Notes: generated from the sequence alone by a model not told the origin. A DNA stretch of 64,000 bases from Takakia lepidozioides (GCA_030704615.1 CM060734.1:23746001-23810000), one strand, 5' to 3'. Numbered from the stretch's first letter, positions 1 to 64,000 are shown. A program made the numbers and translations.

Positions 1-302
1 TTGCCTTGAGGGCAGGGGGTCGAGACACGAGAGGGGCTACCCTTGTGGTGGGGGTGGTGGCAACAATAGATGCGGGGGCTGAAGCACCCTTGAGTGCCCA
101 AAGCACCCTTGAGTGCCCAAGGCACTCAAGGAGGCGGAGGCGCTCACTAGGTGGAGCCCCGCACACCGGGTTGCGGTGGGGGTGGTTCCACGAGGGGTGG
201 TGGTAGTTTAGCGGGACTTAGTGGGGGTGGCATAGGACTCACCATCCTCCACCCTCAACTAGTGCAGAGTAAGACACAGACTCGGAGGCTTCATCAACAT
301 GT

Positions 303-1599
303 GTGCAGTTTCATTCGCCATTGTTGTGGGACGACATGGAGGAGATGTATGGAGCTATCAAGGGGCCTCGTAGGTACTCTGGAGCTATGGGCACAATTGA
401 GTTGGATGACTTTATCCAGGAGTTCGACAGCTGGTGTGATTTTGTAGCAGATGCACAATCCACAGCTGTTCACCCCATTCATGGCGTGGAAGGGACTGTT
501 CCAGCATTTGGAAGGCCCGCCTATGGACGATTACCACGAGTTCAGGCGAGGACATGAAGCAGAGATTGAGGAGTGGAGGATGTATTGGTCACCTGACTAC
601 GTCTCCATTACTCGAGGCACGACGCGACCAATAGCTGCATCAGCACTAATATCTCCCACTGCCAGCACTAGTAATGGAACAAGTAGTGCCGGTACTTCTG
701 CAGGTGGTACCAGTTCAAAAGGTGCTATTACTCCTCCTGCCACGACTACAACACATGTGCCTAGATTCAACCCGGTGGTGGAGTTCTTCCAGGAGTTGCG
801 GAGGAACTACCAAGGTGTACGGACAGAGAAGCTGCGAAGTTTGCAAGACTTCCAGCGCAAACCCAGTGAGAGCCTGCGAGAGGCGTACACTCGTATGAGG
901 CGCTTGATAAGTGTGATCCAAGGGGTTATTGAAGCTCAGGCAATCCAGTTCTGGTATGGAATTTTGGACAAGGAGCTCAGGAGAAGGGTGCAGGATGCAA
1001 CCCTGTTACAAGCAGCCCAACCCACATTAGCAGATGTGTTTCTGCTGGCTGAGCGGATTGAGCTCAACATGGTGGAGGAGCGAGTTGTTACCATTGGATT
1101 TGGCAAAGACATGCCTGTACGAGGCGCAGCTGCCAGCCCACAGGCACAAGGGACTGCCCAACAGCGTGGTCAAGGGGGCAAGGTTTCCCAACCCAAATTT
1201 CATGGAGCTTACAGGGGACCTCAGGTGCAGAGGCCAGTAGCATCTTTTGCAAGCCAACAGCAACCAGGGGTAATATGTTGGACATGTGGAGGACCCCATG
1301 TCAAGAGAGATTGCCCAGAGAGTGGCAAAAGGCCGGCACAAGCACAGCCTGCACAGTTGCAGTGTGGGCATTGTGGCAAGTATGGGCATGGAGATGCCCA
1401 GTGTTATGACTTGCATCCTGAGTTGCGCCCAGGCCAGTTCCAAGGGAACAATGGTGGCCGGGGGCAAGCTGGACCAGCCCAGAGAGGACGAGGTGGCCGG
1501 GCACGAGGTGCAGGCCAAGGGCAAGCTCAACATGGCCAAGGACGCGGAGGTCAGGGTGTTGACCAAGGCATGGCCAACCGGCTTCAGCAGCTAGAGTAG
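303..1599 (+). pseudogene. Retrotransposon Gag with two CCHC zinc knuckles and a Gly/Arg/Gln-rich tail
   Basis: ORFs 303..557 and 451..1599 are joined by a frameshift near 441. Knuckles are CWTCGGPHVKRDC and CGHCGKYGHGDAQC; there is a capsid-like segment QRKPSESLREAYTRMRRL. A near-identical protein is encoded at 15801-16788. Confidence 0.9.
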
Positions 1600-2313
1600 A
1601 GGCTCGCTGCCATGGCTACACCTCAGGTGGTACCGGCTCCCCGACGGGATGGTCCACCTCTTGCTCCTGAGGGAGGAGATATGGGAGGCATGGGATTCAT
1701 GTGCGGAACAACACTACCACTAGAGCAGGTGGAGTCTGTTGCAGCCGTGACTCGAGGAGCAGCACGAGTTCCTCAGCCACGAGGTGCAGAGGTGGAGTTG
1801 GATCCACAGCATGGGGAGGCAAGCCGTCAGGCGAGGCTTCCTCAGTCATTCACATTGGCGGAGACAGTGTCGACGCCATCCATGGCACCTAGTTCTTGCC
1901 CGACTGTTACCGAGGCGGAGGTTACTATGCCATTGGGGAGAGCTACACGTGCATCACTGACACCTGCTACCAATGCTAGTGCAGCCGGTGTGTTATTGGG
2001 GGCAGCCACCTCTGTGTGTCAAGCCCTACTGTTCTCGGCAACCATGATTGCGACGCCGGGGGTAAGACCAGCTGCAGTGTTCAGACTAGCAGCAACACTC
2101 TGTGAGAGTGGGGAGGTCACTTCATCTTCTGCGGAGTTACAGGAAGGTGTAGTGGCAGAGGGATTCTCGGATTTGAGGGTCAAGACTGCCACGGCTGTGC
2201 CATGGCAAGCTGCAACTGCCAGGTTGACGGAGCTGCCAGCTAGGCCAGTCTTTGAGCGCACCATGGTGACACCTGGAGTTGTCTTGTTAGACAACTAGGA
2301 TGACATTTTCTCT

Positions 2314-2760
2314 TTGAGTGGACCGGCAGGCAAGAAGTACCGGCCCCTGCGGGTCTTGTTGGACTCGGGAGCTCAGTCATTGATGTTGGGCAGAGTTGCT
2401 ATTGCAGGTTTGGGCCTCATGGAGGCGGATATGGAGCCTTGTCCTTTCCAGATACAGACATCTCTGGGAGGATCAGAGCAGGCTCGGGGCATGACACGGC
2501 GTGAGTTGGCCATTAGACTGCAGCTGGATCATCCTATAGATGGCTCAGTGATGCGAGCCAAGGCCATTGTGACAGACACGGTCTCTTACGATGTCCTCGT
2601 TGGTGGGGCAGTGTTATATCCCATGGGCTTCACCCTGGACTTTTGGGAGGTGTCATCATCCTACAGGCCTGGATGGCAGTCAGGGGATAGTCGTCATGCA
2701 CAGCTCCCTGCGACATTCATTGGGGGTATTGCGGCTGCCCAGCGGGGCAAGATGCCAACA
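2314..2760 (+). pseudogene. Retroviral-type aspartic protease domain
   Basis: RVLLDSGAQSLM active-site motif and a downstream YDVLVG motif, in the same frame as Gag. Confidence 0.85.
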
Positions 2761-3074
2761 CTAGCCGCCTTTACAGCTGCAGTTAGTTGGCCTGGAAGTT
2801 GCTGGAAGGCAATGCCCATGCAGAGGATGTGCCACCTTCAGCAGAGCATGATGACATGCATGGTACGGCAAAGTTGTCTGCCATGGTTGCTCACACTCCA
2901 TTGTGGGGTACGAGCAAGGATTTGCAGCAGGCTGCTGATGGACGGGTGCAACAAGCCTGGGTAGAGGCCTTCGTACCATCAGGAGAAGATGAGAGTGCGG
3001 TGATTGCACCAGGACCACCTCAGTTGTCGCCATTGGATACCACACCTCTTGTGTGGCAGTGCCCGGATGAAGGC

Positions 3075-4040
3075 ATATGCCTTCTGGACTTGTTTGGCGG
3101 GATCAGCACTGGATTGGCTGCAGTACTGCAGGCAGGTGTATGAGTTCGACGTTACCTGTATGTAGAGAGGGATGAGACTGCACGACGCGTCTCACTACGC
3201 CGTGTTGCTTAGTTGGTACAGCAGTACCCTGATTTGTTGCCAGTGTCTGCAGTTCGTGGATACCAACAAGTCTTGCCAGCAGACATTTCGTTGCTGGGGG
3301 CGCAGGATTTGGAGCAGGTTGGCTCCATTGATCTGGTAGTGGCAGGTTGGCCCTGCCAAGGGCATTCATCAGCCGGGCATGGCAATGGATTGCGAGACTC
3401 AAGGACGGGTCTGTTTTGGGAGATGAGACTCAAGGACGGGTCTGTGCGGGTTTTGCGCCACTTGCAGCTTCATCAAGCTGTATCTCCAGCATACATCTTG
3501 GAGAATGTGCCACTGATGGGTGATTCTCGGGCCAGGGTGATGGCCAGTGTGCATCAAGTCCGGTTGTGGCTTGGGTCAGCAGTGTTGCTAGATGCAGCTG
3601 CAGTGGGGTCACGAGCTCATCGTCCACGGCTATGGTGGACTAACTTGATGCCACCCGCATTGCTCAAGCGTGCATTTGATGGGGTGCAGCGGCCAGCACA
3701 CCTCACAGTGGATAGCATTTTGGACACAGGGAGGCACTCTCAACGTGTGAGACACGATGACCGTTTGCGTTTGGCAGTGGTCAACAAGGTGGGTCAACCA
3801 CGAGCAGCATTACCTACACTGCTCAGCTTCCCAGGATCCCATGCTTTTTGGGATGGTGGACCTGGCCTCTTCTGGGATAGCCAGTTGCAACAATTAGTGG
3901 AGCCCAATGCTGACGAGCGCGAGCGGGCAATGGGTTTTACCACTGGTACCACGGCGGTGCCATCTTTTTCTGAGGCATCACGTCGTCAGGTGTTGGGGCA
4001 AGCAATGGATCTCAATTGCTTGACCTGGATTATCAGCTTG
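3075..4040 (+). pseudogene. DNA (cytosine-5)-methyltransferase domain, DNMT3-like, embedded in the retrotransposon Pol
   Basis: Motif I LLDLFGGISTG, II YVERD, III ADIS, IV IDLVVAGWPCQGHSSAG (catalytic Cys codon 3354-3356), V DSRTGLFWE, VI YILENV, VIII AHRPRLWWTN, IX/X ERERAMGF...RRQVLGQAMD. Two in-frame stops at 3141 and 3210. Confidence 0.92.
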
Positions 4041-4293
4041 GCTATGGCTGAGCAGCGCAGAGTACGGAGTACACTTCCCTTCATGGTCTCCCTGCCTACC
4101 GAGACGGTACAGGCAGCGAGTGGGGGCGAGCAGGTGAGGACCACGAGGTGCAGGCTGCATCCATGGCACACGTGGGAGGTGCTCGAGGTTCAGAAGGAGT
4201 TGGCAGCCAAGACGGCGGTGATGGATCAGGTTGGGGATTTTTCTCGGGTTGAGGAGGTCCTCAAGGATGGGATGATGGGGCAGGATGAGACAC

Positions 4294-5280
4294 GATCCGG
4301 ATATCACCAGTTGCCGATCAAGGAGGTGGATAAGCAGAAGACGGCATTCTGGGGGATCAATGAGCACGGGAAGGATTGCCTTTACCAGTGGCGGTTCTTA
4401 CCATTTGGGCTTAAAAACGCTCCGACAGAGTTTCAGAGAGTCATGGACAGGATTCTAGCATGGGTGGAGTTTGCTCGGTGCTACATAGATGACATCATCA
4501 TCTTTAGTGCTACGGTGGAGGAGCATGAGAGACACCTTCAGGGGGTATTTGAGCGGTTGAGGGCGCACGGATTGAAGTTATATCCGGGAAAGTGCAAGTT
4601 TTTCCACAACCAGATTGAGTATCTGGGTCACATGATATATCCTGGAGGATTGGGGGTACAGCAGACTAAGGTAGAGTCCATTGCACAGATTCCATGCCCC
4701 ACGGATGTGAGCCGAGTTCGAGCTTTCATGGGGTTAGCAAACTATGATAGATGGTTTGTTAAGGGATTTAGTGCCATTGCAAAGGCTCTAACCAAACTGA
4801 CCAAGGTGGACCAGGAGTGGCAGTGGGAAGATGAGCAAGAACAAGCTTTTCAAGAGCTCAAGGCAAGGTTGACCTCGGCGCCCATCTTGAGACGACCTAT
4901 CAGGGGGCGTCCTTTTCAGCTGCATACGGATTGGAGCATGCTAGGGCTTGGAGCGGTGCTCACACAGGTGGATGATGAGAAAAGAGAGTTCGCAGTGGCT
5001 TATGCTAGCCGCTCGAACAATGCTACCGAGACTAAGTATAGCTCATATGAGGGAGAATGCTTAGCTGCAGTGTGGGCTGTGGCACACTTCAGGTGCTCTA
5101 TACGGCAATCTCTTCACCCTTGTCACGGATCACCAACCACTCAAGTGGTTGATGGAGTCAGACAAGCTTACGGGGAAGCTTGCACGGTGGGCACTCATCC
5201 TTCAAGAATATAACTTTCAGGTTGTGCATTGACCGGGTTTGGTCAATCGCAATGCAGATGGGTTGAGTCGCAATCCATGC
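4294..5280 (+). pseudogene. Reverse transcriptase (N-terminal part missing) and RNase H
   Basis: RSGYHQL...KTAF...PFGLKNAP...YIDDII...KC.FF...YLGH; TDWSMLGLGAVL, YASRS, SSYEGECLA. Frameshift near 5097, then TDHQPL.WL...ARWAL.LQ...NADGLSR. Confidence 0.92.
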
Positions 5281-5622
5281 ACGAGCCAGCAGGATGACAC
5301 TGGAGCTCGGTGGCATGGTGAGATGGACGAGGAGATGGTGCCCGGATGGCATGCATCTGCATTTCTGTGTATCTTGGCAGCGGAAGGCCAGGTTGGACCT
5401 GCAATAGGGATAACTGTAGATCAAGTGTCTGAGGACCCTGAGGCCAGCAATGAGCAAGGTGGCCCCAAAGATATACATGAGGATTCAGTTGTGTTGGACT
5501 ACCTCCGCACTGGAGACACTGCAGCCACTATGACTGCCAAGGAGAGGGATCGGATCCTACAACGAGCCAAGAGGTTCAAGTGGGAGGGGACACACCTGCT
5601 CCAAGTGTGGGAGGATGGTTGA

Positions 5623-6660
5623 GTGAGGATTATGCCTCACCCAACACAGCGGGCACGGTTAGTGCGACATGCCCATGAGGAGTTGGGGCATTTTGGGGTG
5701 CGACGCACTCATAGTCTACACGGGCAGTATTGGTGGCGTGGTATGCACACAGAGGTGCAACAATTTGTGGCTAGGTGCATGGTGTGTGACAGGGTGCGTG
5801 CTTCATTCAACGCCCCTACTCCACAATTGCACCCTCTTCCGATTATGGGATTGGGCTACAGGTGGAGTCTTGACTTCGCAGGGCCGTTGTCACTGACCAT
5901 GCGCCACAACAAGTACATATTGGTGATGGTGGAACACTTCTCCAAGTGGATCGAGTTGGTTCCATTGCCTGATAAGGCTAGTGAGGGAGCCGCGTATGCA
6001 TTCTTGGATTATGTACTTAGCCGATTCAGTGCTCCAGCTGAGGTACTCACGGACCAAGGGAGAGAGTTCTTGGGGGAGTTTCAGGCTTTGTGTGACAAGG
6101 CCTTGATAGACCACAGCACCACTTCTCGGGATCATCCTGAGGCCAATGGCTTGGCAGAGAGAGTTGTTCAGACAGTAAAGAGGGGTTTGCGCAAGTATGG
6201 CTTGCAGAAGGGACACCTAGGAGATTGGGACCTTCAGTTACCATGGTTAGCCATGGGCTACAGGTTCAGCAAGCAAGCATCATTTGCCTCCTTCTCACCA
6301 TACTTTCTTCTCTTTGGCCGAGAGCCGGATTTTCCTACATCCATTCGTAGAGAAGCTGCTACAATTCTTAACCTTGACGATCCGGACGTGTGGGCACGTG
6401 CATGTGAGCAGCGTGCAGAGTTGTTCAAGAAAGTCATGCCCATGGCTTTCGAGAACCTTGCCATTGCACAACATCATGATACGTTGAGGTATGCTACCAT
6501 ACGTGGTGGGGGTTATCGTCCTGGGGTTCGGAGATTCAACCCTGGTGACTATGTCTATCTGCAGCAGACTGCTCCTACGACCTTGGATGTGGCTGCAGGA
6601 CGTGTTATTTTGAGGGTTCGAGAGGTCTTGCCCTCAGGCGTCTTGATCTTGGAGGGTCGG
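5623..6660 (+). pseudogene. Retrotransposon integrase (HHCC zinc finger, DDE core, C-terminal SH3-like part)
   Basis: AHEELGHFG...CMVC; WSLDFAGP; VLTDQGREF; HPEANGLAER; SPYFLLFGR; RRFNPGDYVYL. Confidence 0.93.
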
Positions 6661-7507
6661 GCGAGCCTGGCAGTCCTGAAAAAGGGCAAAGAGGTCCATG
6701 GTGACATCATCAAAGCTGGAATTGGACCAGATGTCATTGCAAACAATACCCTGGTGGACATGTATGCCAAATGTGGCAGCATCGAAGCTGCGAAGGGAGG
6801 GTTTGACAACATGGCTGAACGAGATGTTGTATCATGGAACACGCTAATCACAGGATATGGCCAGCATGTGTGCAAGATGAGGGCATTGGAGACATATGAG
6901 CAAATGTCACGGGGAAGGGGTGCAGCCCGACCGGGTCACGTTCATTTGTGTTTGCAATGCATGTGCAAACCTAGAAGCCATGAAAACCTGGAGACCTGGT
7001 AAAGGGCAAAGAGATCCATCGTGACATCGTCAAAGCTGGAACTGTACCAGATGTCATTCTGAACAATACCCTCGTGGACATGTATGCCAAACATGGGAGC
7101 ATTGAAGATGCAAAGGGAGTGTTCAACAATATGGCTGAGCGAAATGTGGTGTCGTGGAACGTGATGATCGCAGGACATGCACAAAAAAGGGCGGGGATTG
7201 GAGGCTTTGGAGACCTATGAGCAAATGATGTGGGAGGGGGTGAAGCCCGACCACATTACGTTTGTTTGCGTTTGCAATGCATGCGAGCCTACTGGAGAAG
7301 GGCAAAGAGGTCCATGGTTGCATCGTCAAAGCTGGAATTGTGGCAGATGTCATTCTGAACAATACCCTTGTGGACATGTATGCCAAGCTTAAAGAGACAT
7401 TGGAGACATATTAGCAAATGTCGAGGAAGGGGTGCAGCCTAACCGGGTCACGTTCATTTGTGTTTGCAATGCATGTGCAAACCTGGCAGCCCTGGAAAAG
7501 GGCAAAG
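6661..7507 (+). pseudogene. Degenerate PLS-class PPR motifs (gene fragment)
   Basis: GKEVHGDIIKAG...NTLVDMYAKCGSIEAA...FDNMAERDVVSWNTLI.GY motifs, repeated with frameshifts. Confidence 0.9.
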
Positions 7508-7508
7508 G

Positions 7509-10500
7509 ATGGAGGAGCCCTGCTCAGCTGCACCGTGTTGGTTCTCACAGACCAATCCGACATTACCTGACTACAGACACAAGCAACACACACAAGAGGT
7601 CCTTCTGGGTTGATGGTCAGTCAAATCCTCCATGGGCCATGACACAAGGTCGAGGACAATGTGGTGAGGGCACCTTCTTCTTCAACCTATTTCAGCCTGT
7701 TTTTCCCTCTCATCAGACTCGGCCCTGAGACGCATATTGAATTTTGTAAGTTAGCTCGTTGGCTTCTGAAAGAGGATCAAGAGAGGGAGTCCATAATGCC
7801 TCTTCTGGCTCTTCTGGGCATGTGAATATGTTTTGTGAGGCAGGCAGACTGAAAGAGGCTCTACAGACTTTAACCAAGGAGCATTTCAGCAGATTCAGAT
7901 ATGTGTGTATGTCTCTTGCTTAAGTGCATCAAGATGAAAGGTCTGGAAGCTGGAAAGAAGGTGCACACCCACATTATCCAAAGTGGATTCACGCCAAGTG
8001 TTTTTCTCCTCAACACCCTTGTCAACATATATGTTAAGTGCGGGAGCATCATGAATGCTCACCGAGTGTTCAATGGAATGCCTCAACAATCTTTGATCAT
8101 GTGGAATACAATGTTGGCAGGATTTACAAAGCATGGGTGTGGTAGGAATGCTTTGGAGACATACGAGCGAATGCTGCGCGAAGTGGTGAAGCCCAACCAC
8201 ATCACGCGATCACATTTGTTTGTGTTTGCAATGTGTGTGCAAACCTGGGAGCCCTGGAAAAGGGGAAAGAGGTCCATAGTGAATCGTCAAAGCTGGAATT
8301 GTATCATATGTCATTCTGAGGACTGCCCTGGTGGACATGTATGCCAAATGTGGGTGCATCAAGGATGCAAAGGCAGTGGTCAACAATATGGCTGAATGAA
8401 ATGTTGTATCGTGGAGTGCAATAATTGCTGGATATGCACAGCAGGCTTTGGAGACCTATGAGCAAATGATGGGGGAAGGGGTGAAGCCCGGCCACATCAA
8501 GTTTGTGTGCATTTGTTGAGCAAGCCTGGCAGCCCTGGAGAAGGGCAAAGAGGTGCATGGGGATATCATCAAAGCTGGAATTGTACCAAATGTCATTCTG
8601 AACACTGCCCTGGCAGCTCTGGAAAAGGGGAAGGAGGTACATGGCGACATCTTCAGAGCTGGGATTTTACCAAATGTCATTCTAAACAAGACCCTGGTGG
8701 ACAAGTTTGCAAAATGTGGGTGCATCGAGGATGCAAAGGGAGTGTTCAACACTATGGCTGAACGAGATGTGGTGTCGTGGAGTGTGATGCTTGCAGGGTA
8801 TGCACAGCAGGATCACGTGGGATGGAGGCTTTGGAGACCTATGATCAGATGATGGGGGAAGGGGTGAAGCCTAGCCACATCATGTTTGTGTGCATTTGCA
8901 ATGCTTGAGCAAGCTTGGCAGCCCTGGAGAAGGGCAAAGAGGTGCATGGGGATATCATCCAAGCTGGAATTGTACCAAATGTCATTCTGAACACTGCCCT
9001 GGCAGCTCTGGAAAAGGGGAAAGAGGTACATGGCGACATCTTCAGAGCTGGAATTTTATCAAATGTCATTGTGAACAAGACCTTGGTGGACAGGTTTGCA
9101 AAATGTGGGTGCATTGAGGATGCATAGGGAGTGGTCAACACTATGGCTGAACGAGATGGGTGTCGTGGAGTGTGATGCTTGCAGGGTATGCACAGCAAGG
9201 ACGTGGGATGGAGGCTTTGGAGACCTATGATCATATGATGGGGGAAGGGGTGAAGCCTGGCCACATCATGTTTGTGTGCATTTGCAATGCTTGAAGCAAG
9301 CCTAGCAGCCCTGGAGAAGGGCAAAGAGGTGCATGGGGATATCATCAAAGCTGGAATTGTACCAAATGTCATTCTGAACACTGTCCTGGCAGCTCTGGAA
9401 AAGGGGAAAGAGGTACATGGCGACATCTTCAGAGCTGGAATTTTACCAAATGTCATTCTGAACAAGACCCTGGTGGACAGGTTTGCAAAATGTGGGTGCA
9501 TCGAGGATGCAAAGGGAGTGTTCATGACACTCTGGCTGAACGAGATAGAGTGTCATGGAGTGTGATGCTTGCAGGGTATGCAGAGCAGGGACGTGGGATG
9601 GAGGCTTTGGAGACCTATGATCAGATGATGGGGGAAGGGGTGAGGCCTGGCCACATCATGTTTGTGTGCATTTGCAATGCTTGAGCAAGCTTGGCAGCCC
9701 TGGAGAAGGGCAAAGAGGTGCATGGGGATATCATCAAAGCTGGAATTGTACCAAATGTCATTCTGAACACTGCCCTGGCAGGTCTGGAAAAAGGGAAAGA
9801 GGTACATGGCGACATCTTCAGAGCTGGAATTTTACCAAATGTCATTGTGAACAAGACCCTGGTTGACAGGTTTGCAAAATGTGGGTGCATCGAGGATGCA
9901 AAGGGAGTGTTCAACACTATGGCTGAACGAGATGTGGTGTCGTGGAGTGTGATGCTTGCAGTATATGCACAGCAGGGACGTGGGATGGAGGCTTTGGAGA
10001 CCTATGAGCGAATGATGGGGAAAGCACATCATGTTTATGTGCATTTGCAATGCTTGTGCAAGCTTGGCAGCCCTGGAGAAGGGCAAAGAGGTGCATGGGG
10101 ATATCATCAAAGCTGGAAATGTACCAGATGTCAATCTGAACACTACCCTGGCAGCTCTGGAAAAGGGGAAAGAGGTGCATGGCGTCATCTTCAGAGCTGG
10201 AATTGTACTAGATGTCATTCTGAACAATACCCTGGTGGACATGTTTGCAAAATGTGGGTGCATCTAGGATGCAAAGGGAGTGTTCGACATTATGGCTGAA
10301 CGAGATGTGGGGTCTTGGAGTGCGATGCTTGTAGGGTATGCACAGCAGGGACGTGGCATGGAGGCTTTGGAGACCTATGAGCAAATGATGGGGGAGGTAC
10401 AACACGTTTGTGTGCATTTGCAATGCTTGTGCAAGCCTGGCAGCCCTGGAGAAGGGCAAAAGAGGTGCATGGGGATATCATCAAAGCTGGAATTGTACCA

Positions 10501-12127
10501 AATGTCAATTGTGAACACTACCCTGGCAGCTCTGGAAAAGGGAAAGAGGTCCATGGCGACATCTTCAGAGAATTGTACCAGATTCATTTTATGAACAAGA
10601 CCCGGGTGGCCATGTTTGCAAAATGTGGGTGCATATAGGATGCAAAGGGGAGTGTTCGACACTATGGCTGAACGAGATGTGGTGTCGTGGGGTGCGATGC
10701 TTGCAGGGACGTGGGATGGAGGCTTTGAAGACCTATGAGCCAATGATGGGGGAAGCACATCATGTTTGTGTGCATTTGTAATGCTTGTGCAGCCTGGCAG
10801 CCCTGGAGAAGGGCAAAGAGGTGCATGGGGATATCATCAAAGCTGGAATGGTACAAAATGTCAATTTGAGCACTGCCTTGGCAGCTCTGGAAAAGGGGAA
10901 AAGAGGTGCATGGGCGACATCTTCAGAGCTGGAATTGTACCAGATGTCATTCTGAACAAGACCCTGGTGGACATGTTTTCAAAATGTGGGTGCATCTAGG
11001 ATGCAAAGGGAGTGTTCAACACTATGGCTGAACGAGATTTGGTGTCGTGGAGTGCGATGCTTACAGGGTATGCACAGCAGGGACATGGGATAGAGGCTTT
11101 AGAGACCTATGAGCAATTGATGTGCGACGGGGTGAAGCCCGACCACATCATGTTTGTGCGCGTTTGCAGTGCGTGTGCAAGCCTGGCAGCCCTGGAAAAG
11201 GGCGAAGAGGTGCGTGGCGACATCGTCAGAGCTGGAATTGTACCAGATGTGATCCTGAACACTGCCCTGGTGGACATGTATGCCAAATGTGGGTGCATGG
11301 AGGATGCAAAGGAGTGTTTCGACAATATGGCTGAACGAGATGTGGTGTCATGGAATGCAATGATCGCAGGATATGCACAACATGGTTGTCATAGGGAGGT
11401 CGTGCAACTATTTGAAGGAATGCAAAAGAACGGCTTGAAGCCGAGCAATATCACCTTTATATGTGTTCTCTCTGCATGCAGCCACGCTAGTCTACTGAAT
11501 GAAGGAAGACGCTACTTTGATTCCCTGAGTCAAGATCATGGTGTTACTCCGACAGTAAAGCACTTTGGCTGCATGGTGGACCTTCTTGGACGTGAGGGAC
11601 AACCCGATGAGGCAGTGGACAGGATTAATAAAATGCCCATAAATCCAGGTGCTGTGGTGTGGAAGGCCTTGCTTGGTGCCTGCAGAATCCATGGCAATGT
11701 GGAGATGGCTGAACGTGCAGCAACATCTATCCTCATGTGGGCTGAACAGGATGCCGCGACTTATGTGTTCCTCTCAAACATCTATGTTGCAGCTGGCAGG
11801 TGGGATGATACTGCAAAGGTGAGAAGAATGATGAAGGTCAAAGGGGTTAGAAATGAGCCAGGTCGCTGCTGCATTGAGGTTGGCAACATGGTGCACACCT
11901 TCGTTGTAGATGACAAGTTGCATCCCAGAATTATGGAAATCCATGCTGAGTTGAGAAGATTGGCTGGGAAGATGAAGGAGGTGGGGTATGTGCCTGATAG
12001 GCGCTTTGTATTGCATGATGTGGGGGAGGAGGAAAAGGAATTTTCTCTTTGCCACCACAGTGAGAAGCTGGCCTTGATTTTGGCATATCCACGGGAAATG
12101 ATAGTGGGGTCTACCCAACATAGGTGA
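7509..12127 (+). pseudogene. PLS-class PPR-E-DYW RNA-editing factor pseudogene with truncated DYW domain
   Basis: N-terminal motif HVNMFCEAGRLKEAL (~7819-7863), then many frameshifted P/L/S motifs. ORF 11012..12127 has P2-L2-S2, E1/E2 (WKALLGACRIHG, YVFLSNIY), a PG box (EPGRCCIEV...HTF) and GYVPD...HHSEKLA, but lacks CxxCH and the terminal DYW. Confidence 0.9.
8521..11177 (+). repeat. Seven tandem copies of a ~360-390 bp PPR-coding unit
   Basis: Unit starts (caagc[c/t]tggcagccctggagaaggg) at ~8521, 8910, 9297, 9686, 10059, 10432 and 10790. Confidence 0.9.
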
Positions 12128-12272
12128 GAAGTCAGCCCATAATTGCACTTGACTGAAGGGGTGATATTGGACTGACTTTGGTGACAGTGGATGGAATCAA
12201 AGTGCTGTCCTGATTCTAGGTTTGGGTGGTATGGCTGAACGAGATGTGGTGTCATGTTTGCTGCATGAATTC

Positions 12273-14468
12273 TAGGCTGTCATTGTCAGTTGCTAGCAAC
12301 AAGGCAAGGATGTATGCATGATTTGTGCAGAGGCATGGATAGCTGAAGGAGCAGGGACGGAGTGTGGGTTTTGATTCATCCAAGAGGGCCGGATTTCAAG
12401 CTTCAGATCACCTATGACTCCCTGTGGAAGGATAGCTACAAGAAACCTGCATGGGTAGATGGTCAACTGGAAGCCGCAGTAGCATCGGTACGATTGATAA
12501 AATCAGGCACTGCTCATGAAGGCACCTTCTTCAACACGTTTCACCCTGTTTTTCCCTCTGATCAGAATCGGCCCTAAATGTTGAATTCTGCAAGTTAGCT
12601 GGTTGAGTGAACCTTAAATAGTTTGGAGTGACTTTGACATGATACTGCCAATGTAACAACAGGATTAGTATCCAGAAACAGGTAACAGAGACGAGGAGAA
12701 ACTGTGGAATGAATACTTTTCTGACCCAGTCAACGGTGGGACAATCAAGAAAAAAGGTGAATGCCTGTTGGATTACAAAGAGTAGCAGATGCAATTGAGC
12801 ATAGGAAACTAGAGTGATAAGTTGAGTTGGGTGTTTCCTAGAACAGATGTAGGCTGTCATTGTCAGCTTCTAGCAGCAAGGCAAGGATGTATGCATAATT
12901 TGTGCAGAGGCATGGATAGGTGAAGGAGCCAAGAGGGCCGCATTTCAAGCTCCACATTACCTACGATTCCTTGTGGAAGGATGTCTACAAGAAACCTGCA
13001 TGGGTAGATGGTCAACTGGAAGCCACAACAGCAGCAGCGCCACAATTGATAAAATCAGACACTGCTAATGAGGGCACCTTCTTCAACACATTTCACCCTG
13101 TTTTTTCCTCTTATCATAATCCTTCTTCTTCCATGTTGAATTCTGCAAGTTAGCTGGTTGAGTGAACCTTTGATAGTTTGGAGTGACTTTGACATGATAC
13201 TGCCAAAGTGACAACATTAAAGTATCCAGAAACAGGTAACAGAGATGATGAGAAGCTGTGAAATGAGTATTTTTCTGACCCCAATCAATGGTGGGACAAC
13301 CGAGGCAAAAAGGTAAATGCCTGTATAATTACAGAGAGTAGCAGACACAATTCAACATAGGAATGAGTGTGAAAAGCTGAGTTGGTGTTTCCTAGAACAA
13401 ATATAGGCTGTCATTGTCAGCTGCTAGCAGCAAGACAAGGATGTATGCATGATTTGTGCAGAGGCATGGATGGTTGAAGGAGCGGGGATAGAGTGTGGGT
13501 TCAGATTCATCCAAGAGGGCCGGATTTCAACCTCCAGATTACCTCTACACCTCTCTCCCCTCTCCGTGTCTATATAATAAGTCTGGTCACTATTACTCAC
13601 TGCTCACCCCACGGAATGATTCCCTATGGAAGGATAGCTACAACAAACCTGCATGGGAAGATGGTCAACTGGAAGCCGCAGCAGCAGCGGGACAATTGAT
13701 AAAATCAGGCACTGCTAATGAAGGCACCTTCTTCAACAAATTTCACCCTGTTTTTCCCTCTTATTAGAACCGGCCCTAAATTTCCATGTTGAATTCTTCA
13801 AGTTAGTTGGTTGAGTGAATCTAGTTTGGAGTGACTTTGATATGATACTGCCAATGTGACAATAGGAAAGTATCAAAAAATAAGTAACAGAGATGAGGAG
13901 AAGCTGGGGAATGAACACGTTTCTGACCCCAGTCAACGGTGGGACAATCGAGACCAAAAGGTGAATGCTTGTTAGATTACAGAGAGTAGCCGACACAATT
14001 CAGCATAGGAACTAGAGTGATAAGCACCGTTGGGTGTTTCCTAGAACAACTCTATGTTGTCATTGTCATCTGCTAGCAGCAAGTGCAAGGATGAATGCAT
14101 GATTTGTGCAGACACATGGATAGCTGAAGGAGCAGGGATAGAGTGTGGGTCCAGATTCATCCAAGAGGGCCGGATTTCAAGCTCCAGATTACCTATGATT
14201 CCCTGTGGAAGGGAAACCTGCATGGGTACATGGTCAACTGGAAGCCACAGCAGCAGTGACACAATTCATAAAATCAGTCATTGCTAATCAAGGCACCTTC
14301 TTCAACACAACTTCAAACCTGTTTTTCCCTCTTATCATAATCGGCCCTAAATTTTTCATGTTGAATTCTGCAAGTTAGCTGGTTGAGTGAAGCTTTTGAT
14401 AGTTTGGAGTGAACTTTGACATGCTACTGCCAAAAGTGACAACACAGGAATTATCCAGAAAACAGGTT
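12273..14468 (+). repeat. Four tandem copies of a ~550-650 bp unit
   Basis: Units begin taggctgtcattgtcag at ~12273, 12850, 13404 and ~14053; the last copy is truncated. Copy 3 has a ~70-bp insertion at ~13545-13616. Confidence 0.9.
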
Positions 14469-15399
14469 CCAATCTTGGTTCGTTAAGGAACTCATGGTTT
14501 GTGCACTGTAGGGGCAGAGAGTTTTGAGGTGTTATCTAATACATTTGTCACGTGCTCTTCTTCATGCAGTTCATTTGATTTCGTGCATTGATGCATGGTC
14601 TGTTATGTTCTGGAAGTCTGGAATCACATAGGGCAATGACATGATCACCCCAGTGTGCAGGGATGTGTTGGTTTTGCAATTGCGTAGTAGTTAGATTGAT
14701 CGTAGCATCCGTGTTGCTCTTCAGACATAGTAGAAACAAATATTGCACATGTTATGAACTATAAGTCGCAGCCCCCAAGTCAGTGCAACCAGCAGGGGTG
14801 CCTGGTTTCCCAACCCACAGTCGATGTAGTCACTAGTGAGGTAGTGCCTTTTCAACCTCCAGTTTGCATTTGTCATTTTCAACACTCCAATGTTGTCGAC
14901 TCCACTTGCAAGGTCGTGAAGGCAACCAGCAGACAAACTCACTGCGCCAACGTGTTTTTGTGCCTCAAGCTTGCATTGTGGGCGAGACCCGAGAAAGCCA
15001 CGCGTGTCCTGAAGGTAACCGCTAGTCCGGTCGCTACTACGAGTCCAGCACTCCGAGACTTAGTTCACAACTTCGCAGTCTGGACACGTGCAGTTGTTTG
15101 TTGAAACGACTTGCTATTTATTTTTGAATTTAGTGGTTATACTAGTTTGTAGTACAAGATTCGTAAACATTCAGCAGCTGAAGCAACGGCGGCTAACGGC
15201 GCGTGTGTCCTCTCAGGAAAACACGTGGAGTAGTTTTCACACCGAGCCCCACGTGGTTGTATTACCGGCGTGCACACGGTGGGGAAAGTCGGAACCCAAG
15301 GTCAAAAAGTCCACGTGGTCAAGGTCCAAGATTCAGTCAACGCCGGCACGTGGCAACACCGCGTGGCCACACCTTAAAAAATTTTACCCTGCAGTCGGC

Positions 15400-15570
15400 G
15401 TCACGACTGACTGGGAACGACTCCGACCATCGTAATGATCGGGAACGACTGGGGCTGTCCGATAGGTCTTGTCCTTTCGGAGTCGTAAGGCGCCCAGTCG
15501 TTTTTGAACTGAAACGGACTGGTGTTTCCAGTCATTTTTGAGTCGTTGATTTCGGCGATTCCTTGTAGTG
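15400..15570. mobile_element. Probable CACTA transposon terminus
   Basis: Ends in ccttgtagtg (reverse complement CACTACAAGG), preceded by clustered short gtcgt/acgac repeats. No partner terminus was found. Confidence 0.5.
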
Positions 15571-16800
15571 CTTGTGGCTGGAAATGTAAGCCTTAGGGGA
15601 TTTCAGGAAGCTGGGCAAAGGCTGTGTGGAAGTGCTTAGGTCCTTGTGTTAGGAGAGCATCAAGGAGCCCACGGGAGCCAAGGGTTAAGGGTGATATTAC
15701 CTCTTGTGTGATCTTCCTCATGACGCATCTGAGGTCCTCTTTGTCCTTCCCTGGGCTTCACATGAGCCCCTTCGTTGCCTTGAGCACGTTGGGGTAGTGG
15801 TTAGCTAGGAGCAACCACTACCCGTGGTGTATCCTTAGTAAATCCCACCATGACCACTCGTTCCTCCACCATGTTGAGCTCTATCCGCTTTGCCAGCAAA
15901 AACACATTTGCTAAGGTGGGTTGGGCCGCTTGTAAGAGAGTTGCATCCCGCACCCTTCTCTTCAGCTCCTTGTCCAATATCCCATACCAGAATTGGACTG
16001 CCTGAGCTTCCGTAACCCCTTGGGTTACATTTATCAAGCGCCTCATGTGAGTGAAAGCCTCCCTCAAGCTCTCAGTCGGCTTCCGTTGGAACTCTTGCAA
16101 GCTCCGCAACTTCTCTGTCCTCACCCCTTGGAGTTCCCTCTCAACTCTTCGAAGAACTCCACAACAGGGTTGAAGGCAGGCACGGGTACTGGTGCTGGTG
16201 CGGCAGTGGCTTGGTTGGATGTCGTAGCTATGGTACCACTAGTCCCACTAGTCCCACTACTGCTTGTTGAAGCTGCCGGTGCAGCTGCAGGTGTAGCCAC
16301 TGCCCTCGTGGCTCTAGTGCCCCTAGTGATGGAGACATAGTCAGGTGACCAGTACATCCTCCACTCCTCGATCTCAACCTCATGCCCCTACATGAACTCA
16401 TGGTAATCATCCATGGGCGGCCCCTCAAGGTGCTGAAACAGCCCCTTCCATGCCATGAAAGACGTAAATAGTTGTGGATTGCGCATTTGCTGCAAATCAC
16501 ACCAACTATAAAACTCTGGATAAATCAATCCAGCTCAATGGTGCCCACTGCTCCAGAGTACCTACGTGGCCCCTTGGTAGCTCCATACATCTCCTCCATT
16601 GTATCCCACAACAATGGCAAGGAAGTAACTTGCACCGTCGGCTTGAACCCTCCTGATTTAGAGTCTGAATCAAAACCTTCCTTGGAAGACACAGGAGGTG
16701 AAGGTGGCCTAAACCGCACACCTCGTCTTGTGTACCCACTAGTATCGCTAGTGCTCGAACCGGCACTCTCCCCAGCAACTAGTGGCACCTCCGTGTTGAC
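15571..16800 (-). mobile_element. Second, truncated gag copy of the same Gypsy family
   Basis: Minus-strand ORFs 16525..16788, 16121..16357 and 15801..16124 give PLLWD.MEEMYGA.KGPRRYSG, MYWSPDYVSITRGT and RTEKLRSLQ.FQRKP, nearly identical to 303-1599. Confidence 0.92.
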
Positions 16801-17427
16801 AAATTGACACTCAACCGGTCATGAACATGTCCATAACCCCCTTTCCACAAGGTAACCAGGTAGAGAACTTGTTGCGGCTTATGATTTGGAATACTAGGTC
16901 CCTAACTGCACCTGCACCTGCACCTGAACTGCCCTCCACTGGTCATGAATGGGTGTCCATTAATCCCATAGTGATCTGCACCATTCCTTGTGAATTTTTG
17001 ATTAACCTCTGAGCCGCCATGTCTTTTCACTACACAAGGCAACCTTCCTTTCAAGTTGACTGCAAAGCTAGGGCAGCCTACTTTCCCTCTGCTCTTTGCT
17101 ATTGGGGTTGCAGGCTGTTCAATTGAATCAGCTTCCTTGCTGATTGCACTATCATGACCCTCTGGAGCACATACCCACTCCTCAACTTCTATGTTTAGGT
17201 TGCTCAGCAACTGATCATCTGCCTCCTCCAGTAGTTTTTATCTGTGTCACAATCAGATCCGTAGGATGCAGGAGAATCTCGCCCTTAGCACAAGAAATAC
17301 CAGATCTTGTGTCACCACAACTCACCAGATCTGGTTCAAATGAAATCTGGTTGCTGAGATAAATCCCTGAATCTGAATTCCCTTCAATGAAGTCCATGCC
17401 CTGAGAGTGTTGTTCCTTGAGCATCTC

Positions 17428-18078
17428 TTAATCTTCTTGGTCATCAATGCTTGAGACTGAAACGTCCTTAGGAACAAGCTTATTGGCAAGTCTGGTTTCA
17501 TTTACAGCCTTGGTTGAGATCTTGTCCGTGAATTTTGTTAGCACTTCATCAAACTCATTGTTACAACATACCTCCATGAGGTTTTCTTTGTGAGATGCCA
17601 TCAATGCTTGCTCACACTTCCTGCTGCACTTCCCTTCAGAGTGTCCAAGATCCCTGCAATTTCCACAACAGAATTCCTTTGCTGCTGTCCCATACCCCGG
17701 ATTGTGACATCTGTCATATCTGATCATGCCTTCTTCCATAGGGCAGAACGCCGCCATGTGTCCTTCTTGTTGGCAAAACTTGCACAACTTGACAACCCGT
17801 GGTGGGATTTTGCTAGCTGAAGCCTCATCAATCATTGGGCCCTTACTGAAGAACCTCTGCGTAGTATCCTTCAATGGGTCACGGTGCTTGGCCATACAAT
17901 CCATGAATGTGTCTCCTCTACATCATTTCTCCCAAGTAGTTCCTGAGGGTTTCCTTTCAGCATACCCAAGGCTCGTTCAGCCTGGATTGCACTCTCCAAA
18001 GCTTTCTTCATATCTCGAATCGGCAGTCCCATCATGGCCTCATAATCTTAGGGCGCATCCCCTTTACAAACCTCTATA
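17428..18078 (-). pseudogene. Different Gag-like fragment with two CCHC knuckles
   Basis: CKFCQQEGHMAAFC and CGNCRDLGHSEGKC. The frameshifted upstream sequence reads RFVKGM...PIRDMKKALESAIQAER, resembling a capsid C-terminal region. Confidence 0.65.
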
Positions 18079-18100
18079 GTCTTGGCCCCGATATTATCGA

Positions 18101-18132
<32 letters not shown>

Positions 18133-19724
18133 TTTCAGGCAACCGCTTGGCGACAACGATCATATATATGGTATGCGTGGATGGAGGTGATCTTTGAGCA
18201 GCACCCTGATGATGCGACCTCATTATCGGGTGAATGCCAAAATAATGGATGTGCGCTGCTCAGATATCGGCCTCATTCGACGAGCTATGAACCGCATGAA
18301 TGTGTGAGTATCCATTTACAAATGGTAACTATGCAATGTAAAAGTCAAGAATTTAAAAATATATATACAATGTAAAGTCAGTTTTTAGGTGATGTGACGC
18401 ACGTCAGGACGTAACTTCGGACGTGACACTGTTCCAACGTTGTGTTTGTCTATCTAAGAGCTAGTGTTTTTGAAATGGACGACTCATATCTACTAGTTAC
18501 GAACTACACTAGTTATGTAACTAACTAGTCTAGCTTAATAAATTTTCAGTTGAAATAATTTGTTTTCTATGTGCAGACATGAATGGATGTATTTGTGTCA
18601 TCCTCAAATAGCAATGCACCGAGGTTTTAAGCGGCTCTTAGTAGACAGCAAGAATGACGATTTTCAATTTTTTAACCAGATAATATATTTGGTACCATTA
18701 TATGGGGTTGATGATATCTTTCATACTTGCTCACACTTATAGCAAGAGCTTTAATATTTCATGAGATCCCATTAGCAACGCATGGATGAAAGATTATATG
18801 AAGAATTCAGTTACAATGATTAACATTGTCAACATGCATCTTTGTCTATATGTGAGGAATAATTATGTACTAATGTCGTATGATTGTCATATATGATTGA
18901 TTCACCTTGATCTACATGTGGCCTAGAAGTTTAGAAGATTTTGAGGGCCATGACATTTTGTCATTTCTTCTCAAAGTACGTCTTTAAGAAGAGACAAATT
19001 GATAGATGGATATGAATTTTTCATGAAATCCACAATGACATGTGACAAAGTACAGGTCTATATTCAAGAAAAAGAATCCGGACTCTCAACACTCGGGCGG
19101 AGCTCCGCCCTCTCACCATTTTCTTCGCCAAAGTGTGTAGTCATGGTTACTTTCTAGGGTTCCACTATCCCTTTTATCTCTTACGTGCCTTTCTACCGGC
19201 CCCTGTTTCATAGGCTCCGCCTTTTTAAGCTCTCTCTAAGTTTAGCTCTGCTCGCCGCCATGGCCAAGTTGGTCTCTCCCCCCGCTGTTGCGCAGCGTTG
19301 GGGCCTTGCTCAGAAATTGCTGCTGTCCTCCGCTCGCGGAAGCCTTGCATGCCCTCAAGGCTCTCTAGGAACGTATCCGTGAGAGTGTGCGGTTCCCCTG
19401 TCTCAAGTGGTGACAATCTGGGGGGGATGCTATTCTGTGAGCAGATCTCGCGAGCAGCGTGGAGCAGAAATTTGCTCACGCTTCAGGATCTGTCCCCCTA
19501 TAACCGCGGGGCGCCTACTCTCGACTTAGAATACCTATTACTGCGCAGAGTGGCCAGTATTACAAGCTCGGTTATGGATGCTGCTGGGATGAATGAGGGA
19601 TGAATGGCGGATGAATGTCTGTATGAAAATGAGACATGGATGAATGAAATAAATGAAATAATACAAAGTTGTTTTTGAGTAAGTAGCTCCCAAATCCCCT
19701 GAGCTCCGAAATCCTTTAAACCAT

Positions 19725-21500
19725 GCTAGTCTTGCTTGCAAATCAATAACCATGCCGTCTGGCACATCCACAAACTCCTCCTAAATAGACCTGAAACACG
19801 TTGGTTCTCCCTCATCTATGCAGGCACCTACCAGGGTAGACCTCCCGACCACACGGTGCCCACATGACTACTACCATGCTCGTGTAGACCCGCTCCCCCT
19901 GCACAATTGCCCTGCCCGACTCTGCCCCGACATCCTCCTGGTGCTCGGGTTGCCTATCGGCACCTCACTCCTAGCATACCATCCCCGAACTCACTATACA
20001 CTTCATTGAGTTTACATAATGTAATGACCCGTTGCCCCCGCCTCCTCCATACTTGAAAACGCCAAAAATATGGCCCCACTCATTCAGGCTATTCGCCGTC
20101 GTGGCTGGTCTACCGGCCCCCTAACAGTCATTACAGCTGGCACACGGGGTTCCTCCATACTTGAAAAACGCCAAAAATATGCCCCACTCATTCAGGCTAT
20201 TCGCCGTCGTGGCTGGTCTACCGGCCCCCTAACAGTCATTACAGCTGGCACACGGGGTGGAATACACAATGCCAATATCTCTGCCCTCACAATAACTTCA
20301 AAATCCCACTTATCCCTATCCACAAATGTTTTTTCAGCTATCCACCTGACGGCACTCCGTTCCCTCACTGCTATTATCACCAACAAAAGACAACTTGAGT
20401 CGCATACCTCTTTGACCTCCTGACTCCGCCTCTACCCCAGGGGTACCCCCCTTGGTACCCTCCCCAAACCACCTACCCTAGGTCCCCGGGGTGCCCTCTG
20501 GGCACCACCCTAGCTTTATAGGGCCCACCCCCGAAAGGGGGCAGTAGCCGCAAGGTGAAGTGGCTCTTAGTTATGCCGGCTGCAAGCCGGAGTCATCTCT
20601 TTCTCTGATATGCCCAATACATGGGCCACCAGCGCAAGCACATTTTCTGGTCGCGTCTCTATCCCTCCCCAAACTGCCCACTTTGTGATAATACCCACCA
20701 GGCCCGTGACACCTGGCCTCATCTACTTAGTCAATGCACGCACCCAGTCATCCATGGCCTTCGTATTAGCCGTCATAATCATGCTGTTTGGCATATCCAT
20801 AAACTGCTCCTAAATAGACCTGAAACACGCTGGTTTTCTCTCATCAATGTTTGGACCTATTAGGGCCGGCCCCCGGACCATACTGTACCCCCCTAGGCCC
20901 TACCATGTTCGTGCAGGACCTGCTCGCCCTGCTCATCCCGCTAGACTCTACCCTGACATACTCCTTGTACAAGGGCTGCCCATAAACGCCCCACCACCAG
21001 ACATCCCATCCCCTGAACTAATTCTCATACACTTAATCGAATTTACATACTGTAATGACCGCTACCCTTCCCCCTCCACATTAGAAAAACGCCAAAAATA
21101 CGCACCGCTCATATAGCCATTGCCGCCAGGGGTGGACCACAAGCCCCCTCACAGTCATCTCCGCTGGTACTAGAGGTGGCATCCACACCGCTAGTATTTC
21201 TGCCCTCCACAACAACCTCAAAATCCCCCTCTCCCCTAAACAAAAATGTTTCAAAGCTATCCATCTACCTGACTGCGCTTCGTTCCCTCACTGCTATTAT
21301 CACTAACAAAAGGCAGCTCGAATCACATACTTCTCCAGCCTCTTGATACCACCTATATCCCTGGGGTTCCCTACAAAATTCACCCGCCCCCGGACCGTGG
21401 GCCCACTAGCTTTTATAGGGCCAACCCCCGAAAGGGGGCAGTAGCCGCAAGGTGAAGTGGCTCTTAGTTACGCCGGCCTCGGCCGGAGTCCTCTCTCTCT
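19725..21500 (+). mobile_element. Two tandem 5'-truncated copies of an RLE-encoding non-LTR retrotransposon 3' end (Dualen/RandI-like)
   Basis: CPLC...DTWPHLLSQC knuckle, RHNHAV, YPDILLV, IEFTYCND and EKRQKY (PD-(D/E)xK-type RLE). A shared ~85-nt terminus lies at 20510-20594 and 21406-21490. Copy 1 has an internal 108-bp duplication (20043/20151). Confidence 0.8.
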
Positions 21501-21502
21501 TT

Positions 21503-24400
21503 ATACCATGTGACAGGTCCAGGACAAGTATATAATGAATCAAAATTGATTGAAAGGGCAAACGAATGGTTGCCCATCCAAATGAATTTTTGTTGTTTTC
21601 AAGCTTTTCTAGCATGTTAAATATACCATGTGACAGGTCTTGGACAAGTATGGCATGAATCAAAACTGATTAAAAGAGCAAACAAATGGTTTCCCATCCA
21701 ACTAATTTTGTTTTTTTTCAAATTTTGCCAGCATGTTCTCCATACCCTCGAACAGGTCCTGGACAAATGTGGGATCAATCGAAATTCTACAAAAAAGCAA
21801 ACAAATTTTTTCCCCATCCAAATGATTTTTGTTTCTTTTCAAAGTTTGTCAGCATGTTCTCTATACCCTCAAATAGGTCCACGACAAGTAGGGGATCAAT
21901 CGAAATTCATTAAAAGGACAAACGATTGGTTGCCCATCCAAATGATTTTTGTTTCTTTTGAAACTTTGCCAGCATGTTGTACATACCTTCAAACAAGTCT
22001 TGGACGAATATAGGATCAATCAAAATTCATTTAAAAAACAAAAACATATGGTTTCCCATCCAAATGATTTTTATTTTTTGTCAAACTTTGCCAGCATGTT
22101 CTACATATCATCCGACATGTCCTGGACTAATATGAGATCAATTGAAATTGATTCAAAGGGTCAACAAATGGTTACTCATGCGATTGATTTTTATTTATTT
22201 TCAAACTTTGCTAGCATGTTGTACATACCCTCAAACAGGTCCTGGACAAATATGGGATCAATCAAAATTCATTAAAATGGCGAAATGGTTCCCAAACCAA
22301 ATGATTTTTTGTGTTTTTGTTTCGGACTTTGGCAACATGTTCTACATACCATCCGACAGGTCCTGGACCAATATGAGATCAATCCAAATTGATCTAAAGG
22401 GCGAACAAATGGTTGCCCATCCAGATGATTTGTGTTTCTTTTACAACTTTGTCAACATGTTCTACATACCATTCGACATGTCCTCCACTAATATGAGATC
22501 AATCGAAATTGGATGAACGGGCCAACGAATGGTTGCCCATCCAAATGTTTTTTGTTTCTTTTGATGGTTCCCAACCCAATTGATTTTTGTTTGTTTTTTA
22601 ACTTTGCCAGCCTGTTCAATAATCATCCGATGTCCTAGACAAATATGAGATCAATCCAAATTGATTCAAAGGGCGAACAAATGGTTGCCTATCCAAACAA
22701 TTTTTGTTTATTTTCAAACTTTGTCAGCATGTTCTACGTAGCATTTGACAGGTCTTTGACTAATATGAGATCGAAATTGGATGAATGGGCCAACGAATGG
22801 TTGCCCATCCAAATGATTTTTGTTTCTTTTGAAACTTTGCCAACATGTTTTACATACCCTCAAAAAGGTCCTGGACAAGTATGGGATCAATCGAAATTCA
22901 TTAAAATGGCGAAAGTATGGTTCCCTATCCAAATATTTTTGTTTATTTTTGAAACTTGGCACGCATGTTCTACATACCATCCGATTCATACTTTGCCAGT
23001 ATGTTCTTCTTCCGACACGTCCTGAAGAAGTATGGCATGTATCGAAATTGATTGAAAGGGCCAACAAATGGTTGTCCATACAGAAGAGTTTTGTTTTTTT
23101 TCAAAACTTTGCGAGTATGTTCTACACACCATTCGACAGGTGATCGGACTAATATGAGATCAATCGAAATTGATTGAAAGGGCCAACGAATGGTTGCCCA
23201 TCCAAATGATTTTTTTTTTTTTTCGAACTTTGCCAGTATGTTCTATGTTCCATCCGAGAGGTCCTAGATAAATATGAGATCAATTGAAATTGACTGAAAG
23301 GGCAAACAAATGGTTGCCCATCCAAATGATTTTTTTTCATCTTTCAGACTTTGCTAGCATGTTCTATATAACATCCGACAGGTCCTGGACTAATCGAAAT
23401 TGATTGAAAAGATGAACAAATGGTTGCCCATCGAATGATTCTTTTCTTTCAAACTTTGCTCGTATGTTGTATATACCATCCGACAAGTCCTAGACAAATA
23501 GGAGATCAATCGAAATTGATTGAAAGGGCCAAGACAACCAACATGTAGCCTAGTGGTAATGGGCACATACCACGTTTGATGTGGTTGTGGGTTCAAACCA
23601 CGGTCTGGTGTGTCATGAAGGTGTCCACCTTTAAGCTGGAAGACAATAGTCCTTATGGTGAAGAGACACCATAAATTACGCTCCCTTCGGGAGGCGTCAA
23701 ACTCTTTGAAAGGGCCAACAAATGGTTGCCCATCCAGATGATTTTTGTTTCTTTTCATACTTTGCCCGGATGTTCATCTGATACATGCTGGACAAATATA
23801 AGATCAAACGAAATTGATTGAAAAGGGCAACGAATGGTTGCATACCCAAATGATTTTTGTTTGTTTTCAAACTTTGCCAGCATGTTCAACATACCCTCTG
23901 GCTGGTCCTAGACAAATAGGAAATCAAACCCACCCAAATAATTTTTGTTTGTTTTCAAACTTCGCTAGCATGTTCAACATACCCTCTATCTGGTCCTATA
24001 CAAATAGGAGATCAAACGAAATTGATTGAAAGGGCAAAGAAATGGTTGCCCACCCAAATATATATTTTTTGTTTTCAAACTTCGCTAGCATGTTCAACAT
24101 ACCCTCTGGCTGGTCCTGGACAAATATGAGATCAAACGAAATTGGTGAAAGGGCAAACAAATGGTTGCCCATCCAAATGATTTCTGTTTGTTTTCAAACT
24201 TTGCCAAAATGTTGTACACACCATCTGACAAGCCCTGAACAAGTATGGGATAAATTGAAACTGATTAAAAGGGTGAACAAATGGTTCCCCATTGAATTTT
24301 TTATTTTTTATTTTTTATTTTTTTCAAACTTTGCCAACGTGTTCTTCATACCCTCTGACAAGTCGTGGACAAGTATGGGATAAATCGAATTGATCAAAAA
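21503..24400. repeat. Degenerate ~120-bp tandem satellite, over 20 copies
   Basis: Recurring unit ...caggtcctggacaa.tatg.gatcaatcgaaattgattgaaagggc.aacgaatggttgcccatccaaatgatttt...aactttgccagcatgtt... Confidence 0.93.
23533..23705 (+). mobile_element. tRNA-derived SINE inserted in the satellite
   Basis: Pol III A box TAGCCTAGTGG and B box GGTTCAAACC. A 13-bp TSD TTGAAAGGGCCAA lies at 23520-23532 and 23706-23718. Confidence 0.88.
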
Positions 24401-27326
24401 GGTGAAATGATGCTTCCCCATCTAAATGATTTTTCTATACCATACCATAGGTCCTGCATAAGTACGACCATGAATAATGAGTCGTTAGGGTATATGGTAT
24501 AGGATTCACGTCACTTGAATTTTGTTTGTTACTTGACCACGTACTTATTCATTTGAAAACTTTTTAGGTGTGTTGAACATACCCACATAGAGTCGCTGAC
24601 CAAATTTGACATCGAACAAAATGCAAGAAAGAGGCTAAACCACGTGTTCCCCATCGACATAAACCCTAAACCCTAGGGCGTAACCAATCGTTCCCCATAG
24701 ATGTGAATTTTGATCATACTGAAACTTTGTGCGTGTGTTGAACATACCCACATACAGTTGCAGATCAAATATGACATCGAACAAAATTCAGGAAGGCACT
24801 CGCTCCAATGTCCTCCCAAATTCCGGCAAAACAGCTCTATATCGGTCCGACTCACTACGCCTCTCGCATGTATCTCCACAGCCTCATTGATCTGGCAGCT
24901 CATCCTTTGTGTAGTGTTCCACTCTTCCTCTATCTCCAATTCCCAGTTTATGCTTTTGTTGGATTTGGAGATTCTGTGCTCGCATTGCTCAAACATATCA
25001 TCCACATCACCCCAAAAGGTGAACCTGGGAACGCATAGGTGTGGACGTTGCGGACATCGATGTATCTTTGCATATTAGCATAAATACTATCTTTCATGGA
25101 TTAGCAAATGAAAAAGAAACAAGATGTAAGTGGTTTCATGAATTATAATTGAAACTTGAAATTGATATATTTTCCAAAGTTTGGACTCATAGACACCTAT
25201 TTCTGACACAGGCCCCCCCCCAGAAGTGAACAACATTCATCCTACTATGGTTACTATGCCATCCAATTATAATTCTACGTTGTCTTGAAATAGACATAAA
25301 GATAGGCTAATTATGAAATTAACATTAACCTTAAATGGACATCAACTAACCTTAAATGACTAATGTGGCATGCCAACAAACCTCCATATGATGGTGCACG
25401 GGGGCCAAGTTAGGGTTAGGACATTCATTGGCAATGTGACCCATCTCATGACATCGATAGCAGACAGGGTATTGTCCGTTCCTCACTTGCCTTGCAGGTG
25501 GTCGATAGGCCGGATTAGACTGCTGTGAGTATATCTGCTGTTGCTGATTGCTTCCATAGGATTGTCCATATGCTCCTTGGGGCGGTATTCCTCTTTGTGG
25601 GCTAACAGGCTGATTGGCCGGCTGATACCAGCTCTATGGCCTAGGAAATCCAATACATGCTGTGGTGCAATTGCGGTCATCCATGAAGTACTTTTATGAC
25701 TCGGAGGCAGATAAAGCTAAGCAAAGCAAAGATGCAACTGCAGCTGCTGACAGTGACAACTACATCAATGGCTTCTGAAGCCAAGCCAGAACTAACCCTT
25801 CTTCATAGGCATCTCTTGTGCTCTGGGTCCATATTTTCCCTCCCAATCCCCTTTCATCCCTTCCTTTTGTGGCAATTACAGTTATTTTAATGCCTCGTGT
25901 TCTCTCTCTGTCTCTCTTTTATATCCTCCTTTTGTTCCACTTACACTGGGCGCGGGGTCAATGGCCACAAGGTCATGCCAAACAATGTTTTATGAGTACA
26001 TTCTTTCATATTGTTCATTAGTGTATGCACACCATTTGAAGCTCTGATTGCCAATTAAGGTTAACCATATCCTAGAAGGCTTTATGTAAAATGACATACC
26101 AGCTTCTGCAACTCTTGCAAAATCCAAATGCAAGCACATGGAGGCCATTATTCTAGAAGCATTGGGCAAGAAGGCACCGGGTAGGTAGGCAGGTAGCAGA
26201 GGCTGTCATTGCATGTAAATGCTAAAATACGGCCAATTCTTTACTGGGAACCAAGCAGATGGCTGTCAGTATGAAGAACAATGTGAATCTATTGATCGGT
26301 GTGTAACTCCAAGAGAGCCACTTTCCCAAATTCCCACTTTACCATACATCAACGTCACCACATTGGAAGAACCTAATGAGGTAAGCCACCAGATTGAAAA
26401 GTGTATAATTCCCACTGGGAGCAAGCATTCAAAGCTCAAGTTAGAGAGAGGTGTGCTTCATAACGCACACTCACGGGTATTATGTCCTTCCCTGGTTCTG
26501 GGGACTAAGTCCTCTGTTGTGGTCAGACTGGTCTCAGGTAATTAGGATGACATGTTTCTATATAGCAGGTGATAGCTGGAATAATGAATAAGCTACAGGG
26601 TAATGTATTGTGGCATGTGCAAGCAGGTCAACATTAGGAGGTGGGAGACTGAGCGTCAAGAAGCAACCCGGCTGCAATCTCATGCTCATTTCAAGCAGCT
26701 TGACGAGGCTGAGGTGAGCCAATCTGGTTCTAATCATTATTATTATTTTTCTTAACATTAAGAGACGAGGACAACATCCCAGAATTATTTAGTCTTGATC
26801 ACACAAATGCAATTTCTGAGTGTGCCCCTCTCAGGTATAGTCAAACATTCTTCCTATGAGAATAAACCATGGTTGGGAAATCATGCTTCACAAAGTCTAT
26901 AGAAAGCTCAAACAGCTTATGGAACAAGAGAAAGCATGATACAAAAAAAAAGGGTCCTCCACAAGAAGCAGCCCAAACCCAACAATTGTTCAAGCATAAC
27001 ACTGGGTGGTGAATGAGCAGGGACATGGGAAGACAGCAGTGATTGGAGGACCAGACCTACAGTCAGGCAAATGCAGAGCTTCTGACCACACAGTCTCACC
27101 CAATTTCCAGGTATTGACCATGTCGATTATCATAGAATGGAAAGGGATTAGGACTATATTGAAAAACAGGTTTATAATCTCATACGCCTATGCCCCTGTG
27201 GTCTTTAGGATTGGAATGTTTGGATTAGGGCCTTCACATTGACTTCTTTGTAAGAGATAAGTATGTTGAATTATCAGATGATAGGTGTTGAGTGTGGAAG
27301 TGGTTTGTAAACCTAGTGAGGCTCAA

Positions 27327-28888
27327 TCACCTGGTTGCTTCTGCTTTCGGGTTTGCCTTTTGCTGTAATGATGCCACATACTGATCGCTAGTCATCAGTA
27401 TAGATTTGCTAGGCTCTTCTGAAGAGTTCTTCTGAATCCTGGTATGAGGCACCTCTGGTAGTGTTAGAAATTGGTGTATGTACCTGCATTGAGCATTGGA
27501 CATGTCAGACTGACGTGGCAACTCATGTGGCTCAGATGTTATGATGCTCGTCGGCTCATTTTGTGGAGTTGTGATCTCAGATCTGGAGATGCAGCCCTCG
27601 ACCTCGACGTAATATTGACAAGCATCTAGTTGTACATCAGGTATACTATCCCCTGACACCTCTTCAATGTGCAGATCTTGATCACATTCAGCCTGATGGT
27701 CTTGTTCCTGTGAAAAACCTTCGCTTGGTTGCATTTTAGAATCCATAGCATTGGGATTTAATGGCCAAATGCCAGTAGTTTCAAATCCCTTGCGGATATT
27801 GTGTGGTGTCAATGCTTTCTTGAGGGCCAAAGACATCCATTGAGCCAGATCCTCATTTTTTGCACTCTTTTCCTTGTTTGCCAAGGTCCAAACATCCCTG
27901 TAAGCTCTAAAAGCTGTTTGGATGGGCTGAAACATGACACATCTAACAGTTGCAATGTGTGGCTTGTATGTGAGGGCAGAGTAAGCAAATCCAAGCCTGC
28001 AGCTCGTGCTTGATGCACAACCTCAAGAGTAACATGCGAATTGTGGCCATCCAATACGAGTAAGTGTCGATTCATGGTTGATAGGTTACCTCCTTTTGCT
28101 TGCACATAGGCAATAAAATATGAGATCCATTTTGAGAATAGCACAGCAGTCATCCAAGCTTTAGGCTGCATGGCCATAGTGGCACCGTTCTCACAGCGCT
28201 CGATGTAATTGCGTTTGAATTTCTTACCTCTAAAAATGTAAAAGTTTGGAATGGACTCACCATGTGCATAGATGCAGGATAGTACAGACAGCCACTCCCT
28301 CTCATCAGGTGTGATTGAATGCACAGTCTCGGACCCGACTTTGGCGATCACTCGAGCTCCTCCATTTCTACCAGCCTGAGCGCCAGATTCGTCGCAATTC
28401 CAGATACGTTGTGGCTCGTAATCGTGTGTAGTGTAGGCCTCCTTCAAGTTTGAGTAGAATGTAGCAACATTTGCAGGGCATAATCCCTTGGCACGCCCTA
28501 CCTCAAGGCCTTGAGCTACTCGAAGAGAAAACTCTAGATGACGCCGCTTAAACCATCTGATCCAGCCCCAACCTGGAATCCCATTTTTGAATGGAGTAAC
28601 CCGTTCTTGCGTAATCTCAGCAACCTTGAGCCTCAACTGTGACAAGGTAAGTGGGTGTCCAATTTCCTGCATCTTCTTGATGTAGTTTACGAGAGCATTT
28701 TCTTCCGCTGTTTGTAATACACCCAATTTTCCTCTACGCCTTGTGGTTGTGATTCCATATAGATGATTCCGGAGTATGGTTACGGGGATGTCAAAATATC
28801 TGCTTGCTGTAAGGATCTTAGATCCTCTCTCCACTGCATCCATTGCCCTCTGCAGGTTGGCATCAGTCCAGTTGCCATTCTTTCTCAA
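27327..28888 (-). mobile_element. pogo-superfamily (Tc1/mariner-related) DD35D transposase, frameshifted
   Basis: N-terminal psq-type HTH (WTDANLQRAM...FDIP..ILR), CENP-B-type HTH (GWGWIRWFKRRH), IWNCDESG, and LLVLDGHNSH...LQLLD with 35 residues between the 2nd and 3rd Asp. Continues after a frameshift near 27930 into ORF 27327..27935 (GFETTGIWPLNP). TIRs not found. Confidence 0.92.
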
Positions 28889-30049
28889 ATTTTTTTTTTC
28901 TGCCTGCTGCGTTGGTTTCGTGTGTCAGTTGCAGGTGGATTTAACTTATCCTCTATTCCACTGTGGTCTGTCTCCCTTGCAGTTAAGTCCTCCAGATGCG
29001 CATCTGACCTCAACAGAGGGTCTCTACGAGTAGGTCGATTGATGAACGGTTGGTGCTCAAGTGACGATTGGGATCGACTTGCTCCAGGACGATTCAATGC
29101 TGGCCCTCATAGCTCCCTCGTATTGGCTGTGATCGTTCAGCACTGCATTGCAAATTGTGGGTGATGAAATCAATGTCGTGGGGTTCTTGGGGTGGGTGCG
29201 ATCTTACTTCTGTATGTTGGGTGTGCTCCCTGTTGCGAGGCCCGTTTGCCTGCGTGTGTGCAACTTGAGCGTACTGTTGGGTGTGCTCCCTGTTGCGGGC
29301 TCCGTTTGCTTGCGTGCGTGCAACTTGAGCGTACTGGAGCTCCTGCAAAATTTCACTATCCGGTGGATTTCCTTGTGCCCATTGAAAATCAAAAGCATCT
29401 GTGTCTGATTCCTCACAGGTGCAGTGTACTTCACCGCTCTTCTGTTCACTGCCTCTGTCACTCTCTAGAATTTGAACTCCAGCATCACTCTCTAGAATCT
29501 GGTCTCCTCCTTTTACTGAATCAGGAAGGAGCCTTCACATTTGGCTAAGTCTGAGATCTTCCTCCATTGTCCAAAGTCTTCACTAATCACAAGACTAATC
29601 ATAAGACTAATCAGACTCTTCAGTACTCAGATCACGAGACTCTTCACTAATCAGGAGACTAATCAACCTCTTCACTAATCAGACTCTTTCAAGATACTCT
29701 TCACTAATCTCCTGAAAAATGAAACTGGTCATCTACATTGGCCACCTTAAACTATTGATCAACTTGATATGGCATAGTGACGAGTTAGTGTGGGCCCCAT
29801 TTGCTTGTTATCATCTCAAGATCAAGGACTGCCACTTTTAGATGCAAAAGTAGGTATCCATTTAAGGGAAGTGTCCATTTAAGGTTCATCTACCTTAGGG
29901 ATGATGATCTTCGGCTTCTGATCATAACTCTCTTGAGAGGGGTCAATATAGTGATTTTGATGAGGACAATAAATAGGAGTTGGAGGTTGATGAGGAAGAT
30001 GATGGCCCTCCCGATGACATCATGTAAGTACCCACGCGACACATTGCTA

Positions 30050-31090
30050 CAAGGCGAATAGGGCAACTACTTCGAAACCAAATTGACCAACCAAGAGGAC
30101 GTCGCCCACCACGATGTACAACAATAAATGCATCTGCTGATCCTGTCATATTGACCTGTAATATGGTGTGAAGTTGGTTGTGTTTTTGTTGTTGCCCCTT
30201 TGCTGCGGTGAAACATTCTCGTTGGATATTGAAGGTCCTTTTCTCTTGTGTGTGCTTGTACATGTTCGTATAAAAATTTCCAGAGACATAATGAACAAAC
30301 TTCATAGTACTTACGAGGTAAAGAATTCAGGGGAAAACATGGCGCCTATGATGAGTGGTCTGCACATAAATAAGCTCTTCTCCTTATCATAGGCGCCATG
30401 CCTTTCCTTGGATTCTTTGACCCCGCAAGTATTACGAAGTTTGTTCATTATGTCTCTGGAATTTTTTGTCCGCACGGGGCCTCTGGATTTCCACCGACTG
30501 ATATACGAACCTGTACAAGCACAACAGAAGAGAAAATGACCTTCAGATATCCAGCGAGAATGTTTCAACGCAGCAAAGGGGCCGTAATAGCAAAAACACC
30601 ACCAACTTCACACCATATTACAGGCCAATATGAGAAGAACAGATGCAAATTATTGTACAATGTAGTGGTAGACGTCATCTTGGTTTGTCGATCTGGGTTT
30701 GAAGTACTTCCACTCCGACTTCATCAAAGAACACTAGCCCCGTTCGTCATCGAGGAACACTAGAAACATTTGGTCGTTGAAGTCGAGTGGTCCGCTACTG
30801 AATATACTCTTTTCGCCATCATAAGTGCCATGCTTTCCCCTGATTTCTTTGACCCTGTAAGTACTACGGAGTTTATTCATTATGTCTCTGGAAATTTCTT
30901 TTGGCATGGGGGCCTCCGGATTCCCACCGACTGATATATGAATCTGTACAAGCACACAGAAGAGGAAAGGACCTTAAGATATCCAATGAGAATGTGTCAA
31001 CGCATAATGTTTCAAATTGTTGTACATTGTAGTGATGGACGTCCTCTTGGTTGGTCAATTCGGTTCCGAAGTAGTTGCACTCCAACTTCA
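30050..31090. repeat. Three copies of a ~300-bp unit; the first two are inverted around ~30370
   Basis: ttccagagacataatgaacaaacttc...catggcgcctatgat (30278-30353) versus atcataggcgccatg...gaagtttgttcattatgtctctggaa (30387-30461). A third copy runs from ~30818. Confidence 0.8.
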
Positions 31091-31209
31091 CCGGCCTCCC
31101 TTTATCCCTACAGCCCGGTTTTGATAGCTTTGAAATAAAAAACAAAACCACCAACATAGCCCAACAACACCCAGAACTCCCTCTGGGTCGAGTTTAAGAA
31201 AAAAATGGG

Positions 31210-32685
31210 ATGGACAAGCGACGCCCTAGACCCGTAGTGGTCGTTTTACGCAACGACTTCAGGGCGGTCGCAGTAATTAAGTGACCCAAAATCGACCTCT
31301 AATCTCCAGAGACGTAGTCCACTTTTTTTTAGGCTTATTTGACTCGCAATAGCGACCCCGCTGGAGTATATAATATTTAAGTTTTTTAATTTTTTTCCTG
31401 TCGCTGCTTAGCACCGACCCCCCACGCGTCGCTGGGGGTATATAATATTCAAGTTCTCAAATTTTTTTCCTGTCCCTGTTTAGCAGCGACCCCCCCACGC
31501 GTCGCTGGAGGTATATAATATTTTAAGGTTTTTTTTTTTTTTTTTTTTCCTGTCGCTGTTTAACAGCGACCCCCCACGCGTCGCTGTATGCATGGACATT
31601 TATTAGCGACCCCCAGTGGTCGTGCACCGTGGCGACGCCTTGGGGGTCGTCGTAGGTATAAAACGACGAGAAAATCTGAACTCTTTACAGTGACGCCACA
31701 GACGTCGCAATAAATGCTTTAGCCCTGGGGGTCGCAGTAATAAAGCGACGGGAAAATCCGAACTCATGACAGCGACGCCTAGGGAGTCGCTGTAAACGAC
31801 TTAAGGTAGACACACCTAAAATGGAGCGGGTACCCAAAACGGACCCCTAGAAAAATACATAAAATTAACCATATGCCATCTTTTAACGGTGCTTTGATCG
31901 CAAGTGGTCCAAATTAGGTCATGTGATGGGCACAATGGAACTCCAATGAACCGTTTTAACTCATACATGCTCATGATGACACCACTTAATGGACAAGTTA
32001 ATAACCACCGGCGCGCACTTTGAGAGCATTATCAAGTAGAGACACGAAGAATGAATCTTAACATGTAGGAGAGGGGATCACATTCCGTGATCAACGATCC
32101 CAATTGAGTTTCACCTAGATCAACGATCAGGATTGAGTTTAATCCAAATGGACCTTGAGCTCCGTTTCCCTTAAGGTGGGAGGTTACTTTTAGGTCAATA
32201 AATGGTTATGTTAGTTGACTGACATGGTCCATGTCACTATGTTGTTTAATCACTAAAGTGAAAGAGGATACACACTTTTTGGGCACCTTTGGCTCCAGAT
32301 AAAGTGTACTTGATGTTCAAAATAGTACCCCCTACTGGTCCATTCAAGGTTATTCCATGATTTCACATTGAATATTCACCAATATTACAAAATAATTCGG
32401 ATTTTTTTTTATAAAAACAAATTGCATTAAATTTCTTTTTTATGTGCCCACATCAGAAAAATATATACGACGACACTGCACACCTGAAACTGCACACATT
32501 TCTTAAATGATCCATTTTAGGTGTTTCTACCTTAGTGAATTTTTGGTTCTTGGGCCTATTTGGCGGCCGAAATAGGGACGGAACAGGCGTCGCTATGCCC
32601 GGCCGGCCGGCTAGCGACGTTAGCGTCGCTCGCAGAAGCATGCGGGGCGCCGCAGGGTTGCTAAACCCCCCTAATTGCAGTAGTG
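31210..32685. mobile_element. Probable CACTA transposon terminus with subterminal repeats, interrupted by a MITE
   Basis: Dense gcgac/gtcgc motifs in both orientations, ending ...ttgcagtagtg (reverse complement CACTACTGC) at 32685. Confidence 0.6.
31804..32532. mobile_element. 729-bp non-autonomous TIR element (MITE) with TA target duplication, Tc1/mariner/pogo type
   Basis: 22-bp TIRs AGGTAGACACACCTAAAATGGA (31804-31825) and TCCATTTTAGGTGTTTCTACCT (32511-32532), one mismatch. TA flanks both ends. Confidence 0.85.
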
Positions 32686-33447
32686 CATGTATAGTGTAAT
32701 GCCCTGAGTGGAGGGCATTCCGGGATTTGAGGGCACTGCCCCAGGGCGGTAGCCCCATGGAAGGCCCGAAAATCCTGGAATGCCCTCCACTCAGGGCATT
32801 ACACTGCATAAAGCACGCGCAACAAAACAAAAAGGTACAAAAAGGTACGGCGGGCATTACACCTGAGTGTAATGCACCAGCCTCGCTGCCCAGTGCATTA
32901 CAGGGGCGTGTAATGCCCCGCCCGGCCAAGCGATGAATTCTGGTTTTTGACGGCACGATAAATACAAAGAGGTAAAATGCAAAGTGCTTTATGTTTACAT
33001 AATCTTTCATCCCTAAACACATCAGCCAGCTTGGCCTTTCCTGATTGGCTTGGAATGTCCAAGGTGTGGAATCCGCACCATCACAAGGGTCCACTCTAAA
33101 AAAGGACTATAGTAGAATCGGGCCAAGTCTTCTCTCTTTGTAATAGATGAACGTGCTCATCCTTCATACCTGCATAGGGATGAAGGTTCTCATCCTTGTA
33201 TTGGTGCGAGCATCCCCTCTCAGGACTGCACTCGACTGCACGCAGAGTTGAAGTGAGGCAGTGCGCCACCATCCGTACTCGTACGCAACAGGATGGATCT
33301 CACCGCTGAGGAGCAGCTTGGTTCTTTGTGAAGCACATCTGGGGTTTCTACCCGTGATCGAGTTGGTGCTGCAGGATTTTCTGAAAATACACTCAATAGT
33401 TCTGGGACTGTAAGTCGATCGGTCTTTGGCATCGGGAGGGTACCAAG

Positions 33448-36400
33448 ATGGCTGGCCCTGAAGAGAGTGCGGCATCTCGGTATGTGAAGTTATCCAAAGA
33501 ACATGATACACCCGTCGAGGATATTCGGCCTGGAGAACTTAATCAGCCTGTTTTTGTTCCCCAGGTTTGATCTACAATTCTCTTAGATCGTTTGACGTGT
33601 ATGGATTGTGATGCGGAGGTCGTTTAGATGATGGACCGTCCCATCACGGGGTTGAGAATGGAAGACTGGACGAATGATAGTGATGGTACTCACCGCATTT
33701 CTCTCATGAGACTATGCAGTTCTTCACTGCACCTCATGATTCAAAAATGATGCACCCTTTTGACCTGCTGAATGGTGCGGGAGGCTTCTCTGAGTTATAG
33801 GGGTGTACTCATGTGGAGACCAATTTGAAAGCTCATAAAGGTGGTGCACTTGCAGCACTACGATCTTTATATTTAGTAGGGCTTCCTACATTGACTGCAG
33901 AATAACAGTTCTCTCAGATATTCCCAACTTTCAAAGCCTGTACCGCAAATTCTTCCTAGAAACACAATTACCAAACATGGTGAAGTCAGTTAATTTGGAG
34001 TTTCTGCGGTTCTCAATCACCATTCACATTTTTTCATATTTATCCATTCAGCTATCTGGCTAGTTCTTTCCTTTTTTCTCCCACTTACTGTCGAAGTAGC
34101 GGAGGATGATGCAGGACAAGTGTGTACGGTCAACAATGTCACTGGGGGGTCGTCTTTGCCGAGGACTTCTCAGATGGGGAACTATGCATTTTGTTTTGAT
34201 TGTGCCATCTATTTAGAAGTCAGATCTTCTCTCTTTCTCCCCCCTGTGTGTGTGCAGTCTCTAGGGATTCATGGGTTGAGGGTACTGGGTTTTGTAACCA
34301 GCTGGTGGTGCACCGGTGCAATGAATGTGGGCAGCCACTCCCAGAGAGTTATGAGCCACCAGGCAATGAACCTTGGACCACAGGCATTTTTGGATGCTTT
34401 GAAGACTTTGACTCCTGTAAGCAAACCTTGGCCCTCTTATCTCATGCTCAAGCTTGGAGAATTGCAAGATATCTGCCACACTGTGGCGGGGAAAGGTTTA
34501 AGGATTGGTAACTATGGGAAGTAGATTATCAGGACCTTGAAGCATTTAATAAATGGTAGTATCTATATGCAGATAATTCAACTTTTGGGTGCTCCAAAAG
34601 TTAGATTAAGGAGGAGTTGTAAAAACTTCCACATATGAAGCTGCTGCTGATTTTTAGCCTAATGGATAATTCCCATGTTGGATAAATTACATCAACTTTT
34701 CTTTCATTTTCAATGATTTTGCTCTTGAGATCGTTTTGAGCCACTGTTATGTACTATCTGTCTTAATCATATGGTGTGGGCTGAGCTTAGTCCTGAGTTC
34801 ACCATTCAGATCACTGGGGAACCTCCCTCTCAAACACTTGCCATGGCAGGTCTAACAAATAGTTTTGTGCTTAGGGCACTTGGGCCCAAGAAATGGTCTT
34901 ATGGGCAGATGAACCACGGGTGGCCTGTGTCACAGGCTATGCCACCTGGTCCACCTAGCTGGGGACTGGTTCTTACCATATGGGGATCTGGTAGCTTTCT
35001 AGTCATGCGGGGAAGATTGACCCAGTAAGTGCATGCATCCAATTAAAGGTAGCATCAGGCAGGATTGTAAGCCTCATTGTGGCACTCCAGTGACTGTAGC
35101 TATGCGACATGCAGTGGTTACTTTTGGAGCTTTTAAAGCAATGGAGTTGCACACATGCCAGACTACGATAGGAGCTGCGGGGTGGTGGGTGTAGGTCGGA
35201 TGGGACTGTGCTGTCCTTGTGTGTTGTTTGGGCGCAATGTGGAGAGGATGAAGGAGGATGTGGCATGGACCACACCCTGCGTGTGCCATGCCATCTTTGT
35301 GGAGGGAGGCATGGCTCTAGGGGTGGCCACCCTGGCGCTGCAGGGCTTGGAGCCCCGAACAGTTGTTCTCATCGGTGAGGGTTTACTCTTTGCATGGTGG
35401 ATGTGCGGCATTTACACTGGCCTCTTTCGTAAGGAGCTGCAGAACAAGTATCATCTGAAGGTTTTCCTTTCCCCTCTCTGCTTACTGTTGTGTGTAGAGG
35501 AATACCTGATTCCTCAAAGCTATGTCTTAGTGAGGATCGATTAATATGCCAGGACCTACTTTCCTTTAATAAAGTTGACCTGGTTACCAAGTCTCCAGAA
35601 GCCTCTCAGCAGAGAGATGTACTCAATTGTCCTTGTGAGCTTTGACATGCTCTCAAGGTGTGAGTTGCTGTGGGGATACTCTTACCCTCCTGGAGCTGAT
35701 AGTTGGCTGTCAGTGGTGAGGTCCATACTGAAATTGCCATAGCATTGTGCGATCAGCCGAAGACACTTTTACCCGCAGGCAAGTTATAGACATCAAGCTA
35801 GGGAACACAATGTTATAGCCCGCATTTGGCGACAGATCATATCTGGTGTCAAAAAGGACAGTGTGAGAGCCTGGGGGAGAAGTTCACACAATTGACCCAG
35901 ACGTGAAAAAGAGATAGATGGATAGAGGTGTCTGATCCTCTGATTTAACGAGGTGAAGAGAAGCATCCAATATGATATATGTCTGACATTCCCAGAACAC
36001 CCTGCTCAAATGTGAGGCATGGCATGCGTGACAAACAGAGGACCTTTTTTTTCCAATGTCTCGAGTTCAGGTCATTGTTTTGTAAAGCAAAGGTGCCAGG
36101 CAAAAGTTGGCAAATAAGAGAATCAATATCAATGCTATGTGGGAATATTGGGAACTTGCAAGCAATATGACAAGGTGGTAAAACAGATATACAGACCATG
36201 TCTATACATAAAAGAAGAGGTGTGGAATATGTGCTCTATGACTGTTTCCCGTGCCTGGTGGCTAAGATATTGGCTTATATGTACCTTTCACTGGAGGGGT
36301 TACATGCTGCCAAAAACATGGCCTCAGCTGTTACTCAGATTCGTGTTTGGAGTTCCAGAAGGACTAGCCATGTCTGAGAATTGCCATAGTGCTTGCATAC

Positions 36401-36687
36401 AGCTGATAGTTGAGGTGAAAAATGGTGTTGACATCATACTAGGAAGTGTATATTGTGATGGGAAATATGGTGTGGGTTTGCAGAGCTCACCGTGTGACCC
36501 ATGCATGGTCCACTGCTGTATGCACTGGTGTGCTCTTTGTCAAGAACACCGTGAAATGCAGGGCCGACTTTCTGACAACTTGGTCATGCCCATGACTGTC
36601 ATCAATCCGCCTGCCCCACAAGAAATGGATGACCGAGAGTCCGCTACTGTAGACCACAAAGAGCATGCTGATATTCAGGCCTCCTAA
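33448..36687 (+). CDS. PLAC8-family protein (Cell Number Regulator 6/PCR-like), 233 aa; exons 33448-33564, 34302-34416, 35195-35460, 36484-36687
   Basis: Exons join in frame across GT-AG introns: MAGPEESAASRYVKL...PGELNQPVFVPQ / LVVHRCNECGQPLP...WTTGIFGCFED / CCPCVLFGRNVE...KYHLK / SSPCDPCMVHCCMHWCALCQEHRE. Confidence 0.93.
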
Positions 36688-37743
36688 AGCATTTGTTGTT
36701 GTTAATGTCTAGGGATCTGCTTAGTATGTTCTATGACTATCCCCAAATGGGAGAATGTCGTCTTTGAGGCCAAGTTCAGTTGAAATAGAGCATAAATGTG
36801 TTTTAGTTTATACATACCTTTATATTTCAAAAATCTTACTTAGGACACACTGGATTTCCTTAGGATCTGCCCACTCCCACCATAGGGTGTGGGTATGATG
36901 ATTTGTTCAGCTGGCTTTTTGGGGCTTCCTCAAGCCCTCACATCGGTGATGGCACATAGAGAAATTGTATTGGCAGTGAAGTTAAATCAGTAGGAGCCTT
37001 GGGAGGTTTGAATAGTTGAAGGTTATGTGGATGCAATGTGGTTTGCCTGTCTCAGTTTCCTGATGCCCTGTTATTCTCTCCTCCATCTCCTACTGTGGAT
37101 GTGATGACTGTTCTCCAATGTTCTCCTGCATTTGGCTTGAAAACCAGGCATTGAGTTTCTACATCCAACATGAGTTTAGTGTACTTAGGAGCCAGAAAGA
37201 AGTGTTCACTTTGAGGTGAACTAAGACTCAAGTTTGATGATGCAAAGAGTGTTTGGTACACGTTCCAGTGTCAATTTCAAAGGGTTTTCATGTCATGTTT
37301 GCCCTCCATAGTGAAACTGCTAGTAGTAGGGCGTGGTTATAGCAAAGCAGTGTTTAAGATTCCATGTAATAACTCAGTTGGCACTTGCCCATGGAAATAT
37401 CCGTATCGACCATCTTCAGTTAGAAAGAACCATGGTGATGCCCTTCCACATAAACAGACAGTGCCCAGTGAAAAGCAAGAGCACGTCTCTGCATGCTTAA
37501 AGACCGGCCAGGATTTCTTAGTTAGAGAGGAGGGCACCATATGGGGCGGGATTTTTCTGCCAGGCGAGGATGCCGCAGAAGGTTCCTTCCCTTGTGAGAT
37601 CCCCGCCATAAAAAATCTGTTGTTTCTTTTCGTAGAGTGAGGCCCCAGGACTGGCCTTCCTGAAATGAGGGGGCCGGCAGGAGGCGCAGCCAAGTGCCAA
37701 GGTCCCGAGTTTCAGGAAAACCCCCATCCAAGGGCCTCACCCT

Positions 37744-37912
37744 AATAATAATATATGACGCCTCCCGAAGAAAGCATAAATTATGGTGTCTCTTGACCCT
37801 GAAGGGCTACTGCCTTCAGTGTTCACCTTTGTGACACCCATTGGTGGATTGAACCCACAACCACTTCCAAGGTGGTATGTGCCCATTACCATTGGGCTAT
37901 AACTTGGTTGTC
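37744..37912 (-). mobile_element. Second copy of the tRNA-derived SINE
   Basis: The reverse complement reads gacaaccaagttatagcccaatggtaatgggcacataccac...gggttcaatcc...ttcgggaggcgtca plus a (TAT)n tail, colinear with 23533-23705. Confidence 0.85.
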
Positions 37913-38237
37913 ACTTGTCACCTTACATACCAACGTGGCTAACTCAGTTGGACAGGTGAATCGGGGCTCAAATCCTGCTACTTTGTGGGGTGTGGTATAA
38001 TCTTCTTCCCTCCATTTGGGGGGTTCTCTTGAGCCTTGTGCATCATGGCAAGGTTACTTTGAAAGAGGTTATTTTCTCTTCTGAACATAATTAAGGGGCC
38101 TGATTTGTGAACAGTTCCCAAGTGTTTCCCTAAATTTCTTAGAAACACGTAGTGAAACAACCTATGGATTTTTTCCTTTTGTAATTTCAGGGACCTTCAA
38201 TGGCGGAATGTCACGTCAACAGCAACAGGGATCTTAC

Positions 38238-39636
38238 CATTGTTGGACCGGTATACCTGGTTGAACCTAGGTATGGAATATAGGCATGAGTACGTGTATT
38301 GAAGAACATACCAGTCGGGTATGAATGAACCAATGTACTATGGTGATAGTATGTCTTTAGGGTTTCAACCAGTGTTGGCCAGGTATAGCACTCTACCCCC
38401 GTTAGTGAGTCGGCTATCACCCCGGTTAGTAGGTATACATAACCGCATACAGGGTATTTTTACAAAACAGAGCAAATAGATAACCGACGGTTGGGAGGTG
38501 AGTATATATATGTATATGTACCCTATATTAAGGTTAACACTACACGTATACCCGGATTAGTAAGGCGTTTTGACCACCCCTAGAACGGTTAAGTATAGGA
38601 CACGCCTCCTCACACAACGCAATTGCATTGATTGCCATGATTGCCTGCATGCCTGAGTATTGGTAACTTTTGCAAGAGGTGCGCTCAGTATGTATAACTT
38701 ATTGCTATGTTAAATGTTAGCCAACTTATCTCTTTGGCTTTTTTTTCTTTTTTACTTTAGTCATTTTATTTGTTATTGTGGATAAATCTCTCATGTACTT
38801 GGAGCATTCTAGCATTACCTATTTATTACTCATCTTTATTAATGGTTCTCATCTTCATCTGGATGTCATGTGGGAATTGATTATTTTTAACGAAAATCAT
38901 TGAGAAAACAAGCACATGTATGTAACCGCCAATTGCATATATATCCGCCAATTTTAGAACACCTCTAACCGTCCTATTCATAACTGTCCAAATTTGAAGA
39001 ATTTTGTAGAATAGATAACCGGTGGATATACTAAAATAAAAAATATATCCTTATACATAACCATGGAGTGTGTCCATCCCAAAAATATTGAAGTAACCTT
39101 AACCGGCAGATATGTAAAATTCTTATAACCGGCCAACACTGGTTTGAACCCACACATACCGAACCAATCTGCTAATATGCAGGCATAGCATGGTCCCCAT
39201 ATCAGTATTGCGGCGAGTTCATGGCGGATGGAGCTAGGTATGAGTATACGTTAGTGCAGCTAGCTGTAATCTGTAATACCATTTTGTTAATTCAAGGCTC
39301 CCTGCTGCAATTCAGACTTCATTTGTTGTGTCATGGTACTTTGGGTTGCCTTTGCCTAGTGTTTCATAGTTTAGACTGCAATTAGCTGTGCTTAATGACA
39401 TTTATTTGTATGTATGGTGAGCAGTAGGGATACCATATCAGTGCTCATATACCCCCAGTATCACTAAAATAAAAGGACAATACTAGTACCATACTTATAT
39501 ACGGCCCAAATATAGTTACTCATACCAGAGTCATACCCAAGTTGCTCATACCTTAGCCTGGTATGAAAAAAAAGGTGGGACCCTTCATACCAAGAACAGT
39601 GCGGTATTAAAAAATGGACATACTAGTCCAACACTG
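38238..39636. mobile_element. Non-autonomous hAT-type element (outer)
   Basis: Imperfect TIRs CATTGTTGGACCGGTAT / ATACTAGTCCAACACTG; 8-bp TSD GATCTTAC/GATCTTAT; ggtat/atacc subterminal repeats. Confidence 0.75.
38370..39141. mobile_element. Non-autonomous hAT-type element (inner, nested)
   Basis: TIRs CAGTGTTGGCC / GGCCAACACTG; 8-bp TSD GTTTCAAC/GTTTGAAC; taaccg subterminal repeats. Confidence 0.8.
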
Positions 39637-40147
39637 GATCTTATGGCCTGTCATCTTTTCTTACTAATTTCATTTCTTTTATTTTCGTTATAGGGATCTC
39701 AGCCGTCCACTGCGATCTTTAAGACATCTCACCCATCCACCGTGGGAAAGAACCCTATGTCTTTAGGCAGCCAAAGTCCCCACCTTGGTGTTCGGGTCAT
39801 ACTGCCTCGGGCTACGAGGATTAGTCCCCTCACACCGCGTTATGCCCTCTAAGGGGGGACTTCCCCTATACATAATTTCCTCTTTCAGCAAGGGGCCATT
39901 GCGTTGCAAGATACCCAGATACTAGCGAAGAAATAAACTGAAAAGAACCAATTCGTGACGCACCCAGTAGTGTAAGCTTGTCAGTCATAAACCCAATGAG
40001 TAAAATTAATGAGCCAATATGATCACCAAAGGCCTTCTTCAATGGTAAGTACGTTGAGTTTCGTAATTAGGGTGGAGGAGGAATTGGGAAGGGTCGGAGG
40101 GATGTGGGGCTCTGCATGTTGCAATGACTGGCTGCCGAACTTAGTTT

Positions 40148-43100
40148 GATGGATCAGAAGATAGACCTTGTCTGATGACAAACATTCTTCAAGGCTCTCA
40201 TATCACTGTGATTTCATTGCATGATAGGGGACAGGGGTTTATGAGTTCCTTTCTTTAACTGGCAGAGCTTTTTATGAGGCCCTGGAATACCACTCCAGGC
40301 CCATATCTGCTTGAGGGTACTCAGCCATGTGTTTTGTGTTGTTAGAAGTCTTGCCTATGACTTGGCACTGAAGCACCTTCCGACCTGGGCCCATCATAAT
40401 TTTGATTTTCAAGACCTGCTTGCTGGTAGGTGTTGTGTGCTTCTTACCTTCTACCCTGGCAGAGTTTTGATCATGAAGTCCTGGAATTCCATTCTAGACC
40501 TGCAGCTCCTTACAGAGACTCAAATAAGCCATGTCATTGCATGTAATGCTTGCTCATTCATTTGCAATGCTATGATACCTTCAGGCTGGCTGTTTTTTTA
40601 GGAATGCGACTTATTCAAAAACTGGATTCTAAAACAATAACCTTTATGGTCCAGCAAGTAGCCTAGCATGACAGTTTTAAATACTTTTTCATGGCCTAAA
40701 CCTGGTCATGATACACCTTGCTAGGTGTAGAGATATTCTTCCTTAGATAAAACTAAGCAAGAAAGACACTTGTTGCTTGAAGGGCTTGGTTCTGGAGATT
40801 ATCTCCAGACCTGCAATCTGGTTTCTGAAATGAAGGTGCAATCTGGAAGTATAGGGGAATTTTTATTAAACCATGGTGCTTTCATGATATGATTGACCTG
40901 GAATTCTGAGTTATTTATTTTTTACCCTAGCAGAGCTGTTTATGAGGCCCTGGAATACCAATCCAGGCCTGCATATGCCTGAAAAAACTCAGCCCCGTTT
41001 CTACTTTATGAATCTTGCATGTGTCTTGGCACTGATAGATCGGTTTCAAGCCAACACAAGATGCCTTTTTAGGAAGATGAATGGCTCAAGAACTGGATTA
41101 TGTAAGGCTTGACCCATGTCAACAAAAAATGAGGAATCATTATGTCAACAAGCAAATGCTTAAGACATGTATGGCTTGCTGTTTCAATTGCAATTTAAAG
41201 TACTATGTGCTTGGCTCTCGAGATTTATCTCCAGACCTGCAATCTGGTTTTTGAAATGATGTTACAATCGGCAAGTATGGTGGTGATCGTTGTATGTCAA
41301 ACTATGGTGCTTTCATAATATGATTGACCAAGAATCCCACCCTCCCACCCTGTTTTTTCAGATACCCTGAAATGTAATGGGATATTCAAATGAGATGGTA
41401 AACATGGAAGTGGTTGTTAGATGGTGCCCTGTAAAGGGCTGCTTTGTCTTTCAATGACAATGACCTTAGTGGTCTTTGTCCATGTCTTGACATGACATGT
41501 ATATCTTCCCTCTCTTTATCTGATCAGTGTACTTAGTGGTTTTTGTACACACCATCTACCCTTCTCCTTTCCTGTTTCACCTTCTCATTCTGATGTACTG
41601 ACAATATTTTTTGAGGAGCCTTGGCAGATAGGCAACAAACACATTCCAAACTGGAATGATGAACTGAAAGCCTTGGGGTATGAGTCCCCCTTGGCCAGGT
41701 ATGATCTTCTCCAACAATAGTATGGTTGATTGATTGGGTATGAAAAGTAAGGCATCCTTGATGATACCTGAAATAAGCATAGAGCATCTAAAGGACTTAT
41801 GAATGCCGATATTATTAGCCAAGCCCTGGTAAGACAGCTTACGGGAGTATGTGTACACCTTATACATGATCCGGTCGATGCACACTACTTTTGTTAGCTA
41901 GTCTCTTGTAGCCGATGCCTTATATCAGAATCAGATACCTTATGATTGAGTGACTACCAAGTCCTTTGATCAAGTGCTTCTATACTTCTCTTAGATATGG
42001 CTTCGCTCCTTGTGGCACCATAAAAAAATACCCAACTCTAATCTGTTGCTAGAAGATGTTTTGTCCATATCACAGGCATGGTACTACAGACCTGAGCTGC
42101 TGTTGTATCTTGACAAGGTTCCTTGAACGAGGTTCCTTCCCTAGCCTGTTCTTCCATGTGCGAGAGCTTATTGAGAAACTGAAAGGTATTTTCTAAAAAC
42201 TTGTACCTATCCAGAGCTAAGTATACTCTGTGTTCTTTTCTCGTGATACTATACCAGTCTTGCTATGATACACTTTATGCCAATGTTTAATTCATGACCC
42301 GAGGAAGAGAGGATGTAGGATTCTACTCCCTAAGGATAGAACTACATGGAAGAGGGGAAACATTATGAGAAGGGGTCTGATATGCACTCCCTTACGGGGT
42401 GAGTGCATACCACACTCACTCCGTAAGGTTCTGCCATGCCAGGGGATTGGCTGGTGGGTCCCTCTCTCTCCCTCTCTCTCTCCCTCTGTACATGGATCCT
42501 GTTGGTAACCTATTCCATAACCCAGAGGGTTTTGTACTAAGGTAATTTTTGACTAAACTATAATTAACTTTCTACTATCTTCATCCATACCGGATATAGT
42601 TAATAATGGATGAATTCCATTAAATGTTAATTCTGGTTATCATTTTTTACCTGGTTCCTTTGGATTATTAAGGTCATTTATATCTAACCCTAATGAATGC
42701 CAGGTTCTGGTCATCGATTTTTGGATGTCATCCCTGCTGGATGACATGGCGATGACAACAGGGGAATATCACCTTTCATTCCTTATTTTTCATCCCACAT
42801 GGATGAAATCGCAATGGTTTGCCATATTTCCTCTCCTGCCATAAAACTTGCACGATACTGTGCGTTTTTTCTACGGGAGATGAAGTGATGGTGTCAGAGG
42901 GATCTCTTAGCATGAATTTTATGATTTTGATGGCTATGGAGACGCTTCAATGTTGCTTACAAGTACTCTGGCAAGATTCCAGTCCTTTCTCATCTCCCTT
43001 GGGATGCGTAACGGCGGCAGTGCTTCAATTCCCTCAGTATGGTGGCCTATTCCCTTGGCGGGCAATCTACCTTAGGCTGCCCGATTGCTTGTAGATCCTC

Positions 43101-46100
43101 TCTGGATCATTAAGTTTCAGCACTGCTCATAAAAACTCGGGGGGTTTCTTCACCTATTAAAATGCGCATAGATTTCAGCAAACCATTGCTTGTTTGTGCT
43201 GTTGATTGTCAAGTGCTTGGAGCAATGTCGAGTCCTCTTCCGCAATCGATTAAGGTTGTGGATAACCTTGCTTGTGTTTAGAATTGATTCTTGCTTTAGA
43301 ACTCATGTTGTACAGCGATAACAAGCGTGAGACCCGATTCACCTGGGGTTCCACAATTCTCACTAACCTGTTGGTTCTTGTGGGGGCTTGTGATGGGACC
43401 AGGTGAGGGTCCTCACTTAATGTGATTTTTTGAAGCTTGAATCTGATGACAAACCTGCAAGTGAAGTGACATCGACATCAGCTGATTATCCAGGGAGATG
43501 TCTCATTTTTGCCTCCCTACCTTGACCAATCTGGATATGCTTACAACCTTTATCTTTATGTTGAAGCAGCAAGTGCATTAGCGAGCCTTTTTAGAATTCT
43601 ATTAAGGACTCTGGGTTATGATTTCCGCTGCATTGAAATATGGTACTGGATGTAGGGTTTCCAAACCAAATATATGCTCTTTTTTCATGCTTAGAGCACG
43701 ATTTGCTACTCTGATATGTACACTTTCAAGCAACACGGTAGGGGAGAGGCCAGAGCTTGCATCTGGTTTATACTAAGCCTTGTATGCCTTTATGTGCTCA
43801 ATCTATGGAACCTCTGTGGCTTTCTGAACCCCCTTTCCTTTTTTACCTTGCATACAATCTGCTAAGGTAAGTAACCTGCTACCTCTTCATGTCACTCTGT
43901 AATTACAGATTGTATACAGTTGTGTTTGTGGCTTTTGGGTTACAATAAAAGAACACAGGACTCATTGTTTCTGCTCCACAAGAAACATGGAATGGTGGGG
44001 ACCCAGAATTACTCTTCTAAAAGCAAGCTTTTGTTTTTTTAGAAAAACATGTACTAGCTTTATAGACTCTTGGTAGGTTGGATTGAAGATATCAGCTGTT
44101 CTGATATCTGGCAACACAACCTTTTTTTCAGATGTTATGACTTCAAAACCTGTGTAACATTGGGGTTTGAACATGTATTGGCACTATAGCCTTTCTGAAC
44201 TTCATTAAAATGTCTTTTTTACCTTGCAAACACCTTGTTAACAAAATCTCTAAAAGTTACCTTTTTAATGGATGTTATCCATTGACGAGTGCATCTCCTG
44301 CTAGAATGCGACTTTTTCATCCCCCCTGGATGAGAAATCGGGGATATGTGCCCTAAGCAGGTCGACACCTTTCACAGCACACAGCTCGTGCTTCAGGGAT
44401 CCTTGATGATGCGCCGTGTAAATCTGCTCCCCAGTTGCTGCATGGTACCCGTGATGGCTGGCTCTTGGGATGCGCATTGGCGGTTATGCAGATTCTTCTC
44501 TGGCAGGTGACAAAGCGATGATTGCTTTGCTCAGACCCTCGTGGTTCTTTCTAATTGCAGCGTTACTCCTCGTTGGGAAGTACTCTAACCCTATTTATCT
44601 ACAGATTACATATGGCTCTTTCACTTTGTATGAGCTCTTTTCTATCTGTGAACCCTTCTACTGTGATTGTGTTCTGTTGGAGACGATCTGTTGGATGCCA
44701 TGGCGCAGGGCATACCGCAAACACTCGAGGTCTTTTGAGGTTACCCTTGCTTGGATTGTGATCTGTACATGCTTTAGAATTCAGCACTGACATGGATAGC
44801 AACTGTGAAGACATGCCACTCACCCGATGCATCCTCACTAACACACATCTTTATGTGGTGGTTTTTGGGACGGGCACAGGTGAGGGTCTTCACTTGTCTT
44901 GAATTCTTGAAGCTTGCAGAGTCTGATTCTTGCATAAGGGATTGCTCCTACCGCTTGAAGCTGCTGATGCCAGTTGCTGTTTCAAATCTGCCACCTTGTT
45001 GCCTCAAAACGGCTTCAAGTCTGCTCTAATGAGGATCGCCTTCTTACACCTTACCCTTGTTTTTGGTTCTTGATGACCACTTCTACATGTTTTGGAGTTA
45101 AGACACACAAGGGACTTCATAGAAAACAAAATCTCTACTGAAGGCTCTGGCTGTTTTCAACAAAGGTATAGGGCTGCAGCTACAACTATGGCTGCATGGA
45201 AACTAGGCTCTGAAATGAAACATCATGGCCTGGCCTTGATGGATCAGGAGATAGACCTTGTCTGATGACAAACATTCTTCAAGGCTCTCATATCACTGTG
45301 ATTTCATTGCATGATAGGGGACAGGGGTTTATGAGTTCATTTCTTTAACTGGCAGAGCTTTTTATGAGGCCCTGGAATACCACTCCAGGCCCATATCTGC
45401 TTGAGGGTACTCAGCCATGTGTTTTTCTGTTGTTAGAAGTCTTGCCTATGACTTGGCACCGAAGCACCTTCGGACATGGGCCCATCATAATTTTGATTTT
45501 CAAGACCTGCTTGCTGGTAGGTGTTGTGTGCTTCTTACCTTCTACCCTGGCAGAGTTTTGATCATGAAGTCCTGGAATTCCATTCCAGACCTGCAGCTCC
45601 TTACAAAGACTCAAATAAGCCATGTCATTGCATGTAATGCTTGCTCATTCATTTGCAATGCTATGATACCTTCAGGCTGGCTGTTTTTTTTAGGAAGGCG
45701 ACTTATTCAAAAATTGGATTCTAAAACAGTAACCTTTATGGTCCAGCAAGTAGCCTAGCATGACAGTTTTAAATACTTTTTCATGGCCTAAACCTGGTCG
45801 TGATACACCTTGCTAGGTGTAGAGATATTCTTACTTAGATAAAACTAAGCAAGAAAGACACTTGTTGCTTGAAGGGCTTGGTTCTGGAGATTATCTCCAG
45901 ACCTGCAATCTGGTTTCTGAAATGAAGGTGCAATCTGCAAGTATAGGGGAATTTTTCATTAAACCATGGTGCTTTCATGATATGATTGACCTGGAATTCT
46001 GAGTTATTTATTTTTTACCCTAGCAGAGCTGTTTATGAGGCCCTGGAATACCAATCCAGGCCTGCATATGCCTGAAAAAACTCAGCCCCGTTTCTACTTT

Positions 46101-49100
46101 ATGAATCTTGCATGTGTCTTGGCACTGATAGATCGGTTTCAAGCCAACACAAGATGCCTTTTTAGGAAGATGAATGGCTCAAGAACTGGATTATGTAAGG
46201 CTTGACCCATGTCAACCAAAAATGAGGAATCATTATGTCAACAGGCAAATGCTTAAGACATGTATGGCTTGCTGTTTCAATTGCAATTTAAAGTACTATG
46301 TGCTTGGCTCTCGAGATTTATCTCCAGACCTGCAATCTGGTTTTTGAAATGATGTTACAATCGGCAAGTATGGTGTGGATCGTTGTATGTCAAACTATGG
46401 TGCTTTCATAATATGATTGACCAAGAATCCCACCCTCCCACCCTGTTTTTTCAGATACCCTGAAATGTAATGGGATATTCAAATGAGATGGTAAACATGG
46501 AAGTGGTTGTTAGATGATGCCCTGTAAAGGGCTGCTTTGTCTTTCAATGACAATGACCTTGGTGGTCTTGTCCATGTCTTGACATGACATGTATATCTTC
46601 CCTCTCTTTATTTGATCAGTGTACTTAGTGGTTTTTGTACACACCATCTACCCTTCTCCTTTCCTGTTTCACCTTCTCATTCTGATGTACTGACAATATT
46701 TTTTGAGGAGCCTTGGCAGATAGGCAACAAACACATTCCAAACTGGAATGATGAACTGAAAGCCTCGGGGTATGAATCCCCCTTGGCCAGGTATGATCTT
46801 CTCCAACAATAGTATGGTTGATTGATTGGGTATGAAAAGTAAGGCATCCTTGATGATACCTGAAATAAGCATAGAGCATCTAAAGGACTTATGAATGCCG
46901 ATATTATGAGCTAAGCCCTGGTAAGACAGCTTACGGGAGTATGTGTACACCTTATACATGATCCGGTCAATGCACACTACTTTTGTTAGCTAGTCTCTTG
47001 TAGCCGATGCCTTATAAATCAGATACCTTATGATTGAGTGACTACCAAGTCCTTTGATCAAGTGCTTCTATACTTCTCTTAGATATGGCTTTCGCTCCTT
47101 GTGGCACCATAAAAAAATACCCAACTCTAATCTGTTGCTAGAAGATGGTTTGTCCATATCACAGGCATGGTACTACAGACCTGAGCTGCTGTTGTTGTAT
47201 CTTGACAAGGTTCCTTCCCTAGCCTGTTCTTCCCTGTGCGAGAGCTTATTGAGAAACTGAAAGGTATTTTCTAAAAACTTGTACCTATCCAGAGCTAAGT
47301 ATACCATTCTTTTCTCGTGATACTATACCAGTCTTGCTATGATACACTTTATGCCAATGTTTCATTCATGACCCGAGGAAGAGAGGATGTAGGATTCTAC
47401 TCCCTAAGGATAGAACTACATGGAAGAGGGGAAACCTTATGAGAAGGGGTCTGGTATGCACTCCCTTACGGGGTGAGTGCATACCACACTCACTCCGTAA
47501 GGTTCTGCCATGCCAGGGGATTGGCTGGTGGGTCCCTCTATCTCCCTCTCTCCCTCTCCCTCTATAACTCTTTGGATTTCATCTGGCCTTAACCTTTTTA
47601 ATGCTGGTTATTTGGTTGTTCAACCCAATTCCCTTTTCATCCAAAATTGGATGAATTTTTTGGAGGATGATGACGCTTACTTTGCAGATTTTGGTTTTTC
47701 ATCCTAATCTCCTTTCTCATCCAAATCTGGATGAAATTATTAGGATGATGACCCTTACTGTGCATAAATCTTGGTTTATCATTTGTTTTCTTTTTTTTTC
47801 ATCCAAACGGGATGAATTCCATGAATGATGGTGACCTATTTTAATCCAGGAGAGAGTAATTTTACCATCGTTTATTATAAATGATGGCAGTTATTAAACT
47901 TGAGCCTATACCCTAACCCTAAAAGTTACATTTTTAATGGATGTCATCCATTGACGAGTGCATCTCCTGTTAGAATGCGACTTTTTCATCCCCCCTGGAT
48001 GAGAAATCGGGGATCTGTGCCCTAAGCAGGTCGACACCTTTCACAGCACACAGCTCGTGCTTCAGGGATCCTTGATGATGCGCCGTGTAAATCTGCTCCC
48101 CAGTTGCTGCATGGTACCCGTGATGGCTGGCTCTTGGGATGCGCATTGGCGGTTATGCAGATTCTTCTCTGGCAGGTGACGAAGCGATGATTGCTTTGCT
48201 CAGACCCTCGTGGTTCTTTTTAATTGCAGCGTTACTCCTCGTTGGGAAGTACTCTAACCCTATTTATCTACAGATTACATATGGCTCTTTCACTTTGTAT
48301 GAGCTCTTTTCTATCTGTGAACCCTTCTACTGTGATTGTGTTCTGTTGGAGACGATCTGTTGGATGCCATGGCGCAGGGCATACCGCAAACACTCGAGGT
48401 CTTTTGAGGTTACCCTTGCTTGGATTGTGATCTGTACATGCTTTAGAATTCAGCACTGACATGGATAGCAACTGTGAAGACATGCCACTCACCCGATGCA
48501 TCCTCACTAACACACATCTTTATGTGGTGGTTTTTGGGACGGGCACAGGTGAGGGTCTTCACTTGTCTTGAATTCTTGAAGCTTGCAGAGTCTGATTCTT
48601 GCATAAGGGATTGCTGCTACCGCCTGAAGCTGCTGATGCCAGTTGCTGTTTCAAATCTGCCACCTTGTTGCCTCAAAACGGCTTCAAGTCTGTTCTAATG
48701 AGGATCGCCTTCTTACACCTTACCCTTGTTTTTGGTTCTTGATGACCACTTCTACATGTTTTGGAGTTAAGACACACAAGGGACTTCATAGAAAACAAAA
48801 TCTCTACTGAAGGCTCTGGGGCACAGATCCCCGATTTCTCATCCAGGGGGGATGAAAAGGTCGCATTCTAGCAGGAGATGCACTCGTCAATGGATGACAT
48901 CCATTAAAAATGTAACTTTTAGGGTTAGGGTATAGGCTCAAGTTTAATAACTGCCATCATTTATAATAAACGATGGTAAAATTACTCTCTCCTGGATTAA
49001 AATAGGTCACCGTCATTCATGGAATTCATCCCGTTTGGATGAAAAAAGATAAAACAAATGACAAACCAAGATTTATGCACAGTAAGGGTCATCATCCTAA

Positions 49101-52100
49101 TAATTTCATCCAGATTTGGATGAGAAAGGAGATTAGGATGAAAAACCAAAATCTGCAGAGTAAGCGTCATCGTCCTTCAAAAAATTCATCCAATTTTGGA
49201 TGAAAAGGGAATTGGGATGAACAACCAAATAACCAGCATTAAAAAGGTTAAGGCCAAATGAAATCCAAAGAGTTATAGAGGGAGAGGGAGAGAGGGAGAG
49301 AGAGGGACCCACCAGCCAATCCCCTGGCATGGCAGAACCTTACGGAGTGAGTGTGGTATGCACTCACCCCGTAAGGGAGTGCATACCAGACCCCTTCTCA
49401 TAAGGTTTCCCCTCTTCCATGTAGTTCTATCCTTAGGGAGTAGAATCCTACATCCTCTCTTCCTCGGGTCATGAATGAAACATTGGCATAAAGTGTATCA
49501 TAGCAAGACTGGTATAGTATCACGAGAAAAGAACAGAGAGTTCAGTGGTATACTTAGCTCTGGATAGGTACAAGTTTTTAGAAAATACCTTTCAGTTTCT
49601 CAAGAAGCTCTCGCACAGGGAAGAACGGGCTAGGGAAGGAACCTCGTTCAAGGAACCTTGTCAAGATACAACAACAGCAGCTCAGGTCTGTAGTACCATG
49701 CCTGTGATATGGACAAACCATCTTCTAGCAACAGATTAGAGTTGGGTATTTTTTATGGTGCCACAAGGAGCGAAAGCCATATCTAAGAGAAGTATAGAAG
49801 CACTTGGGACTTGGTAGTCACTCAATCATAAGGTATCTGATTCTGATATAAGGCATCGGCTACAAGAGACTAGCTAACAAAAGTAGTGTGCATTGACCGG
49901 ATCACGTATAAGGTGTACGCATACTCCCGTACGCTGTCTTACCAGGGCTTAGCTCATAATATCGGCATTCATAAGTCCTTTAGATGCTCTATGCTTATTT
50001 CAGGTATCATCAAGGATGCCTTACTTTTCATACCCAATCAATCAACCATACTATTGCTGGAGAAGATCATACCTGGCCAAGGGGGATTCATACCCCGAGG
50101 CTTTCAGTTCATCATTCCAGTTTGGAATGTGTTTGTTGCCTATCTGCCAAGGCTCCTCAAAAAATATTGTCAGTACATCAGAATGAGAAGGTGAAACAGG
50201 AAAGGAGAAGGGTAGATGGTGTGTACAAAAACCACTAAGTACACTGATCAAATAAAGAGAGGGAAGATATACATGTCATGTCAAGACATGGACGAGACCA
50301 CTAAGGTCATTGTCATTGAAAGACAAAGCAGCCCTTTACAGGGCACCATCTAACAACCACTTCCATGTTTACCATCTCATTTGAATATCCCATTACATTT
50401 CAGGGTATCTGAAAAAACAGGGTGGGAGGGTGGGATTCTTGGTCAATCATATTATGAAAGCACCATAGTTTGACATACAACGATCACCACCATACTTGCC
50501 GATTGTAACATCATTTCAAAAACCAGATTGCAGGTCTGGAGATAAATCTCGAGAGCCAAGCACATAGTACTTTAAATTGCAATTGAAACAGCGAGCCATA
50601 CATGTCTTGAGCATTTGCCTGTTGACATAATGATTCCTCATTTTTTGTTGACATGGGTCAAGCCTTACATAATCCAGTTCTTGAGCCATTCATCTTCCTA
50701 AAAAGGCATCTTGTGTTGGCTTGAAACCGATCTATCAGTGCCAAGACACATGCAAGATTCATAAAGTAGAAACGGGGCCGAGTTTTTTCGGGCATATGCA
50801 GGCCCGGATTGGTATTCCAGGGTCATAAACAGCTCTGCTAGGGTAAAAAATAAATAACTCGGAATTCCAGGTCAATCATATCATGAAAGCACCATGGTTT
50901 AATGAAAATTTCACCTATACTTGCAGATTGCACCTTCATTTCAGAAACCAGATTGCAGGTCTGGAGATAATCTCCAGAACCAAGCCCTTCAAGCAACAAG
51001 TGTCTTTCTTGCTTAGTTTTATCTCAGTAAGAATATCTCTACACCTAGCAAGGTGTATCATGACCAGGTTTAGGCCATGAAAAAGTATTTAAAACTGTCA
51101 TGCTAGGCTACTTGCTGGACCATAAAGGTTACTGTTTTAGAATCCAGTTTTTGAATAAGTCGCCTTCCTAAAAAAACAGCCAGCCTGAAGGTATCATAGC
51201 ATTGCAAATGAATGAGCAAGCATTACATGCAATGACATGGCTTATTTGAGTCTCTGTAAGGAGCTGCAGGTCTGGAATGGAATTCCAGGACTTCATGATC
51301 AAAACTCTGCCAGGGTAGAAGGTAAGAAGCACACAACACCTACCACCAAGCAGGTCTTGAAAATCAAAATTATGATGGGCCCAGGTCCGAAGGTGCTTCA
51401 GTGCCAAGTCATAGGCAAGACTTCTAACAACAGAAAACACATGGCTGAGTACCCTCAAGCAGATATGGGCCTGGAGTGGTATTCCAGGGCCTCTTAAAAA
51501 GCTCTGCCAGTTAAAGAAAGGAACTCATAAAACCCCCGTCCCCTATCATGCAATGAAATCACAGTGATATGAGAGCCTTGAAGAATGTTTGTCATCAGAC
51601 AAGGTCTATCTTCTGATCCATCAAGGCCAGGCCATGATGTTTCATTTCAGAGCCTAGTTTCCATGCAACCATAGTTGTAGCTGCAGCCCTATACCTTTGT
51701 TGAAAACAGCCAGAGCCTTCAGTAGAGATTTTGTTTTCTATGAAGTCCCTTGTGTGTCTTGACTCCAAAACATGTAGAAGTGGTCATCAAGAACCAAAAA
51801 CAAGGGTAAGGAGTAAGAAGGCGATCCTCATTAGAGCAGACTTGAAGCCGTTTTGAGGCAACAAGGTGGCAGATTTGAAACAGCAACTGGCATCAGCAGC
51901 TTCAGGCGTAGCAGCAGCAATCCCTTATGCAAGAATCAGACTCTGCAAGCTTCAAGAATCCAAGACAAGTGAAGACCCTCACCTGTGCCCGTCCCAAAAA
52001 CACCACATAAAGATGTGTGTTAGTGAGGATGCATCAGGTGAGTGAGTGGCATGTCTTCACAGTTGCTATCCATGTCAGTGCTGAATTCTAAAGCATGTAC

Positions 52101-54220
52101 AGATCACAATTCAAGCAAGGGTAACCTCAAAAGACCTCGAGTGTTTGCGGTATGCCCTGCGCCATGGCGTCCAACAGATCGTCTCCAACGGAACACAATC
52201 ACAGTAGAAGGGTTCACAGATAGAGAAGAGCTCATACAAAGTGAAAGAGCCATATGTAATCTGTAGATAAATAGGGGTAGAGTACTTCCCAACGAGGAGT
52301 AACGCTGCAATTAAAAAGAACCATGAGGGTCTGAGCAAAGCAATCATCGCTTTGTCACCTGCCAGAGAAGAATCTGCATAACCGCCAATGCGCATCCCAA
52401 GAGCAGCCATCACGGGTACCGTGCAGCAGCTGGGGGCAGATTTACACGGCGCATCATCAAGGATCCCCGAAGCACGAGCTGTGTGCTGTGAAAGGTGTCG
52501 ACCTGCTTAGGGCACAGATCCCCGATTTCTCATCCAGGGGGGATGAAAAGGTCGCATTCTAGCAGGAGATGCACTCGTCAATGGATGACATCCATTAAAA
52601 ATGTAACTTTTAGGGTTAGGGTATAGGCTCAAGTTTAATAACTGCCATCATTTATAATAAACGATGGTAAAATTACTCTCTCCTGGATTAAAATAGGTCA
52701 CCGTCATTCATGGAATTCATCCCGTTTGGATGAAAAAAGATAAACAAATGACAAAACCAAGATTTATGCACAGTAAGGGTCATCATCCTAATAATTTCAT
52801 CCAGATTTGGATGAGAAAGGACGGATTAGGATGAAAAACCAAAATCTGCAGAGTAAGCGTCATCATCCTTCAAAAATTCATCCAATTTTGGATGAAAAGG
52901 GAATGGGATGAACAACCAAATAACCAGCATTATAAAAAGGTTAAGGCAAATGAACTCCAAGAGTTATAGAGGGAGAGGGAGAGAGGGAGAGAGAGCGGGA
53001 ACCACACCAGCCAATCCCATGGCATGCAGAAACCTTACGGGAGTGAGACCTTACGGAGTGAGTGTGGTATGCACTCACCCCGTAAGGGAGTGCATACCAG
53101 ACCCCTTCTCATAAGGTTTCCCCTCTTCCATGTAGTTCTATCCTTAGGGAGTAGAATCCTACATCCTCTCTTCCTCGGGTCATGAATGAAACATTGGCAT
53201 AAAGTGTATCATAGCAAGACTGGTTATAGTATCACGAGAAAAGAACAGAGAGTTCAGTGGTATACTTAGCTCTGGATAGGTACAAGTTTTTAGAAAATAC
53301 CTTTCAGTTTCTCAAGAAGCTCCCATCTACCCTTCTCCTTTCCTGTTTCACCTTCTCATTCTGATGTACTGACAAAATTTTTGAGGGAGCCTTGGCAGAA
53401 GGCAACAACACATCAAACTGGACTGCTGAACTGAAAGCCTCGGGGTATGGAACCCCCTTGGCCACGTATGATCTTCTTCAGCATAGTATGGTTGATTGAT
53501 TGGGGTATGAAAGTAAGGCATCCTTGATGATACCTGAAATAAGCATAGAGTCATCTAAAGGACTTATGAATGCCGCCCATATATGAGCTAAGCCCTGGTA
53601 AGACAGAGTACGGGAGTATGCGTACACCTATACGTGATCCGGTCAATGCACACTACTTTTGTTAGCTAGTTCTGTAGCCGATGCCTTATATCAGAATCAG
53701 ATACCTTATGATTGAGTGACTACCAAGTCCTTCTGATCAAGTGCTTCTATACTTCTTAGATATGGCTTTCGCTCCTTGTGGCACCATAAAACAAATACCC
53801 AACTCTAATCTGTTGCTAGAAGATGGTTTGTCCATATCACAGGCATGGTACTACAGCCTGAGAGGCTGTGTTGTATCTTGACAAGGTTCCTTGAACGAGG
53901 TTCTCCCATTAGCCCGTTCTTCCCTGTGCGAGAGCTTCTTGAGAAACTGAAAGGTATTTTCTAAAACTTGTACCTATCCAGACTAAGTATACCACTGAAC
54001 TCTCTGTTCTTTTCTCGTGTGATACTATACCAGTTCTTGCTATGATACACTTTATGCCAATGTTTCATTCAGACCCGAGGAAGAAGAGGATGTAGGATTC
54101 TACTCCCTAAGGATAGAACTACATGGAAGAGGGGGAAACCTTATGAGAATGGGTCTGGTATGCACTCCCTTACGGGGAGTGCATACCACAATCACTCCGT
54201 AAGGTTCTTCCATGCCAGGG
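40148..54220. repeat. Complex recent duplication of a ~3.7-kb unit in direct and inverted orientation
   Basis: Block X at 40148-42480 and 45237-47570, inverted at 49260-51625, partial at 52960-54220. Block Y at 44255-45240 and 47920-48818, inverted at 51625-52610. Block Z at 47570-47920, inverted at ~48920-49260 and ~52610-52960. Matching spurious ORFs in the track confirm near identity. Confidence 0.92.
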
Positions 54221-56148
54221 ATCATGGGATGGTAATGATTTCCTACCCCAGACATAGAACTTGGTCTTGGGCATGGAATAATACTTGCACTGTTCCAAGT
54301 CATGGGCAAACCTCTTACCTATACAAATAAGGAGGCAGGACGTTCGGCATATTACTCTACCCTGTCATTGAAAGTTACACACCAGCCCCAGATCTAAAAC
54401 AGATCAGGGGGGCAAAAAAAACATGGTTGTCCATAAGTGACTTGATGTGCAACTAGGGCAGCTGCTACCCCCTGTTGTATAAGCTGCCAAATATCAGTCC
54501 GTAACCCTGCTTTGGTGATGTTCTTTATGTAAAGAAAATGCTCTTATTTTGTTCTTAAGCTTCTATGATCATAAATGGCGTCTTTAAGACAAACAGACAT
54601 TTCCAGCCATGAACAGTGATCAAGGATCTTTCTTTGGACATGGATACTTACTGCTCAGTCGCTTTGGTATGTCCCATGATACAAAGAACCAAAACTATAC
54701 TAGGTTTGGGCCAACGATAATAAATCGGATGGTTGGTTTTGCTTGGTTTGGTATGTAAGTTTGACCAAAAAAATACAGACGAATGACATGGCCTGTCATG
54801 AATGGCACTTTTAGCATGCTGAAACAACGGTTTCCGGATATGAACAGTGGTAATCGAGTCTCTAATTTTCCCACCCAGAGACTTCGGTTGACTTGAAGTC
54901 TGGGATTTGTCATAAAGCTGACTTGTGAATATGAGAATGGTTGAGAATGAGGCCGATTTGTCGTGTTAATTTTACAATGACCTGTTGTCAGGTCTTGTCC
55001 ATGTCTCGACGAACATAAGTATCTCCCTCTCTGATTTAGACCAGTGTACTGGTGGTTTTGTAAACATTATCAACCAATCTCCCTTCGTTTTCAGTTTGAT
55101 GTTTGATTTACTAACACCTTGGTCTGAGCATGACAAAAAGGTTATCAAATATGTTCCTGATTGAAGGTGATGAACCCCAAGGCAATGGGAAGGCCAAAGC
55201 CATGAGATATCAGCCTCCTCTCCCGCCATGGGGGACGACGGTGTGGAAGCAAGCAAGTCCTTCAAAGGTAGATCTTCTCCAGCAAAAATATTGTTGGCTA
55301 ATTGGGATGGAGAGCAAGGCATCCTTGAAGGGTAACTGAGATAAAGCATAGATAGAATCTACAGGCCTTATGAATGCTGAGTTTTGAGCTAGGCCCGGTA
55401 AGACAGCTGCTGGAGTAGACGGTTCCACCTGAAATGATCCGGTCAATGCACATTACTATTTGTTTGCCGGTCCCCCGTAGCCGATGCCCTTTATGTCAGA
55501 TTTAGATACCTTATGCAAGAATGAGTTCCATTTCTTGGCTCAAATGTTTCTAGTTGCTCCTGGTTTATGGCTTTGCTCTTTTATAGCAACCATAAAAAAA
55601 ATACCCAATTATATATGCTGCTGGTTTAGAGGTTTTGTCTGAATATAAACAGGTGGTAAACCTGCCAAACTTATTACATGAGTCCCAATACCTGCCCCTT
55701 TGGTTTTGTACACATGTTTTTACCCAAACCAAGGGGGTGGGTAAAACACTAAAAGTTTGATATAAGATTTCCCGATTGTTAATTATGACAATCATTAGGG
55801 AGACTATCTCTTGTTCCCTATGGCATAATGATGTGACAATGGAGCAATGATATGACAAGCTGATGGCTTTTAAAGAAGTTATTGGTAAATGCTAAAATGT
55901 AGGGCCGACTGTTTTTCAGGACCAGAAGTGTTCTTGAATGTACAAGCATTGGAAAATAGCATCGTTTAGAAAGCCGGTTACGTGGACACTTGATTACCAG
56001 CCAAATGATATGGAGGGATCTTTTTGTGGCCAAATTGTCCTGGCTATAGCTGAATGTTTACCCATTTCCAAAACGGTAAGTTAAGACCAGTTGGTAGAGC
56101 GAAAAAAGGAAGAGATAGGATCGGGCACATGTATTCAAGTGCGTAGGA

Positions 56149-56648
56149 NNNNNNNNNNNNNNNNNNNNNNNNNNNNNNNNNNNNNNNNNNNNNNNNNNNN
56201 NNNNNNNNNNNNNNNNNNNNNNNNNNNNNNNNNNNNNNNNNNNNNNNNNNNNNNNNNNNNNNNNNNNNNNNNNNNNNNNNNNNNNNNNNNNNNNNNNNNN
56301 NNNNNNNNNNNNNNNNNNNNNNNNNNNNNNNNNNNNNNNNNNNNNNNNNNNNNNNNNNNNNNNNNNNNNNNNNNNNNNNNNNNNNNNNNNNNNNNNNNNN
56401 NNNNNNNNNNNNNNNNNNNNNNNNNNNNNNNNNNNNNNNNNNNNNNNNNNNNNNNNNNNNNNNNNNNNNNNNNNNNNNNNNNNNNNNNNNNNNNNNNNNN
56501 NNNNNNNNNNNNNNNNNNNNNNNNNNNNNNNNNNNNNNNNNNNNNNNNNNNNNNNNNNNNNNNNNNNNNNNNNNNNNNNNNNNNNNNNNNNNNNNNNNNN
56601 NNNNNNNNNNNNNNNNNNNNNNNNNNNNNNNNNNNNNNNNNNNNNNNN
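56149..56648. other. Assembly gap (500 N)
   Basis: Run of N. Confidence 1.
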
Positions 56649-57259
56649 TGGCAACACTTTCTTGACTGAGAAGCCATCTCCTACCCCACGTCATGATCAA
56701 TTGAATGGCAATGCTTAGTACACTTCTCCAATCTAATTTCGACCGTGCTTTCTGAATTTACTTCAGTCTTACATGGACCTTCACTAATGGCATTGTTTAT
56801 ACGACATGTATACTGTTTCGAACAAAATGTACGTGAGGGAAATTCATACCACTTCGAAGCAATGGATGATGGCCTACTTCATTCAACATCGTTCAAGTTC
56901 TTTCCCCCCAAATGTCATTGCTCTCATCCATTGTACATTCATCCGTATTTTGACGTCCAACATTCATCCTACATTCATCTCATATTCATCCATTCCACAT
57001 ACCCATTCATCCGTACGGATTTCATCTCGCATTACTCTCAAATTTCCATTCGTGTCTTGCATATGTTGCCCTCAGGTACCCTAAACGTTGTCCCCACGAC
57101 AATAGGTTCTGCTTTTCCCACGGCTATAGGCTCTGCTTTCATTCTATGCTCACGCTTAAGAAATGTGCTCACACTTCGGAAATCTGCTCACGCTTAACGA
57201 AGTCTGCTCACGCTTAGTCCGCTAAGCATGAGCGCGCTCACGCGCTAGCTTCCCTTCTA

Positions 57260-59640
57260 AGAGTACTAAATGTGTTTTTGTGGCGTACAGCTTGGATTCT
57301 AAGGGATACATGTTGATTGAGGAGACAACTGGAAAACTCATTATCAGTCGAGATGTGGTTTTCAACGAAGGATCCAATTTTAGCGGTCATTCCAAATATG
57401 TCACTTCAATGGGAGTTGACGATAAGACAAAAGTGATCGTGGAACCAGGAGTTGTTACGAGAGACAAGGAGCATGACGATGAGGATCAGGATGATCTTCA
57501 ACTCAGGTCAGATTCAGATTCTCATATTCCCTCGGACTCCACTGCCCCACAGGTTTCTGACATCATTGTGCCATAGGCCGAGTCTCTTCCATCGTCAGTA
57601 CCAAGTTTGTTGCAGGACGTGACTGAGATCCAGGAGCAAGAACAACACGCGGTGAGAAGATCAACCAGAGTTCGGAGTGCACCTTCGAGGCTCACTCATT
57701 TTGCTTGTGCTGCAGTTGTGGAAGAGCCACAAACTCTAATAGAAGCTCTTCAAAGGGATGATGCAGTACAGTGGGAGTGAGTAGCAAATGAGGAATATTC
57801 TTCTCTCATGAAGAATGGGATATGGGAGCTTGTGGAGCTTCCTCAAGGAAGAAAAGCCATTGGTAACAAGTGGGTGTTTAAACTCAAGAGGAACACCAAT
57901 GGAGAGGCTGCAGGGAGATACAAAGCCAGGCTAGTAGCGAAGGGTTACTCTCAGACGGGAGGGATAGATTACGAAGAAACTTTTGCTCCTGTGGCAAAAT
58001 TTCCTTCTATCCGAACAATGTTGAGTATCGCAACTATGCATGATTTGGAGATTCACCAAATGGATGTGAGATGTGCATTTCTTAACGGGGAGCTGAAGGA
58101 GGATGTGTACATGTTGCAGCCAGAAGGATATGAAGATCCTGAGCACAGGGGGCTGGTTTGCAAGCTTCACAAAGCCATCTATGGGCTTAAGCAAGCACCA
58201 AGGGTTTGGAATGAGAACATAGATAGTTTTCTCAGGAAAAATGAGTTCAAAAGATGTCAGTCAGATTCGAGCATTTATGTGCGATCATAACAAGAAGATC
58301 AAATTGGCGTTGCTCTGGCACTGTATGTAGATGAACTGCTCATCTTCAGCAAAAATCTCAAGGCTATCAACAAGGTCAAGGAATCTCTCTCTGCAAAGTT
58401 CGAAATGAAAGACCTAGGAGAGCTTGATATTTTTTTGGGGATTCAGGTAGTCAGGAACAGGGAGAAGTGGACCATCAGTCTTGGTCAATCTCAATACATC
58501 ACAAAAGTGCTAAAGCGCTTTGGTATGGAAGAGTGCAAACCACTCAACACACCTCTGGATGTTAATGGGAAGCTTAAATTGCAAAAGTCAAGAGCCCAGT
58601 ACAGAGGAAGATATGGCTCAAATGGAAGGAATCCCTTACCGAGAAACAGTAGGTAGCCTCATGTATGCCATGTATGCAACAAGGCTAGATATCTCTGCCG
58701 CGGTTGGAACAGTGAGTAAATTCATACAAAATCCTGGAGAACTTCATTGGAAGGGTGTCAAAAGGATCATGAGGTATCTCCAAGGGACTAAGGATTACTC
58801 GTTGCAATTTTCAGGAGAAGGGATTGAAGCCGTTACTCTCTCAGGTTATTGTGACTCAGATTGGGGAGGAGATTTGGACACGAGGAAGTCCACCACAGTA
58901 TGCTTTCATTTTGAACAAGGGGGCCATAACCTGGAAGACAGCCTACTGTAGCCTTATCCACCACAGAAGCTGAATACATGGCAGCTACTCAAGCCACCAA
59001 AGAAGCAATGTGGTTGAGGAGGTTGCTAGGTGAACTAGGGTTTTGTCAAAAAGAGGCAACGGTGATTCAAACTGACAGTCAAGGTAGTCTTGCTCTTATC
59101 AAGAACCCTGTTCATCACAGTAGGACAAAACATATTGATATCCAATATCACTATGTGAGGGACATGGTGTCAGCAGGTGAAGTTTATTTCAACTACTAGT
59201 GCCCAACCACCACTATGGGTGCTGATGTGCTTACCAAAGGCAGTCCTGGGCCCAAGCATTGCGAATGCATGGAAATGTTGGGTCTAAAGAGACAACTCAA
59301 GTGTGACTGAGTGGGAATGTTGGCATTAACAGCCGCACTTGAGTTGAGCTCAGCTGGTAGTTGCGGCCAACGTAGATAAGAGTAGACTTAGGCCCCGGCC
59401 GCACCTGCCAGTTAGCTAGCAGGCACTAGCCGTAGCTAGCGCGCCGTTTAGCTAGCAGGTCTGGCATGAAACTGGACGGCGGCCGCACTTGGCTGCTAAC
59501 AAACTGCCGCGCGGCAGTTTGTTAACAGGAGCTAAAAAAAAAAAGCATTTCGGGCTGCCCGCCCGTCTTCCCCGCGGCTATGGTGGACGGAGCCCGTGGG
59601 AGCTGCTTGACTCCACGACTGCGAACCCTGCAGGGAAGAG
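57260..59640 (+). mobile_element. Degenerate Ty1/Copia retrotransposon 3' half (post-integrase region, RT, RNase H, PPT, start of 3' LTR)
   Basis: ISRDVVFNE; KWVFKLK...YKARLVAKGYSQ..GIDYEETFAPV; QMDV..AFLNG; YGLKQAPRVW; LYVDE; GYCDSDWGGD; STTEAEY; TKHIDIQYH; ADVLTK. Purine tract GAGTGGGAA (59309-59317) is followed by TGTTGG at 59318. LTR right end uncertain. Confidence 0.93.
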
Positions 59641-59646
59641 GGAGCT

Positions 59647-59942
59647 GTGTTGCTTGGTGCCTGTAGAGTTCACAGCGATTTGAAGCTAGCCAAGCGTGCA
59701 GCAAAAGGCCTTCCTGAGTCAGATCTACACCACCCTGCAGCCAGCTACGTGCTGCTCTCAAACATCTATGATGCAGCTGGCAGGTGGGACGATGAAGCAA
59801 AGGTGAGAAAGATGATGGAGGACAGAGGTTGTAGATGACGAACTGCATCCACAAATTGAGGAAATCCATGCTCAGCTGAAGAGGTTGTCTGGGCTGATGA
59901 ACGAGGTCGGGTATGTGCTTGATCCACGTTTTGTATTGCATT
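59647..59942 (+). pseudogene. PPR E1-E2/DYW remnant
   Basis: LLGACRVH...YVLLSNIYDAAGRWDDEAKVRKMMEDRG, then after a deletion and frameshift VDDELHPQIEEIHAQLKRL...VGYVLDPRFVLH. Confidence 0.88.
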
Positions 59943-60296
59943 GGCGTTTGCATCCAAAGCATGCATACCCCACCTACATTCCCATGCCACTTCTCAATGG
60001 TGCATACAATTGGTATATTGGCATCAGCACCCTGTTCTGAAACCAAGGGAAAGTGAAACCTCAGCAACCACTTCTCTGGTCAGTGGGTGAAACACCCTAT
60101 GCATCTCCAGTCTGCCACAAAATGGTAGCAGGGAAGAAAAAGTCTCAGATGTAACACCTCCTTCCATAGGGGCTGGATATGTGGATGGTTTCAAACATGC
60201 ACTGGGAAATGCTTCTTCATGCATACATTACTTCTTATGCAAGCATCCAAGGTGCAAGGTTTGCTGATATTCAACTGATGTGTTCTCATGTAACAG

Positions 60297-60433
60297 GTTG
60301 GTTCAGCCGGAGCCAAAAGCAAGAGCCCTTTGAGAAGGCAACATATGCTCTCAAGATGGGCGAGTTGAGTGACATTGTGGGGACTGACAGTGGCGCGCAC
60401 ATCATTCTCCGGCTGACCACAACCATCCTTTAG
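60297..60433 (+). pseudogene. Orphan last exon of a PIN1-type parvulin peptidyl-prolyl isomerase
   Basis: After the acceptor ...taacag the sequence reads (G)[38 protein letters not shown], matching the parvulin C-terminus. No upstream exon was recognised. Confidence 0.8.
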
Positions 60434-62490
60434 TGTTCTTTCCTACATATGCGAGTGCTGGAAAATCCAGCTCCTGGATGGTCTAGTGTATGGTGAGAAT
60501 GTGTGATCTCCCTAGTATTGGTAGTTTTGTGCCTAGCTGGGATAACACATGGGATCAAAATGCTCAACAAGGCTTGATTGACCTTGTTACTTTGCTCTAG
60601 GACTACAGCCAGGGAAGTCCCGTGGTCAGCTCAACTGGTATGCGGCCTGTAAGGCTGTTCTTGTACAGTTCCCTGTCCATATCAATTTCAACAATCATAA
60701 GCACATCCTTCTTTTCATCCTCCTCCTACCTCTCTTTTCGGAGAGGGGAAGCACGACAAAGCCGTGGCAGAGTATGTGAATGTGAGTGTGAATGTCAATG
60801 CACTCACTGAATTGCGACCGAGCTGCGGTCGCCGGTGACTTGCTCGCGCCCGCCCCGCGCTCCCTGCTGTGCAGTCAACCACCCCATGAACACACAAACA
60901 ACCAAAAACAAAAACAAGAAACAAGAAAGAACAAGAACAGAAGGAGATGGATTGAGAGAGATGAGCTCCCAGTGGTTTTGCAAGCGCATTCCAAAAGCAT
61001 GCAAGTGACAAGAAGGCATTTTCCTAGAGAGGGACAGTTCAGCGCTCAACTGCAGTCCTTGTCCTTCCATAGTGCTTTCTTCACAGTGTGAGAGAGAGTT
61101 CAGCCGATGTAGTCTTGTTCTTAAGCTCGTATTCTGCTGTCTAGCTTAAGTCTTGTATTGCAAGAGAATAGATATGGCAGATGCTTACGATTCACATAAA
61201 CATCTGTGATTTCCCAATGTCCGAAGGAGAGAAATCAAAGACGCCGATTCTGACAGACACTGCTGGCTTGATTTTTCTGTCGGAAGATGGAGGCTCATTC
61301 CCACACTATTTCTTGAAGGTACCAAGTGAACTTGACTAACACTGCTGCATCACCCCGACAATAAGACCGTGACCAGTTGGTCGCCAAGTATCATATTGAC
61401 GGACATCTGGACGCACTTTTCCTATCCTGGCCTCGACGCTGTAAAGATGATGATGAACCGAACCTGGCTCATAGGAAACTGTAAGCTTCGTAGTCCTGAC
61501 CTCTGTCGTCTTCAAATTATCGAGGTTCCTACAAAACAAGACTGCGCACTAGATTGCTTACTTATCTTCTCACGAGGTCTAATGCAGATTTATGCAGAAA
61601 TTGAACAGTCGTGGCTAGCTTTGTACAAGGGAACTATAAAAGCCGAGAATTTCCTTTCCAGAACTGAGTAGGTCACCTTTAGAAGCAACTTCAGTGGACT
61701 CTGCTAGAAGAAGTTGAAGGTCGATTTACTGCCACTCAGATCAGACTCCTTAAAAGGCTTCAAATGTGATGACAGTAGTGCATACATGTCTATGTACATA
61801 ATGATTGTGGTCCTTTAAGCCGCGTCCTCAACGAATTCTTCCTGACTAGACGATCTGTAACTTTCCAGCTAGAATGTGCTAAAGTCTAAGAGCGCTATAA
61901 TATATGCTGGCCACTCCAATGTGCAGCCTGGGCTTAATTGCTCAAAGCTTGCAATTACAAATTTAGTGGTGAGAGAGTTCGGGCCATTCCGCTAAATCTT
62001 CTACAGCGGAGTGACTGAATTGAGCAGTCGAATATATTCTTCCCCATTCAAATAAAGAGCACCGCTCTTGAGCAACTCTTATCTAATGCAGACTTAAATT
62101 ATGTGTGCCACCTCAAAGTTTCCTTCAAGCCTTGCCATGGGATTGAATCAGTCCTCCTTCCAAAACCTTCTCAGATCCCTCTACACCATGGCTTTGTTGT
62201 TAATTTCATAGAGCCCTTCGACACGGACCTGACACTGACACTGACAAGAAGAGACTGCATCAATTGGGGCCTTTACTTGATGATCCGCGTTACCTTTGAA
62301 TGACAGTTTAAAGAAGAATGAAAAGCCCTCATGGCAGAGCATGCACTATCTGAAAACGTTCGCTATATCTCTCGATTAAGTCCTGAATAAATGGGTTCAA
62401 GTTCTAATATGTTGTTCTCCTTGCATGTAACTCAGAAAGAACTGTTGTCAGTAAATTCCAGAGCTACGATTGCCAAAAACCTGTAGTCGA

Positions 62491-63978
62491 TCAAGTCTCA
62501 GAAGTCGGTGTTGAGAGAGGACACTGGCGAATGGACACAAGACAAAGCTTCTGCTTGAAGAGCTGCTGCTGAAGGATCTCTGACAGGATCAGAGGACTTG
62601 TTGCTGGCCTCAAAGGCAAGGCTGCACAAGATTGAGAGGGATCACCCGCAACCGCAGTCATCCTTCTTTGCAGGCCTTCTTTGCAAAGCTCAGTATGTCC
62701 CTTGGGCCGCAGATCGGACGCTGTAGGAAGTGAAGGGGTCACTCCCATATCGCCTAAAGACTCAAGGAGCTGCACCTGCAATTGAAGGAACTTGACGTAA
62801 TCAATAGCCTCGTCCAACATGGTGGCAGTATCCATTTTGTTACCACCAGGAATGAGCTTCTCTAAAACTCTGACACGCTCACTGATCTTCTTCCTTCTAT
62901 GCCGAGCTGCTACACTTTGTGGTTCAATGGAGGTTGGGGCGACCTTACGACTTGATTTTCCCTCTTCCGTGGTCTCCAATCTTTTTGGAGATGCTCCGGA
63001 AACAAGCTTGTGAACTGAAAGCTGGTCCTGAGAAGGGAGCTGGCGGCTTGGACTTTTGATCGCCTTCCACAATCCTGGTCTAGAAACAGGGGAAATTGAT
63101 AAATCAAGCTGTCGATTTTTGTTCGACGGCGCAAGAAAATCTTGTAGCTGTTGGTCAGCTGTAACTACATCAGGCCTGTGCACGTCCCCAACTCTATAGC
63201 AGCTCCTCTGCCTTTTTAATGAAGGGACGATGGTGCTTGTTGAGCACGCTGGCTGCATATCCAAGGAGTTTCCCTGCGTCGATATATGACCTGTGAGTAG
63301 AGCGGTGGCATCAGCTTCAGCTGCTGCAGAATCGTTCATCCAAGAACCATGAAATGGCACCAAAGTATCATGATGCAAGGTGTACAAAATTTCATAATGC
63401 ACACTGCAGCCTTGTGATCTGTCTGTAGCTGCTACTACGGCTGACGACTCCACAGTACGATCTGTAACATGAGTAAATTCAGGTGTCACTGTTCCCCAGC
63501 CGTTATTGGAGATGTTGTCACTATCAGAGGAATGGTCTTCCTGCACGCACTCGTCTGAGGTCGTGAGCAAACAAGGGATGGCCTGCGGCACAAAATTTGG
63601 AACAGGAAAACTGTAATGATCTTGAATGTGCGAGTAGAATTGCAGCCACTGGGGTAAGTCATTCATCCCAGGCACCAAATATGGATCTCCAGTGAAGGCG
63701 CCCATCATGTCAAGACCCAGGGCGTTGCAATTTCCTTGGATATGTTGTAAGCCCTGGTGGAAGCTGGTCATCTCGCTGTGCATGTCTGGATCAGCTTTGG
63801 CCCAGGTGTGCACCAGAGTAGGCTCCGTGGTGGACCACGACATAGCAGGAGACGGTCGATTTGCAAGCTGCTGGAACGGCCCCAACGTGTAGGAAACCGC
63901 ATTCAGCGCATTGTCTTCAACAATAAAGGGAACGTGGTGAAACGCCACGCCGTGGTCAGTATTCCTCTCATCCTCCAT
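62491..63978 (-). CDS. BNB: bHLH transcription factor, subfamily VIIIa (BONOBO-like); intronless here, 5' end may extend beyond the window
   Basis: SIEPQSVAARHRRKKISERVRVLEKLIPGGNKMDTATMLDEAIDYVKFLQLQVQLLE. The KLIPGGNK and KFLQxQV residues and the C-terminal LSEILQQQLFKQKLCLV motif fit VIIIa better than HECATE or RSL. First ATG at 63978; the frame is open to the window edge. Confidence 0.8.
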   Translation of the reverse strand: MEDERNTDHGVAFHHVPFIVEDNALNAVSYTLGPFQQLANRPSPAMSWSTTEPTLVHTWAKADPDMHSEMTSFHQGLQHIQGNCNALGLDMMGAFTGDPYLVPGMNDLPQWLQFYSHIQDHYSFPVPNFVPQAIPCLLTTSDECVQEDHSSDSDNISNNGWGTVTPEFTHVTDRTVESSAVVAATDRSQGCSVHYEILYTLHHDTLVPFHGSWMNDSAAAEADATALLTGHISTQGNSLDMQPACSTSTIVPSLKRQRSCYRVGDVHRPDVVTADQQLQDFLAPSNKNRQLDLSISPVSRPGLWKAIKSPSRQLPSQDQLSVHKLVSGASPKRLETTEEGKSSRKVAPTSIEPQSVAARHRRKKISERVRVLEKLIPGGNKMDTATMLDEAIDYVKFLQLQVQLLESLGDMGVTPSLPTASDLRPKGHTELCKEGLQRRMTAVAGDPSQSCAALPLRPATSPLILSEILQQQLFKQKLCLVSIRQCPLSTPTSET

Positions 63979-64000
63979 CGTCGATGTTTCCCAGCTCACC

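Follow-up and report, generated by a model that had tools for sequence, protein, structure and literature searches.

The left end of the 64-kb window, the whole stretch of Takakia lepidozioides DNA analysed here, holds a dead moss member of a bryophyte Ty3/Gypsy retrotransposon family that bears a DNMT3-like cytosine methyltransferase (DNMT) (Table 1). The order Gag-protease-RT-RNase H-integrase is present, with gag and protease falling below the Pfam cut-offs and being backed by identity to Marchantia proteins. The left terminus of the element lies outside the window, and the 3' end and both termini are absent, the element being cut at 6661, beyond which X5 and X9 contigs continue with different letters. 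The copy has accumulated six stops and three frame breaks in total; in addition to those in the linkers, there are a frame break near 445 and a stop at 1597 in gag, stops at 3141 and 3210 as well as a short duplication near 3426 in the DNMT domain, and a frame break near 5096 and stops at 5230 and 5620 in RT/RNase H. The PHD finger, which comes after the integrase in the related locus L021, is absent from this copy. No LTR or A/B repeat match was found within the window, nor did tblastn detect a further DNMT match elsewhere in the 64 kb. The first-pass annotation had taken the flanks for land-plant DNA, in agreement with the PPR-E-DYW sequence found there and with a bHLH that groups with mosses.

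Table 1. Features of the Gypsy copy and of a related fragment, in window positions
Feature	Position	Strand	Basis and remarks
Putative 5' untranslated part	1..336	+	Covered by contigs of 4/4 runs; relatives' left end ~1.6 kb upstream of gag
gag with zinc knuckles	337..1596	+	PF03732 E 0.0036 (below cut-off); 40-71% identity to Marchantia protein N-termini
gag-protease linker	1600..2295	+	35-46% identity to corresponding stretch of Marchantia proteins; stop at 2296
Aspartic protease (LLDSGA)	2299..2700	+	PF13975/PF13650 weak, below cut-off; 40-58% identity to Marchantia relatives
Protease-DNMT linker	2701..3071	+	Frame break near 2796
DNMT3-like C5 cytosine methyltransferase domain	3072..4061	+	PF00145, PDB sequence matches, motifs
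ORF1 tail after DNMT	4062..4280	+	73 codons present; P0316 end, Marchantia ORF1 tails 73-75 residues
561-562 base loss site (ORF1/ORF2 junction and RT start gone)	4281..4291	+	Contig comparison
RT (truncated, YIDD present) and RNase H	4292..5622	+	PF00078 E 2e-25, PF17919 E 5e-30, PF17917
Integrase (H2C2 zinc finger, rve core)	5623..6661	+	PF17921, PF00665; truncated at 6661, followed by decayed PPR sequence
Second fragment, gag-only, related subfamily	15825..16618	-	77% nucleotide identity to 317-1101; gag match by tblastn

The DNMT3-like domain and its family

The domain carries the C5-methyltransferase motifs in canonical, unpermuted order (DLFGG at 3087, GWPCQ at 3345, ENV at 3501, AHRPR at 3615 and ERERAMG at 3915, which we take to be motifs I, IV, VI, VIII and IX-X), and the catalytic PCQ, ENV and RxR are all present. 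This order excludes DRM, the permuted plant methyltransferase. As first annotated, the domain is intronless and sits inside the coding region of the element between protease and RT, and its assignment is borne out by PF00145 (36.3 bits against a cut-off of 22) and by the PDB, where DNMT3A/B/C make up 27 of the 29 matching sequences (best E 3e-7, the best matches being DNMT3A). For the predicted fold of L021, all 33 matches listed are DNMT3A/B/C with TM 0.63-0.67. Across near-full DNMT stretches, decayed copies included, the catalytic motifs are kept in most cases (CQ 193/228, EN[VT] 202/228, HRxR 199/228).

Relatives comprise 60 listed proteins of 768-2190 aa, including 16 named Marchantia polymorpha and one Sphagnum fallax, together with 51 metagenome loci; the best 120 of 639 matches add Calypogeia, Riccia, M. 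paleacea and three more Sphagnum species. Neither the 60 nor these best 120 of 639 include a match named as hornwort, fern, lycophyte, Physcomitrium or seed plant. All relative searches were seeded with the DNMT, so that copies lacking it would escape. Two bacteria-labelled matches (P0273, P0423) appear to be mislabelled metagenome bins. Several database entries of element copies are named as host DNA methyltransferases.

Two divisions of bryophytes and two classes of algae share the position of the domain, and the zinc knuckle-protease-DNMT order recurs in Klebsormidium GAQ93235.1 and Closterium GJP34393.1; in the relatives from the chlorophyte Scenedesmus, the DNMT lies between RNase H and integrase. 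Judged by these relatives, a DNMT at a fixed place is a family trait of land-plant Gypsy elements. In a tree of 44 chosen element DNMTs, rooted on phage methylases only and not including host DNMT3 sequences, the window DNMT falls in a 100/100 clade with all four named bryophyte rows. All 44 group together against the phage methylases (100/100), with Klebsormidium not placed as sister and the base unsupported. The window RT also clades with bryophyte relatives (support 0.986). The trees omit near-duplicates within clusters as well as stretches shorter than 230-270 residues, and the outgroup came from viral contigs, which yielded only 31 phage-type methylase loci, 28-51% over short stretches. 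The DNMT of the relatives is under purifying selection, with Ka/Ks of 0.07-0.23 in 18 of 36 pairs and 0.35-0.67 in six within-subfamily pairs, 12 being saturated.

The ends of the element could be followed in a sister subfamily, where all four copies with both ends start with TG, end with CA and are flanked by 4-base target duplications, and where the repeats are split rather than plain LTRs. The split arrangement is complete in one of these four (L030, A-internal-B-A-B), partial in L022/L024, and limited to A-internal-B in L013 and L040. A DIRS retrotransposon is ruled out by the rve integrase in the window and by the target duplications in the relatives.

That the DNMT belongs to a transposable element family, and not to a one-off insertion, had been proposed at the outset and was upheld by the relatives with the domain at the same position, the bryophyte clade and the contigs. 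It is highly improbable that a host DNMT3 was captured here just once, or that the scaffold is chimeric or a contaminant: among the contig pieces listed none bridges the 6661 junction or the deletion site, and the trees are without host DNMT3, but one run has as many as 86 contigs over a single DNMT position (a depth not taken as copy number or expression), all 30 bins are covered by contigs in two of four runs, the domain recurs at the same place in bryophytes and algae, and a relative's DNMT is only ~20% identical to DNMT3A. The proposed ORF at 3213-5213 does contain motifs IV onward and RT; motif I, on the other hand, lies upstream of it, beyond the in-frame stops at 3141 and 3210. The DNMT-RT fusion in the window is a lesion of the copy, or of the assembly, and not the family layout, since the first third of RT is absent (Pfam positions 76-205, versus 7-205 in L021) and two contigs aligned to the window, 96-98% alike, are longer by 561 and 562 bases at the loss site (X7 record 21, X9 record 25). 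Single-ORF protease-DNMT-RT elements do exist (P0075, P0246, P0450, Closterium P0141, L046/L047), and the window copy might be a genuine variant of this kind, like the algal elements; this reading is refuted by the missing third of RT and sits poorly with the stops and frame breaks elsewhere in the copy, which leaves it scarcely credible.

The stop between DNMT and RT

In 27 of 29 junction-spanning relatives, an in-frame stop divides ORF1 (Gag-protease-DNMT) from ORF2 (RT-RNaseH-integrase-PHD); at least six pairs among these 27 look like a single insertion seen twice, and only four or five diverged subfamilies are represented. The first-pass annotation had placed the DNMT inside Pol, in the same ORF as RT, a layout that the relatives contradict, as the DNMT ends ORF1. 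The stop itself is TAG in 20 of the 27 and TAA in seven. It is directly followed by CAR-YY in 26/27 and by the complete CAR-YYA, the readthrough signal of TMV (PMC2754532), in 7/27; the commonest context, CAA-CCC (18/27, one subfamily), is not a full CAR-YYA. Among subfamilies with near-saturated synonymous sites the second codon after the stop differs (Pro, Leu, Ser). Control values are 1-3%, with CAR-YY found after 9 of 265 decay stops and beginning 77 of 6353 codon positions. In 16 of the 27 loci the junction stop is the sole stop in an otherwise open linker, and 22 of 27 proteins with protease and a whole DNMT end 71-164 residues beyond the DNMT, without RT. The window's own stop site is deleted, and its place in the window's subfamily is marked only by the end of protein P0316, which is 92.9% identical over 255 residues to 3516-4280 and stops two residues further on. 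A stable fold 3' of the stop was absent in five of six loci tested (z -1.0 to 0.1), one locus giving z -3.2. We regard the junction stop as conserved and likely leaky.

Expression and possible role of the enzyme

We consider it probable that the dead copy in the window belongs to a family in which ORF1 encodes Gag, protease and DNMT, the following stop is likely read through, and the DNMT would be packaged at Gag level and would likely methylate the element's own cDNA. Most ribosomes would probably halt after the DNMT and a few percent read through the UAG into Pol; the DNMT would be made at Gag level and Pol by readthrough. With the stop between DNMT and RT, output of the DNMT would match that of the capsid protein; delivery of the enzyme into the particle is plausible, the more so given such Gag-level expression. 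Inside the particle, the protease could release the DNMT, which might then methylate new double-stranded cDNA before integration, a step whose chances we put at not quite even. It is rather doubtful, though conceivable, that the benefit lies in new copies being quiet and methylated on arrival, and in the PHD finger guiding where they integrate through histone marks. The element itself is without a footprint of self-methylation, as its CpG depletion is no stronger than elsewhere (observed/expected 0.48 in the element versus 0.44 in the rest of the window).

Instead of by readthrough, ORF2 might be reached by splicing, by re-initiation or from its own promoter, which we judge unlikely while giving it some weight. 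The Marchantia gene models P0006 and P0014 fuse DNMT and RT in one protein with the linker skipped, and most members of the peat-moss-type subfamily, the one with CAA-CCC, have an ATG directly behind the stop or three codons on. Candida Tca2 likewise has an in-frame stop, and the work on it tested readthrough and discusses de novo expression of pol (PMC2194720). However, the joined gene models are predictions on decayed copies, the linker can be read in one open frame up to and beyond its single stop in the 16 loci noted above, and no ATG follows the stop in L007, L013, L021, L023, L028, L034, L035 and L043, while CAR-YY is almost always kept. It is also unlikely that the DNMT has its main targets in the nucleus, where it would act in trans on host DNA or on other element copies, instead of in the particle cDNA. 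Gag-level output would far exceed the need of one cDNA, and the DNMTs of Symbiodinium elements carry out de novo CG methylation of the yeast genome (PMC5890265); against this, an enzyme fused to Gag-protease should be packaged, and the Klebsormidium methylome is ordinary despite its elements (PMC5890265). Less probable again is a domain kept as a DNA-binding or structural part, with catalysis weak or irrelevant. The Klebsormidium domain was without activity in yeast, a result its authors called inconclusive (PMC5890265), and divergence is faster in the DNMT than in RT or integrase (Ka 0.161, 0.071 and 0.027, L021 versus L028), but the catalytic motifs are retained in the large majority of copies.

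As to its descent, the bryophyte lineage probably carries on in land plants the line of Gypsy-DNMT3 elements seen in Klebsormidium and Closterium, and would have acquired its stop afterwards. A broader picture, which we offer only tentatively, is that an old green-plant DNMT3-Gypsy lineage persists in mosses and liverworts, where it would have gained a leaky UAG-CAR-YY, load its DNMT at capsid stoichiometry and methylate its cDNA before integration, its split repeats evading LTR-finding software, with a chlorophyte branch carrying the enzyme between RNase H and integrase. What retrotransposon-borne DNMTs do has been a question since 2018, and the hosts known so far do not lend themselves easily to experiment. 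With long Gag-protease-DNMT proteins in Marchantia, a genetic model, the question can be addressed in a land plant. As to mechanism, the conserved stop points to an enzyme tied to the output of Gag, not Pol. Element copies risk being miscounted as host DNA methyltransferase genes. The dead copy in the window matters only as a pointer to the family.

Relation to known systems

The plant Ty3/gypsy lineages of REXdb (Phygy, Selgy, Tcn1) share the order Gag-PROT-RT-RH-INT, and in some groups Gag-PROT has an ORF of its own, apart from the other domains; in contrast to the bryophyte family, the available text describes no PHD or methyltransferase domain in them and does not mention Marchantia (PMC6317226). 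A PHD finger in the polyprotein is shared with Chlamydomonas REM1 and Gypsy-7a_cRei, for which the accessible portions report no DNMT (PMC9940879, PMC6673714). The available parts of PMC11982613, PMC8616336, PMC11244446 and PMC10952607 contain nothing on element-borne DNMTs in bryophytes. Gypsy-DNMT3 is named as a known streptophyte class in a preprint (bioRxiv 10.64898/2026.05.21.726589), whose main text mentions neither readthrough nor any element from a moss or Marchantia; the EpiLTRs described there have DNMT4-related enzymes paired with an adenine methylase and a chromodomain, unlike the bryophyte family. SymbioDIRS-Dnmt3 and SymbioLINE-Dnmt are also retrotransposons with a cytosine methyltransferase, the DIRS version being the one that methylates CG de novo in yeast, but they are independent captures by tyrosine recombinase or LINE elements (PMC5890265), whereas the bryophyte family has a DDE integrase and 4-base target duplications.

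Readthrough of a stop codon is known from tobacco mosaic virus (TMV; PMC2754532), soybean SIRE1 and MuLV gag-pol (PMC2194720, PMC2829016). The bryophyte junction resembles such sites in the in-frame UAG of most loci with CAR-YY(A) behind it, and would likewise set the ratio of an abundant upstream to a rare downstream product. The bryophyte stop differs in lying between methyltransferase and RT, and its readthrough is predicted.

The closest counterpart is KnitGypsy-Dnmt3 of Klebsormidium nitens, the Gypsy-DNMT3 kind published by de Mendoza et al. 2018 (PMC5890265). It is likewise a Gypsy element with an intronless, unpermuted DNMT3-like domain under purifying selection; its DIRS-like A-coding-B-A-B arrangement of repeats is seen complete in L030 among the relatives. 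K. nitens GAQ93235.1, whose domain is 38% identical to that of the window, is presumably a copy of it. The first-pass annotation was not aware of DNMT-bearing elements as an accepted trait of Gypsy lineages in land plants; the family does extend to bryophytes, but the kind was already known from Klebsormidium. With relatives in Marchantia, Riccia, Calypogeia and Sphagnum, and the same protease-DNMT order in Klebsormidium and Closterium, our finding extends this kind to land plants. The hosts differ, alga versus land plant, with sister placement unsupported in the DNMT tree. In KnitGypsy-Dnmt3 the DNMT shares one ORF with RT and RNase H (PMC5890265), whereas in the bryophyte copies a stop precedes RT, and we therefore file the bryophyte family as a variant of the KnitGypsy-Dnmt3 kind. 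Since both ORFs are in the same frame, the readthrough product would contain both DNMT and RT.

A decayed methyltransferase-bearing element and its host

The Gypsy element in the window contains a DNMT3-like C5 cytosine methyltransferase domain (DNMT) free of introns, as the first-pass annotation had proposed. The profile search that it had recommended placed this domain above the Pfam cut-off for PF00145, and 27 of the 29 solved-structure sequences matched were DNMT3A, B or C. For the DNMT of L021, a metagenome relative with an open frame, the predicted structure (pLDDT 78, pTM 0.82) resembles DNMT3 chains exclusively, among the 33 fold matches listed. Since the window element is interrupted by stops and frame breaks and is truncated at 6661, it is a dead copy.

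The earlier view that the flanks are land plant DNA is supported by a decayed PPR-E-DYW neighbor and by an intronless bHLH gene. The best named matches of this gene, a relative of MpBHLH20, are from mosses and liverworts. A tree of 24 rows places it among mosses (SH-aLRT 99) and outside both Sphagnum and the Physcomitrium/Ceratodon group (support 80), which is the position expected of Takakia. Contigs from two sequencing runs fill every one of the 30 bins of 1-9000, and as many as 86 contigs from a single run overlap one DNMT position. The DNMT element family is thus repeated in the DNA of this organism, and a contaminant origin of the window element is unlikely.

Features of the window
Feature	Position	Strand	Remarks
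Gag with zinc knuckles, aspartic protease, cytosine methyltransferase, RT, RNase H, integrase	337-6661	+	ORFs, Pfam, protein matches
Cytosine methyltransferase	3072-4061	+	one frame
Motif starts	DLFGG 3087, GWPCQ 3345, ENV 3501, AHRPR 3615, ERERAMG 3915	+	
In-frame stops	1597, 2296, 3141, 3210, 5230, 5620	+	
Frame breaks	near 445, 2796, 5096	+	
PPR-E-E+-DYW gene	6661-12127	+	decayed; many shuffled repeat pieces; directly adjoins the cut integrase; fits very many contigs
Second fragment, related subfamily	15825-16618	-	gag only; 77% to 317-1101
Cys/His-rich ORF	17428-17922	-	164 codons; between gag-only fragment and TGTCACG start
TGTCACG start	18428	-	1.8 kb upstream of gag-only fragment; may be its left end
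AT-rich repeat array	21600-24400		degenerate
Decayed DDE transposase, presumably pogo/CENP-B-type	27327-28924	-	motifs
Local multi-kilobase duplication	44455-52506		near-identical ORFs at 44455, 48124, 52111 and at 45405, 51168; later ones inverted
N run	56147-56660		about 500 bases
Integrase tail, RT, RNase H, presumably decayed Copia	57232-58951	+	motifs
bHLH ORF	62491-63999	-	502 codons

The stop codon between DNMT and reverse transcriptase

The first-pass annotation had placed the DNMT and the reverse transcriptase (RT) together in one ORF. This describes the window copy and does not extend to its family, in which a stop separates ORF1 (Gag-protease-DNMT) from ORF2 (RT-RNase H-integrase-PHD). 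Of the 51 metagenome loci, 29 extend across the end of the DNMT and the start of RT. In 27 of these a stop lies 57 or 78 bases 5' of the N-terminal RT block; the junction is open in the other two (L046 and L047, 31% identity). In the window, the RT match begins at Pfam position 76 of 205, compared with position 7 in L021. Two contigs 96-98% like the window are longer at 4281-4291, with 563 letters versus 2 and 573 versus 11. Moreover, the database protein P0316, 92.9% identical to 3516-4280, terminates two residues past 4280; its tail of 75 residues compares with 73-75 in Marchantia ORF1. From the missing RT start, the longer contigs and the end of P0316, a loss of 561-562 bases appears to have fused ORF1 and ORF2 in the window copy. 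No contig piece among those listed bridges the fused junction, which may therefore be a mis-assembly instead.

Of the 27 loci, 20 have TAG at the junction and 7 have TAA; in 16 this is the sole stop of an in-frame linker. L021 consists of a single frame of 1369 codons, the stop and 1047 codons. The six bases 3' of the stop (n=27) are CAACCC (18), CAACTA, CAGTTA and CAATCA (2 each), and CAACCA, CAACCT and TAACCC (1 each). CAR-YY is thereby present after 26 of the 27 stops. By comparison, of 265 decay stops 9 are followed by CAR-YY, and of the 6353 codon positions counted in three loci 77 start with it. At least six locus pairs resemble one insertion seen twice, so the evidence carries the weight of four or five diverged subfamilies; across these CAR-YY is kept, with Pro, Leu or Ser as the second codon.

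CAR YYA after UAG is the readthrough signal of tobacco mosaic virus, UAA in this context is likewise read through, and candidate readthrough is mentioned for rice gypsy elements (PMC2754532). We therefore consider it probable, on the basis of this context, that Pol is made through stop readthrough. It is possible, though unlikely, that ORF2 is reached in another way: the viral signal has A at the sixth base, whereas 18 of the 27 loci have C there, mostly followed by ATG, and two Marchantia gene models omit the DNMT-RT linker. In the midpoint-rooted RT tree, single-ORF forms branch deeper than stop-bearing forms, which suggests that the stop was gained once.

Family range, layouts and termini

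The DNMT query found 60 long relatives; 16 are named Marchantia polymorpha (54-73% identical where a row spans half of the query or more), and one is named Sphagnum fallax. Shorter matches, among those listed, come from Calypogeia, Riccia, M. paleacea and more Sphagnum. With relatives across mosses and liverworts, the domain is a family trait and not the one-off insertion that had been weighed earlier. A cluster-representative search gave 170 matches at E 1e-30 or better, with Klebsormidium, Closterium, Scenedesmus and Cymbomonas among the named ones.

Two layouts are present. Protease-DNMT-RT occurs in bryophytes and Closterium, and the partial Klebsormidium protein GAQ93235.1 reads zinc knuckle-protease-DNMT. 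RNase H-DNMT-integrase-PHD occurs in Scenedesmus and many more proteins. In trees of element sequences, with phage methylases as the only outgroup for the DNMT, every DNMT-before-RT row falls in one RT clade (72 rows, 0.96), and the DNMT tree (48 rows) contains a bryophyte clade including the window (100/100) and a clade of the second layout plus Cymbomonas (100/93), but shows no clear branching order at its base. The second layout forms a large Gypsy clade (P0036-P0057, P0088, P0058, P0154; L041, L042, L045) whose named members are the chlorophytes Scenedesmus and Monoraphidium, with Cymbomonas basal; no description of it was found in the literature examined. A sister clade (L021, L023, L028, L043; P0015-P0031), whose DNMT identity is about 50%, has open frames and offers the best contexts of the CAR-YYA type. 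The L046 contig carries an identical 133 bases at both ends (1-133, 11941-12073), inside integrase, which suggests that a distant element with a single ORF is present here as a circle or in tandem. DNMT Ka/Ks was 0.07-0.23 in 18 of 36 pairs, with 12 saturated; the remaining 6, decayed copies of one subfamily, gave 0.35-0.67 (RT 0.29-0.43).

Termini were observed in a sister subfamily, the window having neither end. L030 reads A (339 bases, TG start)-internal-B (113 bases, CA end)-A-B, where A and B are split terminal repeat parts. It is flanked by a 4-base target duplication, as are L013, L022 and L040, making four of four copies with both ends. The form A-internal-B in L013 and L040 may reflect recombination between B copies or assembly collapse. 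Such split-repeat ends would probably escape LTR-finding programs. At the inner B-A junction of L030 (10340-10355), CA, two bases and TG resemble a joined pair of cDNA ends.

Proposed mechanism and relation to known elements

Up to the stop, the mechanism can be read from the sequences themselves. We propose that full-length RNA would yield large amounts of Gag-protease-DNMT and, through readthrough, a less abundant product including RT, RNase H, integrase and PHD. DNMT would be packaged along with Gag, released by protease and methylate new cDNA, which integrase would then insert, making the 4-base duplication. Methylation inside the particle is a possibility we rate a little short of even. 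More doubtful is the benefit, namely that new copies might arrive methylated and quiet, with the PHD finger steering integration by histone marks. No self-methylation footprint was seen in CpG observed/expected (0.48 in the element, 0.44 elsewhere in the window). In yeast, the Klebsormidium DNMT domain showed no activity, which its authors regard as inconclusive (PMC5890265).

A 2026 preprint names "Gypsy-DNMT3" of streptophytes, and its main text names no land plants (bioRxiv 10.64898/2026.05.21.726589). Among the openly accessible papers searched, we found none on bryophyte copies or the DNMT-RT stop. The land-plant range, the derived stop and the chlorophyte layout with DNMT after RNase H appear to be new. 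Gypsy elements with DNMT3 are known from Klebsormidium (PMC5890265). In KnitGypsy-Dnmt3, the K. nitens element, DNMT lies within the RT ORF, whereas a stop separates the two in the bryophyte family. The repeats of KnitGypsy-Dnmt3 are assigned a DIRS-type structure (PMC5890265, legend), and the A-internal-B-A-B arrangement of L030 is of this kind.
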